In this document: piece by piece, positions 1 through 64,000 of the stretch
How positions within the stretch are numbered: the first letter of the stretch is position 1
Layout of the letters: every line of letters begins with the position of its first letter
Assembly (NCBI RefSeq): GCF_000143415.4
Contig: NW_003314400.1
Location: 248,001-312,000 of the forward strand
Direction of reading: 5' to 3'
Length of the DNA: 64,000 nucleotides
Source of the DNA: Selaginella moellendorffii
Taxonomy: Eukaryota > Plantae > Lycopodiophyta
Translations under genes and position numbers: made by a program
Notes under the pieces: generated by a model
What the model saw: the letters and a program-made list of their open reading frames with translations, nothing else
Told to the model about the DNA's origin: nothing
Database searches by the model: none

Positions 1-1210
1 ACAAGTCTCCATTGAAAGAGACTAGATCTCCCAAGAGCTATAGGACACAGTCTCTGCGACAACAAAGGGCCCATAGCCAACCCCTGACACACTTACTTGT
101 AGGTACCTTGCAATTGCATGCCTGAATCCTTCATTTAGTCGCTTCAATTCCTATTTCACCTCCACTTTCTTGTCGTCTTCAAGCTTCAAGCCGTCGAGAA
201 GCTGGACAATCTGCTTTTCTTCTACCTCTGAGCTTTTCCTCTTTTCTAGCACCCTTGCTACTACATCCGAAACGCACACACATGCCATTTCCCACCACGC
301 AAGAACTACCCTAACCTTAATCTCTGATTACGACCCCTTACGGCTCTCATAGGAGGAGCCTGGCAAATATAATATGGGCCTATGCGAGAGCAGAGAATAG
401 GCAATTGGCGAACTGGGGGGTGATCTTCTTGGGTGGTCAGGACGGATTCACCTTTTTGTACCCGTATCTAACATTAGGGGACGAGTGGAAGTTCCGACCC
501 GTGCATGAATAGCTAAAGTACTCGCTGAAGAAGTAGATGGACAACTTCATCAACGGGGTGAAGAACAACACCAAAGGCTGGTACAAAATGCTACACTACA
601 CCAGCGATCAGGACTCGAATAGTTCAGTGGACGAAGAAGAAGAGGAGCCGGAGTGGATGCTCCAGGACTGTTCCAAGTCGCTCTGTGCTCCAGCAGGAAG
701 ACGGGGCCGATGTTGACCCCAAAAGGAGAGCCATGCCAGATCAGCCGGTAGGTGGTAACCCACCACCACAGTACAAAGGCAGTGTACATCGAGGAGTAAC
801 CGGCGATTATGGTGAGCCAGTACGGCCAGGGCCATACTCCGACTTTGGGACGACCTGGGTGGAATGCCTGACGCATCAAATGCCAAGGACGCAATACCAT
901 CAGGGTTCGCAAGGAAATAACCACCACGGCGGAGCGCGGCAGAGCAGTAGCAACACCAAGAACCACTCCACCTAGGTACCAGGTTTTTGCAACCGCACCT
1001 TCAGCATTGCGCATCGAAGAGCTTCATCAGGAGGCGGAGGTAGCATACAAATCACCAGCAGAAGAAATGCTGGAGGCTCAAGGGGAAGGCGCACCACCTC
1101 CTGTCAGGGAAGGAGTTCCACCCAGTCTGGCCACTACACGAAGAGCAGAGATAAGTCAAGGGGTACCCAAGGTAAACTTCCATCTCCACTCCTCAGTAGC
1201 GCCAACAACG
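1..1210 (+). mobile_element. Possible LTR-retrotransposon 5' remnant (LTR end plus degenerate gag-like ORF)
   Basis: A non-coding stretch ends ...TATCTAACA at ~473. It is followed by a frameshifted Pro/Glu/Arg-rich ORF from ~537 (MDNFING...EEEEEPEW / MPDQPVGGNPPPQY...) that is homologous to the downstream array. No RT or integrase is visible, so the class is inferred. Confidence 0.35.
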
Positions 1211-4200
1211 TTCTGCTCTTCCATCGGGGGCCCTCTCCGGCGAACGCTCTCTGGAGCGCTTATGTCCTCCCTCCGGATGACGTTGCCCTTTGGGGCGATC
1301 AACCTCCATTGGTCGGCTTCCGTTGATGTGCTCCTGGATAGGCACCGGTGTGTTCCTCTCCAGTGCCGGTGTTCTCCCCATGTCCGGTGCTGTTGCTGCT
1401 GCTGCAGATTCCGCTACCGGGGCTGTCGCTGCTGCTAGTGCGGTTGCGGCAGTCGTCGTTGTTGGCGCTACTAAGGAGTGGCGGTGAAAGTTTATCTTGG
1501 GGGCGCTTACAGGTCGCTTCCCCCGGCTTATCTCCGCTCTTCGTGTAGTGGCCGGACTGGGTGGAACACCTTCCTCGGCTGGAGGTGGTGCGCCTCCCTC
1601 CACTTCCCCTGGAGCCTCCGGCGTTTCTTCTGCTGGTGATCCTCCTGCTGCCTCCGCCTCCTGATGAAGCTCTTCGATGCGCACTGCTGAAGGTGCGGTG
1701 GCAAGAACTTGGTACCCGGGTGGAGTGGTTCTTGGTGTTGCTACCGCTCTGCCGCGCTCCGCCGTGGTGGTTATCTCTTTGCGAAACCTGATGGTATTTG
1801 TAGGCCGTGGTTGTGTCCCTGGCATTTCTCCTTCTTGATGCGTCAGCTGACGCTGGCGTTCCGCCCGGGTCGTCCCAAAGTCGGAGTATACTGGCTGCCC
1901 ATAACCGCCAACTTCGGTTACTCCTCGATGGGTAATTCGTGACGCCGCCTCCATACTGTGGTGGTGGGTTACCATCTACCGGCTGATCTGGCATACCTCT
2001 GTTCTTCAACTCCCCAAGGGTAGTCATGACTTTGTTATGGCATTCCTCGCTCAACTACTGCAGTCCCTGTACATGGTCCTCCACTCGTCGCATCCTATCC
2101 TCCATAGCCTCTAGCCGTCCTTCGAGGTGCTGGGTTAGTTCGTCTTCTATGACGTACTGAGTGAGTGTCTGTAGTACATCCCGGATGGGTCTTCTTCGTG
2201 AGGATCCTCCACTGTGCAGTCGTCCTTCTGCTCTTCCATCGGGGGCCCTCTTCGGCGAACGCTCTCTGGAGCGCTTATGTCCTCCCTCCGGATGACGTCG
2301 CCCGTTGGGGCGATCAACCTCCATTGGTCGGCTTCCGTTGATGTGCTTCTGGATAGGCACCGGTGTGTTCCTCTCCAATGCCAGTGTTCTCCCCATGTCC
2401 GGTGCTACTGCTGTTGCTGCAGATTCCGCTACCGGGGCTGTCGCTGCTGCTAGTGCAGTTGCGGCAGTCGTCATTGTTGGCGCTACTGAGGAGTGGTGGT
2501 GAAAGTTTATCTTGGGGGCGCTTACAGGTCGCTTCCCCCGGCTTATCTCCGCTCTTCGTGTAGTGGTCGGACTGGGTGGAACACCTTCCTCGGCTGGAGG
2601 TGTTGCGCCTTCCTCCACTTCCCCTAGAGCCTCCGGCGTTTCTTCTGCTGGTGATCCTCTTGCTGCCTCCGCCTCCTGATGAAGCTCTTCGATGCGCACT
2701 GCTGAACGTGCGGTGGCAAGAACCTGGTACCCAGGTGGAGTGGTTCTTGGTGTTGCTACCGCTCTACCGCGTTCCGCTGTGGTGGTTATCTCCTTGCGAA
2801 CCCTGATGGTATTTGTAGGCCGTGGTTGCATCCCTGGCATTTCTCCTTCTTGATGCGTCAACTGACGCTGGCGTTCCGCCCGGGTCGTCCCAAAGTCGGA
2901 GTATACTGGCTGCCCATAACTGCCAACTTCGGTTACTCCTCGATGGGTAATTCGTGACGCCGCCTCCGTACTGTGGTGGTGGGTTACCATCTACCGGCTG
3001 ATCTGGCATACCTCTGTTCTTCAGCTCCCCGAGGGTAGTCATGACTTTGTTATGGCATTCCTCGCTCAACTACTGCAGTCCCTGTACATGGTCCTCCACT
3101 CGTCGCATCCTATCCTCCATAGCCTCTAGCCGTCCTTCGAGGTGCTGGGTTAGTTTGTCTTCTGTGACGTACTGAGTGAGTGTCTGCAGTACATCCCGGA
3201 TGGGTCTTCTTCGTGAGGATCCTCCGCTGTGCGGTCGTCCTTCTGCTCTTCCATCGGGGGCCCTCTCCGGCGAACGCTCTCTAGAGCGCTTATGTCCTCC
3301 CTCCGAATGACGTCGCCCGTTGGGGCGATCAACCTCCATTGGTCGGCTTCCGTTGATGTGCTCCTGGATAGGCACCGGTGTGTTCCTTTGCAATGCCGGT
3401 GTTCTCCCCATGTCCGGTGCTGCTACTGCTGCTGCTGCAAATTCGGCTACTAGGGTTGTCGCTGCTGCTAGTGCAGTTGCGGCAGTCGTCGTTGTTGGCG
3501 CTACTGAGGAGTGGCGGTGAATGTTTATCTTGGGGGCGCTTACAGGTCGCTTCCCCCGACTTATCTCCGCTCTTCCTGTAGTGGCCGGACTGGGTGGAAC
3601 ACCTTCCTCGGCTGGAGGTGGTGCGCCTTCCTCCACTTCCCCTGGAGCCTCCGGCGTTTCTTCTGCTGGTGATCCTCCTGCTGCCTCCGCCTCCTGATGA
3701 AGCTCTTCGATGCGCACTGCTGAAGGTGCGGTGGCAAGAACCTGGTACCCGGGTGGAGTGGTTCTTGGTGTTGCTACCGCTCTGCCGCACTCCGCTGTGG
3801 TGGTTATCTCCTTGCGAACCCTGATGGTATTTGTAGGCCATGGTTGCGTCCCTGGCATTTCTCCTTCTTGATGCATCAGCTGATGCTGGCGTTCCGCCCG
3901 GGTCGTCCCAAAGTCGGAGTATACTGGCTGCCCATAACCGCCAACTTCGGTTACTCCTCGATGGGTAATTCATGACGCCGCCTCCGTACTGTGGTGGTGG
4001 GTTACCATCTACCAGCTGATCTGGCATACCTCTGTTCTTCAGCTCCCCAAGGGTAGTCATGACTTTGTTATGGCATTCCTCGCTCAACTGCTGGAGTCCC
4101 TGTAGATGGTCCTCCACTCATCGCATCCTATCCTCCATAGCCTCCAGCCATCCTTCGAGGTGCTGGGTTAGTTCGTTTTTTGTGACGTATTGAGTGAGTG

Positions 4201-4704
4201 TCTGCAGTACATCTCGGATGGGTCTTCTTCTTGAGGATCCTCCGCTGTGCGGTCGTCCTTCTGCTCTTCCATCAGGGGCCCTCTCTGGCGAACGCTCTCT
4301 GGAGCGCTTATGTCGTCCCTCTGGATGATGTCGCCTGTTGGGGTGATCAACCTCCATTGGTCGGCTTCCGTTAATGTGCTCCTGGATAGGCACCGGTGTG
4401 TTCCTCTCCAGTGCCGGTGTTCTCCCCATGTCCGGTGCTGCTGCTGCTGCTGCAGATTCCGCTACTAGGGCTGTCACTACTGCTAATGCGGTTGTGGCAG
4501 TCGTCGTTGTTGGCGCTACTAAGGAGTGGCGGTGAAAGTTTATCTTGGGGGCGCTTACAGGTCGCTTCCCCCGGCTTATCTCCGCTCTTCGTGTAGTGGC
4601 CGGACTGGGTGGAACACCTTCCTCGACTGGAGGTGGTGTGCCTTCCTCCATTTCCCCTGGAGCCTCCGGCGTTTCTTCTGCTGGTGATCCTCCTGTTGCC
4701 TCCC
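1211..4704 (-). repeat. Tandem array, ~3.4 copies of a 1015-1018 bp unit, inverted relative to the 733-1210 copy
   Basis: The anchor TTCTGCTCTTCCATC recurs at 1211, 2226, 3241 and 4259. Each unit carries near-identical minus-strand ORFs (1193-1975, 2055-2990, 3070-3876, 4118-4651). Confidence 0.95.
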
Positions 4705-5083
4705 CCTAAAAACCCAAATGAAAAAGAAAGTGTTGCCTAAAATGTAATTTTGATTATATTTGTGAATAAAATTATTATTATATCCAAGATATTGTTTACA
4801 TCCAACTTATTACTACATGTTATTTAGCTAACCTAGTTATAATTAAATTAAATTAATTTTATTCTGGTATATGTTTCACTGAATTAGCTACATGGACAAA
4901 GTTGCGAATTTGTCCAAGGCTGCGGAGGCAAATTCAATCAGCTTTAGAGGCAAATTAGATTTAATTGCGAGTTTCTAGGCGTGAATTCTAAACGAGAAAA
5001 AACATGAAGAATAAATTGTTTCTGGATATACAAGGGGAAAGGTCGGATATAAATGGCTTTTAGCATTTCCGACCGTCTGTTAG

Positions 5084-5091
5084 AAACCCTA
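5084..5091 (+). promoter_or_regulatory. Telo-box AAACCCTA upstream of the ATPase ATG
   Basis: AAACCCTA lies ~22 nt before the ATG at 5114. Similar motifs precede MED16, the mL80-like gene, the PPR/bZIP pair and GPN3. Confidence 0.5.
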
Positions 5092-5113
5092 AAACTAGGA
5101 TTTTTCGTTGGCG

Positions 5114-6454
5114 ATGGCGAGGAGGAATCTCTGGATGTCGTCGCGGGTGTTCTTCAACAGATCAGAAGAGCTGAAGGGTCTCAGGGATATGGTTTCGGCT
5201 CAGGATGGATCAATGGTTCTTGTTACGGGGCCTCCAGATTCAGGCAAGTCCGCACTGCTGGCTGAGTTCATGTTTTGAGAGCGCCGGGACAACCATACTT
5301 TTCCGATCCACATTGACATGCGCTCCGGCACTTTCAACACGGCAGCCAGCTTTGGGAGGGAGCTGAAGGCGCAGGCTTTGTACAGCTTTGTGCCCGCCGC
5401 CAGGAAATTCTTGGAGAAGCCGATGAACTCTACAGAGGGGAAGGCTAGCATGGAGTCAGGTAAGGCGGAGGATGAAGCAGACGAGGCAGACGAAGAGGAG
5501 GCAGGAGCCGGCTTCATCAAACAGCTTTTCAAGGATTTGGATGCTATTGAGAAGGTCGAAGGGACGGACATGCAAGAACTTCTAAAGGCGCTGGAATCCT
5601 TGTTCGCAGGGTGGACGTGGCTTGCTCGGCTCGTTCCTCGTGGCCAAGGAGGATATCCCACTCTGATCATCGACGAGGCCAACCGGCTGCACGAGTGGAG
5701 CCTTAGTGAATCAGAAGAGGAGAACTTGATGACTCTCCAGGCTTGGCTGATCATGGTTACCAAGCAGATGGGAGTCACTAACGTGATCCTTTGCTCGTCG
5801 GAGGACTTCTTCAAGTTTTGGGTGGAGGCTCATTTCGGTAAAGACAGGTATATGGTTGGAGTCGTGGGTGATCTTACGGAGGAAGAGTCCTTCAAGTTTT
5901 TCAAGTGGCTGCTGAAAGATCGAGACGTACCACCCGGGATATGGAAGGAGATTTACGACTACTTTGGTGGGAGGATCAACTCGCTCAAGCACATTGCTAG
6001 ACAGCTTTCGTGGTGCAGAAACGATGAAGCTGAGATGCAGGCAACCTGGGAGAAAGCTCGACGATTCATGCAGGCCAAGTCATGGGCAGAGATCGCCAAA
6101 GGCATGCAGCCGGAGAACCTTCCACAGAAATGGACGAGGCCTGTGCTGGGGATCCCCTTTGCCGAAGATCGGCTGAAGGGCGTCTCGCCTCTGTGGACTC
6201 CTGACGAGTTCAAGTTGCTGTTGAAAAGGCTCACGGACGCTGAGGGTGGCGTTTGCAGCATCAACGATCTACGTCAAGTCATCCGGAAGGAGGCACTCTT
6301 CAGCCTTATCCAGCACAACTTTCTGCATTACCGTGAGGAATCGCTGTTTGGTGGTCGAGATCTGGACTGGTTCAAGGGACGCTTTCCTATTGTCATGCCT
6401 GTCTCCCGTCCTAAGTTTCACGCTATGAAGCAGGTGCTCAGTGACTACAAGTGA
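5114..6454 (+). pseudogene. Intronless P-loop ATPase (archaeal-ATPase/AAA_16-like) with one in-frame TGA
   Basis: From ATG 5114 it reads MARRNLWMSSRVFFNRSEELKGL...VLVTGPPDSGKS (Walker A). A TGA at 5276-5278 is followed, in the same frame, by ORF 5318-6454 containing PTLIIDEAN (Walker B) and VGDLTEEES...FGGRI. Confidence 0.8.
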
Positions 6455-7381
6455 TGAAGCGCAGGATGAAGTAAAGAATTTGAGACCAGAAAAAAATGTG
6501 TAATTAAAAAATTTGTACCAATTTCTTTTGTTTGTTTAAGGTAAATGACAAATGTCTGTACATATGTCTGACAAACAGTCAAAACATGAAATTTTGAACC
6601 AAAACAAACAGGTCACGGGGAATTACTCGCGTTGTCAATCTGAAAAATGGCCAATGGATTGGGGCTAAGGTTCATGGAGAACATTGCTCGGCACTGATGC
6701 ATACCCGCAGATAAAAAAATGTGGCCACTGAACTACTGCAGAATGAACAGGTCTGTAGGCAATGTCAAAGCTGAAACTTGTGATTCCACCACCATTTGTC
6801 TGTCAAATGCTTCAACAAACTCCCGTATAATCACTTTATCCAGCTCTTGTGCCTTTATGCCATTAAGTTCCAAAACCTGATCACTGAAGGCTGCTGGCAT
6901 CGACTGAGTTGGGTGACAAATTCCAACATTTGAGTAGCTGGAAGCAGAGCCTTGTCAACAGCAACAGGCTTCAGATAACACCAGCCATTCCAGAGCAGTG
7001 ATAAATCAAACAATCTGCAAATGGTCATCAAGTTCAGATTAAACACATTTTGCAAAACTTTTTATTGTATTAAATGTGCAGAATACTGGAATTTCCTGAT
7101 TGAGAGCATAGTGACAAGTCGCCCAAGAAATCCAGGAGCTTGTGCTTTAAAATGATAAATGAATCACATAGGACAAATTGCCCAAGAAATCCAACAGCTT
7201 GTGCTTTAACTATTTTGAGAAAGAGGAGAAAGAAAAAGTATATATTTTTTCTTATCTTTGCGGCTTTTCATATATTTGACATACAGATTGAAATATAATA
7301 CTATGTAGGCTTCTATTCATCAAACAAATCTGGAAACCCTGGGATCCAACTATAAATTCTTTTGACAAAAATTTCCATGAA

Positions 7382-8143
7382 TCAGCAAGCCTGTATTTCT
7401 GGCAGGTCTGCCAGAAATCCCTCAATATCAAGAAACACATCGTTGAATTCTTGAGGTTGCCCCCAGCAATTGGTTTGCACATCTCCACCTTGAACCCCAC
7501 CAACAAACTCCTGATTAACTTGATCAGCAAACACTCCATCGCCAAGCTCGCTAGCTTGAGCAAACACTTCTTGCACACAATCACCAACAGGTCCTTGACC
7601 CAAGGCTGGCAGAAGCTCCCAACAACTGTTTTGATCAAAAGCCTCGTGAAATAAAGGTTGGGCACAATCACCCAGACCATGACCTTGCTCCCAAAAAGTA
7701 GTTTCATCAAAACCCGCAACACAATCACCCATAACTTGAGATGATTCGCTTACAAATTCTTCCTGGACGACTGGAGTGATCTTGTCTCCCCCATGGCTCT
7801 TTAAAGTTCTCTTATTTCCACCGTTGGGCGATAGCGATACGGCCCTTACCTTGCCACCTTGTGTCCATTTTCCCTTGCACGACCTACAAGCGTAGCGCGG
7901 CTGGTCACGCTTGCCAGTACTCTTCTCGTTGTTGTAGTAATCGAACCGTGTGTTGTAAGATTGGCACCTTGGGCACTGGTACACGTTGTCCGGAAGGTCG
8001 TGGTGCTCCCACACGCCGTACAAGTTTTGATCCCTCACCTCCTCGGCCGTGAGCTTGCAAGCCCTCTCGCTTCTCAGTCGACGCTTCTTTGTCAGCACCA
8101 TGATACCATTGTCTTCTCTACTTCTCTTGCTTCCTCTCGCCAT
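7382..8143 (-). CDS. Dof-type zinc-finger transcription factor, atypical
   Basis: CPRCQSYNTRFDYYNN...QPRYACRSC..KWTQGGKVR, with a basic N-terminus and an acidic C-terminus. Single exon. Confidence 0.85.
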   Translation of the reverse strand: MARGSKRSREDNGIMVLTKKRRLRSERACKLTAEEVRDQNLYGVWEHHDLPDNVYQCPRCQSYNTRFDYYNNEKSTGKRDQPRYACRSCKGKWTQGGKVRAVSLSPNGGNKRTLKSHGGDKITPVVQEEFVSESSQVMGDCVAGFDETTFWEQGHGLGDCAQPLFHEAFDQNSCWELLPALGQGPVGDCVQEVFAQASELGDGVFADQVNQEFVGGVQGGDVQTNCWGQPQEFNDVFLDIEGFLADLPEIQAC

Positions 8144-8299
8144 AGCTCGTATGACCCTAAAGGACTTGATCTTATTTATATGTGCACTAAAGTAAAGGCT
8201 GAGTTAGCTTAAACAACGTAGATTCCCACTAATCTTGTGCGGTTTAAGGTAAGAATATCGGTCTGGAGCGCTGAAATATGGAAGGAGCGATCAAGGTAT

Positions 8300-8831
8300 G
8301 CAGCATCCACATCGCAGAAGGAAAGAGTCTGTCGATAAGCCATCGTAAAACGGCTGTATTCCAGGACGTACTTACCGGAGGACCTGACTCAGCGGCCATT
8401 AGCACAGAGTGGGCACTCTGGGAGCTCATAAAAATCCATCCTGCATGGCCAAAGCACAAGATGAGATCGATCTAATATTTGGCGGTAGAGAAGTAAACGA
8501 AGATGATCTTTCCAAACTAAAATAGCTCAAAGCCGCAGTCAAGGAGACATTCCGCTTGCATCCGCCGGCTCCTCTAATGGCTCCCCACGAATCACACCAA
8601 GACTGCGAGGTAAACGGCTTCACCATCCCTGCGAAAACAAGAGTGCTGATTAACATCTGGTCGATCGCTCGAGATCCAAGGTGGTGGGGTGAGTCTGCAT
8701 GGATTTTTAATCCTGAGAGGTATGGCAAGCACTTTGAGCTTCTATGGATCCGGGAAAAGAATGTGTCCCGTGATGAACTTGGGACGGACAACGTGGAAAT
8801 CACTCTGGCTAGGCATTTAAGTGGGAGGTGA
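8300..8831 (+). pseudogene. Cytochrome P450 (CYP71-clan-like) C-terminal fragment
   Basis: I-helix-like GGPDSAAISTEWAL, K-helix [13 protein letters not shown] preceded by TAG, FNPERY, and heme motif GSGKRMCP out of frame. Confidence 0.85.
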
Positions 8832-10341
8832 GCGTAGATAACTCTACGGTCTTTATCAAGGCTATGTGATTTTTATTCGAGCGCGAAACAAATGAATGCC
8901 AGCCGTAGGTTCTATGGCAAAGGTCCATCGAACGGCTGGGTTTTCGCGCTTTTTTCTTCATCGAACTTTCCGTGTGGCTTGTCACAATAATTTTTCCATT
9001 TACTGAGGTAGTAATGCTCTTCAGTTCAGCATGGATATGATCACTGCAATCATTTTTTTTTGAGAGACTTTTGAGTATATTAGTATGTTGCATTATTTCT
9101 TAGTTATATATAAATTAATTTACATAAAAATATAAAATATGGCTTTTGCATATTATAATATTTTTGAATGTAGAAATTAGTAATTTCTTAACATCCAAGT
9201 TTATCCTAAATTGGAAAGCCACGCTTTTGGTTAACTTAGATTTCATCATTGGGCAGCAAAACTTTTATCTTTTATGCTTTTACATTTTATCTTCCATTAC
9301 CTGCCACATCCACTTCAACCCAAGCCTGTTTAGGGTAACTCACATCTTTCTTGAGTCGTTGTCAGCCATTGACACGTCCTTTTTAGGAAACCGCAGAGAT
9401 TTCAGAGGAATGAAGATGAATGAATCATCTATTTATGTGGTTAATTGTTTTCTATAAATCGGCCCCTGCCTAGGGTCAGCATCGACCCTCTTGTCGGTCA
9501 TCCGATGGCTGCTGGACGTACGTATCTCTGATCAGCACGATTTGCAAGCTCGGGAAAGGGAAGCTAGGATTTCAGCTGCTGCAGAGAGATGCTGGAGAAG
9601 GGATTCAAGCCAAACCTCGTCACCTTCAACGTTGACTTTGAGGCGCCAGCAAGGAAAGCAACACCGACGACGCCAAGATCATGATCCAGGAGCTGAGGCA
9701 GCAACGCAGCTCACCCCCATTAAATAAGTAGCGAGGATGCAAAACAGTGAACATCGTGTGAGGAAAGTTTGCAGTTTCTTCTAACGAGGATTTCTATCAG
9801 GTGTCACTTCAACAAGTTCTGCCAGAATTAAACACAGGAAGAATGACTTGGCAAACAGTGAGCTTCTTCATTTTGACTGTTTTTGCTAATCTTTCCGTGT
9901 TTTGGACGTGGGAAGTTTCAGCCGTCGAGAAGCTTCGACTATAGCTTCTTTTGCGTTTTTTACTACTCTGATGCTATGACAAAGAAGAACTCCTTTTTGC
10001 AAGGTCCTAGAATGACATCTGCAACAGATCTCTGGCACTCAGGGATTGATAAATGGCTGCACGAGATCATGGTATTGTCCCTTCTCGCCCTTGATTTCAG
10101 CTCACTGGATTTTTAGTTTTTTTCAGGATCTTTCAGAGCACTGACAGCTGCGATCTCGAACAGAGCTTTGCACCAGCAGGATCGGGAAAGGAAGTTGGGT
10201 TTCAAACCTTTGAGGATCATGGTCTAGGAGCTGAGACAACAGCATAAACAAGTAGCTCTGGTGAGTTTCGTTTGAAAAAATTTCTGTTATTTCACAGGTA
10301 TCCAAGCTGGCTTTTTTTTCTCTATTCGTTTTGTTAATCAG

Positions 10342-10870
10342 GATATCACAGGACCATTGCCTTCTGTATGGAAGGAGTGGGTTTCGTGGTGTGTAGAGTT
10401 CGGCGTTGACGCACCCTACGACTGGAGATTGGCGGGTCCAGTTCTCGAAGAACGAGATCCGCTGAGGTTTTGCCTTCTCAAAATCACCTCTTGTTTTTCT
10501 GATCTCTAATTCCAGGTTAACTTTCGAGACGCTTCGGAAGCTGCGAGGGGGGCCAAGAGAATGCGCGAAAACGAGTGACGGCCCTCGTTTTCGCGCATTC
10601 TCTTGGGAATAATGTGTTCAGATATTTTCTGGAATGGTTGAAACAAAAAGTACCGCCCAAACTGTACACCACTTGGATCGACGATCACATTTTCACGTAT
10701 CATGCTCTAGGTGAGATTGGCGGATTGTGAACCTTCTTAGCAGCAATGCTATCTCTTGCAGGTGCTCCTTTTCTAGGAGCTCCAGATGCTCTGAAAGGCG
10801 TTCTTTCTGGGGTGACGTTTGGATTACCAATTTCAGTTCCGGTTTGTGGATGTTGCCGTTTTCTGACAAC
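10342..10870 (+). pseudogene. PSAT1: Phospholipid:sterol acyltransferase (PSAT1/LCAT-like) internal fragment
   Basis: Exon pieces read ITGPLPSVWKEWVSWCVEFG..PYDWRL, LEERD, LTFETLRKLRGG, LVFAHSLGNNVFRYFLEWL, GAPFLGAPDALKGVLSGVTFGLP and SGLWMLPFS. There are deletions and no N- or C-terminus. Confidence 0.8.
10553..10606. repeat. Perfect 23-bp inverted repeat with 8-nt spacer
   Basis: CCAAGAGAATGCGCGAAAACGAG-tgacggcc-CTCGTTTTCGCGCATTCTCTTGG. Confidence 0.95.
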
Positions 10871-10959
10871 AAACCACTGTCTCAAAGGAATACGACAAAA
10901 ACCGAAGGCTTAGTTGCTCCAGACTTCGCTGAGCTTCTCTGGCTCACCAGCGAGCAGTG

Positions 10960-12130
10960 AGACGAGGAGGAGCTCTTGTTCCTCAGAGCTCGCTGCCTCA
11001 TCTTGTAGTAATCGTCCCAACAATCGAGCTCCACCCTTGTCTTGCGTGGAACTATTCTATCATCATCACCCCGCGACAGCCGAGCTTGCTGGTCTCCGTG
11101 ATCCCAACTCCCTCCCTCTCGCCACAACTTGTGTAGTCCTGCGCTCACTACGTGTTTCCTGGCTTGGAGGATCATAGCAACGAGGAGCTGGCCCTGCGGC
11201 TGTTGCTTCTTCAGCCTTTGCATTCCCCAGCATCGGCGTTTAAGTTGGAGAGGATGAGAGCAACATCCCGGATCGAGCTTGCTGTTATTCTTCTTTGCCG
11301 CTCGGTCCGCTCGATCCTTCTTGTTGTGCGTCTTGCAAGCCGAAAGCAGCGTTCTCCAGGCCCGGTTTGGATCAGCTCATCGGCCCTGTTGAGACGTCCC
11401 AGCAACCCGAACAATCACAGACCTGGTGATCCAGCTCCTGCACCAGCTTGTAGTTCTCGAGCAACATATAAAGGTACCACCGCGACTCCGCCGAGAACAA
11501 GTGCACAAACGTCACGGCCCCGGGGCTCAAGCCGTTTGCCAACATCTCCCGGAAGAGCTCCACGGCTTTCTAGATCGTTGCGCACATATCCAGCGATCAT
11601 CGCAGTCCACGTGACTTCGTCCTTGAAAACCATGTCCCGGAACAACCTCTCGAGGCCTCCGTAGCTGGCGTACATGTCGAGCAATGCGGTCGTGAGTACT
11701 GCATCGTCTTCCAGGCCACCGCTCTCCAGAAGTTCACGGTAGAGGAGCTTGCCTTGCACTGGAGCTGGAATGCTCGAGCAGGCAGTGAGAGCACTCGATC
11801 TGTGTGCAGTGAGGCCATCCAGCTGCATTCTCACGAAGAGCGACAGAGTCATCTCCACTGCTTGGGCGTGAGCCGAGACGATGGACATCCAGGAGATCAC
11901 GTTCTTGTTCGCCATCTTTTCAAAAATTTCCCGAACGCCCTCTAGTCTCCCAAGCTCGGTGTTCAGGAGCGAGTGGCACAAGGGTTCGTTGGAAGCAAGC
12001 TCGCTCTCTTCGATCAGTCTGTGAGTGGCAATTCCTTCTGGAACATCTTTCTCACCAGAGCAAGCAAGAACGAGGCAGAAAAATGCAACGGTGACGCAAG
12101 TCACTTTACTCGATCCGTGTAAACAGTAAC
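10960..12130 (-). pseudogene. PLS-class PPR fragment (duplicated at ~40586-41175)
   Basis: IFEKMANKNVISWMSIVSAHAQ, ALLDMYASYG, KDEVTWTAMIAGY and PGAVTFV, with frameshifts. Confidence 0.75.
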
Positions 12131-12871
12131 AACACCTCGGCAAACTGCCCATTCTGCTGAAAATCGAACAGAAATCCGACTCCAGCGTGACAGTTTCAGA
12201 GCTAATAATCTCGCTGGGAATCTCAAGGACGAATCTCCAGCTTTTAAATCGCACGCTGCAGGCTGCAGCCCCTCCTCTACCATATCCTTCAAAATCTGTT
12301 TTGTCACAAAGCTTTTAAGATCGTCATAGAAAAATATACCCAGACTCACCAGCAATGCCAATGTTGCTTTTGACTCCTCTATCCTTTGCCCATTCAGACA
12401 AAGATTTCTCTGCGTTCGTTCCTCTCGCACGGAGCGGCGAAGTTGCCTACATTGCTTTCATCAGTGCCAAATTCATCCAGCCTTTCCAAAACCATTTTCT
12501 CGAGCTCGGAATCCGTGCTGGAAACCAGCAAAGATCGAACGACACCGGGGGCCGCCATTTCGGTTCGAGCACTGATCATGCCTCTTTCATCGTCTTCCAG
12601 AAAATAACATTCTGTCTGAGAGCAATGAAGAAAAACAAAAGGCCACTGGCATTTCTCTTTGCTGGGCGCAGCTTGAGGCCTCGATCCTCCAAAATCCTCT
12701 GCATTTCATCCAAACTTCATCCTCTACACACTCGCGCCGCCCCTGGCGCTAACCCTAACGAACATTCTCTTAAATTTTAAAAATTAAATAGCTGCCACGT
12801 ATACCAATCTTTCTGTGCCTATGGCGAGCGAGGCTGCGATGGCGCTGGCGATGCCGCTCGGCTGCTGGTGA

Positions 12872-13603
12872 GTGATTCTTGCCAGATCGTCTGGGAGTAC
12901 TGATCTTCGCCGAGCGCCTCAAGATGAGAGGGGGCAGATTTCTCAACTCTCTGCGGCAGCTAGCCAGGCAGCCAGTGAGCAACACGCCTTTGATCCGCAA
13001 CGCATTCGAGCTGGGGCACGGCGTTTCCAAGCCGATCAAGCAGGGGTGTATGTCGCCGCCGTCCAAGGAGAAGCAGTACTTTTTGATCGGGCTCTCGTCG
13101 TCGATGAAGCAGCAGCACGCTGCTGCCATAAGAACTTGCTGACTTCCACACACATCAAGAACAGCAGCTCTGCCGCTGCTATGGTGCAAGAACCTCTGGA
13201 AGATAAAATGGAAGCTCCTCCTCCGGTGGAGGACAATGTGGTTCCTCTTGCACTGGAAATATCTTCTCCGGAAGAGCAAGTTTGTGATGCTGGGATTTCT
13301 CCCGGTTACTAGGGCGTGTGTTTCGGCAAGCCGAACGATGTTGGGCCGACGATTTGGAATCCCTTCCGGGTAAGTTCGTATGTTTTTTGAGTCCGATCAT
13401 TGATGGTTCTAACTTGGAGAGCTTTTCAGCCATCGGAGAACCGGATAATTGAAGCTGAGGCGAGTATCGACGTAAACAAGCACAGGAACCCAGAGAATTT
13501 CTCCGACCAGTTCCTGCAGCAGGCCATCCGATTTGGAGTCCGGATAGAAAGGGCCGAGCTCCGTGAATGCACCACCTCCGAGCGACGAGCATCCGGGTCC
13601 TGA
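12872..13603 (+). other. Unidentified, probably fragmented coding-like region
   Basis: Overlapping GC-rich ORFs with GT-AG-like breaks, preceded by AACCCTAA at ~12751. No family was recognised. Confidence 0.25.
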
Positions 13604-13876
13604 AAAACCGGCATTTTAGAAAGAAAGAGAGGACGAGAGAACCATTTGGATATCAAGGAAGAGGAACGAGATAGAGTTCACATATATCCGGCACATGGCA
13701 TACTGCTTGAACGAAGGCCTGGAAGATCTTTGACAAGATCAGCTGCTGGAGCCCCAGCGACGAATCCAGCCAGCCAGAAATCCCAAGCAGCAGCAGCAGC
13801 AGCAGCACAGATGGACGAGGCCCCGCATTATCAAAATGGCCAAGAGACAGTCTATCAAAGGGAGAGTAAATGGCCA

Positions 13877-14026
13877 TCTAATGAAAGGTGAAACCGTGTG
13901 ATGGTGCTCAAGATCCGTCATAGCATATATGGAATGGAAAATGTACATATGTGTGACATGGTGAACCGGTGAAGACTCGTGTCTCTCCACGTGGACTAGC
14001 CACGTGGCACAGGGCCACTCTCAACA
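13877..14026 (-). repeat. 3' LTR (150 bp)
   Basis: Matches 18261-18399 apart from 2 substitutions and an 11-bp indel. Confidence 0.95.
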
Positions 14027-17000
14027 CTCCCACTGGCACTGTGGCCATCACAAGTGATGCTCATCAGTGGAGAAAGTCCCAGCCCTTCGCGATGGACTTG
14101 AAATCGATCTCGGGGTAGTGCTTTTGTGAAGATATCTGCAACCTGAGTGGTCGTGTCGCAGTAGATCAGCTCAATTGTGCCATCTTCCACTTTCTCACGA
14201 ACAAAATGATGATGAATCCCAAAGTGTTTGGTGCGTGAATGAAAGCGAGGATTGGCCGCTAACGCAATGCAGCTTTGATTGTCACAGAAGAGGCGAGTGG
14301 GAGTCTTCACACTCACACCAAGGTTAGAAAGTAGTGAGCGTAACCACACACCTTCTTTGGTAGCTTGTGAGGCTGCCAAATATTCTGCTTCAGTACTAGA
14401 GGTTGCCACTGTACTTTGCTTCCTGCTGCACCACGAGACTGTCGCACTGCCCAGGGAAAACGAATAGCCAGAGGTGGACTTGCGTGTGTCACAGTCTCCC
14501 CCAAAATCAGCATCACAGTAGCCCGTGAGGGTAAGCGCTTTTCCCTGGTAGCACAATCCAAGGTAAGTAGTACCTCGAAGGTACCTGAAGATGCGTTTCA
14601 CCGCTGCCCAATGTTGAGATCCAGGATTAGCCAGGAATTGGCTAACTTTGCTCACGGCAAAAGAAATATCTGGGCGCGTACAAACAGCTGGATACATGAG
14701 ACTGCCAACAGCCTGTCTGTAAGGAATGGAGTCCATGGCTCTCTTGTCGTCCTCTGTCTCAGGAGACATGGCTCGTGAAAGCTGGCAGCCTAGTTCCATT
14801 GGTGTCGCCACTGGATTAGAGCTCGTCATAGAAAACCTGGCCAGCATCTCTTCTATATACTTGGCTTGGTGAAGATAGATAGTGCGTTGAGAGCGATCAC
14901 GCACAAGTTCCATGCCAAGAAAGTAGGAAGCCGAGCCAAGAGTTTTCATCTCAAATTGGCTGCAAAGATCTCGCTTAACCTGGAGAAACATTAAGCGATG
15001 ATTATGGATGACAAGAGTATCATCAACATAAAGAGCGATGATCACAAATGATTCACCCTCCACCCGAATATAAAGATTCGGGTCTGCCTCGCTACGGGAA
15101 AAGCCCACACTTAGTATAAAATCGTCAAAGCGTTTGTACCAAGATCTGGGTGCTTGTTTCAAGCCGTAGACAGCTTTCTTGAGAAGCCAGAGATGATCCT
15201 CTTTTCCAGTGGCTAGAAATCCTTCTGGCTGTGCCATATAGATTTCTTCTTCAAAAGAAACGCCGTGGTCACATCCATCTGTTCCAGATCAAAGTCTCCC
15301 ACCGCAGCAAAATTAATCAAGGAACGAAGAGTAGAATGCTTAACCACTGGAGCAAAGGTGTCGTTGTAGTCAAGTCCAGGAACTTGCGAGCATCCTTTCG
15401 CCACCAATCGCGCCTTGTAGCGAACCGAGCCATCAGGATTAAGCTTCAGAGCATACACCCACATGCTCTTGATAATCTGGCGATTGGAAGGCACAGTTGG
15501 AACAAGAACATGTGTCTCGTTCTTTTGCTGTGAAGCAATCTCGGCTTCCATTGCTACATGCCAGTAAGACGCTTCCTGTGAGGCCATGGCTTCTCCATAG
15601 GTCCTCGGAACAGTAGGAGTCCCAGCTGCACGAGAGGAGACCATTGTCTCGATGAGACGCTCAGTAGGCCGCCTTGTGCGGATCGATCTGCGTAGAGGAT
15701 CTGGAGGAGGCGGCGGGGTTGGTGGTGTTGGAGTAGAAGCGGCCATGGGTTGTTGCGTAGGGACTGTTTGAAGCAGCACAGTGATCGTGCCGACAGTCAA
15801 CTGATCTTGTTCCGCTTCAACGTCATTTTCTTCGGTCAAGGTAGGTCTGGAAGTAGAACCTTGACTAGAAGGAAGAAACGAATTCTCGTTGAAAACCACA
15901 TCTCTGCTCAGGATCTCCTGCTTCGTGATTGGATTCCAGAGACGATAGGCTTTGTGATCGAGGCTGTAGCCCACAAACACAGCCTTCTGGCTCTTGGGGT
16001 CCAATTTCTTCAGGGATGTGTGCCCACGCTTCACACCCGAATATTCTCAGATGCGTAACTGTAGGTTTCTTGCCACTCCATGCTTCTTCAGGAGTGATGT
16101 CAGCAAGGGCAGAGGTGGGGAGCCGGTTCTGGAGATAGTTCGCCGTCAAGACAGCGTGAAACCAGAAGCTGCGAGGCAAACCACTGGAAAGTAGCATTGC
16201 CCGAGCACTCTCCACTAGTGTGCGATTCTTGCGCTCAGCTACGCCATTCTGTTGTGGGGTCTCTCGCGTTGTAAGTTCTCGCACAATCCCTCCTGGCTCA
16301 CACAGCTGGTTGAAAGCATTGGAAGTGAATTCGCCTCCACCATCACTTCTCAATCGCTTGAGCATTTTCCCAGTTTGTGTTTCTCCCATATCCTTGAAAG
16401 TCTGGAAGTAGTGTAACGATTGGGATTTGCGAGCCATAGGGTAGATCATAGTGCGACGACTGTAGTCATCAATGAAACTGATAAAGTATTGGATACCTCC
16501 CACTGCTGTGGTGGCCATCGGGCCACACAAATCAGTGTGTACAAGTTCCATGAGCTCTGTAGTTCGAGATGCTCCAGTCTTGGGGAAAGGTTGGCGAGTA
16601 GATTTTCCGAGCTGACAGCCCTGGCAAAATGGAAGAACGGCTCTTGGGTCCAGGTCTAGACCTTCAACCATCTGCTCGCGTGCTAGCTGCTTGATTATAT
16701 CAGCACTAGGATGCCCCAGGCGTGCGTGCCAAAGCTCCAGTGAGTGACTGGTCGTTGTCTTTTGTGCGTGTAGGCCCAGACTCCGTCCAGCAAGATCTGG
16801 CAGCATGGTAAGGCGGTAGAGGTCACGCCGTCCAGGCCGGGACGCTGTGAGGATGGCTCCTGTGGTCGAGATCAGCTGGAATTGGCGAGGTGTAATGGCG
16901 AACTGATACCCATCCTCAGCAAATTGTCCCACAGAGAACAAATTAGCACATAAACCAGGAATATAAAGAACCTCGTGGATCTTTACGACTATTCCTTGTG

Positions 17001-18090
17001 GTAAAGTGAACTTGATGGTTCCAATTCCTTTCACTGCAAGCTGCTGGGCATTGCCAACGATGACATACTCCTCTGTGGCTGTAGGAACATAGGCTTCAAA
17101 GTACTTATCACTGTTGAACATATGGTCTGTAGCAGCAGAATCCAGGTAGATGCATTCTGCAGACAGTGCTGCCACAGCCATAGCTCGTGACAAGATGAAG
17201 GCGTGTACCACCTTTTTCTTTGCATTGTTCCTTACAGGCCTGAGAGATGGATTTTTCACCCCGCATTGAGCTTCGTCATGGCCTTTCTTGTTGCAATGAG
17301 AACACTTGGGCTTCTTGGATGAAGAGGCTCCTTGTTTCCCTTTGTTCACTGTTTCTTTCCTGAGAGAAGAGTAGAATGCAACGGCCTCTGATCCTGTTGT
17401 TGCTCTTCGTCTCAGATCATCGTCCTGGAGGCTACTGATCACGCCATTCAGGGTTAGAGGAGTTCCACTGGTAGTGAGGCTACGTATGAGAGGATCAAAG
17501 GATGGAGGAAGTGTGACGAGCACCAGCTCTGCTTCTTCTTCATCCTCTATGTTTGCTCCCACATCCTTAAGATCATCTAAGATGGTTCTCACACCAGCAA
17601 GATGATCCTTGAGGTCATCCCCTTCAGCCATCACCAATGCATGAAGCTGCTTCCGTAAAAATATGCGATGGGATGTTGAAGGGATCTGGTAAGTCTGCTT
17701 CATGGCCTCCCACGCTTCCTTTGCACTCTTGCACCGTCCAATGCAATGGAATTCTCGCCCCTCCAGCGCTGCATGGAATTTGCCCAAAGCTCTCCGGTCC
17801 TTCTTGCGATACTTCGCAGTTTCATCCACTGTAGCTGTATCTGGAAGTGTCTCAGTTCCTGTGGTGATGTCCCAGAGGCCTCGTTCATCCATATAGGATT
17901 CGAATTTTGTCTTCCAGAAGCGCCAGTTCCTCCCATCAAATTTTGGTGGATTTGCGTCCACTGAAACGATATCCGCTGTAGGCACAGTCGGATTTGTGAT
18001 GGGAGAGGAAATAGGTGGTGGATTTGGAGGCGGATTTGTAGGAACAGTGGCTGCCATGGGTGCCGACACCCAATCCCACCACTCGTTCAA
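13996..18090 (-). pseudogene. Copia gag-pol polyprotein in three frames
   Basis: Zn knuckle CSHCNKKGHDEAQC, protease YLDSAATDHM, LWHARLGH, integrase VHTDLCGP/LRSDGGGEF/QQNGVAER, RT YKARLVAKG/LYVDD, RNase H DADFGGD/ADIFTK. Deletion frameshifts at ~16010 and ~15250. Confidence 0.95.
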
Positions 18091-18260
18091 GTCTAGGTCC
18101 AGGTTCTTAGTCGTCCAGTGCCTCTTGCAAGGCCTGGAGCGTTTGGATTAGGGCACGCCTCTGTCTACGTAGACGGAGGCTCCGATTCACCCTAGCAAGT
18201 GTCGCCCTGATCCTACGGTTTCGAATTCTTCTGGCTCTCCCAGGCATTGCTCCGATACCA

Positions 18261-18399
18261 TCTAACGAAAGGTGAAACCGTGTGATGGTGCTCAAGATCC
18301 GTCATAGCATATATGGAATGGAAAATGTACATATGTGTGACATGGTGAACCGTGTCTCTCCACGTGGACTAGCCACGTGGCACAGGGCCATTCTCAACA
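18261..18399 (-). repeat. 5' LTR (139 bp)
   Basis: Starts TGTTGAGA, ends TTAGA and directly abuts a tRNA-iMet-type PBS. Confidence 0.95.
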
Positions 18400-18439
18400 G
18401 GCCAGCGGTAAAGAACGGGTTTTTTCGTGTGCTCTGAGT

Positions 18440-18810
18440 GGGAGCACAAGATAAACTGCTGGTACGTTGGTACTTCTCTGACGCGGTGCCTCTTTTCATC
18501 TCGCCCATTGTAAACGTCCTCGGGAGAGCACTCCGAGATTGGCAGCTTGGAGGCCATGCAGCAGGATTTATGGAAATGAATTCGATGACGAAGTCCTGAT
18601 GGTCTGCGGCCATTTCGCTGCTGCTGCTGTGTCAGAATTGCTTTGGGGCCAGTAGCAGCAAACCCCCTTCCTAGCGTACCATGAAAGCTTGAAACTTTCC
18701 GGAACTTCTAACCTTGAGCTTGAGACGCGCATTTGTGATGTCCGACCAGTCCACAAGACCTCTACAAAGCAAAACTCTGCTTTGAGTACAAAACATCGAA
18801 AGTAACTTCA
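18440..18810 (-). pseudogene. Second, more decayed UMP synthase (ODC domain) fragment
   Basis: Co-linear with ~19731-20095, including intron sequence. Reads DFVIEFISINPAAW. Confidence 0.8.
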
Positions 18811-18849
18811 GGCCAAGTCACAAGCAAAAGCTCGCTAACGAATTTGCAA

Positions 18850-19130
18850 GGATACATGTTTTTGGCGCGTTCTTCTTGCACAGCTCCTGTGGTTAATGCA
18901 AGAATGACCATCGATTGAGCAAGAGGACTGGACATACAGGACTCCACCGCCTGGTTTGTCTTTGTAAGACACTCTTCACTCTAGAAAAAACGTAGAGCCA
19001 GAAAATGTTTTGGGTTTCTTGATATGGAGGATTGGCAACTACTACATAGAAATGCTGCTTGAACTTGTCCGGCAGATCTTCAGGATGGTTGTAGTTGTGT
19101 ATGTGAACTCAGAACCATAACGAGAGAAGT
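18850..19130 (-). pseudogene. EFM5/N6AMT2 (EEF1A lysine methyltransferase 1)-like fragment
   Basis: NYNHPEDLPDKFKQHFYVVVANPPY / SEECLTKT / ILALTTGAVQEERA, resembling the DPPY-LSEECL-TGA family motifs. Confidence 0.65.
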
Positions 19131-19327
19131 GATGATCATACTGAAAAGAGTAGCGCACTCGCTTCCACAAAAGATCTGCATCGCAAGCATAGCAATAATT
19201 AAGAAAAATTGTAAGAAGTTATCATGAGTTCCATAAACCTTAACCCTAAAACATTCCAATGTGTAGCTTATCTAAGGATATCGCCCACAAAGCCCAGCGG
19301 ACGGTCACGATTGGCGCTTTGCGCCAT

Positions 19328-21205
19328 TCAAAGGCGGGAGACTGTGATTGAGATGCTTTTCAGGTACGCTTGCCACCCAGCGTGCATAATTCCTCTTCCA
19401 ACGATGATTATATCCCTCTGTCGGTCAGCAATCACCTATAACATCCACAGGAAGAATTTGCAAGTGTCTGGATGATATCCAAGACGGCCTCTTCGTTCTT
19501 GAACACGAGCTGCCGGAGCTGCTTGATGTTCCGGAGCTGTGGCACTCGATGCACGCAACGAAAAAAAGAGAAGAACCGAACGAGCAAAGAGAAGAAACGG
19601 ACGAACAAAACAGAAGAAAGGAACGAGCAAACAGAAGAAAACTCCTACATTTTCAGGAGTGCTGTACTGCTGGCCAAGATCATCGCCCCCGGCGCTCGTC
19701 TGCACTCCGGGAGTCATGTGGATGAATCCGGGATTGGCAGCTTGAGCCCACGCGCAGGATTTATGGAGATGAATCCCATGACGAAGTCTGGATTGTCCGC
19801 AGCCATTTTTTCTGCTGCTGCTGGGTACTCGCCCTGTGCTAGAGTTCCTTTGGAGCTCATCTCGGCAAGTAGCAGCAAACCCCGCCCCTTCGCCAGTCCC
19901 TATAGCCAACAAAAGACGTAGAGTTTACCATGAATGCTTGAAACTTTTTGGGACTTCTAAACCTTGAGCTTGAGACCGTCAATGCTTCCAGGGCCAGGCA
20001 CCATGTGCGCGTTTGTGATATCCGACCAGTCCACAATCTTAAACGGACCTCTACAAACAAAAACTCTGCTTTGAGTACAAAAACATCTGAAGTAAAAGGA
20101 TTGTATCTTACCCCTCGTACTGCATAGAAACCGTGTTGCTGATATCAGCAAACTTCCGGTCCTCAAAGATCATAAAATCGTGCTTCTCCGCAATCTGCAA
20201 ACACACATTTTGCATATCAGAGGCCAAAAGGAAAGACCATGAGAAGGAAGAAGCAATAGACTCACCGCACGAAGCTTGACTGTGAGCTCCTCGCTAAAAT
20301 CCGAGAGCACATCAACGTGCGTCTTGAGCACGCATATCTCAGGCCCGACCTGTATGACCATCACAAACCTTGGATTCAGTGACAAACAGAAAAAAGAAAG
20401 ACAAAACGAACTCACAGCGTCGGCAAGCTTGAGAAGCTCCTCGGACGTCGTGACGTCCGCCGCAACACTCAAGTTACTCTTCTTCTGCTCCATGAGGTCC
20501 AAGAGTTTCTTCCCAGCAGCATTCTGCGCAAGCACGGCCCTTTCTCCATACGCCAACCTCTTTGGCTTCTTGGCGGCGACAAGAGAAGAAGCAGTTGAAG
20601 GAAGCTCCGCCCTGTTAGATCGAACAAAGCTCTTCACGGACGCCGCCACCTCCTCGCGCACTCTCCCATGCTTCACCAGAACATCCACCGCGTAGGTCAG
20701 AGTGATGGCGGAGTGGAGCCTCAATCCATGCCTGCGAAGGTTGTCGCCGCCACCCTGCTCTCTATCGATCAACACCACCACGTCCGAGACCTTAAGCCTC
20801 GCGGCGGTGAGAGGCTCCACGGTCTCGAGCACCGATGCGCCGCTCGTCACTAGATCCTCGATCACCAGGCACGACTGGCCGCTGGAAAAGACGCCCTCGA
20901 TCGCCTTGCGGGTGCCAAAGTCCTTGACCTCCTTGATCACCATTGGCACATTGTGCGCGAGAGAGATGCACGTCGCGATGGGCAGCGCGGTGTAGGGGAC
21001 GCCGCAGAGGAGGTCGAACGGGGCGGCGCCGGCAACGGCGGCGGCGGCGGACCAGAGCGCGGCGGAGCAAATCAGGGTAGGAAACGATCACCCGGAGATC
21101 GATGTAGATTGGCGAGATGATGCCACTCTTGAGCTTAAACTCGCCGAATTTCACCGCCTCCGCGTCGGCGAGCGCAAGGACCAGCGCCGCCGCCGCCTCC
21201 CACAT
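19328..21205 (-). pseudogene. UMPS: UMP synthase (OPRT + OMP decarboxylase), intron-containing, disabled
   Basis: [86 protein letters not shown]. Frameshifts at ~21060 and ~19755 plus short deletions. Confidence 0.88.
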
Positions 21206-21244
21206 TTCTTTCTATACGAGGTCCTAACTCTTGTTCGTAGATTC

Positions 21245-21660
21245 GTGGATGATTATACGCCGGATCACCCGACCTGGACGAGTGCCGCCATCGCGATCGA
21301 CCACGACACGGCGTTCTTGTCAGTGATCTCCTCGAATGCCGCCATGGAATCGTCGAAGCTCTGGCAGTGGGCGTGCATTCTCACAGCACGGTGGATCGAT
21401 CCATCTGGTCGCCAGCAATCGCGTAGATTGCCTTCCCAGATCCAACAACCCGGGATCGCAGCACGCCGAGAGCGCAGTGGCGATCGTCGCAGCGTCCGGC
21501 AAACAGCTCCACGACCTCTTGGAAGAGATCCAGGCACTCGCGATGGCAGCCACTGCGGGCGGGCATACGCAGCATGCATGGCATTCCACGTCGAAGACTT
21601 TAGGAGACAGGTTGGAAAATTCAGCAAAAGAACACCGCCGGATGCGCGAGAGATTCCCGG
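21245..21660 (-). pseudogene. PPR fragment
   Basis: PDAATIATALSACC and AFEEITDKNAVSWSIAMAALVQ in different frames. Confidence 0.7.
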
Positions 21661-22070
21661 GTAAGCCCTAAACCCTCGCATGCTACACGTGGCAAAATCC
21701 ACGAAAACAGCAATCGGGAGGAGTTTAAATGCCATTGTCACCGTCGTGAATTTTCTCGAAGCAAAGAAGCTTAATAGGATGGAACAAGATCATGATTCTC
21801 ACAACAAAAGGATCAATCCAGACTCGACGATCGTTGTGCAGAGATCTTGATGGAGCACGAAAGTTCACTTTGCGAGGACGACGCCGTGTCATGGGCAACA
21901 TTTATCAGAATGCTCCGATCAATCCCTTTGATTTAATGACCGTTTTTCTAACAAAGACAATACTGGTTAAGGAAAGAAGAGAAAGAACAAAAATGAGAAA
22001 AGAGAAAAACTCGAGATCGACAATTTCGAGGAAGTAGTCACGTAGCTATTTTCCTTCCGTGAGCTTCAAA
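21661..22070 (+). repeat. Dispersed repeat (copy at ~39870-40447), PPR-derived
   Basis: Shared blocks GCTACACGTGGCAAAATCCA, TTTTCTCGAAGCAAAGAAGC, GATCTTGATGGAGCACGAAAGTTC and AGTCACGTAGCTATTTT. Confidence 0.85.
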
Positions 22071-22268
22071 GAAGTTTGACTACGCTTGACTTGGCATGAG
22101 CCGTTAAGTAATTTTGAAACGGGCGGTTGAATTCGATTGCTGATGGCAGATCAACTCGACCTGGCTGTGCATGGACTCGCCACCATGGCGTCCAAGATCA
22201 GTCTCTCTATGCAAAGATGGAAGCCCTGTGAACGATATGTACAAAAGATCACATTATTTTATTATATC

Positions 22269-23110
22269 TCAACCTAAACCATTGCAGGATGGCATTCTCC
22301 AGGTATAAGGATCAGAAATTTTTACTGCAGCTTGATCTTCTATAGTGTTGGAGCACCAACACAAGCTATTCATCTTTTCCTTGAATTTATCTTTACTCAC
22401 TTCATAAATACCATGAAATCTGTACCACAAACATGATTCACTGCATTTAAAAGTAACATTGTGATTTCTAAAGTCAATAACTGCTGAGTGCTTGTGAAGC
22501 CAATGTTTCCCAAAAAATATACTATCAGAGGAGTCTTTAAGAACACCAAATGTTCTTCTCTTAAAAAACTTTCCCAAGTTATAAGTTACCATAACCTTTG
22601 TCCAATTGATCAGCTGCAAGTGGCCTCATTCCAAAATACTTGTGACGAACTATAGGGAGTCCAAGTTTCTTGACAAGATCAAGTATTATCTATTAGGATT
22701 TTGATTTTGTAGTCATTGATTCTCCCAGGGCAATACAGATCATAAAATGTATTACATATATGTTGATTTATCCTTCTAAACCTTCTTGACCGAGATAAAT
22801 TATTGTCACCAGTGAGACAATACCCTCTATTTCAAATGTTATTATACCTTTACTACCACTACAATCTAACTGTAGGGATGTATCCAGGGTGAACCTAACA
22901 TTATATCGTTATTTGAAACAAGTGGTAATATAGTGAAAGTTTCTTTTAATTCACAGGCGTGTCTTGTAAATTTAAAATCCTTAACATGACAAATTTTATC
23001 CAATGTGATATTGAATTCTTCTGTTAATTTTTGTGACATAATAACAACCACAATCTCACTCAACCTTTCAGCGTTAAATTTTCCAAACGCTAAAACTTTT
23101 ATATTTCTTC
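22269..23110 (-). mobile_element. AT-rich retroelement-type aspartic protease (retropepsin) remnant
   Basis: TFTILPLVSNNDIMLGSPW and FGVLKDSSDSIFFGKHWLHKHSAVIDF resemble the D-hh-LG-x-xWL...IDF retropepsin C-terminal motif. Confidence 0.45.
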
Positions 23111-23456
23111 TTAAGGATATTCTTGTTTATTGGGCGGATGACCAACAGGTGAATGCTATGATCAACGAGACTGCGAGTTCCCCTCGTCGCATGGTCTTCA
23201 CGATTCATCCCATGCATCACTGAGAAGTCGTCGCTACTTTACAACTCCTGGGATTGCTCCTACAAGTTCGCAGATGAGCTCCCCGGGAGCATCCAGCAGA
23301 AGCCATCTTCCGGATTGGGGAGGACCACGGATTGTTCCTGGGGAGTTCTTGGTTTAGACCTCGCCCCGTGGTCATGGAATGGATCGATCCTGCTAAAAGA
23401 AGAGAAGCTCGGGCGATTCATGGTGGGAAAAATAAAAGGTGTAGTGTGTACCTGTG

Positions 23457-26400
23457 TCATACCACTCGGACCCAGTGACCACCACACATCGGACACGAAT
23501 ACGCCCATCTTCCAGTCCACCATGCCTCGCGAGAATTTGAAGGCACAGCACTGGCCTGTGAATTCGGGGACCACGGGACAAGAGATGCAGTTTGCCGTCC
23601 ACACCTCATGCACTGGAATACAAAGAGAAAGAGAGTGATGAAAACGAAAACGAAGAAAAGACCATGTCTGAATACCTTGTGCCAGACTGCATGTAGGACG
23701 GTCTTCCACGACGAAGTTATCACGTCCCGCCTGGAGCCCATGAAACCTGTGTAACTTCCCAAGCCAACCGCGGTTTCCACACCGCAAGCAGCGTCTCGCT
23801 CCGCAAACCTCCGCTTTCGAGGCCACAAATCCATGGGCCTCTCGTGCTTGTCCAGGCTTTCCAGTCTCTCGGACCAAGGTCCACCGGACATGATTCTCTT
23901 GTTCCATTCTTCCGCGGGCGGATGGAGCTCCAGCTCACGCATGAGGAGTCCCGCAGCATCGGCTCCACGAGGACGAGGCAAATTCTGCAAACAACCATGA
24001 GCTCGTAAGAGACCAACCATTTGTGTTTTTGTTTTGGGTACCTGCATGTGTGGGCCAAGAGAAGCTTCGACAATCTCGGGGACCACTGAGAACTGTCCAT
24101 CAATGTAATGTAGTCTAAAGCTCGGGTTGCTCGCTCCAGCGGGGAACTTTGGGAACGGATGAGCAAGCGGCGCTGTTCTCTTGCATAGATCTAACAACAC
24201 GAGAAATAAATATTTCACCTGCAGTTAAAGCTCGTGAGCTTCTGGAAATGAAAACAAAAACAAATGCGCAGACCTCGTCGGCTGTATAGCCTTGACCAGC
24301 ATTTCCACTTCCCAGTCTTAAAGGACGTGTATGAACTGGCTCCTCCTTGGACGGCTGAACCAAAGCAGCTTTTGCAACTTGGCCATCCTCAGTTTTTACA
24401 GTAGGCATTAGACGAGGTCCATTGTTGGCGGACTCCTCTGCTTTGACGGGCGCTACTTCCGACTTTCCCATGTACCGTGGGAGTTGTCTCTTGCGAAAGA
24501 CCAGGCAAAAGAGGAGGAGCTGACAGAGCTTGTGCAGGAAGTAGCAGTCTCCGATGAGACGAACCGCAGGGATGCCAGGAAACGTCGATGTGCTCATGCT
24601 TAGAGGTGGCGCCGCAGGAGCAACTGTGGCGGTATCAGTGTTGCTCATCTTCGCCACGGCACCTTGTATCCAAGCGTGGACTTGAGCGTTTCCACCATTG
24701 CTGCTGGCGCCACCAGGTTGGTTTCCTGAATAAGAATTCGGTTGAGAAGATATCAAAAAACTTTCGCCATACCTGGTGGCGGCAGCGGTGGTGGTGTTGT
24801 CGTTGTTGGTGCTGGAGGTGCTGCTGGTGTCGGAACTGGTGCTGGTGTTGGTGCTACTGGTGCTGGTGCTGCTGATGCTGGCGCTGGAGGCTGAGATCCT
24901 GCGGGAGGACCGTTTGAGCTTGGTGCTTTGACAGCAGCAAGAGTTCGGCAAAAGCTTGCGTATCTCCGCAATCGGGTCAAAAAGTGAGACGCTAGATCCA
25001 AAACCACGTCGACGTAAGACTGCACGAGAGCGTTTCAATGACAGTGTTATTACAAGTGTCGAAACGAACCTGAATTTGATGAACGAGAGCTGGATCAACA
25101 AGCATGGCTTCACCGCCAAGACCTGTCAGAGTTTCGCTGGGTGCTTGCCAAGGGTCGAGAATAAGCGTCGAAGGATTAACGAGTGCTGCTTCTATGCCTT
25201 TGCCTAGGACTTCCAATAAAAGTCTGGCCTGCATATCAAGGACAAGTGCTCTTACTTCAGCAGCATCTGCCCCTTCTAACATCCTACACTTAATGCGATC
25301 CAGAGCCTGTGATCCGAAAACAAATTTGAGAAAAATTTAGGACAAAATAAAAAAGAAAACTTACAGGTCCGTAATGCTGACGATGACCTGCATTTGGCAA
25401 AGAATGAAAATCTGAATCTAGAACCGCTGCAATTGCCCCTAGAGAAACTGACAAACATAAAAGGCATGAATTAGCACGCGCGGGAGATGATAGAGACATG
25501 AAAAACTACCTAGGCCTTCGTCAGCAGCGCTTTGAGAGTACGCAATAGCGTCCCACCAATCAAGTTGAGTTACCAAGCTCCACCAAAATCTGTTTCATCA
25601 AATGGTTGAGCATCTACTTCACCCAAAGAAGGAACTTACCTGTCGGCTATCTGGCGTTCCAGGGGTGCAGTTGTAGGCCCAGATGATGAAAGGGATCGAA
25701 CACGAACAATCTTCAAGAAGCTGGTGTCGGAGTCTGTGTCATGCCAGGCACATGAGAGGCAGCAACCGGAAGCAGATAGAGCTGGAGATGCAACCAAAAG
25801 CCCGACTTGGACGCAGAAGTTCTCGACCGGAACCAGCCCAGGGCCAGAGAACAAGTGAACTTCGCCACCTAAGAGTGCCACCGCAACTTCTCCCCCGTGA
25901 CCGCTGAAGCGAACTTTTGCGATACACTTGACGACGGGTAAAGGCTCTGTTTCCTGTTCCTCGGCCGCAGCGTCACCTGTATCCATGCTGCTCGAAGCGT
26001 CCCGCTCTCGTTTATTATACGACATGGCCAGCTTTGTCTGAGGAAAGCTCTTGTTCACGACTGTTTTCCATGTTGTAGCCATAGGGTGCGACATAGCACC
26101 GTAATTCGCAGCTCCTGCTTCAAAAACAGAGTGTATGGCCACTTGTTGCCGTGAACTTTCCCACCTTTGAAACTTCCATCCGGTCATAGAAGGCCCTCCA
26201 TCAGGATGTTTTGGAGACATATATTGTCCTGTAGAGACAGAGAGAAAAAGAATGAGCAAAGAACGATAATATTGACGACCAAACCTTCAACTATCACAAC
26301 AAGAAGCGCCGTCCCTTGCTTTTCCGGATCGAATGCCACTGCTGCCACTCCGGTTCCCCAAGCTGCTACATTCGATCCAGTGGACGCCTCCGGACTCACG

Positions 26401-27812
26401 TAGGCTGACAAGTTTGAAATTGGCGAGCACTGCAGCAAAGGACCTTCCTTGTCAGGAAGGTCCTTCTCGCGAAGCTCCTGCCAACTGAGAAGATACGCTG
26501 CCAACGATGCCATCCCCGGCCATGAAGGAGCAGTAAATGGTAGAGGCGACGCACCAAGCTTCATCAGCTGCTGACCATTAAATACGCCTGGAGTGATCTC
26601 CCAGATGACAATTGTAGAAGGATTACCGATAGGCACTCCTGCAACTATCAAGGAGCCAGCGTCGTTGACGATAACATCTGCAGCATAGATTCCACTCGGC
26701 CCAGCTCCTAAAACACCTCTGCTTGACGAGTACCAAACTGGCGTAGAGGAGTCTTTGAGAGGCGACTGCCGCCATCGGAGTTGCACCACACCCGACGATA
26801 AAACGATGCAAGCACAAAGAAAATTCGGCCATTTAGCTGCAAGTTAGCGAAGGTTAGCGCGAGACGAACTTTCGAATGTAAACTTTGATCACCAGAGATT
26901 GTAGCTTGACGTGCTAGGAATCTTTCCTCAAACAGTGGTGAAGTTCCAGAACCGGCATCCGTCCATTGGTACTGAAAACATAGTTTAAAGCTAAGCCGAG
27001 AAAGGAAAACTCTGAGCTCACCGAATACTGTGGAGTGATCCATTTCGTGACAACTGCTTGATCTTGCCTCCATTCGTGCTCACAATTCCAGCAATTAAAT
27101 GCCCGTGCCACATTCAAGGGGCCCTGAGGAACAATGTATAAACAGAAGGAAAGAAAGAGAAAAAAAACATACTTTGGATGGTTGAGTCCAGATAGTCACT
27201 TTTCCACGAGAATTCACCACTAAAAGCGCACGCTCACAGCTGGGAGGAGACCACTCGATGAAGGCGATGGAATCACAAGGAGTGTCTACAGCACAAGAGA
27301 AAAAAAAGAGAGAAAAAGTAGATTCTTGGAAGAACAAACACTCGCAAATTCACTCACCAGCAACCACGTTGAAGATCGCGTGCTCCGTGGGCCTCTCAGG
27401 ATCGACGAGATGGACTGGGATCCAGAACGTAGGCTTCTGCCGAGAACTAGGAAGCCAGAATTTTCATCTCGAGAGAGAAACCATCACACATACCCTGGAT
27501 CTCTCGCACAAGTCTCCGTGGCGCAGGCGATTATGTTCGTTTTCCCACACCAAGCGGCGGCACTGCTGCGAAATTTCAAGCATCAATCGCGCGTCAGCGA
27601 TCGCATTCCCTGCCAGAGCAATGTTCTTGCCTGAAAGATTTGAAATCCGGGAACTTGATCCTCCGCCGCTGGCTGAAGGGCTGCGGATGCAGCGAGAGCT
27701 GGAGGATTGTGCTGCTCTCGTCATCGCCATCGGCTGCAGCTGGATTCTCCTCCTCGCCATCGCTGCCCTTGTCGCCAGTGGCTGGAGGAGCCGCTGCCGG
27801 GGCGGCATCCAT
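23457..27812 (-). CDS. MED16: Mediator subunit 16 (SFR6), multi-exon
   Basis: AWCGKTNIIACATETC, DPERPTEHAIFNV, FIEWSP...ALLVVNSRGKVTIWTQP, EWRQDQAVVTKW, VAAVAFDP, LASHFLTRLRRYASFCRTLA, RLIGDCYFLHKLCQLL and a C-terminal CPMCGGHWVRVV*. Confidence 0.93.
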
Positions 27813-27888
27813 TTCCTAGCTACCAAGAACCCTAAAATCCTGGCATTATTTACAAACAGGGCCCTTTTACCTTTACTGTTATTAACTT

Positions 27889-30800
27889 CTATCTGGCAGG
27901 ATTCTTACACTTAGTTCTTCCTTTCTTCTCGATCCCTGTCAAGGATTTGAGTATGGACGATACGCTCTGGAGTTGCGATTTAGCGTCTGCGAGCTTCTTC
28001 TCGGCCGAGATTTTCTGTGCGGCAGCGCCCAAGTAGAATCTCTCCAAGTTCCTGCGAGAGACAACCATGGAATGAACTCTCTCTCTGGAAGAACTCTATA
28101 AAATTGGAGAGAGCTTACTTGCGTTCCGCGTCTACTTTGCGCTCCAGGAGCTGCTTGACGTGATCCAGTCGACGTAAAACCAGAGGTTTTGAGCGAGCAA
28201 CGTCGTCGGCCGAGACCTTGCAAACCAGCTTGAGGACGTCGACAGCCTTGAAGAAGATCTCCTCCTTGTTCCTGGAAAATGCAAACGTTTCGAGCGTGGT
28301 CTGAGACGAGCAATTGTTACCTTGACATCTGGAGCTGCTCTGCGACCACTTCCAAAGAGGTTGGAGTGTTGAGAATGGTCGTAGCGAGAGCTGGATAGCG
28401 TGCCAAGTTGCCGAGGATGGACAGTGCGTGCTTTAAAACCTGCTCGTGCGGAGTGCTCCGGTTGGTTGTCTGAATCAGCTGGACAATCTTTCCGATTGCT
28501 CCGCCTTCCGCGATGCGGTCGCAGCAGTATTTCGAGTGACGAGTTGCTACGTCTGCAGCAGTAGAGTTTCCAGTTGCCGAAGTCAAGAAAAGTCGAGGAA
28601 GAAAGAAAAGAGTTACCTATAGTCGCACATATGTGAAGAATGCTGCTGACAGTCTTAAAACTCAGGAGCAATGCAAGAGCCTCGTTCAGGCGATTTCCAA
28701 GAGTCATGTTGCAGTCGACAGTTGCCGCAGCGTACTGAATGCGCAGTCGCAGCTGATATAGCTCGTTGGTTTGTACCTTCCGCGTATTGTAACCTTTCCA
28801 AAAGGCCTGAGACAAACTCACGTTATACCGGGGAAAGCATAGAAACTTGTACCTGAATGAGAATAGCAGAGGAAAGGATCTTCTTAAGCAGAGTGCGAGC
28901 TTTCCATCCACGATAACATGATTGTATCGTAGTCGCGGCCTGCTTTCTCTTATGAACGTGTGCTGCTTCATCGGATCCAGTGCGCTTCCTGGAACAGAAT
29001 CCACGCCAATAGGATTGCAAAACTGTTGCAGCTCCGTCCAAATTTCTAGACGCTTTCTGAAAACAAACAGTCAACTCGTTACAAACGCTGTTCATTACGT
29101 ACCTTTTTACTTGTTTGTCTCGCCTTCCAGCATTCGTAAGCGGCTTGTGCAATATTAGCAGCCTCCGCCTTCTTCCTCTGAACGTGTTTTCTCCATCTCG
29201 ACTGTATTCTCCTGGCTGCTGAGTTCACAACAAAACTTCGGGTCGCCAACCAGCTTCTGAAACAAGATTGGATGTGGGAAGCAGCGAGCTTAAGTCGCAA
29301 ATAGCTTCTTTGAGCTCTTCGTCGTCTGTAATGGGCTTCAAGAAGGACCACCGCGTTCCTGTACGAGCTAAACCTTTTCTGAGCAGCATATCTCCTGTAA
29401 CATTTTTGAATCAGAGTCGCAGCTCCCGTCCAGTTCGATATCCGTTGTCTCACCAAGAAGCCACGAAAAACTGCCTGTATCTTGGTCACCTTTTCCTGTC
29501 TGCGCTCTAGAATCCGTCTCCACTGCTGTTGCACAGAAACAACGCGAGCCTTGAGCAAAGCGTATGAGCTACGATCAACATAGCCCCTCCATGATGCTTG
29601 AATTCTTCGAATGCTGGACAAAGTCGTCTTCAACCGCTTCTGTTGATCCCAACGCTTATAATGTGCCTGAATTACTGTTCCTGCAGCGCGCCTTTTCTCG
29701 TAAGTTCTTCGATCGACCACAGCGCGCCGTCTCTGCTCGATTCTTTTAACTGCGCATTTTGTCAACACGAACGTTCTGCGAGCTACAAAACATCTCCAAG
29801 CTGCCTGGATAGTAACTGCACCATCGACAATTTTCCTGTAGTTCTTCCTCCATTTCCAGCCCCTATAATTTCCCTGGATAACTACTGCTGCAGCTCGTTG
29901 TTCACGGAACTTCCTGCATTCCAGTGCAGCCGCCACCTTCCTGATGAACCACCTTGTCCGCACATAAGCTCGACGGGCTCTAAAGCATTTCCATGCAGCC
30001 TGGATGGTAACTGCACTCTCGATCATCCTTCTGTACTTTCTCGTATGATTCCAGCCCCTGTAACTTGCCTGGATAACTGTGACTGCAGCTCGTTGTTTCC
30101 GAAAAGTCCTTTTGCTCAACACTGCTTCCCACCTTTGCTCGATCTTTCTAACGAGGAGTTTTGTGAGGAAATACCTCCCGCGAGCAACAAAGCTTCTCCA
30201 TGCTGCCTGGATTTTAACTATACTATCAGCCACCTTCCTGTAACGTCCTCTCTGCGTACTTCCTCTATAAAATGCTTGTATGCGCAGCACGGCGTTTGTT
30301 ATCCTCAGCGTAGACGCTTCTTTTCTCGCTTGAAGGAAACTTCGCCATGCCTTTTGAATAATCGTGGCAGCATCGATCTTGCGCTTAAGGGACTTCCGAA
30401 AGAGAAACCGTTTCCAGCAGCACTGAATCTTGCATACGGCCAGCCTGGTATTAGTGTATACTCGTCTCGTTTTCCAGCCTCGATAACAGCATTGGATACG
30501 TATCGCTGAATCGTCCAGTCTTTGGATTTTCGTCACCTCTGTGTGAATACAAACCATAAGCGAACTCCAAACAGAATGCAGGTTAATATGAATGAACTGA
30601 CCTTCCGATTGAAGTGCATCCTTCAGCACCTGCAGCCAAAACTATCTTATTGTTGTTCAAAACTCAAACAAACACAAATTTTGCAACCTGGAGATCCTCG
30701 CAAACAAGCTTTGAGAACATTAGTGCCAAGAGAAAAATCGCATTTTTCTCCATCCAGAAGGAATTCATGGCGCCACCATTACAACATTCTAGCACCTGGA

Positions 30801-33265
30801 GGACGCCATTAGCTGCAAGATGAACTGGCGACATCGTCAAATACAATACCTTTTGCAAAAACCCCATTTTTTTAGTCACATTATACAGTATTTGAAAGTG
30901 ACAAGGACATCCATTGGACTGTCAAGGACCACCGAATCGTTAGTGAAGAGAAAATGCTACGAATTTGAAAATTATGACCTCTGGAGAGGGCTCGAAGGCT
31001 TCTACAGGCAAACATGCCGGAAGATAAAAATTGATAAGGTAGCATGATGCGCGTGCAATAAAAAAAGGCGTCTTGAAGTTTTGTAACTCGAAACCGTATG
31101 ATTTGCATACCATCTGTAACAAGGAAAAACTCCGTTCCCAGTTTTCTAGAATTTGATATACCTTTCCCCATTTCAAAAGAAGATCAGAAAAATTCAAAGA
31201 CGAATAATCAACTGGAAACTGCAATATCATCATTGTGAGAAAACAAAGCACTGTATCCATTAAGTACCTCGGAGCTTTTGCATTCTATGCGAACAATTTC
31301 TTGTACAAGCGCCTCCTTGCTTAAAAGATGTGGTATCTGCAGACGCAGCAGTTAGGCAACCAAGAATCGACAGCGGAAGCAAAAACCTGCACTTGGATTA
31401 GAATGTTCCAGGCAAGGGCGAGCATTATCTCATGGTCCCCGTCAACAATAAAATCCGCAGAAATTGCATATCCATGTTCGTCTTCGAGAGAAACTCCAGC
31501 TCGAGAAAGGATTTCAAGGGCAACGTCACAGTTATGCTTTTGCCGTTTCCTAAGCGTTGGTGGTAGCTGGATTTTCTGCAGTCACGAGTAGAGTCAGAGA
31601 AACTTACGAGCACCAACCAACCTTTACACCGGAAGTGTCGCCCGATATTACTTGTGCTAATCTGCACAGTCGAACGCCATCTTGAAAATCTTTGAAACTT
31701 GTAATTTGAAAGTTGAACTCGATCAAAGAAGTCTGTAAGAAACTCCATGTCAGTCAACGATCAAGGAAACAGAAAGCTAAAACCTGGACATGAATCAACC
31801 GATAGCCTACAGTGCTCAGATGAGCCATCAGATCTCCTTCTCCATGCATAGCGTTCTTTAAAATATCTGAAAGCGCACAGTTTACTGGTGAGCAGGCTCT
31901 ATCATTTTGCTTACCTTGCAATGCCTGACGGCTCGACTTGATCACCGAATCTCTACGAAACAAAAGGATTGATCCGCCATCGAGGCCGTCTATACCACGG
32001 TCGTTTTGTAGAGCAGTTTGACATCTCAGTCGATCGAGTACTAGAACGAAAATGAGTAGCCGTTTAAGAATGACCCTTCCAAGAGCCTCGTGATAACCCT
32101 GCCGATATAATCCTTCAACAGTTCTGCGAGACAAAAGTGTCAATGTTGCAGAGTCGAAACATCACTTACTTGTTGGTTGAGTAGCATTTTGCAATTCCAG
32201 CATGGACAAAAAATTCCTGCTCGAGCATGCTTTCTAAGTATCTCGCGTCGTTATTGTCAGCGTCGCTTCCGAAACTCAAGCCGAGTACGATATAAAGCCC
32301 CAGCTTAAGCCACGGCGGAGAAAAGCCCAGGAGGACATCGACTGCTTTCTTCCGCAGCCCGACGTCAGCAAGAACAGCACAGCCATCTTTCATCCTCAAT
32401 TTTCCGTCATCTATACGCTGATAAAAATAAAAAGAAAAACGAAAGAACTAAGTTACAATCTCACATTCGATCTTCATACCTTGCCTACTTGAAGCATGAT
32501 GGAAACAATCTCCTCTCGACATACTGGATCAAACTGCGTGCTCAGACGTTGCCGGAAACTTGACAGAGTAAACAGTGTTCGCAGGCTTTCGTTTTCCTTT
32601 CCCGTCAAAGCACTTCCTCTAGCTTCCCCGTTGGATCTGAAAGATGTTGCTTGCTCCAAGTTTCTCGAATCATTCTTTCTAATCTCCCCAAAGTTGGCGG
32701 CTTGCGGTGTCACCACACCAGCCTTCTTCACTGCCTGTTCCAGAACAAGATTGAACCAGCTCACGTAAAGCTTTTCCTGCGACCGTAGCGAGTTTTCTCT
32801 CTTCGCGACCATTGTTTCAGGATAGTCGACTGGCTTGTTTTTCTTCTTTCCGGACAGAGGTGGCCGCAAGACCGCTTGCTTCGATCGGAGAGGCTTGGAA
32901 GCTGTTCGTGACGACGTTTTCTCAAAGTCGATCGACGGCGAGTAAGGGAATAGAACATTATTTTGCCTGTTGCTTGCCTTCAAGGGTGTGATTTGCGACG
33001 AGAACGAGCTCCGCAAGCGTGGGGGCAGCAGTGGTCCAGGCGGGAGGGAGACACAACTGATCTTGCTATGGAAATTCTCATCGTTCTCGCACGCCTGTGG
33101 AGCAGCTTCTTTCGGCTTATCAATCTGCGTCTTGTCAGCGCGAGAAATCCTGCCCCTGGTGGACACATTCCCGCCCGGCGACGTGAAAACCAGCGGACTC
33201 TGGCACCAGAGGATGAAATCCGCGTCGAGCCTCGGATCTTGGCGCTTGGAAACCGGCGTATCCAT
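27889..33265 (-). CDS. ASPM: Abnormal spindle-like (ASPM) homolog, multi-exon
   Basis: ASP-type CH-domain region (ADVGLRKKAVDVLLGFSPPWLKLGL, GEGDLMAHL), a long IQ-repeat exon (IQxxxRG/IQAAWR) and a C-terminal ARM-like segment. The start codon is uncertain. Confidence 0.9.
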
Positions 33266-33530
33266 CAAATCCCTCTACGTTACCCTGATTCGCAGACACA
33301 TATATCCTGATTCTCCAAAAGGAGAGAAATGGACCTCTAGTACCTCACAGATGCGATCGTCCTCCTTCGATCGCCATCGCCATCGCTTCTTCACAATATG
33401 ACCGTTAGACCTAAAACCGCAGCCGTTCGATCTACTCTGCCAATCGAACGGTCCAAAATTCGAATGTTTGGGTTTAACCAGGAATATGCTTAAATAAGAT
33501 ATATACGAAGAATATACTCGTCATTTGGAA

Positions 33531-34524
33531 TCAAAAGAGGGTCACAATGGACTGGACTAACGCATTGGGCATGGAGAAAAATGGGGAATGATCTGAATTG
33601 AGCTCCAAAACCTTGAGTGGAGGGGTCTGCTTGATCATCTCCTCCTGGATTTCCAGTGGAATGGTTTTGTCCTTCTTAGCTTTGATGTAATAGCGAGGAA
33701 CTTTGCCATAGTTTGCAACAGTGAAGCTCACAGTGGGATCAAAGTATGGGAATGGTTTTAGTATCGACTTGGCAAGAACAAAGTCCTGGAATTCAGCTGT
33801 TTTAGAAACTTTGTTTGAAGCTCCTCATAGTTACCTGTGGAGGAGATCTCTGGTATAGCATTTCTCGGGCATGCTCGGGCTTAAATGAGCCAGCAGTAAC
33901 AGAGCCATTTCTAAACGAAAGTATGAATTTGTCTCCAAGTCCTTGCGCGATCTTTCAATGAGATTTAGATTCATTAGAAAGCAATCTAAGATCCAAAGAT
34001 ATGGATGCTTACCTTGTTGTAAATGCTAAGGGCTTGAGATCCATTGCTAGGGAGCATAATAGCAGTAATGTAAACAGCTCCAGAGATTTTCTGGGGGAAT
34101 CTTTCCATAGCATATGTAAGAGAAATGCCCCCTAAACTATGTCCGACCAAGATCACCTGCAAGAACGATAGAAAATTAACAGGAACTTCTCAAAGTATAC
34201 CTTGACGTTTGCTGGCAAAGACTCGAGCAATTCGATCAAAGGGACCGAGTAAGTCTCCAGGTTACCGACGGTTTTTGCATCCACGCCGTTGGTCCCAGCG
34301 CTGGTTAAATCCACAGCCTCCACCCTGTGGCCCTCTTGTTCCAGCTTGTGTGTGACTTTGTACCAACACCAGGCACCATGGCCAGCTCCATGAACTAAAA
34401 CAAAATGGAGCTTCTTAGGAACCTTTTGCTCTAGTTTGACACCATTGGCGACCAAAACATCACAAGATGAAATGTAATAGAGCACAATCCAAGTGATGAG
34501 AACGATCAAACTATGATCAAACAT
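33531..34524 (-). CDS. MES/SABP2-family alpha/beta-hydrolase A with signal peptide (4 exons)
   Basis: HFVLVHGAGHGAWCWYK, VILVGHSLGG, KKDKTIP and SDHSPFFS, with a hydrophobic N-terminus. Confidence 0.9.
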
Positions 34525-34659
34525 TGTAAATTCTGTACAGGCATTTAGGCTTTACCAAGGTTTTCTATGCTGACTAAAAAATAGTGTTCCTCGTGCATGT
34601 CGTCAGTTGGCTTTGACTGCCACATAGGATATTATCTTGACTTTGTTTGAATCATTGAA

Positions 34660-35600
34660 TTTACATGATAGAATGAACTAAGTTCTTGTGCTTTGAGAAA
34701 AATGGAGAATGGTCTGAATGAAGCTCTAGAACCTTAGCAGAGGTGTCTGTTTATCGTACACTCTTGACTGTCCAGTGGAATGGTGAAATCTTTTGTGGCT
34801 TTGACAAAGTAAGGAACACTTCATAGTTTGCTGCGGTGAAGATCACGGTAGGGTCAAGAAACGGGAATGACTTTAGAATTGATTTGGAGAGGACAACATC
34901 CTGTAAGTGATTTCAAAGATGGAGATCACGAAGGAGAATTAAAATCATGCATTCTTATCACCTCTGGAGGAGATTTTGGGTATAGAAGTTGTCAAGAAAG
35001 CTCTAGCTTAAGCGAACTAGCAGCAGGTGTTGAAGAGGAGCCTTTACGAAATAGAGGCGCTTCTAAATCATACAAATCTCCCATGGCTTAGTGTTAATTA
35101 TATGGCTGTAGTTTAGTAGAATTTCAATAGAATTATAAAATTCTATAATAATAATAATAATAATATGATTCAGTACCTGGTTGAAAACAATTCAAGCTTG
35201 AGTGGCATTAAGCGCAGTTACAAAAAAAGATCCAGCAACTCTCTTGGAAACTTTCCATGGCATATGTAAGTGAAAGACCTATGAAATCACCTGGATATTT
35301 CATACAGTTTATATAAAATGAAATATATGTGATTATCTTTTCCTTTGAAGCAGTCGGACCAAAGAATCCGATTAAGTCTCCAACTTATCCACTGTAAGTA
35401 CATCCATACCGCTCGTTGCAACGCTAGTTAAGTCCAGCGGATCCACTTGGCCTGTTCCTCAAGCCCTTGTGTGACTTTATACCAGCCGCGGCCAGCTCCA
35501 TGCATGAAGTGGAACTTACTGGATTCATGGTTGCTTGCTTGTGCGAGGATAGCACAGGTGTGAGGAGAATCAAAGAGATAATGAGGTGAACCATTTGAGC
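34660..35600 (-). pseudogene. Decayed MES paralog B
   Basis: Co-linear with MES-D/F but with deletions through the oxyanion and GHS motifs. Confidence 0.85.
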
Positions 35601-35811
35601 TATACAAATTTTGCCACTATAGACAAACCGTATAGAAGAACCTTGTAGAAGAGCGTAGAAAAATCGGGTGAACTATATCATCACTAGTCGTTCAGAAGTC
35701 ATTGTTGGAAAAGACTTCTAATTTTTTTTTACTGGAACATTTTGACTTTGACACGGACTTCTTAAAGATGTACATTATATTATTACATGCTTTTAAATCC
35801 TCATTATATGA

Positions 35812-36777
35812 TTAAGCCAGAGACAATAGCAGCTTCACTAACGCAAGTGGGGTGGAGAAAAATGGCGAGTGATCACTGTCAAGCGTTAAGACTTGGAGTG
35901 GAGGGTTCTCGTAAATCATTTCCTCTTGACGTGCCACTAGAATAACTTGATCCTGGAGTGTTTTGATGAAGTAACGAGGAACACCTCCATAGTTGGCAGA
36001 GGTGAAGTTCACAGCAACATCGAACAGCGGGAATGGCTTAAGCAGTGATTTCGCCAAAATAACATCCTACGTAAAAGTATCTGTTAATGAAAACTTCTAA
36101 GCTTTGTTTGTTTACCTGTGAAGGAGATTTGTTATATAGCACTTGTTGGGCGCGGTCTAGTTTAAATGCAGCAGCCGAAGGTACCGTGGAGCCATTTGAA
36201 AATATCAGTGTCAAGCTGCCGGGAGTTCCCTTTCATAATGAAAGCGACTAAAATAAAAAACTAACAATCAAAATAATTACCGGCTGGTTGAAGATCTCCC
36301 GAGCCCGAGTTGCATTGTGAGAAAACATAAAAGCAGCGAGATAAACAGCTTTGGAGATTCGGCTAGGCATTTTCTCCAAGGCGTATGTAAGCGTGATTCC
36401 TCCCGAGCTATGGCCAACCAAGATCACCTGAAAGTTTCAATAGAAGCGAGAAACTCAAATTCCCCCAAAAAACTTACACAACTTACTGTGTCATTCACGG
36501 ACTCAAGCATCTGGATCAAGGGAGCCGAATACCTCTCCACGCTACCAACGGTGGTAGCATCGACACTGCTCGTTCCAGCACTGACCAAATCCAAGGTGTC
36601 CACTTGGTGGCCAGATTGTTGCAATGCATTCGCGATTTTGTACCAGCACCACGCACCATGGCCAGCTCCATGAACAAGAACAAAATGGTGTTTCTTGGCA
36701 TCCACAATTTTACCAGAGACTGGGAACTGGAGAAGAAAGAGAACAACTATGCCTAAGAAGGCCGCAATCCATCCCAT
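35812..36777 (-). CDS. MES/SABP2-family hydrolase C with signal peptide (4 exons)
   Basis: MGWIAAFLGIVVLFLLQF..., HFVLVHGAGHGAWCW, GHSSGG, LQDQVI and SDHSPFFS. Confidence 0.9.
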
Positions 36778-36919
36778 AGCCCTGTTGATCCAAGAAGCAA
36801 TCTGAGTCTTACAAAGATTGTTTAAGTTAAAAAACTTGCGAGTATAAAAGAATATACTTTATTCGATAGCATGCTTTAGCGAGTATTTTTGAACCTTAGG
36901 TATATTCGTTTGTGGAACT

Positions 36920-37300
36920 GATAGTTAGCTTACCTGTGAAGGAGATCTGCATTTCTCTGGTGCTCTAGCTTAAATGAGCCGGCAGTAATTCCAAACAAAA
37001 GTGTCTCCAGGTCCTTGGGCGATCTTTCAATGAGATCTAGATTCAGTAGAAGCAATAGATGCAAAGATATAGATGCTTATCGAAGGGGCCAAGTAGTTTT
37101 CCAGGCTACCGACTGTGGTTGCATCCACGCCGTTGGTCCCGGTGCTCAGTTAAATCCATAGCGTCCACCCCCTCTTGTTCCAGCTTGTGTGTGACTTTGT
37201 CCGGTTAAAAGCTTTCTGAAACTTTTGCCCATGGGCGATTAAAACATCACAAGATGAAGTGTAATAAAGTGATGAAGACGATCAAACTATGATTAGACAT
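36920..37300 (-). pseudogene. Decayed MES fragment (MES-A-like)
   Basis: Blocks match 33830-34520 (AAATGAGCC, GCATCCACGCCGTTGGTCCC, AAACATCACAAGATGAA). Confidence 0.8.
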
Positions 37301-37352
37301 CAGACATTTTGTAATAAGCCGGCCTAGAAATACAGTGACTGCCACAATTTCT

Positions 37353-38338
37353 TTACTTTTTGACAAAATCTTTGACCACTGACATGATAGAGTGAACTAA
37401 GTTCTTGGGCATTGAGAAAAATGGAGAGTGGTCTGAATGAAGCTCTAGAACCTTTTGCGGAGGATTCTGCTTGATCATGTCCTCTTGACGTCTCAGTGGA
37501 ATGGTGCGGTCTTTCGTGGCTTTGATAAAGTAGCGAGGAATACTTCCATAGTTTGCTGCAGTGAAGCTCACGGCAGGGTCAAGAATCGGGAATGGCTTTA
37601 GAATCGATTTGGCAAGGACCACATCCTGTAAGTTGGAGAAAGATTACAAAGGAGAATTGACAACAGTAAAATTTATTACCTCTGGAGGAGATTTTTGGTA
37701 CAGAAGTTGTCGAGCAAACTGTAGCTTGAACGAAGAAGCAGCAGGTGTTGAAGAGGAGCTATTACGAAATAGAGGTGTCATATATTTTTGTAAACCTTGA
37801 GTAATCTGTAATATAGAATTATAAAATAGTAATAATTATTATTATTATAGTACCTGGCTGTAAGCTCGCCGAGCTTGAGTTGCATTCGAAGATAGCATAA
37901 GCGCAGTTACGAAAAAAGATCCAGAAATTCTCTCTGGAAACTTTTCCATGGCATATGTAAGTGAAAGACCTGCTAGACTATGCCCAACTAAAATCACCTG
38001 GAAATTTCATACAATTTACAGTCATTCCTTTGATAAAATAGATGTGTTACCTTTTCCTTTGGTGGAAGTGATTCAAGCAGTTGAACCAAAGGAACCGAGT
38101 AAGTCTCCAAGCTATCCACTGCAAGTGCATCCACACCACTCGTTCCAGCGCTGGTTAAATCCAGTGCATCCACTTTGTGGCCCTGTTCCTCAAGCTCTTG
38201 TGTGACTTTATACCAGCACCATGCTCCATGGCCAGCTCCATGCACTAGAACAAAGTGGAACTTACTAGATTCCTGGTTGCTTGCTTGTGCGAGGATCGCG
38301 CAGGCAAGGAGAGTCCAATAGATAAAGAGATGAACCAT
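37353..38338 (-). CDS. MES/SABP2-family hydrolase D with signal peptide (4 exons)
   Basis: MVHLFIYWTLLACAILAQA, FVLVHGAGHGAWCW, GHSLAG, TKDRTIP and SDHSPFFS. Confidence 0.9.
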
Positions 38339-39869
38339 TTGTGCCACTACTGTGTAGAAGAACCGTATAGAAGTAGAAGAGCGTAGAACAGATGGGCAAA
38401 ATATATTGTCACCAAGTCGTTCAGAAGTCTTTGTTGGAGAGGACCTCTAGTCTTTTTGACTGTAACTTTTTGACTTTGACTTACTTGACTATTGACTAGA
38501 ACTTACTGGATTTATGTTTGCTTGCTTGTGCAAGGATAACATAGGTAAGGAGAATAATGAGATTTGAGTTAAGGGCCAACCCATCCAGTGTATGAGGGGA
38601 ATTTTTTTGGTATATATGGAATTCAAAAACCATAACATGGAATTTTAGGGCAACTAAGCTCTTGTCCGATAAGCTTTTCAAGCTTGGATGTTTGGCTTCC
38701 TCCTTGGGCTCTTGTTGAAGAATCTGTTTGTTCTATATTTTTGCATAACTATTTCAAATTTTTGAAGTTTTTCCTGTAGCAAGTCCAACTTAATTCTTTG
38801 TTCATTTTCTTTTTGTTTCTCTCCAACTTTTGTGCTTCTTTCACTGCTGTTGTTTGTAAGTTGAAATTCTCCCATTAGCTCTTCTAATCAAACAATCTCC
38901 TGCATAAACTTCCTCAATTTTTGTGGCCTTTGCTGGCAGTAATGTATTCTAAGTTGTTCCATAGGGAAAACCTCTACCTCTCCCATGTTTGTAATTACTG
39001 TTGAGTTTACGTGAAAAATAACATTTGTGAGCTGAGCCATAAATTTCTTTCATTGTTGGCTAGTGAGGGGGAAATTTTCTTAGTGGTCATTTCCTCCCAG
39101 CGGTCCGCCTGTCAACCTATTGACTATCTCTGTAAGAATATTTAAATATTGTACTATAAACTTTTTTATCTCCATAAATTTGAAAAGGAATATAACGAGA
39201 ATCCAAAACTATTTTGTCAAGCTTTGAGCAGGCAAGTAAAAAGATGATACAATATGACGTGTATGCTCCACCAGGACAGAGATAACTAGAGCGTAGTCTA
39301 GCACTTGTTCCTGCGGTATAAAGCAAGTGTCCAAAAGTCTTTCAAGTAGAAAAGATCAAAGCGAAAGCTTACCGGCTTTGTGATTGAAAACTGGTTCATG
39401 ATATCCATGCATTGTCGGTCTTGTCCTCCTTTGCTGTGACTCCAGCAGCGCTTGGAGACGATTCATTGGAAGGAGCCGGAGGCTGGGAAGGCCTTCTTCT
39501 CTCGTGACAGAGCTCGAAACATCAAGCACATCCGTCGTCGTTGGCGATTAAGATCCTGACCATAAAAGCGGGATATATGTTCTCCAAGAAAAAGCATTCA
39601 GTTATGTGTAAGAGCACCAAATACTGAGTATACAATGAGCAACATATCGACAATTCAGGCAACGTAACATAAGCACTTGTGTATGTGAGGAAAAACACAT
39701 ACCAGCGGCAAGTTTGTATGAGATTCCAAGCTCTATAGCTGCAAAACCAGGGATCCAACACAGTGATGAGACAAGATGCTCTCGAAGTATGACGTGGTGC
39801 TGACAGGCACACGACATTACCATGGAAAATTCAGCGAAGAGAAAAAATCGACACCTGGGGATCAGAATG

Positions 39870-40447
39870 TGCCTAAGCCCAAGCTACACGTGGCAAAATC
39901 CAAACCACCCATGACGAGAACGTCTCCCATGTATGGCAAATCCGGGACTTTCGATTCCATGTGCGGGACCCAACGACGCTAGTTTTTGATCGAATTCCAG
40001 TGTGGGACGTGGTTTGCTTAAATTCCATTGTCATGGAATGTGATTATTTCGGTGTATGGAGATTTTCTCGAAGCAAAGAAGCTATTCGATAGGATGGAAC
40101 GAGATTCTCACAACAAAAGACTGATCAATCCAGACTCGACGATCGTTGCGCAGAGATCTTGATGGAGCACGAAAGTTCTTTGCGAGGACGACACCGTGTC
40201 ATGAGCAACACTTACCAACTCATTTGCGTAGCATGGCTGCACTATTCTAGCAACAAGGATGTCAAACTGCGATCAATCTCTTTGATTCAATGACCGTTTT
40301 TCTAACAAAGACAATACTCGTCAAGGAAAGAAGAGAAAGAACAAAAACGAGAAAGGAGAAAAGCTCGAGATTAACAATTTTGGGGAGGAATTAGAATATG
40401 ACAGGTGAGGAGAATTAGTCACGTAGCTATTTTTCTTCCGTGAGCTT
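39870..40447 (+). repeat. Dispersed repeat, second copy of 21661-22070
   Basis: Direct sequence match in blocks. Confidence 0.85.
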
Positions 40448-40585
40448 CGCAGCTTATAAAGTTCTTAAGTTCCATCCTTCGTATGTAAGTTCTTCACTAA
40501 ATTACCACTTTGTTCTATGTAAAGTTCTTCGCTATGTTTTTCTTCTGTGATTTTCACAAGATTTCTTGCAAGGTTTAGGGTTTAG

Positions 40586-41175
40586 GGAGGAGCTCTTGTT
40601 CCTCAGAGCTCACTGTAGCAATCGTTCCAGCAATCGAGCTCCACCTTTGTCTTGCGTGGAACTACCGGTTCTGGAAGCTCTCGGCGGTTTCCAGGCCTCC
40701 GCAGCTGGCGTACATGTCGAGCAGTGCGGTTGTGAGCACTGCATTGTCTTCCAGACCACCGGTCTCCAGAAGTTCCTGGTAGAGGAGCTTGCCTTGCACT
40801 GGAGCTGGAATATGCTTGAGCAGGCACTCCATCTGTAAGCAGTGACGCCATCCAGCTGCATTCTCGCGAAGAGCGACAGAGTCATCTCCAGATCCCCGAC
40901 TTGGGCGTGAGCCAAGACGATGGACGTCCAGGAGCTCACGTTCTTGCTCGCCATCTTTCAAAAATTTCCCGAACGCCCTCTAGTCTCCCAAGCTTGGCGT
41001 TCAGGAGCGAGTGCCACAAGGGTATGTTGGAAGCAAACTTGCTCTCTTCGATCAGTTGAGTGGCAATTACTTCTGGAAGATCTTTCTGACCAGAGCAAGC
41101 AAGAGCGAAGCAGAGAAATCAACAGTGACGCAAGTCACCGGAGATGGCTTTACTCGATCCAGCTCCATCCGTGTC
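40586..41175 (-). pseudogene. PPR fragment, duplicate of 10960-12130 with internal deletion
   Basis: GAGGAGCTCTTGTTCCTCAGAGCTC and TTCAAAAATTTCCCGAACGCCCTCTAGTCTCCCAAGCT are shared. Confidence 0.85.
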
Positions 41176-41898
41176 AACAGCAACAACGCCTCAACAAAAT
41201 GCCTATTCTGCGCAGAAGCAGAGACCACGAGAAAAGATCTCTGTTCCAGATGCCCGCAAACACTTTATATGCTAGATCAAGCTTGCCTGTAGTATCGTGT
41301 TTCCGACGAACTGGTCTTCAGCGCCTCGCTGAAACAAAGCTGTGCACGCAACGAATTTGTGCTAGACTATTCTCTTGTACGGACCATTTGAGAAGAGACA
41401 CAGAGGCTCTCGACACTGCCGGGTTGACATCCACGGTTCGCGAGTGATCTCCATATCTTCGCTTCCATCCAGGTCTCCATGAACTTGGCATTCACAGATT
41501 CGAATCCGCTGCAAACTCATCTAGCAGGATTGATGCATCCCATGACCAAGGAGCAAGCTCTAAACCAAGAACTCCCCAAGAACAATCTGTGGTCCTCCCC
41601 AATCAAAAATGGCTTGCGCTCGGTGAGCCCATCCGCAAACTTGTAGAGGCAATCTGTATAACATTTCTAGGGTTATATGGCAATAGCTTTCGTTCTTATC
41701 ATGGTCAACTCTTTAAAGTCTTGAATCTGGAAGGCTTCATGGGATCGCTTGCTGCCCGACACGTTGGCTTCAATGGTTTCTGACTAAGATCTAAGCCTGT
41801 TTTAAACCCTAGAATGCAAAAGGCTGCTTATATAGATATATTCCATGAGCCATTCTTCAAATAAATTGCTTATTTTGGTGCCACAAGGGATCTTGTTA

Positions 41899-42866
41899 TT
41901 AAGCCAGAGACAATAACAACCTCACCAAAGAATGTGGGGTGGAGAAGAATGGCGAGTGATCACTGTCAAGCGTTAAGACTTGGAATGGAGGGTTTTCATG
42001 AATCATTTGCTCTTGACGCGCCCGTAAAATCGTTCGATCCTGAAGAGTTTTGATGAAGTAACGAGGAACACGTCCATAGTTGGCAGAGGTGAAGTTCACG
42101 GCAGCATCGAACAGCGGGAATGGCTTAAGCAGTGATTTCGCCAAAACAACATCCTACTTACAGTACGTGAAAGTATCTGTTAATGCAAACTTCTAAACTT
42201 TGTTTCTTTACCTGTGAAGGAGATTTGTTATATAACACTTGTTGGGCGCGGTCTAGATTAAATGCAGCAGCCGTAGGTACCATGGAGCCATTTGAAAAGA
42301 TCATTTTCAAGTTGCCCGGAGTTCCCTTTCATAATGAAAGCAAAAAACATAAAATATAAAAATAAACATAGCCAATAAAAATAATTACCGGCTGGTTGAA
42401 GATTTCCCGAGCCCGAGTTGCATTGTGGGAAAACATAAAAGCAGCGAGATAAACAGCTTTGGAGATTCGGCCAGGAATTTTCTCCAAGGCGTATGTAAGC
42501 GTGATTCCTCCTAAGCTATGTCCGACCAAGATCACCTGAAAAAGCGAGAAACTCAAATTCGCCCAAAAACTTGCACAAACTTACTGTGTCATTCAGAGAG
42601 TCAAGCATCTGGATCAAAGGAGCCGAATAATTCTCCACACTACCAACAGTGGTAGCATCGACACTGCTCGTTCCAGCACTGACCAGATCCAATGTATCCA
42701 CTCGGTGACCGGATTGTTCCAACTCATTCGCGATTTTGTACCAGCACCACGCACCATGGCCAGCTCCATGAACAAGAACAAAGTGGTGTTTCTTGGCATC
42801 CACCGAGAATGGGAATTGGAGAAGAAAGAGAACAAATATGCCCAAGAAAACCGCAATGCATCCCAT
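41899..42866 (-). CDS. MES/SABP2-family hydrolase E with signal peptide (paralog of C)
   Basis: MGCIAVFLGIFVLFLLQF, HFVLVHGAGHGAWCW, GHSLGG, LQDRTI and SDHSPFFS. Confidence 0.9.
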
Positions 42867-42871
<5 letters not shown>

Positions 42872-42931
<60 letters not shown>

Positions 42932-43113
42932 AATGTAGTTGACGTGCATACCTTTTAAAACTTATGCGGTCCCATGCAAAAGAGAGTAGGAATGTAGGTG
43001 ACGCACATACCTTTCAAAACTTATGGTCCCATGCAAGACCCCACAGAGAGAGAGAGAGAGAGAGAGTAGAAATGTAGATGACGCGCATACCTTTTAAAAA
43101 CTTATGCGGTCCC
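42872..43113. repeat. (AG)~28 microsatellite followed by three copies of a ~45-bp unit interleaved with AG tracts
   Basis: AG run at 42872-42927, then TAG(A/G)AATGTAG.TGACG..CATACCTTT.AAAACTTATG..GTCCC three times. Confidence 0.9.
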
Positions 43114-44039
43114 CAAAGAGATCTAGTTTGACTTTAAAAAGAATATACTTAAACTTAATATATTTTTTACGAATATTCATTTGGGGCTGTTGAAAGAGCC
43201 GTGCATCAGCCGATTCGAAGAGCCAATTGAACCAGTTCAAGCAAGAGCACACTCACGCAACGATGCCATGGAAAAGACCACTCCTACCTTTCAAGAGAGG
43301 AGATGTGGTAGTTGCGATGCTCAATTCTTTCGAGGAGGAAAAGCTCTAGTTGCTCGACGATAAAAGACTCTCAGCTGCAGGCTTTGGAAGAAACCAGGAA
43401 CGTTGTCGGCCGAAGACCTTGCAAACTAGCTTAAGGACGTCCACGGCCTCCAAGAAGATTTCCTCCTTGTTCCTGGAAAAGTGCTACTCAGCCAACAAGT
43501 GATGGTTTGGCTTTGGCTACATCGTCTCTTAGAGCTGTTGAAGGACTATTATATATCAGCAGAGTTATCACGAGGCTCTTGGACTGCTGATTCTACTCAT
43601 TGTGGTTGTAGTACTCGATCGACTCAAATGTCGAACTGCTCTGGTATGGCGGATCAAATTCTGTTCACAGAGAATTGTAAACAAACAAAGATTTAGACTT
43701 TTATTTGCTTTTATTAACAGATATTTAACTGTAACTATGGACGTGTTCCTCGTTACTTCGTCAGAACTCTCCTGGATCGAGCGCAGTGGCTCGTCAAGAG
43801 TAAATTTCACGAAAACCATCTATTCCAAATCTTAACACTTGTCACTCGCCATTTGCTTTAGTGTTGCTATTGTCTCTGCTATGGAATAATCCAGCAAGAA
43901 GTTCGTGTCCAAGCGAAAAAGCTCCGGTCAGGAAAAGGCTATAGACAATAACTTCTGAACAACTAGTGACCATATATTTCACCACATTTTCAATACTTCT
44001 ATACAGTTTTTCTTGAGTGGCAGAATTTGTATTGCTACA

Positions 44040-45011
44040 ATGGTTCATCTCTTTATCTATTGGATTCTCCTTGCCTGCGCGATCCTCGCACAAGCAAGCA
44101 ACCAGGAATCTAGTAAGTTCCACTTTGTTCTAGTGCATGGAGCTGGCCATGGAGCATGGTGCTGGTATAAAGTCACACAAGAGCTTGAGGAACAGGGCCA
44201 CAAAGTGGATGCACTGGATTTAACCAGCGCTGGAACGAGTGGTGTGGATGCACTTGCAGTGGATAGCTTGGAGACTTACTCGGTTCCTTTGGTTCAACTG
44301 CTTGAATCACTTCCACCAAAGGAAAAGGTAACACATCTATTTTATCAAAGGAATGACTGTAAATTGTATGAAATTTCCAGGTGATTTTAGTTGGGCATAG
44401 TCTAGCAGGTCTTTCACTTACATATGCCATGGAAAAGTTTCCAGAGAGAATTTCTGGATCCTTTTTTGTAACTGCACTTATGTTCACTTCAAACGCAACT
44501 CAAGCTCGACAAGATTTCAACCAGGTACTGAATCCTGAATCATATTATTATTTTGTCATTTTATAATATTCCATATTGCAGATTTTTCAAGGAATTCAAC
44601 CATATATCACACCTCTATTTCGCAATGGCTCTTCTTCAACACCTGCTGCTGCTTCCTTCCGGCTAGAGTTTGTTCGAAAAGTTCTATACCATAAATCTCC
44701 TCCACAGGTGATCGTACTATGTCAATGCTCCTTCGTAATCTTTTCTATCATTACAGGATGTTGTCCTCGCCAAATCGATTCTAAAGCCATTCCCGGTTCT
44801 TGACCCTGCGGTGAGCTTCACCGCAGCAAACTATGGAAGTGTTCCTCGCTACTTTATCAAAGCCACGGAAGATCGCGCCATTCCACTGGAAAGGCAAGAG
44901 GACATGATCAGGAAGACTCCTCCGTTCAAGGTTCTAAAGCTTCCTTCAGACCACTCTCCATTTTTCTCAATGCCCAAGAGCTTAGTTCACTCTATCATGT
45001 CAGTGCTCTAG
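44040..45011 (+). CDS. MES/SABP2-family hydrolase F with signal peptide (inverted paralog of D)
   Basis: MVHLFIYWILLACAILAQA, GHSLAG, TEDRAIP and SDHSPFFS. Four exons with GT-AG introns. Confidence 0.9.
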
Positions 45012-45103
45012 CTCAAGAGACCAATTCAATGTCTCAAACAGTGCAAAGTTTTTTAAACTGTAACGAGTATACTCCGAATATCCGTTTAGGGTTCTTGAGC
45101 AAA

Positions 45104-45559
45104 ATGGGGAAGCTGGGCAGGATCTATCATCCCGGGTGCTCACAGGGCGATGCCAAGACGTACGCGCTGGCGATCGTCCGTGCGATCCAGGAATGCGGCG
45201 CGCTTACGTCGCATCAGCTGTGGGATCACGCCCAGGCCGAGGGGATTCGCACCAAGCGCCAACTGAAGCAATTCCTGCGGTGGATGAAGCAAGAGCACCT
45301 GGTGAGCACCGTCGAGCTTCCAGCCCATGGCGACAACCGCGTCTACAAGCTCCCGGACAGGATCCGCGACGATGCCATCTCTGGCGTGAGCGCTGCGGCG
45401 GGGAGGATCGAGACGCCGGAAAAGGAGTACAAGATTGATCTTGGCGAGATCTGGCTCAAGAACAATCCCCGCGAGCAGCTAACCAAGTACGAGCTCCGCC
45501 TCCAGGCGCGAGAGGAGAGGCGCGGCCTAGCTCCACTCATGCCTTTCTGGGATATATGA
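45104..45559 (+). CDS. Small winged-helix-like protein, resembles the plant mitoribosomal mL80 family
   Basis: AIVRAIQECGALTSHQLWDHAQAEGIRTKRQLKQFLRWMKQ resembles the recalled GPLT..W...GL.SKRHMK..LRWM motif. A telo-box-like TTAGGGTT lies at ~45087. Confidence 0.55.
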   Translation: MGKLGRIYHPGCSQGDAKTYALAIVRAIQECGALTSHQLWDHAQAEGIRTKRQLKQFLRWMKQEHLVSTVELPAHGDNRVYKLPDRIRDDAISGVSAAAGRIETPEKEYKIDLGEIWLKNNPREQLTKYELRLQAREERRGLAPLMPFWDI

Positions 45560-45725
45560 GAGAAGAGATCTGGCAGTTGCGATGCTCGATTCTTGTCGAG
45601 GAGAAAAAGATCTAGTTGCTCGACGATGAAAGACTCTCGCTTGCAAGCTCCGGAGATCTTGGAAGAACTTACGCAAGTCAGTATGATATGAAAGAGAAAC
45701 GAAAGAGAAGGTTCTCACCTTTGTT

Positions 45726-47798
45726 TTACTGGCTGGAAGTCTCGGTCCGGAATGTCTCTGCTGTGTTGCTCGATCCTCCAGTGTTGCTGCTGTGATCGAG
45801 CAACTTGAGGTTCCTGAGGCCAAAGTACCAGGGTGATTTTGTCGGGAGAGGGGCGAGCTTGAGGTAGCCAAGAAACATGGCCACGACTTCGCTCATGCTC
45901 GGCCGACTCGCCTCGTCTTCGTGCGTGCACAGCAGAGCAATGTGAATCGATCGCAGGGCCTCGGTTTGCGAGTAATTTTTCGATCGTAAGAGTTCCTTAT
46001 CCACGATCTCTTCCACATTTCCGCCTGGGTGAAACGACCATAACTGTGCAGGCAAGAAAAGGAAAACTTTTAAGTTCGTGCTTGAAAACTTTGCTCGAGA
46101 CATACCCATTCTAGGATCCCATCGTAGTTCGGTGATAATCTGGGATCCCGGCATTTCATCCCGCAGATGATCTCTAGAAGGAGCACCCCAAAGCTGAAAA
46201 CATCAGCTTTTACTGTTAATCGCCCGCCCATGGCATACTCTGGTGCCATATATCCACTGCAAACAGCCAAAGTTGAGAAACAAAAAAACTCATACTTTAC
46301 GGATTCCATACGTACTAGGTACCCGCAATTTTTGTATCCACTGAGGTCCTGTCTTGATCAAAGAGCTTCGAGATTCCAAAGTCTGAGATCTTAGGCGTCA
46401 GGTCTTTGTCGAGAAGTATGTTGCTAGCCTTTATATCCCGGTGAATTATCTGTATCTGAGACTCCTCGTGGAGATAAGCGAGTCCCCGTGCAACTCCAAT
46501 AGCAATATTGTATCGAGTTGGCCAGTCAAGGACAATCTTGCCATTGGAATCTTGCAAAGAACAGAATTTAACACTAGTCAGCAGCAGCAAAAATTCTCAA
46601 TGATAGAGACTTACTGTCAAAAGCACGATCAAGGCTCCCGTTGGGAAGATACTCGTAGACTAGCAATCTTTCATCGCCTTTGACGGAGTAGCCTCGCAGC
46701 CTGGTAAGGTTTCGATGCTGGATGCCGGTGATGATGTTAACTTCATTTACAAACTCCTGATTTCCTTGGCTAGAATGTAGAGACAATTTCTTCACTGCTA
46801 CTTCAGATCCGTCAGTCAGAACACCCTGCAATACGACAAAGATAAATCATATTTTTCATAACACCAGATTTACAATTACCTTGTATACTGGGCCAAATCC
46901 TCCTTGACCAAGCTTGTTTTGCTCGCCGAACTCCTTCGTTGCAAGCTTTAGCTCCTCATAATCGAAAGTGAGAGATCGTCCTTCAAAACTATCTGAAAAG
47001 CCAGGAACATTAATTGAAAATCACAGGCAAGTTTCTTATACCTCCAAATTCTCCATGTTGCCGCAGTGACGAGCTCTGATCATCCAAATGCCGATTTCGA
47101 CGACTTTTCGTCCGGAAGCAAAATACTAAAACCCCGACAGCAGCAGCCAAGGCTGCTACAGCACCGGCAGTTACCCCCACAATCACTCCTGTTCTCGAGG
47201 AGCTACCTTGAAATATAGAAAACGTTGTTTGAGTGTTACCAGTATATTTACTACTTCTATACCTTTGCGAGCTTCCGGGATTTCTGGAGGGATGGCTACT
47301 GGAGTTACCGCGGGCGACAAGTCTCCTGGCAGCTCATAACCTTCAAAAGAGAAAAAACAACAATCTTTTAAGATGGAAGAACAAGAACTTCCACAAACCT
47401 GGGATGAAATTGTAGTTCTCGAAGCGGAGGTAGCATCTATAGCTACTGCTGTTCACCCAATACTGCGCACCAACGGTGAGAGGAGCTGCTTCATCGATCC
47501 CATCCCTGGCAATGTTGAAACACTGGCCGCAATCTCCCTGGGACATGTTGTAGCACTCGCAGTAGCCAAAGACTGTGTCGGGATACTTGCCAAAGCCATA
47601 GCTCGCGGAGTCATTGCGAGGAACGGTCTTGAAGAGAAAGCCAAGAACCACATCGAGGTTTAGCTTGAAAGCGCTGCCTGGAGTGGTCTTGCGCGTGTTG
47701 GAGTAGACGATATTGGGGGAAATGCCCGAAGGCACGCTCGCAAAAACCCCGCGGCACAGGAACACGAGCAAGAACACAGCGACAGCCCTCCTCTCCAT
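45726..47798 (-). CDS. Cysteine-rich receptor-like kinase with a single DUF26 (sdCRK)
   Basis: Signal peptide, one DUF26 ([15 protein letters not shown]...CYLRFE), a TM segment, and kinase motifs [26 protein letters not shown] and YMAPEY. Confidence 0.92.
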
Positions 47799-48161
47799 CT
47801 TCAAGAACAAAGAAAGAAGATTTCATCGATCGATCGATCGAACTGGAGTACCATACCTCGAAATATCACCGCCGCCTACATTCGCCAGGCTCCATCGATG
47901 CCGCGATCGCCGCCGCCGATCGGCGCTGTGCGCGATAAGATCTCCCGCCGCCGCCGGAAGAACAAAACCTACGATGACAACGCTGGAGGAAGTGCCCGGC
48001 ATTTTCTTTCTTTTCTACTCGGTTGTCAGCTAATACTAGTATTTTAAAGGGCTCGTTGACGGAATCTCACACGAGTAACAGAATATCCAAGACTAAGTAG
48101 TTAACAGAATATCCACATCTTGCGATTAGAATCTTCTATTTGTTAGATAGTTTGTTGTTAG

Positions 48162-50063
48162 CTATCCAGTGACAAGGCGGGGTTGAGGCGGTAGCATGCA
48201 CGAGTATGTCACGTACTTGACGCTATCCACCAAAACCACCACGAAAATTCGAGCCAGATCTTTCGATCCAGTCGATGGAACTTGCTTTGGATTGAAGATC
48301 GAGACGACCATCGAGGACGGCCGCTGGCTCTTCTCGGAGAAATTGCCTCCTCCTCCTGTGGAACTGGAGTTGAATTGCTTACCTCCTCCTGGCGAGGACG
48401 ACGATGGTCCTGGCGGAAGAGGCACCGCCGAGAGATTCCTGCGGTAGCTGCCGCTTCTCTTCGCAGAAGTCGTCGGGGATTCCTGCGGGGGCCGAGGTTC
48501 CGGACTTATCTCGAATTGGAATACCTCGTTGCAAGCACCAGTGCTGAAAGGTGTGCCTGGAAAGACGAGCAAGTTGTTAGTTAGCGCGAGATGTTCTTGC
48601 AAGACTTTACCTGCGAGATCATTCAAAATCTTTCGCTGAGGATCGTCGGTATCAACGTCGCTGGGTGGAAGCGCTCGAAATGCTATATCCTGGAACACCC
48701 CCGAGTTCAAGAGCGCTGGAGCGTGACTTGCACCGCTACGCTGAGCAGCGGTCGAAGTGGGAGAAGTGGAAGCCGACGAGTCCCTGCTGCTCGCAACGAA
48801 AACGCTCGCGGCTTTGTCCCCGGCCATGACTGCTTGGATGACGAGATCGCCATCTACTTTCACTACTTGGTTGTCGCGAGGGAACAGCAGCGACGCCGGA
48901 AACCGCTGAGTTGCGTTGCCATACGTGCTCACGTTAGCCGGAAACATACTCCCATCGATCACCGCTCCACTCTTGTCCTGCCGCTCACACTTGCTCTCTA
49001 GCTTGTAACCATCCCCTGGAGACCAGGCCAGCTTCGAAGATTCGTTGCGCTCGTCCTCCAAGCCCATCAAAACTCTACCACCTATCCTGGCTTGTGCTGG
49101 ATCCGACGAAACGTAGGCCCGAATCTGTCCAGTTCTCTGCGTCACCGGTATTCCCAGATCGAGAGGGAACACCAGCGCCATCACACAAAGCAACCCGAGA
49201 GCCGCCACACTCGCCAACTTCTTCGTTTTCCCAGAAGCTGTGGAGGACGTCGACGATGGTTTCTTCGTGGAATTCTCGTCTTTGGAAACCTTGGCACGCT
49301 TCACGCTCTTCACCGCCGAAGCTTGTGTCTTGAGTCGCGGGATCGGCACTGGAGGAGCACTGCTCCCGGGACGAAGAACGTATCCTCCGGGATACTGATA
49401 CACCGGCATTCCCATGGGAGGAGGAGGAGCGTAAGCTCCCGGCTTGCCACCACCATTCCTCGAGTGATAGTAGTACGCGAGCTGGTTGCGAAGATTCACA
49501 TTCTCGGCGCTGATGAGACTCACCGTGTTGTTAAGCTCGGCCACCGTCGCGTTGAGAGTCCGGACCCTTTCTTCCAGATCGTCCACATACGCTTTCTTTC
49601 TCTGCCGAGATAGCTGCGCGCTCTCCCTGTTACGCATCAACCTGGCCTTCCTTTTCACCTCTTCATCGTCGCCGCCATCGCCATCTTCTTGCTTCTCCTC
49701 CTGGGCGTACTCTACCTTGCGCTTGCCAAGCCTCTTGATAGGGCGGCTCGAGTTGGATTCTCCCGATGAGCTGGGCTTGTTGCTGTCGGATCCGGCCTCC
49801 TCATCCTTGATAATCTCCTCGCGGCTGGAGCTATTGCTGTGCTGCGTGATGGCGCTGCTGGGAGATCCCGTGGCCTCTTTCGGGAATGGCGGCCCCTCGA
49901 GAAATTCCGGCAGGAATTCCCCCAGAGAAGCTGAATCGCAGTCATCCAGAGGCGAGGAATTCTCCAGAAAGAGCGAGACCCAGTCCTGATCGTCCAGATT
50001 CTCTAGATCCTCTGGGAAATCTGCTGGATCGGGAAGATCCAAGAGCTCTGCATCTAGTGCCAT
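48162..50063 (-). CDS. ER-membrane-tethered bZIP (bZIP17/28-like)
   Basis: RLMRNRESAQLSRQRKK bZIP, TM KKLASVAALGLLCVMALVF and C-terminal RIFVVVLVDSVKYVTYSC. Probable 54-nt intron at 48557-48610. Confidence 0.92.
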   Translation of the reverse strand: MALDAELLDLPDPADFPEDLENLDDQDWVSLFLENSSPLDDCDSASLGEFLPEFLEGPPFPKEATGSPSSAITQHSNSSSREEIIKDEEAGSDSNKPSSSGESNSSRPIKRLGKRKVEYAQEEKQEDGDGGDDEEVKRKARLMRNRESAQLSRQRKKAYVDDLEERVRTLNATVAELNNTVSLISAENVNLRNQLAYYYHSRNGGGKPGAYAPPPPMGMPVYQYPGGYVLRPGSSAPPVPIPRLKTQASAVKSVKRAKVSKDENSTKKPSSTSSTASGKTKKLASVAALGLLCVMALVFPLDLGIPVTQRTGQIRAYVSSDPAQARIGGRVLMGLEDERNESSKLAWSPGDGYKLESKCERQDKSGAVIDGSMFPANVSTYGNATQRFPASLLFPRDNQVVKVDGDLVIQAVMAGDKAASVFVASSRDSSASTSPTSTAAQRSGASHAPALLNSGVFQDIAFRALPPSDVDTDDPQRKILNDLAGKVLQEHLALTNNLLVFPGTPFSTGACNEVFQFEISPEPRPPQESPTTSAKRSGSYRRNLSAVPLPPGPSSSSPGGGKQFNSSSTGGGGNFSEKSQRPSSMVVSIFNPKQVPSTGSKDLARIFVVVLVDSVKYVTYSCMLPPQPRLVTG

Positions 50064-50194
50064 GGCCAAACCTCGATCGAGCGCCGTGCCGGCCAAATCA
50101 CGCCATCGTTCGCTCCGAACCCTAACACTCGGGAATGAAATTCCTAGGCATATTTGTATATTCCAATGCCAGTTAATCTGGGCCGCTGGATCTC

Positions 50195-52486
50195 ATGGGC
50201 GGCATGACAGCCGTCGATCCTCCCGCGCTTGCCCTCTTCCAAGAGGAGTCCGCCATCGCCCGCGCCGTCAAGGAATGCGCCAGGCTCAAAGATCTCTCCA
50301 AGGCTCGCCGATTGGAATCGCTCGTCCAGCGCAGCGAGGAGCATGGATCCAGCAGATACCTTGCGAATTTGCTGGTGGAGATGTTTGGGAAATGCGGCAG
50401 CGTGGAGGACGCGCGCGCCGTTTTCGACCGGATCGAGCAGCCCAATGTCTTTTCCTGGAGCATCCTTCTCACGGCATACGTCCAGAACGGCGATCTGCGA
50501 GAGGCGGAGATGGTCTTCGATCGAATGCCGGATCGCAATGTCTTCTCCTGGACGACCATGATCACTGGCTACGCTTCCAGCGGCGATGTCGATCGCGCGA
50601 AGAAGATCTTCGACCGGATGCCAGAGCCCAATGTCGTCTCCTGGACGGCGATGCTCACAGCGTACTCGCAGAACGGGCTCATCAAGGAAGCGGCCGATCT
50701 GTTCGAATCCATGCCCGAGAGAACGATCGTCTCGTGGAACGCGATGCTAGCGGCGTTCGCCAAGAATGGATTCGTGGACGAGGCAAGAAAACTCTTCGAT
50801 TCAATGAAGCTGCGAGACACTGGATCTTGGAACATCATGCTCGCAGCATATGCCCAGAGTGGGCATCTTGGAGAGGCCGATACGATCCTCTCTCAGATGC
50901 TCGATGTGGATATGGTTTCCTGGAACACGATGATAGTCGCGTATGGAAACACTGGAGACATGGCTATGGCTAGAAAGATGTTCCAGGAGATGCCCAGGAG
51001 AGATGTGGTTACTTGGAACTCAATGATTGCGGCAAGCTCCGCGAATGGGCATTTGGAGGACGCGCGTTTCTACTTCGATTCGATGCCACAGAGGGATTCC
51101 GTGTCGTGGAACACGATGATCAAGGCGCTGGGGCAGCACGGCTATGTGGAAGAAGCCTACGCTCTCTTCAAATCGATCCCACAGAAGAACTTCCTCTCGT
51201 GGGTCGTGATTCTCACGGTTTACGCGCAAAGAGGCCGGATTGCCGACGCGAGAGCTATCTTCGATCGAATGCCCAAGGAGAATCTCATGCCTTGGAACAT
51301 CATGGTGGCAGCGTACGTAGAGAGCGGCCTCGTCGACGAGGCCAAGGAGTTTTTCGACCAGCTCATGCCGGAGCACAACGTCGTGTCTTGGAACGCGCTC
51401 ATCGCTGGCTACGCTCACCAGGGACGAGCGAACGAAGGAAAGCGGCTCTTTGATTCGATGATGGAGAAGAACCTCGTCACTCGCAACGCTCTTCTGCTGG
51501 CTTACACCGAAGCTGGCGATGTCCGAGCAGCAAAAGAGTTTTTTGAGACCATGCCCGAGAGAGATGTCGCGTCTTTCACGACGCTCATCGCAGGATATGG
51601 CCAGTCGGGCGACTTCCAGGCGGCAAAACGAGTTTTCGATCTTCTTCCACAGCCGGACATGATCTCGTGGAGCACCATGATCGCAGTTTACGCGCAGAAT
51701 GATCAACTCGCTTTAGCGGAGAAGATGTTCCACGGCTTGCCCGAGTGGGACGTGAAAGCTTGCAACGCGATTATAGTCGCTTACGGGCAGCACAACGAGC
51801 TGGAGAAGGCGATCTTCATGTTCGAGACGATGCCCAAGAAGGATATCGCGTCGTTCAATGCGATGGTTACTGCGTTTGCTCGATACGGTCACCTGGAAGA
51901 AGCCCGAGTTTTGTTTGAGAGGATGCCGAGGAGAGATAGAGTCTCCTGGACAGCTCTCGTCTCTTCGTACGCTCACGCAGGTCACCTCTGGACTGCTCGA
52001 AGTTTGTTCGAGAGAACTCTCGACCGGGACGTGATCATCTGGAACTTGATCGTCTCGGCTCTCGCATCCAGTGTGCAGTTCCAGGAGGCGTTTGAGATCT
52101 TCCGGGAGATGAGAATGGAAGGATTCAAGCCGGACGAGACCACTTTCATCGGGCTCTTGAGCGGTTGTAGCCATGGAGGCCTGCTGGAGGAGAGCTTGGC
52201 TTATCTCATGTCGATGCAAGGCGACCATGGATTGACGCCATCCTCGGAGCACTACTCCTGCTTCATCGACATTCTGGGACGAGTCGGGCAGCTGGAGAGG
52301 GCCGAGGACGTGATCTTCAACACGAAAGTTGCTCCAGTCGCGGTGAGAACGCTCTTGAGCGCCTGTAACGTTCATGGCGATTCTCGTTTTGGGAGCCGAG
52401 TTGCCGGAAGAGCTCTCAAGCTCGAGGATGACAGCAGTGTCGCGTATATCCTCCTCTCCAACATCTATGCTGCTGCCCCGACGTGA
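50195..52486 (+). CDS. PLS-class PPR protein with long array of short (31-aa) motifs and E-like end, no DYW
   Basis: Repeated FDRMP..NVVSW.AM..AY motifs, then PDETTFIGLLSGCSHGG, EHYSCFIDILGR and AYILLSNIYA. Confidence 0.95.
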   Translation: MGGMTAVDPPALALFQEESAIARAVKECARLKDLSKARRLESLVQRSEEHGSSRYLANLLVEMFGKCGSVEDARAVFDRIEQPNVFSWSILLTAYVQNGDLREAEMVFDRMPDRNVFSWTTMITGYASSGDVDRAKKIFDRMPEPNVVSWTAMLTAYSQNGLIKEAADLFESMPERTIVSWNAMLAAFAKNGFVDEARKLFDSMKLRDTGSWNIMLAAYAQSGHLGEADTILSQMLDVDMVSWNTMIVAYGNTGDMAMARKMFQEMPRRDVVTWNSMIAASSANGHLEDARFYFDSMPQRDSVSWNTMIKALGQHGYVEEAYALFKSIPQKNFLSWVVILTVYAQRGRIADARAIFDRMPKENLMPWNIMVAAYVESGLVDEAKEFFDQLMPEHNVVSWNALIAGYAHQGRANEGKRLFDSMMEKNLVTRNALLLAYTEAGDVRAAKEFFETMPERDVASFTTLIAGYGQSGDFQAAKRVFDLLPQPDMISWSTMIAVYAQNDQLALAEKMFHGLPEWDVKACNAIIVAYGQHNELEKAIFMFETMPKKDIASFNAMVTAFARYGHLEEARVLFERMPRRDRVSWTALVSSYAHAGHLWTARSLFERTLDRDVIIWNLIVSALASSVQFQEAFEIFREMRMEGFKPDETTFIGLLSGCSHGGLLEESLAYLMSMQGDHGLTPSSEHYSCFIDILGRVGQLERAEDVIFNTKVAPVAVRTLLSACNVHGDSRFGSRVAGRALKLEDDSSVAYILLSNIYAAAPT

Positions 52487-52769
52487 AAACTTCTGAAAGA
52501 AACTTGGAAGCGATGGATCCATTGATAGGTAGATCTCGCCACCGACAATCAAAGTTTCGATTCGCCTTTTTCTATTAGAAACTGGCCGTGAAGTGTAGGT
52601 GTGATTTCTTGAAGCTTTGCTAATCTGAGCTTCGCCAACACGGGAAGGAGGATTGACGCATCAGGAAACTTGACAAGAGTTTTTGCATGGAGTAATCGTC
52701 ACACTTGGCCCAACCTTATATACAGGCTTCCTCCAACAATACAAATCGACCTTGTACTAGTTCTACACC

Positions 52770-53069
52770 ATGAAGGCTGCTCTTGTTTTCCTTGTGTTCG
52801 TGTTTGTGTTTGCTACATTCGAGGTTTCATTCTCTTCTTTGAGGAGGGAGCTCTTGGCTTTGGATGGTGGAGTTGATGTCCAAGTTCTTCAACAAGATCC
52901 CAGTTCTCCTTTGCCTCCTCTCAGGTTGATGGACGATGATGATGATGATAAAGGCAAGCAGAAGAACAACAACAATAACAACAACAACAACATCAACATC
53001 AACATCAACGTCTGTCCGGGGCTTGCAAAGAACACTTCCGTGGATCATGTTGATTCAAAGAATATATAA
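52770..53069 (+). CDS. Putative small secreted protein (99 aa)
   Basis: ATG in good context after TATA-like sequences, signal peptide MKAALVFLVFVFVFATFEVSFS, RRELL, and poly-D and poly-N tracts. Confidence 0.5.
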   Translation: MKAALVFLVFVFVFATFEVSFSSLRRELLALDGGVDVQVLQQDPSSPLPPLRLMDDDDDDKGKQKNNNNNNNNNINININVCPGLAKNTSVDHVDSKNI

Positions 53070-53174
53070 CGAAGGACTAGAAAGAAGGAGAATGACAAGG
53101 ATGTGTTTAACATCCGAAATGGTTATATAGTCCGAGATGTAAGAAACGTTTGGGGTAATCTTAACATAGCTCCT

Positions 53175-53687
53175 TCATGACTTTTTTAGGATCCATGCCG
53201 CCGCCACCATGCAGCTTCCAAAAATCGTGGAAGCACCCAAGAGACTATTACCAATCTTTGTTCCCAGCAGTGAGGCATTTGTCGTTGCTGCGTCCTCAAA
53301 TGATCTCCCAAGTTCCACGCAAGCTTGCTCCAGTGGTCTCATTGCGGCGCCACCTTTTGCTAGTGATTCTCCAAGCTCAGCCCCGCCTGCTACCACAGGA
53401 TTTCCAGGTGCTTCTACTGCTTCCAGTGATTTCGCAACCAGAGCGCTACCTTTTACTGCCGCATCTAGAGAATTTCCAAACGCAGTACTGCCTGTTTCAA
53501 GAGATTTTCCAAGTGTGTGGATTGATCTTCCAAGACCTAAAGATATCGTGGTTGCGTCCATGGATCTTCCTGCTTCCAGTAGTTCGACCCTGGATTCCAG
53601 CCTTCTTAGCGATATGATCCCGCCGAGCCCAGCTCCTATAGCTATTCCTATGCAGCCAAATTTCACATCCTGCTTCCAGGCCCCCAT
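53175..53687 (-). CDS. Unknown 170-aa protein with terminal hydrophobic helices and LGxSLE repeats
   Basis: ATG preceded by AAA, single exon, repeated LG[RKEN]S[LF][ED] motif. Confidence 0.6.
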   Translation of the reverse strand: MGAWKQDVKFGCIGIAIGAGLGGIISLRRLESRVELLEAGRSMDATTISLGLGRSIHTLGKSLETGSTAFGNSLDAAVKGSALVAKSLEAVEAPGNPVVAGGAELGESLAKGGAAMRPLEQACVELGRSFEDAATTNASLLGTKIGNSLLGASTIFGSCMVAAAWILKKS

Positions 53688-53918
53688 TTGAGAATGTGCT
53701 TCGCAAACTATGTCTTTAATAGCATAGTGAGCTTTTTAAAGCTTTTTAGCAGCGCTTGAAGAGTTTTCATTCTAGCATATTCTCAGTCTATTTTAATCTT
53801 TGAACACATTTGACTCTAAAGCGTTGTGACTTTAAGGCCTAGGAAAGGATATGCGTTGATGTTAGTTTAAGCTGTCTCTGTTCATAAAAAACTTGTGCTC
53901 GATCGATCACTTGGGTTA

Positions 53919-55538
53919 ATGAAAGCAATGGGAGCGAAGGAGAGCAAGCCTCCTCTTTCTCGCAGGAGAACTCGCTCGTCCAGCGCAAAGGAGAAAGAGA
54001 ATGCTCCAGAGAGTAGTCAGCAAGTAGTAGACGATCATGGTGGGAGTCCAAGCAAAAAGCCAAAGCTTTCTCAAGATGATCAACACATGGCGCTGGCGAG
54101 AGCGGTGGAAGCCATATCCGAGGAGGAAAATGCAGCAGCTCAAGTAGCCAGCGATGGATCCATGGAGCAAGAAGCGGCAAATTCTAGCCTGGAAGTTCTC
54201 GTCACACTTCCAAATGCAAAGGTTTATCTCATGGATCACGATCAGGCTGGATCGGAAAGTGTTCTTCTCGCGTCTGGGGATCTTAGTGTCATAAGGATCG
54301 TCCAGAACGGTAGCGTGGTCGCAGCCATCGTCAAGCTCGGAGACGAGCTCCAGTGGCCGCTGGCGAAGGACGCTCCAGTCTTGAAGCTCAGCGAGAGTCA
54401 CTACATTTTTAGCTTGAGACTGCCAGTAACTGTGGAGGAGGATGAAGATGAGGATCAACCTTCCAGCGAAGGGAAAGAGGAGGTCTCGTTTAAGTCAAGC
54501 GCGGAAGTTCTCAACTATGGTGTCACCCTCCCTGGAGATGCGAGCCAGGAGCTTCTCAAGGAGCTGGATTTGGCCCTCGAAAGCTATAGCTCGCTGGTGC
54601 CAGTTCCAGCGCTCCTGAAAGATCAAGACGAGGAGGTCGTGGAGATGGTGCAAGATGACGGTAATCAAGGAATCGCTGGAGTGAAGCTCACAACGAAGAA
54701 GAAGAACTACTACTTGGAGCAACTGGCTCCCAACGCCGATGACTATCAAAGCGCGATCGCAAAGGCGATTGCCAGTGGCTCGGGGCATATCGTGCGAGGA
54801 ATTCTCTGGGTGAGCGAACTAATCGCGACGCAGATCGAGCGCAGTGGATTGTTGATGCAGCAGCACATCAAACCGAAAAAGAAGCCGTCAAAGATCAGCC
54901 CCAAGACAATGAAAAACATCCGGACGTAAGTTCTTGCGTTTACTAGCTTTGACTAGTGTTTTTACTGGCTCTTTGACTAGTGCCAAGCAAATCTCAAGGA
55001 TGACTGAGACGCTCGCGAGTGGTCTTCTCTCTGGAGTTGTCACTGCCACTGAATCGATCACTTCCTCTGTGCTGAAAACTAAGCCAGGGGCTGCATTGAT
55101 CGGGCTGTTGCGTGGAGAAGCCGCGATTGCCACTTTGGATGCCTTTGGTAAGCCAAGTTCTTCGCAATCTCTCCCAGAAAATGAATGATCACATTGTATG
55201 TGAGATCACAGTGAAAGTTTTCGATGCTTTGGAGCTGGCTGGGAAGAACGTCATGTCGCGAACAACTCTAGTAACTTGCCAAGTCGTATCACACAGGTAG
55301 ATTGATCACTGTTGTGCTTGATTGAATCAAGAGAAATTTTTGTTCTAGATACGGAGACGAGGCAGCCGCATTGACAAAAGAGGGGCTTTCAACCGCAGGC
55401 CATGTCGTCACTACTGCATGGAAAATCTCAAAAATTAGAACAGCCATGAATCCGGTGAAGGCTTCCACAAATCCAGTCTCGCTCAAAGCCGCCGCCATCG
55501 CCGCCGCTGAACAGCTCAAAGGCAAGAAGACCATGTAA
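53919..55538 (+). CDS. Senescence/spartin-domain protein (ERD7-like)
   Basis: QWPLAKDAPVLKL..HYIFSL, LAPNADDY..AIAKAIASGSGHIVRGILW, GEAAIATLDAF and VVSHRYG, with GT-AG introns. Confidence 0.88.
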
Positions 55539-55654
55539 CTCCCAGTTGAATTCTAACCGTCCGATGGATGTTAACTTAACCCTAATTTGAAAAAACTGTC
55601 AATGAATATACCGAGTATATTTCTCGAGGTTTAGGGTTCTTAGGCATTTTGGAA

Positions 55655-56943
55655 ATGACTCGCTACGCGCAGCTCGTGATCGGGCCGGCGGGCAGCGGCA
55701 AGGTGAGTCAGATTTTGCGTTTCCTGTGCTCAATCTCTGATCTCGATCTTGCAGTCGACGTATTGCTACCATTTGCAGCAGCATTGCAACACGATCGGGC
55801 GGAACCTGGATGTGATCAATCTCGATCCAGCGGCGGAGGATTTCAAATACGCGGTTGCTGCAGGTCTGTAAGGATTTCAGTGTTGCAAAGATATTAGTTT
55901 GGATCCATTTTTCATCAGATATAAGAGAGCTTGTTCCTCTGGAGGATGTGATGGAAGAATTTAACTATGGACCAAACGGAGGCCTCATCTATTGCATGGA
56001 GTAAGATTTGAGTAGAGCTTTCGTTCTACACAGGGATTTCTGGCTGACCATTTCTAGTGTAGATATCTTGAGGAGAATATGGACGACTGGCTTGCAGAGA
56101 AACTAGAAGACTATATCGACGATGACTACGTTGTCTTCGACTGTCCAGGTTTGTGGTAGTTTCTCTTCACTAGTTTTAGTTGTAGTGATTACACAGGTCA
56201 GATTGAGCTCTACACACACATCCCCGTGTTTAAAAGCCTCGTCGAGCAACTTAAGCGCTGGGATTTTAATCTGTGCGCTGTCTACCTCCTTGATTCTCAG
56301 GTAGCTCTACTCGGATTGATTTGGTGTATCACAGGCAGAAGTTTGCTTTTGTTCTTGTGCAGTTTGTTTCTGATGTTACCAAGTATATAAGTGGATGCCT
56401 GTCGTCCTTGTCTGCTATGGTCCAACTCGAACTTCCTCATGTGAATGTCCTCACGAAGATGGATCTCGTGGCCAAGAAAAAAGACATCGAAGAGTACGTG
56501 CTACCTATCCAGTATACTTACTTCGTTTTCACAATTTTGTGTGTAGCTACCTTGACCCTGATCCGGTTTTCCTACTGTCGGAGATGAATGCAAATACCGC
56601 TCCACGATACGGAAAGCTCAACGCCGCACTCGCAGAATTGGTTTGTTTTTTCCCACAAGTTTTGTAATTATTTACAGCTTCTGCTTCCGGCAGATTGACG
56701 ATTACAGGATGGTCAACTTCGTACCTCTGGACGTCACAAGCGAAGACAGGTACGCCATTTTTTTACCTGTGGGAATTGTGTGATTGAATGGCTCCTTGCA
56801 GTTTGCAGTATCTTCTCTCCACTATCGACAATGCGATTCAGTATGGAGAGAACAGTGAAGTCAAGATAAAGGACTACGATCCTGATATCGGCGATGGCAT
56901 GTCGTTCAACATGGATGCTGATATCGAGACAGATAACTTCTAA
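55655..56943 (+). CDS. GPN3: GPN-loop GTPase 3
   Basis: [65 protein letters not shown] and AIQYGE. Many short introns. Confidence 0.93.
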
Positions 56944-56974
56944 CGTCTAGTAGTATGTAACATACTTTCCGGTG

Positions 56975-58909
56975 CTAATTCAGTTTCGAAATGTTGTATA
57001 GCAGTACATAGGCCGCAGAATTTCGGGGTTCTGCATCCAACAGCTGCTTTGCTGCTAGAGCACCATATTCCTTGTCAGTGTGGACCTCACAAGCACCAAG
57101 TAGGCTCCTCCAGGCTGAAGCATCAGGTTGAACCGGCATGGCAGACATGAAGCTTGCAGCTTGCTTCACCCGGCCGGACTTGGCGAGCAAGTTGACCATG
57201 CATCCGTAGTGCTCGGGAGTTGGCTCTAGATGGTGGTCTCCCTGCATGGAGAGAAAGTAGCTCCATCCTTCGTCGGCCAGTCCGGCATGAGAGCAGGCAT
57301 GAAGAACAGAAGTGAACGTAACAATATTCGGCAGCACTCCGTCCTGATTCATCGTCCAGAACAGGTTGCGAGCTCTGTCTTCTTCGCCGTTCCGTGCATA
57401 AGCCGCAACAATTGAAGACCAGGAAACAACGTTTTTGCTTGCGACACTCTCGAAAGCAGTTTGAGCGGCCTCCAAGTTTCCACAGCCTCCATACAGACAT
57501 ATAAGAGAGTTTTTTACGACATCCGAGCAGCATCCAGTGGCAAGACTGCGAGAGTGGACTTCTCGGCCCGTGGTAAAGTCACCAAGATTGGCACAGACAG
57601 CAAGAACAGTACCGTAAGTAACGTCGCTTGCTTTTATCCCTTCTTGATTCATTCTGTGGTATATTTGCAGGGCCTCGAGATTGAGATCCTCCTGTGCGTT
57701 GGCTACTATCATGGTGTTCCAGGTGATCACGTTGGTAGTGCGGTTTGTTGCCTCGATAAACACTCTCGTCGCGTTTTCGAGGCTTCCACACTTGGCATAC
57801 ATGTTGATGAGCGCGTTGACGACGGACGTGTGGGACAGGTATCCTCTAGCAGCAGCTTCTCTGTGGAGTGACGATCCCCTTTCCATTTTGCAGGTGCTCG
57901 AACAAGAGTCCAGGAGAGTGATGAGCGTGACATCGTTCGGCGGCATTTGATTCTCCACCATCTCCAGGTACAATGCAAACGCTTTCTCCTCGCAATGGTT
58001 CTGTGCATACGCTCCGATCATTGCATTCCAGCAAACAATGTCTTTGTCCAGTATCCGATCAAACACCTGCCTTGCGTCTTCTACAGCCTCGCATTTTCCA
58101 TAAAAGCTCACCACTGCAGTTCCCACAAACACATCCGTCTCTACTCCACTTGCAACTATCCTCTCGTGAATTGCCTTTCCTTCTACCAGTGCTCTCAGGC
58201 TCGCACAAGCCTCCAGGACGCTAATGAGCGTCACTGCATCGGGCCTGGAAAACTCTTGTTCCATTCTTCTGTATAACTGAAGAGCTTCTAGAGGATACCC
58301 TGCGTGGGCATACGCAGAGATAATTATTGTCCATGACACAACATCTCTGAAAACCATTCTCTCGAAAACCAGCCTTGCTTCGTCCAGACTCTCACAAGTC
58401 GTATACATGTTTAGAAGTGCATTGCTTGTTATTATGTCACTCTCTAGTCCTTTAGTTCTAATTCTCTCGTGAATTGTTTTCCCCAGACTCAAGTCCCCAG
58501 TCACGGAGCAGGCACCGAGAAGGCTGATGAAGGTGATCTTGTTGGCCTCAGTGCCTTCAAGATCCATGGACTTCAGAAGCTCCAGGCCTTCGCTCGCCTC
58601 ACCATTCTGGACAAGAAGCGAGATGAGTATCGTCCAGGAGAACACGTTCCGCTGGTGGATCCCTTGAAAAGCAGCTCGAGCGTCGTCCAGGCTTCCACAC
58701 CTTCCATACATTTGCACCAAGAGATTTCCCAGGTACGTATCCCCGTCGAGACCATTAGAGATCATCTGCGAGTGAACCTGTCTGCCATCCGTGAGTGACT
58801 TGGAGTTTCCATACTGCTTGAGAAGAGCTTCGTATGTGTCTATCATCTCCTTCCTCCTCCATCTGGAATCTGCCGTGAGAGTTAGAGTTCCCGGAGTTAC
58901 TGCATTCAT
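56975..58909 (-). CDS. PLS-E class PPR protein
   Basis: P-L-S triplets, then LHACSHAG, PEHYGCMVNLL, WRSLLGAC and AYVLLYNI. Confidence 0.95.
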   Translation of the reverse strand: MNAVTPGTLTLTADSRWRRKEMIDTYEALLKQYGNSKSLTDGRQVHSQMISNGLDGDTYLGNLLVQMYGRCGSLDDARAAFQGIHQRNVFSWTILISLLVQNGEASEGLELLKSMDLEGTEANKITFISLLGACSVTGDLSLGKTIHERIRTKGLESDIITSNALLNMYTTCESLDEARLVFERMVFRDVVSWTIIISAYAHAGYPLEALQLYRRMEQEFSRPDAVTLISVLEACASLRALVEGKAIHERIVASGVETDVFVGTAVVSFYGKCEAVEDARQVFDRILDKDIVCWNAMIGAYAQNHCEEKAFALYLEMVENQMPPNDVTLITLLDSCSSTCKMERGSSLHREAAARGYLSHTSVVNALINMYAKCGSLENATRVFIEATNRTTNVITWNTMIVANAQEDLNLEALQIYHRMNQEGIKASDVTYGTVLAVCANLGDFTTGREVHSRSLATGCCSDVVKNSLICLYGGCGNLEAAQTAFESVASKNVVSWSSIVAAYARNGEEDRARNLFWTMNQDGVLPNIVTFTSVLHACSHAGLADEGWSYFLSMQGDHHLEPTPEHYGCMVNLLAKSGRVKQAASFMSAMPVQPDASAWRSLLGACEVHTDKEYGALAAKQLLDAEPRNSAAYVLLYNISKLN

Positions 58910-59182
58910 TCTTAACTTCTAAGCCCGGCCTGGAGTTTTCTCCCCGCTATTCGTATATTCCGTCGAAGAACATTTCCAGGCCTGGAGTTGGAATGCCCCT
59001 TTCTTGATGCATGCACGTTTGTTTTGTGAGCAAGCTTTGTCCAATTGCATTGCCCACTATAAACCAAAAAAGCCTGTCAGCCTGTCGACTCATAATTGTC
59101 GTTTTTACCTTTTATTTTTCTCTTTTGTAGGGAGTGAAGCTGAGAAGCCCAAACAGTGAATCACACTCTATCAATCTCAAGG

Positions 59183-60070
59183 ATGAAGTTCGTCGTTGCT
59201 CTGTTCGCCGCTCTGCATTTCCTATCTACAGCTCGGGGCCAGAGCTTGCACCATGAGGAGCTCGTTTCTGCGAGAGATCCGTCGACGACCACTCTCAGTC
59301 GCTACTGTTCGAGCTTCCAGTTCAATGCCGAGGTGAACAACTTTGTTAATGGCTGGCTTGTCCCTGGGGAGTGCGTGAGTCGCATCAAGAGATACATTGA
59401 GAAGGGACAGTATGCTGCTGACGTTGAGGCCGTGATCAACCAAGCTCGAATTTATGTCAAGAATCTCACGGTCACCAACGAGGCTAAGAAGGCTTGGGTG
59501 CTAGACATCGACGAGACTTCCCTGTCGAATGTTCCTTACTATCGGACTCACAGCTATGGGTAAGCATTGCAAGAGTTAGTTCCTTGGACTCATTGTTTTC
59601 GATGCAGTGCTACGAAATTCAATGCCACGGAATTTAACGCTTGGGTGGATCAAGCTAGCGCTGCAGCGCTCGCTCCGACACTGTCTCTCGTCAAGGAGCT
59701 CGTGAGCTTGCGCTGGAATGTCATCTTTATCACTGGAAGGCCCGAGTCTCAGCGTCAAGTCACGGTCAAGAACTTAAAGGCCGCGGGATACAAAGGCTGG
59801 ACAAAACTCCTCCTCAAGTAAGCAAAGCAAAGAAAAGCAGAGTTTTCCATCTCCATTTCCTGGAGCTGAGCAATTTGTTGTTGCAGGAGTGCTGCTCAAA
59901 CCAATGCTCGGATGACCGCAATGGCTTACAAGAGCAGCTTGAGGGAGGGACTTGTGAAAGATGGGTATGAGATTTGGGGGAACATTGGTGACCAGTGGAG
60001 TGACATTTCTGGATCTGCTGCTGGTAGCAAAGTTTTCAAGCTTCCCAATCCTCTTTACTTCATCCCGTGA
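59183..60070 (+). CDS. HAD class-B acid phosphatase (VSP/APS1-like), 3 exons
   Basis: Signal peptide, AWVLDIDETSLSNVPYY, FITGRPE, GNIGDQWSD and FKLPNPLYFIP*. Confidence 0.93.
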
Positions 60071-60299
60071 CCAATAGCAGTAGCAGTGGCGGAGACATCC
60101 GTTGACATCAAATTAAAAACTTTAGATCTTGTCTTGATTTATACGGTGCTGATGTGTTTAATACGGTTGACATTATGAAGAAACGTTTATATTTAGTTAA
60201 GAAAAGCTGATGAATTGAAGCTTGTCACTCCCTAGCTCGCTGTTGTCACATTTTTAATCTTTGATCTTGCGCCAGGAGCTTGGATCCTACACAGCTCCT

Positions 60300-60790
60300 C
60301 CATGCGGCCAGGGGTTCCTCCTCTCTCACTCTTGCCATTGTTCTAGTTTCCAGTTCATTAGACAACTTTGCCAATGGCTGGCTCGTTCCTCGCGAGTCTG
60401 TCGGTCGGATCAAGCGATACGGTACAATGCTGATACCAAGCAAGCTCGAGCCTACACGAGGAGTCTCACTGTTACGAACGAAACTGCGAAGGCGTGGACG
60501 TTTGATATTGACGAGACGGCCTTGTCGAATGTTATCGAGCTCAGAGGTAAGAACTTAATTGAAAAAAATTGTTTTTGTTGTCTAGAGCTTGGAAACTATG
60601 CTCCAGTGCTGCGAAGTTTAATGTCACTGCGTTCATTGCTTGGATCCAAGAGGGTCGCGCTACAGCAATCTCTCCAACTTTATCCGTCTTCAACTGGAAT
60701 CTCATCTTTATCACTGAAAGGATTGAATCCCAGCGTGATATCACAGTGAAGAAGAACAGCAAATACAAGAGCTGCCTCGGTGACTCTTGA
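60300..60790 (+). pseudogene. Decayed tandem copy of the acid phosphatase
   Basis: NGWLVPRE, AWTFDIDETALSNV and KFNVTAFIAW, with frameshifts and truncation. Confidence 0.85.
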
Positions 60791-61058
60791 ATCGTGAAGA
60801 AAAATAAAAGCTATAAACTCTTTCTTTAATGTTAGAGAAAGTCATATTATTTTCAAGGTGTATAATCCTTTTGTATGAAAGAAGTTCTATTTTTCAACCC
60901 CCATGTGCCTCCTGAGAAATACTACTGCAACAAAATCTGTTCCATACTTATGAGGAAATTAAAACGCTAAGGGTTTTACCACATCAAGCATACCATAAGT
61001 TTTAAGCGCTTCACAAATTAGACTATAGTATCCACCACCAGGATAGAACCTATCAAAA

Positions 61059-62815
61059 TTAAAAACATAAGCATATAGTATACATTACAAACCTCTTACG
61101 ATGCTCTTCCCTGGTGACTGCCTCAGTTCCTCTCCTCATTAATTCAAAGAACCATTTAAACTCTTCCAGGTAATCCATAAAACCCCTGATCCCAGAGTGA
61201 GGTCCCACATCAGGTGAAAACCGGGTGATCTGAAGAACAAACATCAAAGTCAACAAAGAAACGAACAAGAGACTTTTGCAACAAAACTCAAACCTGTAAA
61301 ACTCCTTCTGCAAATGGTGCTCGTATGGAACACTTCCACAGAAGATGGATTGACCGTTTGCAACACTCTCCCCTTGATTCCCCCTTTGTAAAGGCGCCTG
61401 AAATAAAACATCCTATGCACATCTGAAGGTATACTCTGCTCATCCATATTAAGCTGTCCAGCAAGTTGGGTAGCCTCTCGACTCTCTTGTATCAGTGCCG
61501 AATCTGCCACCTGCTATTCAACGAGTGAGAAATTACAAGTGTATGGCTAGAGTGCATGCCTCATAATGCATGTTTGCCCTGTATATTCAAAGTGAAACTC
61601 AGAACCAAGGTTACGACGCTATGCTAAAACGTGGTCTCCAATGTCAATGATACCGTCCGAAAGCCAATCCAAAAGCGAGGCCATAAAGCCGGAATACCCA
61701 CTCTCGAATGTCATTGCTAGGATCCTGAAAATTGTGGAACTTTTCCACAGCTCATTTGACTCCTCTTCAGTGATTGCACCGCAATGAGGGCCTGCATGCC
61801 ACACATCACCACCTGTATTAAAGAATACCTCAACAGTATCTGATTTGCATCGCACCACGTTATTCTCTTAAACTGTGGTAGTTCTTCTACTCCAAATGCA
61901 GACACCAAAATGATAAGAATGTTAGGAACTATGCCTCCTCGACCTTCCTGGAAAGGTTTCAATGCTCTCCACAGGGTCAAATTGTGATTGAATCCAGCTT
62001 GGGCTTCGTCAACGAGAAGAAACCTCAGCGGTTCGTCAGGGACAAAGAAATTCCGCAAAACCTCCTCTGCACCTTCAAAGTCAATACAAATCTAAGGACA
62101 TATGCCACGGTCATCATCATAGATAGATACGAACAGCTCGTTGAAGGTAGAAGCGTTGGTGGTGGCAAGATTGACATAATAAATTTGTTTCCAAATGCCA
62201 CTAGCTCTTGCCTGCGACTCCGTCAGCTGCAACAATGACGTCTTCCCACTCTGAAGAGGAGCGCGAATCAGTACAGACGCTGCTGACTGAACGAGTTCCA
62301 GTAGCTTAGTTATGGTAGAGGTTCTTTGTGCATGCCAGCGGTAGACTCTGTCCTCATTCCGCACCCCGACACTGGCAAAAGTTTGAATAACAGGCTTCTC
62401 CACTACAGCAAAACATGAGAGTAACAGAGCGTCAAGTAACACGTACAAGATCACCACGCACAAGATAGAAGACATCCCCCACAAATAACACCAAAAAATG
62501 CAACCAGTATCAGGCTATGCCAGCAACCCACTAATGAGCAACCAGAGATCTGTAAGCCAGCAAGCAGCAACAACTGACTAAAGGCGTGTCAGTCAAATGA
62601 CAAGAGACGCTACAGGATTAGCTAAATCATAGGAAAGAGTAGCTTACTCTGACGCTTCATCCTCCTTACTCCTCTTCTTTCCTATGCAGGCATTCCTTGT
62701 CCATTCAGTATTGAAGATGAGAACCTCCTAATGCCAGTCTTTTCTCCACTTCCTCGTCAATCTCCTGTTCTATGGTCTTGACCTGTGCAGAAACTCCTCC
62801 TGGATCTATGGGCTC
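61059..62815 (-). pseudogene. Crinkler (CR)-type AAA+ ATPase + restriction-endonuclease-fold gene, probably disabled
   Basis: VLIRAPLQSGKTSLLQL (Walker A), FLLVDEAQ (Walker B), ITEEESNELW, QKEFYR and FSPDVG...GFMDY...WFFELMRRG....EEHRKRF. Stops and frameshifts lie between the segments. Confidence 0.65.
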
Positions 62816-62927
62816 AAAACCACTAAAAGGTTGACGGGTTTATGTAGATGAGAAATGAGCCTTTTGTTCAAGTGTCATCGTTAATCAAAGTTTTATATAT
62901 TTCAGATTTTTGAAAAAGAAAAAGAGT

Positions 62928-64000
62928 TTAGCCATTCTGGATGATCCTGGATGCAGCACGCAAGCTCTCCAGAGCAACCGCATCAGCCTCATAAGGCATG
63001 CAGTCTTTCAGCTCCACCGCATCGGCCACTCGCCCAGCTCTTCCCAAAACGTCGATCAAACACACGTAGTGCTCTCTCGCCGGCACCATCCCAAAATCGC
63101 ACACCATGGAGCTCAAGCACTCGCAGGCTGCTGCTAGCTGACCGCTCTGGCTGCACGAGTAAAGAATGGTGATGAAAGTTATGTCGTCTGGAACAAATCC
63201 TTCTACCTGCATTTGCCGAGAGAGGAAGATGGCATCCCGGAAGAGCCCCTGCTTCGCGTAAGCCGAGACGATGGCGTTCCAGGACACGGCATCCTTGCAG
63301 GGAATCGATGAAAACACCCGGCTTGCATCGGCCACCCGGCTACACTTCGCGTAGAGGCTGGCCGCCGCGTTTAAGACCGTCGTGTTTTGAGTGTAGGGAC
63401 CGGCGAGGACGAGAGCATGGATCCGCCTGCCTTGCTCGTGTGCTCCCACGGTCGCGCAGGCACGCAGGACGCTTGTGAGAGTGGTGGCGTTCGGCTTTAC
63501 ACCTTCCAAATTCATGAGCTCGAAGGTCTTGATGGCTTCCCAGTGCTGACCATATGCCGCGATGAAGGCGCTCCAGGAGATCACGCTGGGCCTCGAGATC
63601 CTGAGGAAAACTTCCCTGGCCTCATCCGGGTGTCCTGCTTTGCCATAAGCGGTCATGACGGCATTGGCTGCGACCATTCTCTGCTCTAACCCGGAGGCGA
63701 GGATCCGCGAATGCACGTCCCTGACTTGAGTGGCACTGTCGCAAAAGCCGAGGACGCTGGCGAAGACGTTCTCGTCGGCTTCCATGCCTTCGAGGTCCAA
63801 GTGGTGATAGAGCTCGGTAGCTTCTCGCTTCAAGCCGTGCTGTACGTATGCTGCAATCACGGAAGCCCAGGAAGAGGTCTTCATATCCTGCCGCTGGTCA
63901 TTGAAAACTTTCACGGCATCCTCAAGGCCACCGGACTTGCTGTACATGTTGACGAGAGCGTTGTTGACTGCAGAGTCGGATTCCATTCCACCGAGACGAA
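62928..64000 (-). CDS. PLS-class PPR protein (5' end outside window)
   Basis: KDAVSWNAIVSAYAK, PDDITFITILYSCS and EHYVCLIDVLGRAG. The E region is truncated. Confidence 0.9.
   Translation of the reverse strand, partial: RLGGMESDSAVNNALVNMYSKSGGLEDAVKVFNDQRQDMKTSSWASVIAAYVQHGLKREATELYHHLDLEGMEADENVFASVLGFCDSATQVRDVHSRILASGLEQRMVAANAVMTAYGKAGHPDEAREVFLRISRPSVISWSAFIAAYGQHWEAIKTFELMNLEGVKPNATTLTSVLRACATVGAHEQGRRIHALVLAGPYTQNTTVLNAAASLYAKCSRVADASRVFSSIPCKDAVSWNAIVSAYAKQGLFRDAIFLSRQMQVEGFVPDDITFITILYSCSQSGQLAAACECLSSMVCDFGMVPAREHYVCLIDVLGRAGRVADAVELKDCMPYEADAVALESLRAASRIIQNG

Follow-up and report, generated by a model that had tools for sequence, protein, structure and literature searches.

A cluster of MES/SABP2-family esterase genes with signal-peptide-like leaders in Selaginella moellendorffii

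The window, a 64,000-nucleotide stretch of S. moellendorffii DNA, contains a cluster at 33531-45011 on scaffold GL377704.1, bounded exactly by the far ends of genes A and F. The cluster consists of five intact four-exon genes of the MES/SABP2 family of alpha/beta-hydrolases, four on the minus strand (A, C, D and E) and one on the plus strand (F), interspersed with at least four decayed relics (Table 1). The original prediction, which counted five intact genes and at least three relics, holds. Rebuilding the gene models from the sequence gave GT-AG introns of 44-63 nt. The annotation of GL377704.1 has called genes at all five positions; these are ordinary, already annotated members of a known family. 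The called gene at A has a different 3' end from the rebuilt model. The locus is best explained as a tandem array, inverted in part, in which five genes are functional and four or more copies are dead.

Table 1. Genes, relics and other features of the cluster, in window coordinates
Feature	Position	Strand	Description
Gene A	34524-33531	-	MES-family esterase, 279 aa (homology model); triad Ser115, Asp234, His261
Gene A exons	34524-34201, 34156-34013, 33951-33835, 33785-33531	-
Gene A predicted leader	34524-34441	-
Relic B	34664-35607	-	Near full-length decayed MES copy; many stops and frameshifts; nucleophile motif gone
Gene C	36777-35812	-	268 aa; identical to P0151 / XP_024522091.1; triad Ser104, Asp223, His250
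Gene C exons	36777-36487, 36427-36281, 36229-36116, 36066-35812	-
Gene C predicted leader	36777-36712	-	MGWIAAFLGIVVLFLLQFPVSG
Relic	36930-37296	-	A-like 5' fragment and exon 3-like piece; stop in leader, first strand deleted
Gene D	38338-37353	-	276 aa; identical to database protein P0160; triad Ser103, Asp225, His252
Gene D exons	38338-38051, 37997-37854, 37805-37680, 37625-37353	-
Gene D predicted leader	38338-38282	-	MVHLFIYWTLLACAILAQA
Leader-only fragment	38496-38681	-	…ILAQASKHKSSKF; D/F-type exon 1; from the ORF listing
Gene E	42866-41899	-	265 aa; rebuilt model; 265-aa called gene on GL377704.1; triad Ser101, Asp220, His247
Gene E exons	42866-42585, 42535-42389, 42325-42212, 42153-41899	-
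Gene E predicted leader	42866-42795	-
Relic	43727-43852	+	E-like exon 4 fragment; catalytic His motif gone
Gene F	44040-45011	+	270 aa; identical to P0152 / XP_024522086.1
Gene F exons	44040-44327, 44381-44524, 44582-44707, 44757-45011	+
Gene F predicted leader	44040-44096	+
Gene F triad codons	Ser103 44399-44401, Asp225 44871-44873, His252 44952-44954	+
Inverted tract	D arm 37849-38339, F arm 44039-44529		Near-identical; 491 nt, 97%

Stops and frameshifts mark relic B, the A-like relic and the E-like relic. In tblastn comparisons relic B aligns with D residues 39-267 at 34% identity and contains in-frame stops, the E-like relic has 50% identity to E residues 204-247, and the leader-only fragment gave no significant match. 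RNA depth is zero at relic B, the A-like relic and the leader-only fragment. The near-identical tract shared by D and F begins at the ATG and runs through exon 1 and intron 1 into the 5' part of exon 2. Exon 1 has no synonymous difference between the two genes and intron 1 is identical, against a pS of 0.11-0.20 elsewhere, and the tract is probably the product of gene conversion. The older paralogs are under purifying selection, with omega values of 0.22-0.30 between them.

The cluster genes encode serine hydrolases of the MES/SABP2 family whose triad is intact. The Ser(GHSxG)-Asp-His(DHSPFFS) triad originally predicted is kept in all five, as the motifs GHS, K/Q/E-D and SDHSPFFS, in columns with at least 90% conservation across a 50-member family alignment. 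The nucleophile motif varies among the five genes (GHSLGG, GHSSGG or GHSLAG); this variation is real, but the substrate divergence that was read from it does not follow readily. Exon 1 and the full-length proteins match the structures of MKS1, MES16, SABP2, PNAE and HNL (E 1e-46 to 1e-28), and phmmer gives 4e-46 for MKS1, 1.8e-44 for MES16 and 1.6e-42 for SABP2, with residues 25-269 covered. The AlphaFold model of F (P0152; pLDDT 96.2) has an alpha/beta-hydrolase core and a helical cap that can be superposed on SABP2, MES16 and MKS1, with TM scores of 0.83-0.90 and rmsd of 1.5-2.6 Å to 3stt, 1xkl/1y7h and 5hk8. The Pfam domains of the cluster proteins are Abhydrolase_6, Abhydrolase_1 and Hydrolase_4. 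Their HG…, GHS and DHS motifs are presumably of the esterase type, in contrast to HNL-type residues. Tomato MKS1 is the best PDB match (TM 0.86-0.90, 37-38% identity), yet in the alignment it has Ala and Asn at the positions of the nucleophilic Ser and the Asp, so the cluster proteins look like hydrolases rather than decarboxylases.

Tobacco SABP2 and Arabidopsis MES1-10 and MES16-18 (Group III, PMC11644291) have the same fold as the cluster proteins (TM 0.83-0.90, 35-37% identity), and share with them the Ser-His-Asp triad in GHSxG, D and DH and the HGxxHGxWxWYK first strand and loop; MES16 also has SDHS-FFS after the catalytic His. The difference lies in the N-terminus. As the original prediction stated, characterised relatives start close to the first strand, and the solved MES, HNL, PNAE and SABP2 chains begin 3-11 residues ahead of it. 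Solved and characterised SABP2/MES proteins have no hydrophobic leader, whereas the Selaginella proteins add an export-type leader of 19-28 residues, and compared with Group III they have more N-glycosylation sequons and almost no cysteines.

The hydrophobic leaders quoted for each intact gene are present, and they appear to be built like ER signal peptides. All five proteins open with an uncharged h-region of 14-17 residues and start 27-39 residues before the first strand. A rule-of-thumb scan places a (-3,-1)-rule site 2-11 residues after the h-region in every case, with candidate cuts at ANG|V in A, VSG|K in C, AQA|SN in D and F, and VDA|K in E. The predicted mature N-terminus would lie 4-12 residues ahead of the first strand, as in cytosolic relatives. 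The leaders are hydrophobic (Kyte-Doolittle 11-residue maxima of 2.2-3.3) and have few Ser/Thr or basic residues. Basic residues are absent from the n-region of all five window leaders, and its net charge is 0 or -1; a positively charged n-region is often missing from eukaryotic signal peptides. The net positive charge that follows the hydrophobic stretch in A, C and E could, by the positive-inside rule, indicate the opposite orientation. In the clade relatives P0009 (MK…) and P0003 (…K5) the signal peptide is of textbook form and its n-region is basic.

The leaders of C, D and F are transcribed. Stranded RNA-seq covers the leader-coding part of gene C and all three of its introns, with a read depth of 42 across 36582-36755 that falls sharply to 2 upstream of the ATG. 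The leader of the other haplotype (MDCGIL...) is seen as a loose end in the gene C reads. Assembled contigs from an RNA run splice out all three introns of gene D, and one of them extends to 38360, 22 nt 5' of the ATG. Nine reads join the gene F 5' UTR to the start shared by D and F (loose end at 38339). Seven reads back intron 2 of gene A. The 5' exons of the original prediction are thus found in transcripts for the leader or start of C, D and F, but exon 1 of A has no read cover. In none of the gene models does an in-frame Met follow the leader ahead of the first strand.

The sequons NAT, NGS and NFT named in the original prediction were found: NAT/NGS and NGS/NSS occur in all five proteins and NFT in C and E. 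The counts in C and E (5 and 6) exceed those of composition shuffles (P=0.005 and 0.003), and A, D and F, with two sequons each, are not significantly above shuffles. Leader-bearing members of the Selaginella clade have 2-6 sequons, at partly conserved positions, and 0-2 Cys, while P0056/P0168, the pair that genuinely lacks a leader, has no sequons and 3-4 Cys. Leader-bearing MES proteins have 1.21 sequons per 100 aa against 0.45 in leaderless ones (2.7-fold; Mann-Whitney p=7e-9), although a phylogenetic check on this excess has only 7 independent contrasts and its sign test is not significant. The mean is 2.9 in leader-bearing MES proteins of other plants and 1.15 in leaderless ones. The sequon excess and the few cysteines fit a lumenal or extracellular domain, as independent though not decisive support.

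An export-type leader on each of the five genes suggests that the family, which in flowering plants is known solely from the cytosol, probably acts in the secretory pathway here. On the sequence evidence, the cluster probably encodes MES/SABP2-type serine carboxylesterases with a cleavable ER signal peptide, which are glycosylated and hydrolyse esters within that pathway. Each protein would be made with an N-terminal signal peptide cut at the candidate sites above and would enter the ER lumen, where two to six sites, including two conserved ones in the cap region, would be N-glycosylated. What then passes through the secretory pathway would be a soluble enzyme as large as a cytosolic MES (about 240-250 residues), which would hydrolyse small carboxylic esters by the Ser-His-Asp triad (Ser103/Asp225/His252 in F). 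The final compartment may be the apoplast, which is one possible end point only; the vacuole, the ER or a membrane anchor are also possible. Hydrolysis of MeSA, MeJA or MeIAA by these enzymes and a role in defence are pure conjecture.

The leader may instead be an uncleaved signal anchor, giving a type II membrane protein (ER, Golgi or plasma membrane) whose catalytic domain is lumenal or extracellular; this topology also fits the sequon excess. For signal peptides the hydrophobic stretches are rather long (up to 17 residues, in A), A has a single Asp followed by a further uncharged stretch (VLVANGV), and a 3-residue deletion has removed from E the VSG|K site seen in C, leaving only VDA|K. This arrangement is unlikely, as a (-3,-1)-compliant site follows every leader, the h-regions are below the typical anchor length of 18-25 residues, and clade relatives have classic cleavable-looking peptides.

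Still less likely is a P450-like anchor with a lumenal N-terminus, which would tether a cytosolic catalytic domain to the ER surface. The lack of basic residues before the hydrophobic stretch, the net charge of +1 to +2 after it in C and E and the K-rich segments (KKHH, KVPKK) ahead of the first strand suit such an anchor, but the stretches are shorter than the typical 20 or more residues and no Pro-rich hinge follows. C and E, the proteins with this charge pattern, also show the strongest sequon excess, and cysteine is down to one per domain; neither the excess nor the depletion would have a reason in a cytosolic domain, which argues against this topology. That the proteins are plastid or cytosolic enzymes, with the leader a transit peptide or untranslated, is very improbable, because only a transferred RefSeq name ('putative methylesterase 11/13, chloroplastic') speaks for it, whereas the genes lie outside the MES11-like clade, the leaders are unlike transit peptides in being short, strongly hydrophobic and poor in Ser/Thr and basic residues, and the mRNAs of C, D and F include the leader and offer no alternative start.

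In the tree the window genes fall into a clade made up of Selaginella sequences only (97* / 95*), apart from the MES11-like clade (SH-aLRT 100). Of the 50 rows of the MES11-like clade, which includes Selaginella's own P0255/P0267, 47 have N-terminal extensions of more than 70 residues. Arabidopsis proteins of the MES11-15 type (Group I, PMC11644291) share the family and Pfam domains with the cluster proteins but fall in this separate long-extension clade. A lineage-expanded, leader-bearing subfamily had been predicted; the Selaginella-only clade agrees with this, but leaders are not peculiar to the lineage. Leader-bearing MES proteins also occur in Ginkgo (Gb_14833), Pinus taeda (PITA_30081), Marchantia paleacea (Mapa_010362), Cryptomeria ('methyl jasmonate esterase 1 isoform'), Nymphaea ('methylesterase 17-like'), Humulus ('pheophorbidase-like'), Cinchona (a hypothetical protein), Cannabis and Amborella. 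Their signal-peptide-like leaders lie 23-45 residues before the first strand and their sequon counts are raised. The trait is thus recurrent and not unique, being found in gymnosperms, water lilies and some eudicots as well as in a liverwort. The leader label must change at least 8 times on the tree, with the proteins from outside Selaginella occupying at least seven other positions, and these proteins are therefore not orthologues of the cluster. To our knowledge none of them has been characterised, and such a leader is lacking from all the MES enzymes that have been (SABP2, the esterases for MeJA and MeIAA, PNAE, MKS1 and the HNLs).

Our literature search found no paper describing export-type leaders on MES proteins. 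A 2024 review of the family (PMC11644291) mentions neither signal peptides nor subcellular location nor the apoplast, and a survey of the tomato MES family gives only cytoplasm, chloroplast and plasma membrane as predicted locations. A search for proteomic or localisation records found none, and the main text of a Marchantia cell-wall proteome paper has no such esterase.

Among the non-Group-I MES genes of Selaginella there are eight leader-bearing loci and one leaderless tandem pair. A broader reading, which we regard as doubtful, is that leader-bearing MES proteins form an old, recurrent and overlooked branch in non-flowering plants and early-diverging angiosperms, that nearly all non-Group-I MES proteins of Selaginella act outside the cytosol, and that they carry out de-esterification in the apoplast or vacuole. 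The substrates would then be methyl esters, possibly volatile or hormonal (MeSA, MeJA), or cell-wall-bound esters, and the system would differ from the cytosolic SABP2 model. SABP2 acts in systemic acquired resistance. A secretory-pathway subclass would mean that plants carry out some of their ester hydrolysis in the cell wall, vacuole or ER, and would supply a testable property for uncharacterised MES groups; its practical value is modest pending localisation and substrates. It would also correct the transferred 'chloroplastic' RefSeq names, which for the cluster genes derive from the MES11-15 type.

Genes A, C, D, E and F are already annotated and belong to a known family, the MES/SABP2-type alpha/beta-hydrolases; what is new here is a targeting variant, an N-terminal hydrophobic leader of the export type, and its breadth. 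Secretion is the best explanation of the leader-bearing cluster, and a reasonably likely one. The apoplastic hormone-ester or defence hydrolase role put forward in the original prediction is a candidate reading and amounts to a guess.

The window runs in reverse along scaffold GL377704.1 (332,063 bp) of assembly GCA_000143415.2, whose record matches window 25812-46777 exactly. The five genes are four-exon sets with GT-AG introns of just 44-63 nt, taken from the ORF listing and three-frame translation and joined by script (see table). ORFs, joined models and database identities show that the cluster and its relics had been placed correctly, coordinates included, and all five are already called genes in the GL377704.1 record. 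The same array is present on the other haplotype scaffold, GL377608.1, and the flanking-gene arrangement is common to both. One flank holds a CH/IQ-repeat gene of 1489 aa (27889-33265); the other, right of 45700, holds a 151-aa gene and a DUF26 (Stress-antifung) receptor-like kinase. On GL377608.1, the positional counterpart of E and D is annotated as a single fused 813-aa model (locus L002, 4043-9414), which probably reflects merged gene models. For gene A, the GenBank model (314 aa; allele P0161, 307 aa) has a less likely 3' end, with the conserved C-terminal helix spliced away and an unrelated tail instead. The homology model ends at 33531, and the site of the alternative 3' end is 33275-33531. 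Reads of a plus-strand RNA overlap 33450-33800, at the 3' end of gene A. A weak tblastn match at 20251-20856 (E 0.002, 26% identity) lies inside an unrelated gene and is taken as chance.

Leader-bearing MES genes, relics and related features (window coordinates unless a locus is named; cleavage sites predicted by the (-3,-1) rule)
Feature	Position	Strand	Description	Predicted cleavage site
Gene A	34524-33531	-	279 aa, joined model	ANG|V
Gene C	36777-35812	-	268 aa, letter-for-letter XP_024522091.1	VSG|K
Gene D	38338-37353	-	276 aa, equal to database protein P0160	AQA|S
Gene E	42866-41899	-	265 aa, joined model	VDA|K
Gene F	44040-45011	+	270 aa, letter-for-letter XP_024522086.1	AQA|S
Relic	34664-35607		Stops and frameshifts	
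Relic	36930-37296		Stops and frameshifts	
Relic	43727-43852		Stops and frameshifts	
Leader-only scrap	38496-38681			
D/F repeat arm	37849-38339		Near-identical tract, D copy	
D/F repeat arm	44039-44529		Near-identical tract, F copy	
Leaderless MES tandem pair	L003 (GL377582.1) 1241-3930		MAKFVFVHG…, same Selaginella clade	

Database queries were exon 1 or database proteins identical to C, D and F, while the joined A and E were compared in local scripts. Exon 1 alone matches MES16, HNLs, MKS1 (tomato methylketone synthase 1), SABP2 and PNAE at E about 1e-17, and full-length F matches the same proteins at 4e-46 to 1e-28 over residues 25-269. The AlphaFold model of F (50 homologues) has a mean pLDDT of 96.2 and superposes on MKS1, SABP2 and MES16 with TM 0.83-0.90. 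All five genes keep the nucleophile Ser (GHS), the Asp and the His (SDHSPFFS), in columns with at least 90% conservation across the family. Where MKS1 has Ala and Asn in the alignment, the Selaginella proteins keep Ser and Asp, and the cluster proteins therefore look like hydrolases. A dN/dS of 0.22-0.30 between paralogues indicates purifying selection on the genes.

The first strand, HFVLVHG, begins at residue 28-40 in the five proteins. In solved relatives the chain starts 3-11 residues before this strand, whereas the window proteins start 27-39 before it. In every leader a run of 14-17 uncharged residues precedes a (-3,-1)-rule site, and cutting there would leave a protein matching cytosolic MES in size. 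The F model shows the leader as one helix (residues 2-20) followed by a 7-residue linker. The five joined models have no in-frame Met between leader and first strand, so a leaderless isoform would require a different transcript. The main rivals to secretion are membrane-anchored topologies of the esterases. The signal-peptide reading has two weak points: a basic n-region is absent from all five window leaders, and the net charge behind the hydrophobic stretch is positive in C and E. The clade relatives P0009 and P0003 have textbook n-regions, and none of the window protein models has a C-terminal H/KDEL.

Sequons (N-glycosylation sites) and cysteines also bear on the secreted reading. Sequon density is 1.21 per 100 aa in leader-bearing MES proteins, 0.45 in leaderless MES and 0.67 in the MES11-like branch; mean cysteine counts are 2.0 in leader-bearing and 4.3 in leaderless proteins. 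With Selaginella excluded the sequon excess persists (mean 2.9 vs 1.15). Within the Selaginella clade, leader-bearing members have 2-6 sequons and 0-2 Cys, against 0 sequons and 3-4 Cys in the leaderless pair. All five genes conserve two sequon positions; a third (NFT) occurs in C and E and in further members of the clade. The counts in C and E (5 and 6 sequons) lie above those of composition-matched shuffles (P=0.005 and 0.003), unlike the 2 each in A, D and F. Phylogenetically independent contrasts of leader against sequons and against cysteines are not significant, being underpowered at 7 pairs, and the large Mann-Whitney differences are thus taken as suggestive only. As a sign of lumenal exposure, the pattern read from these sequences is supportive, not decisive.

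The RNA read alignment region was 33450-38650, with E and the body of F outside it. Two stranded raw-read RNA-seq runs cover gene C from 35712 to 36755 and confirm all three introns at the modelled coordinates. Read depth is highest, at 42, in the leader-coding bin and drops to 2 just upstream; the 5' UTR is therefore short, with no upstream exon. A loose read end at 36753 spells out the other haplotype's leader (MDCGIL…). In contigs assembled from two other runs, all three introns of gene D are spliced out, and one contig extends to 22 nt upstream of the ATG. Nine reads aligned on the D start continue into F's own 5' UTR, so the F transcript includes its leader. Expression of gene A is weak, with intron 2 confirmed by 7 spliced reads. 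The 5' exons are supported for C, D and F, whose transcripts include the leader, but not for A, whose exon 1 is without read cover. Relics within the aligned region have zero RNA depth.

Exon 1 of C as query in an exhaustive profile search and F as query in a homologue search, together with the hit sequences and source names, yielded 277 proteins. By a simple hydrophobicity screen, 49 of these carry a signal-peptide-like leader. Among the 49 are other Selaginella loci, Ginkgo, Pinus, Cryptomeria and conifer transcript contigs, as well as Nymphaea, Marchantia paleacea, Humulus, Cinchona, Cannabis, Clitoria and Amborella. A quick ML tree built from 137 catalytic domains groups the window genes with their alleles as a 9-row clade (SH-aLRT 97) nested in a 15-row Selaginella-only clade (SH-aLRT 95), in which 13 rows have leaders. 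The predicted lineage expansion holds for Selaginella, but the leader trait itself recurs across land plants. The leader label requires at least 8 changes on the tree; gain or loss of leaders has happened repeatedly. Leaderless proteins in the Selaginella clade are limited to the tandem pair P0056/P0168, which have an in-frame stop upstream and are genuinely leaderless; for experiments they offer a natural cytosolic control. The RefSeq names 'putative methylesterase 11/13, chloroplastic' are transferred labels without sequence support, since the MES11-like clade is separate (SH-aLRT 100) and has long extensions in 47 of 50 rows.

A 2024 MES review covers S. moellendorffii and defines Groups I-III, of which, by its account, Groups I and II are without a characterised member; it does not mention signal peptides, subcellular location or the apoplast (PMC11644291). 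Placement against these groups follows by-similarity names only. A survey of the tomato MES family gives only cytoplasm, chloroplast and plasma membrane as predicted locations. No description of a secreted MES clade, which would have run against the original prediction, was found in the open-access papers searched on MES, SABP2 or AtMES with secretion, apoplast or signal peptide.

D and F are inverted relative to each other, and their repeat arms are 5.7 kb apart. The near-identical tract runs from the ATG through exon 1 and intron 1 to the start of exon 2. There are zero synonymous differences in exon 1, against a pS of 0.11-0.20 elsewhere in the genes; pN/pS is 0.91 in exon 3, which codes for part of the cap region. 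The pattern resembles gene conversion across the 5' half, combined with divergence of the cap.

Immediately upstream of the gene E ATG, at about 42870-42960, is a (GA)n/(CT)n run. In the gap between D and E (39500-41500), one ORF resembles the ORF at 11415-12254, with common motifs LSLFARMQLDG and VLTTALLDMYAS, and is possibly pentatricopeptide-repeat-like. Elsewhere on the minus strand, 1193-4651 holds tandem Pro/Ala-rich ORF copies of about 260-310 aa each, and a long ORF pair at 13996-18090 has the look of a copia-type retrotransposon, its translations judged by eye.
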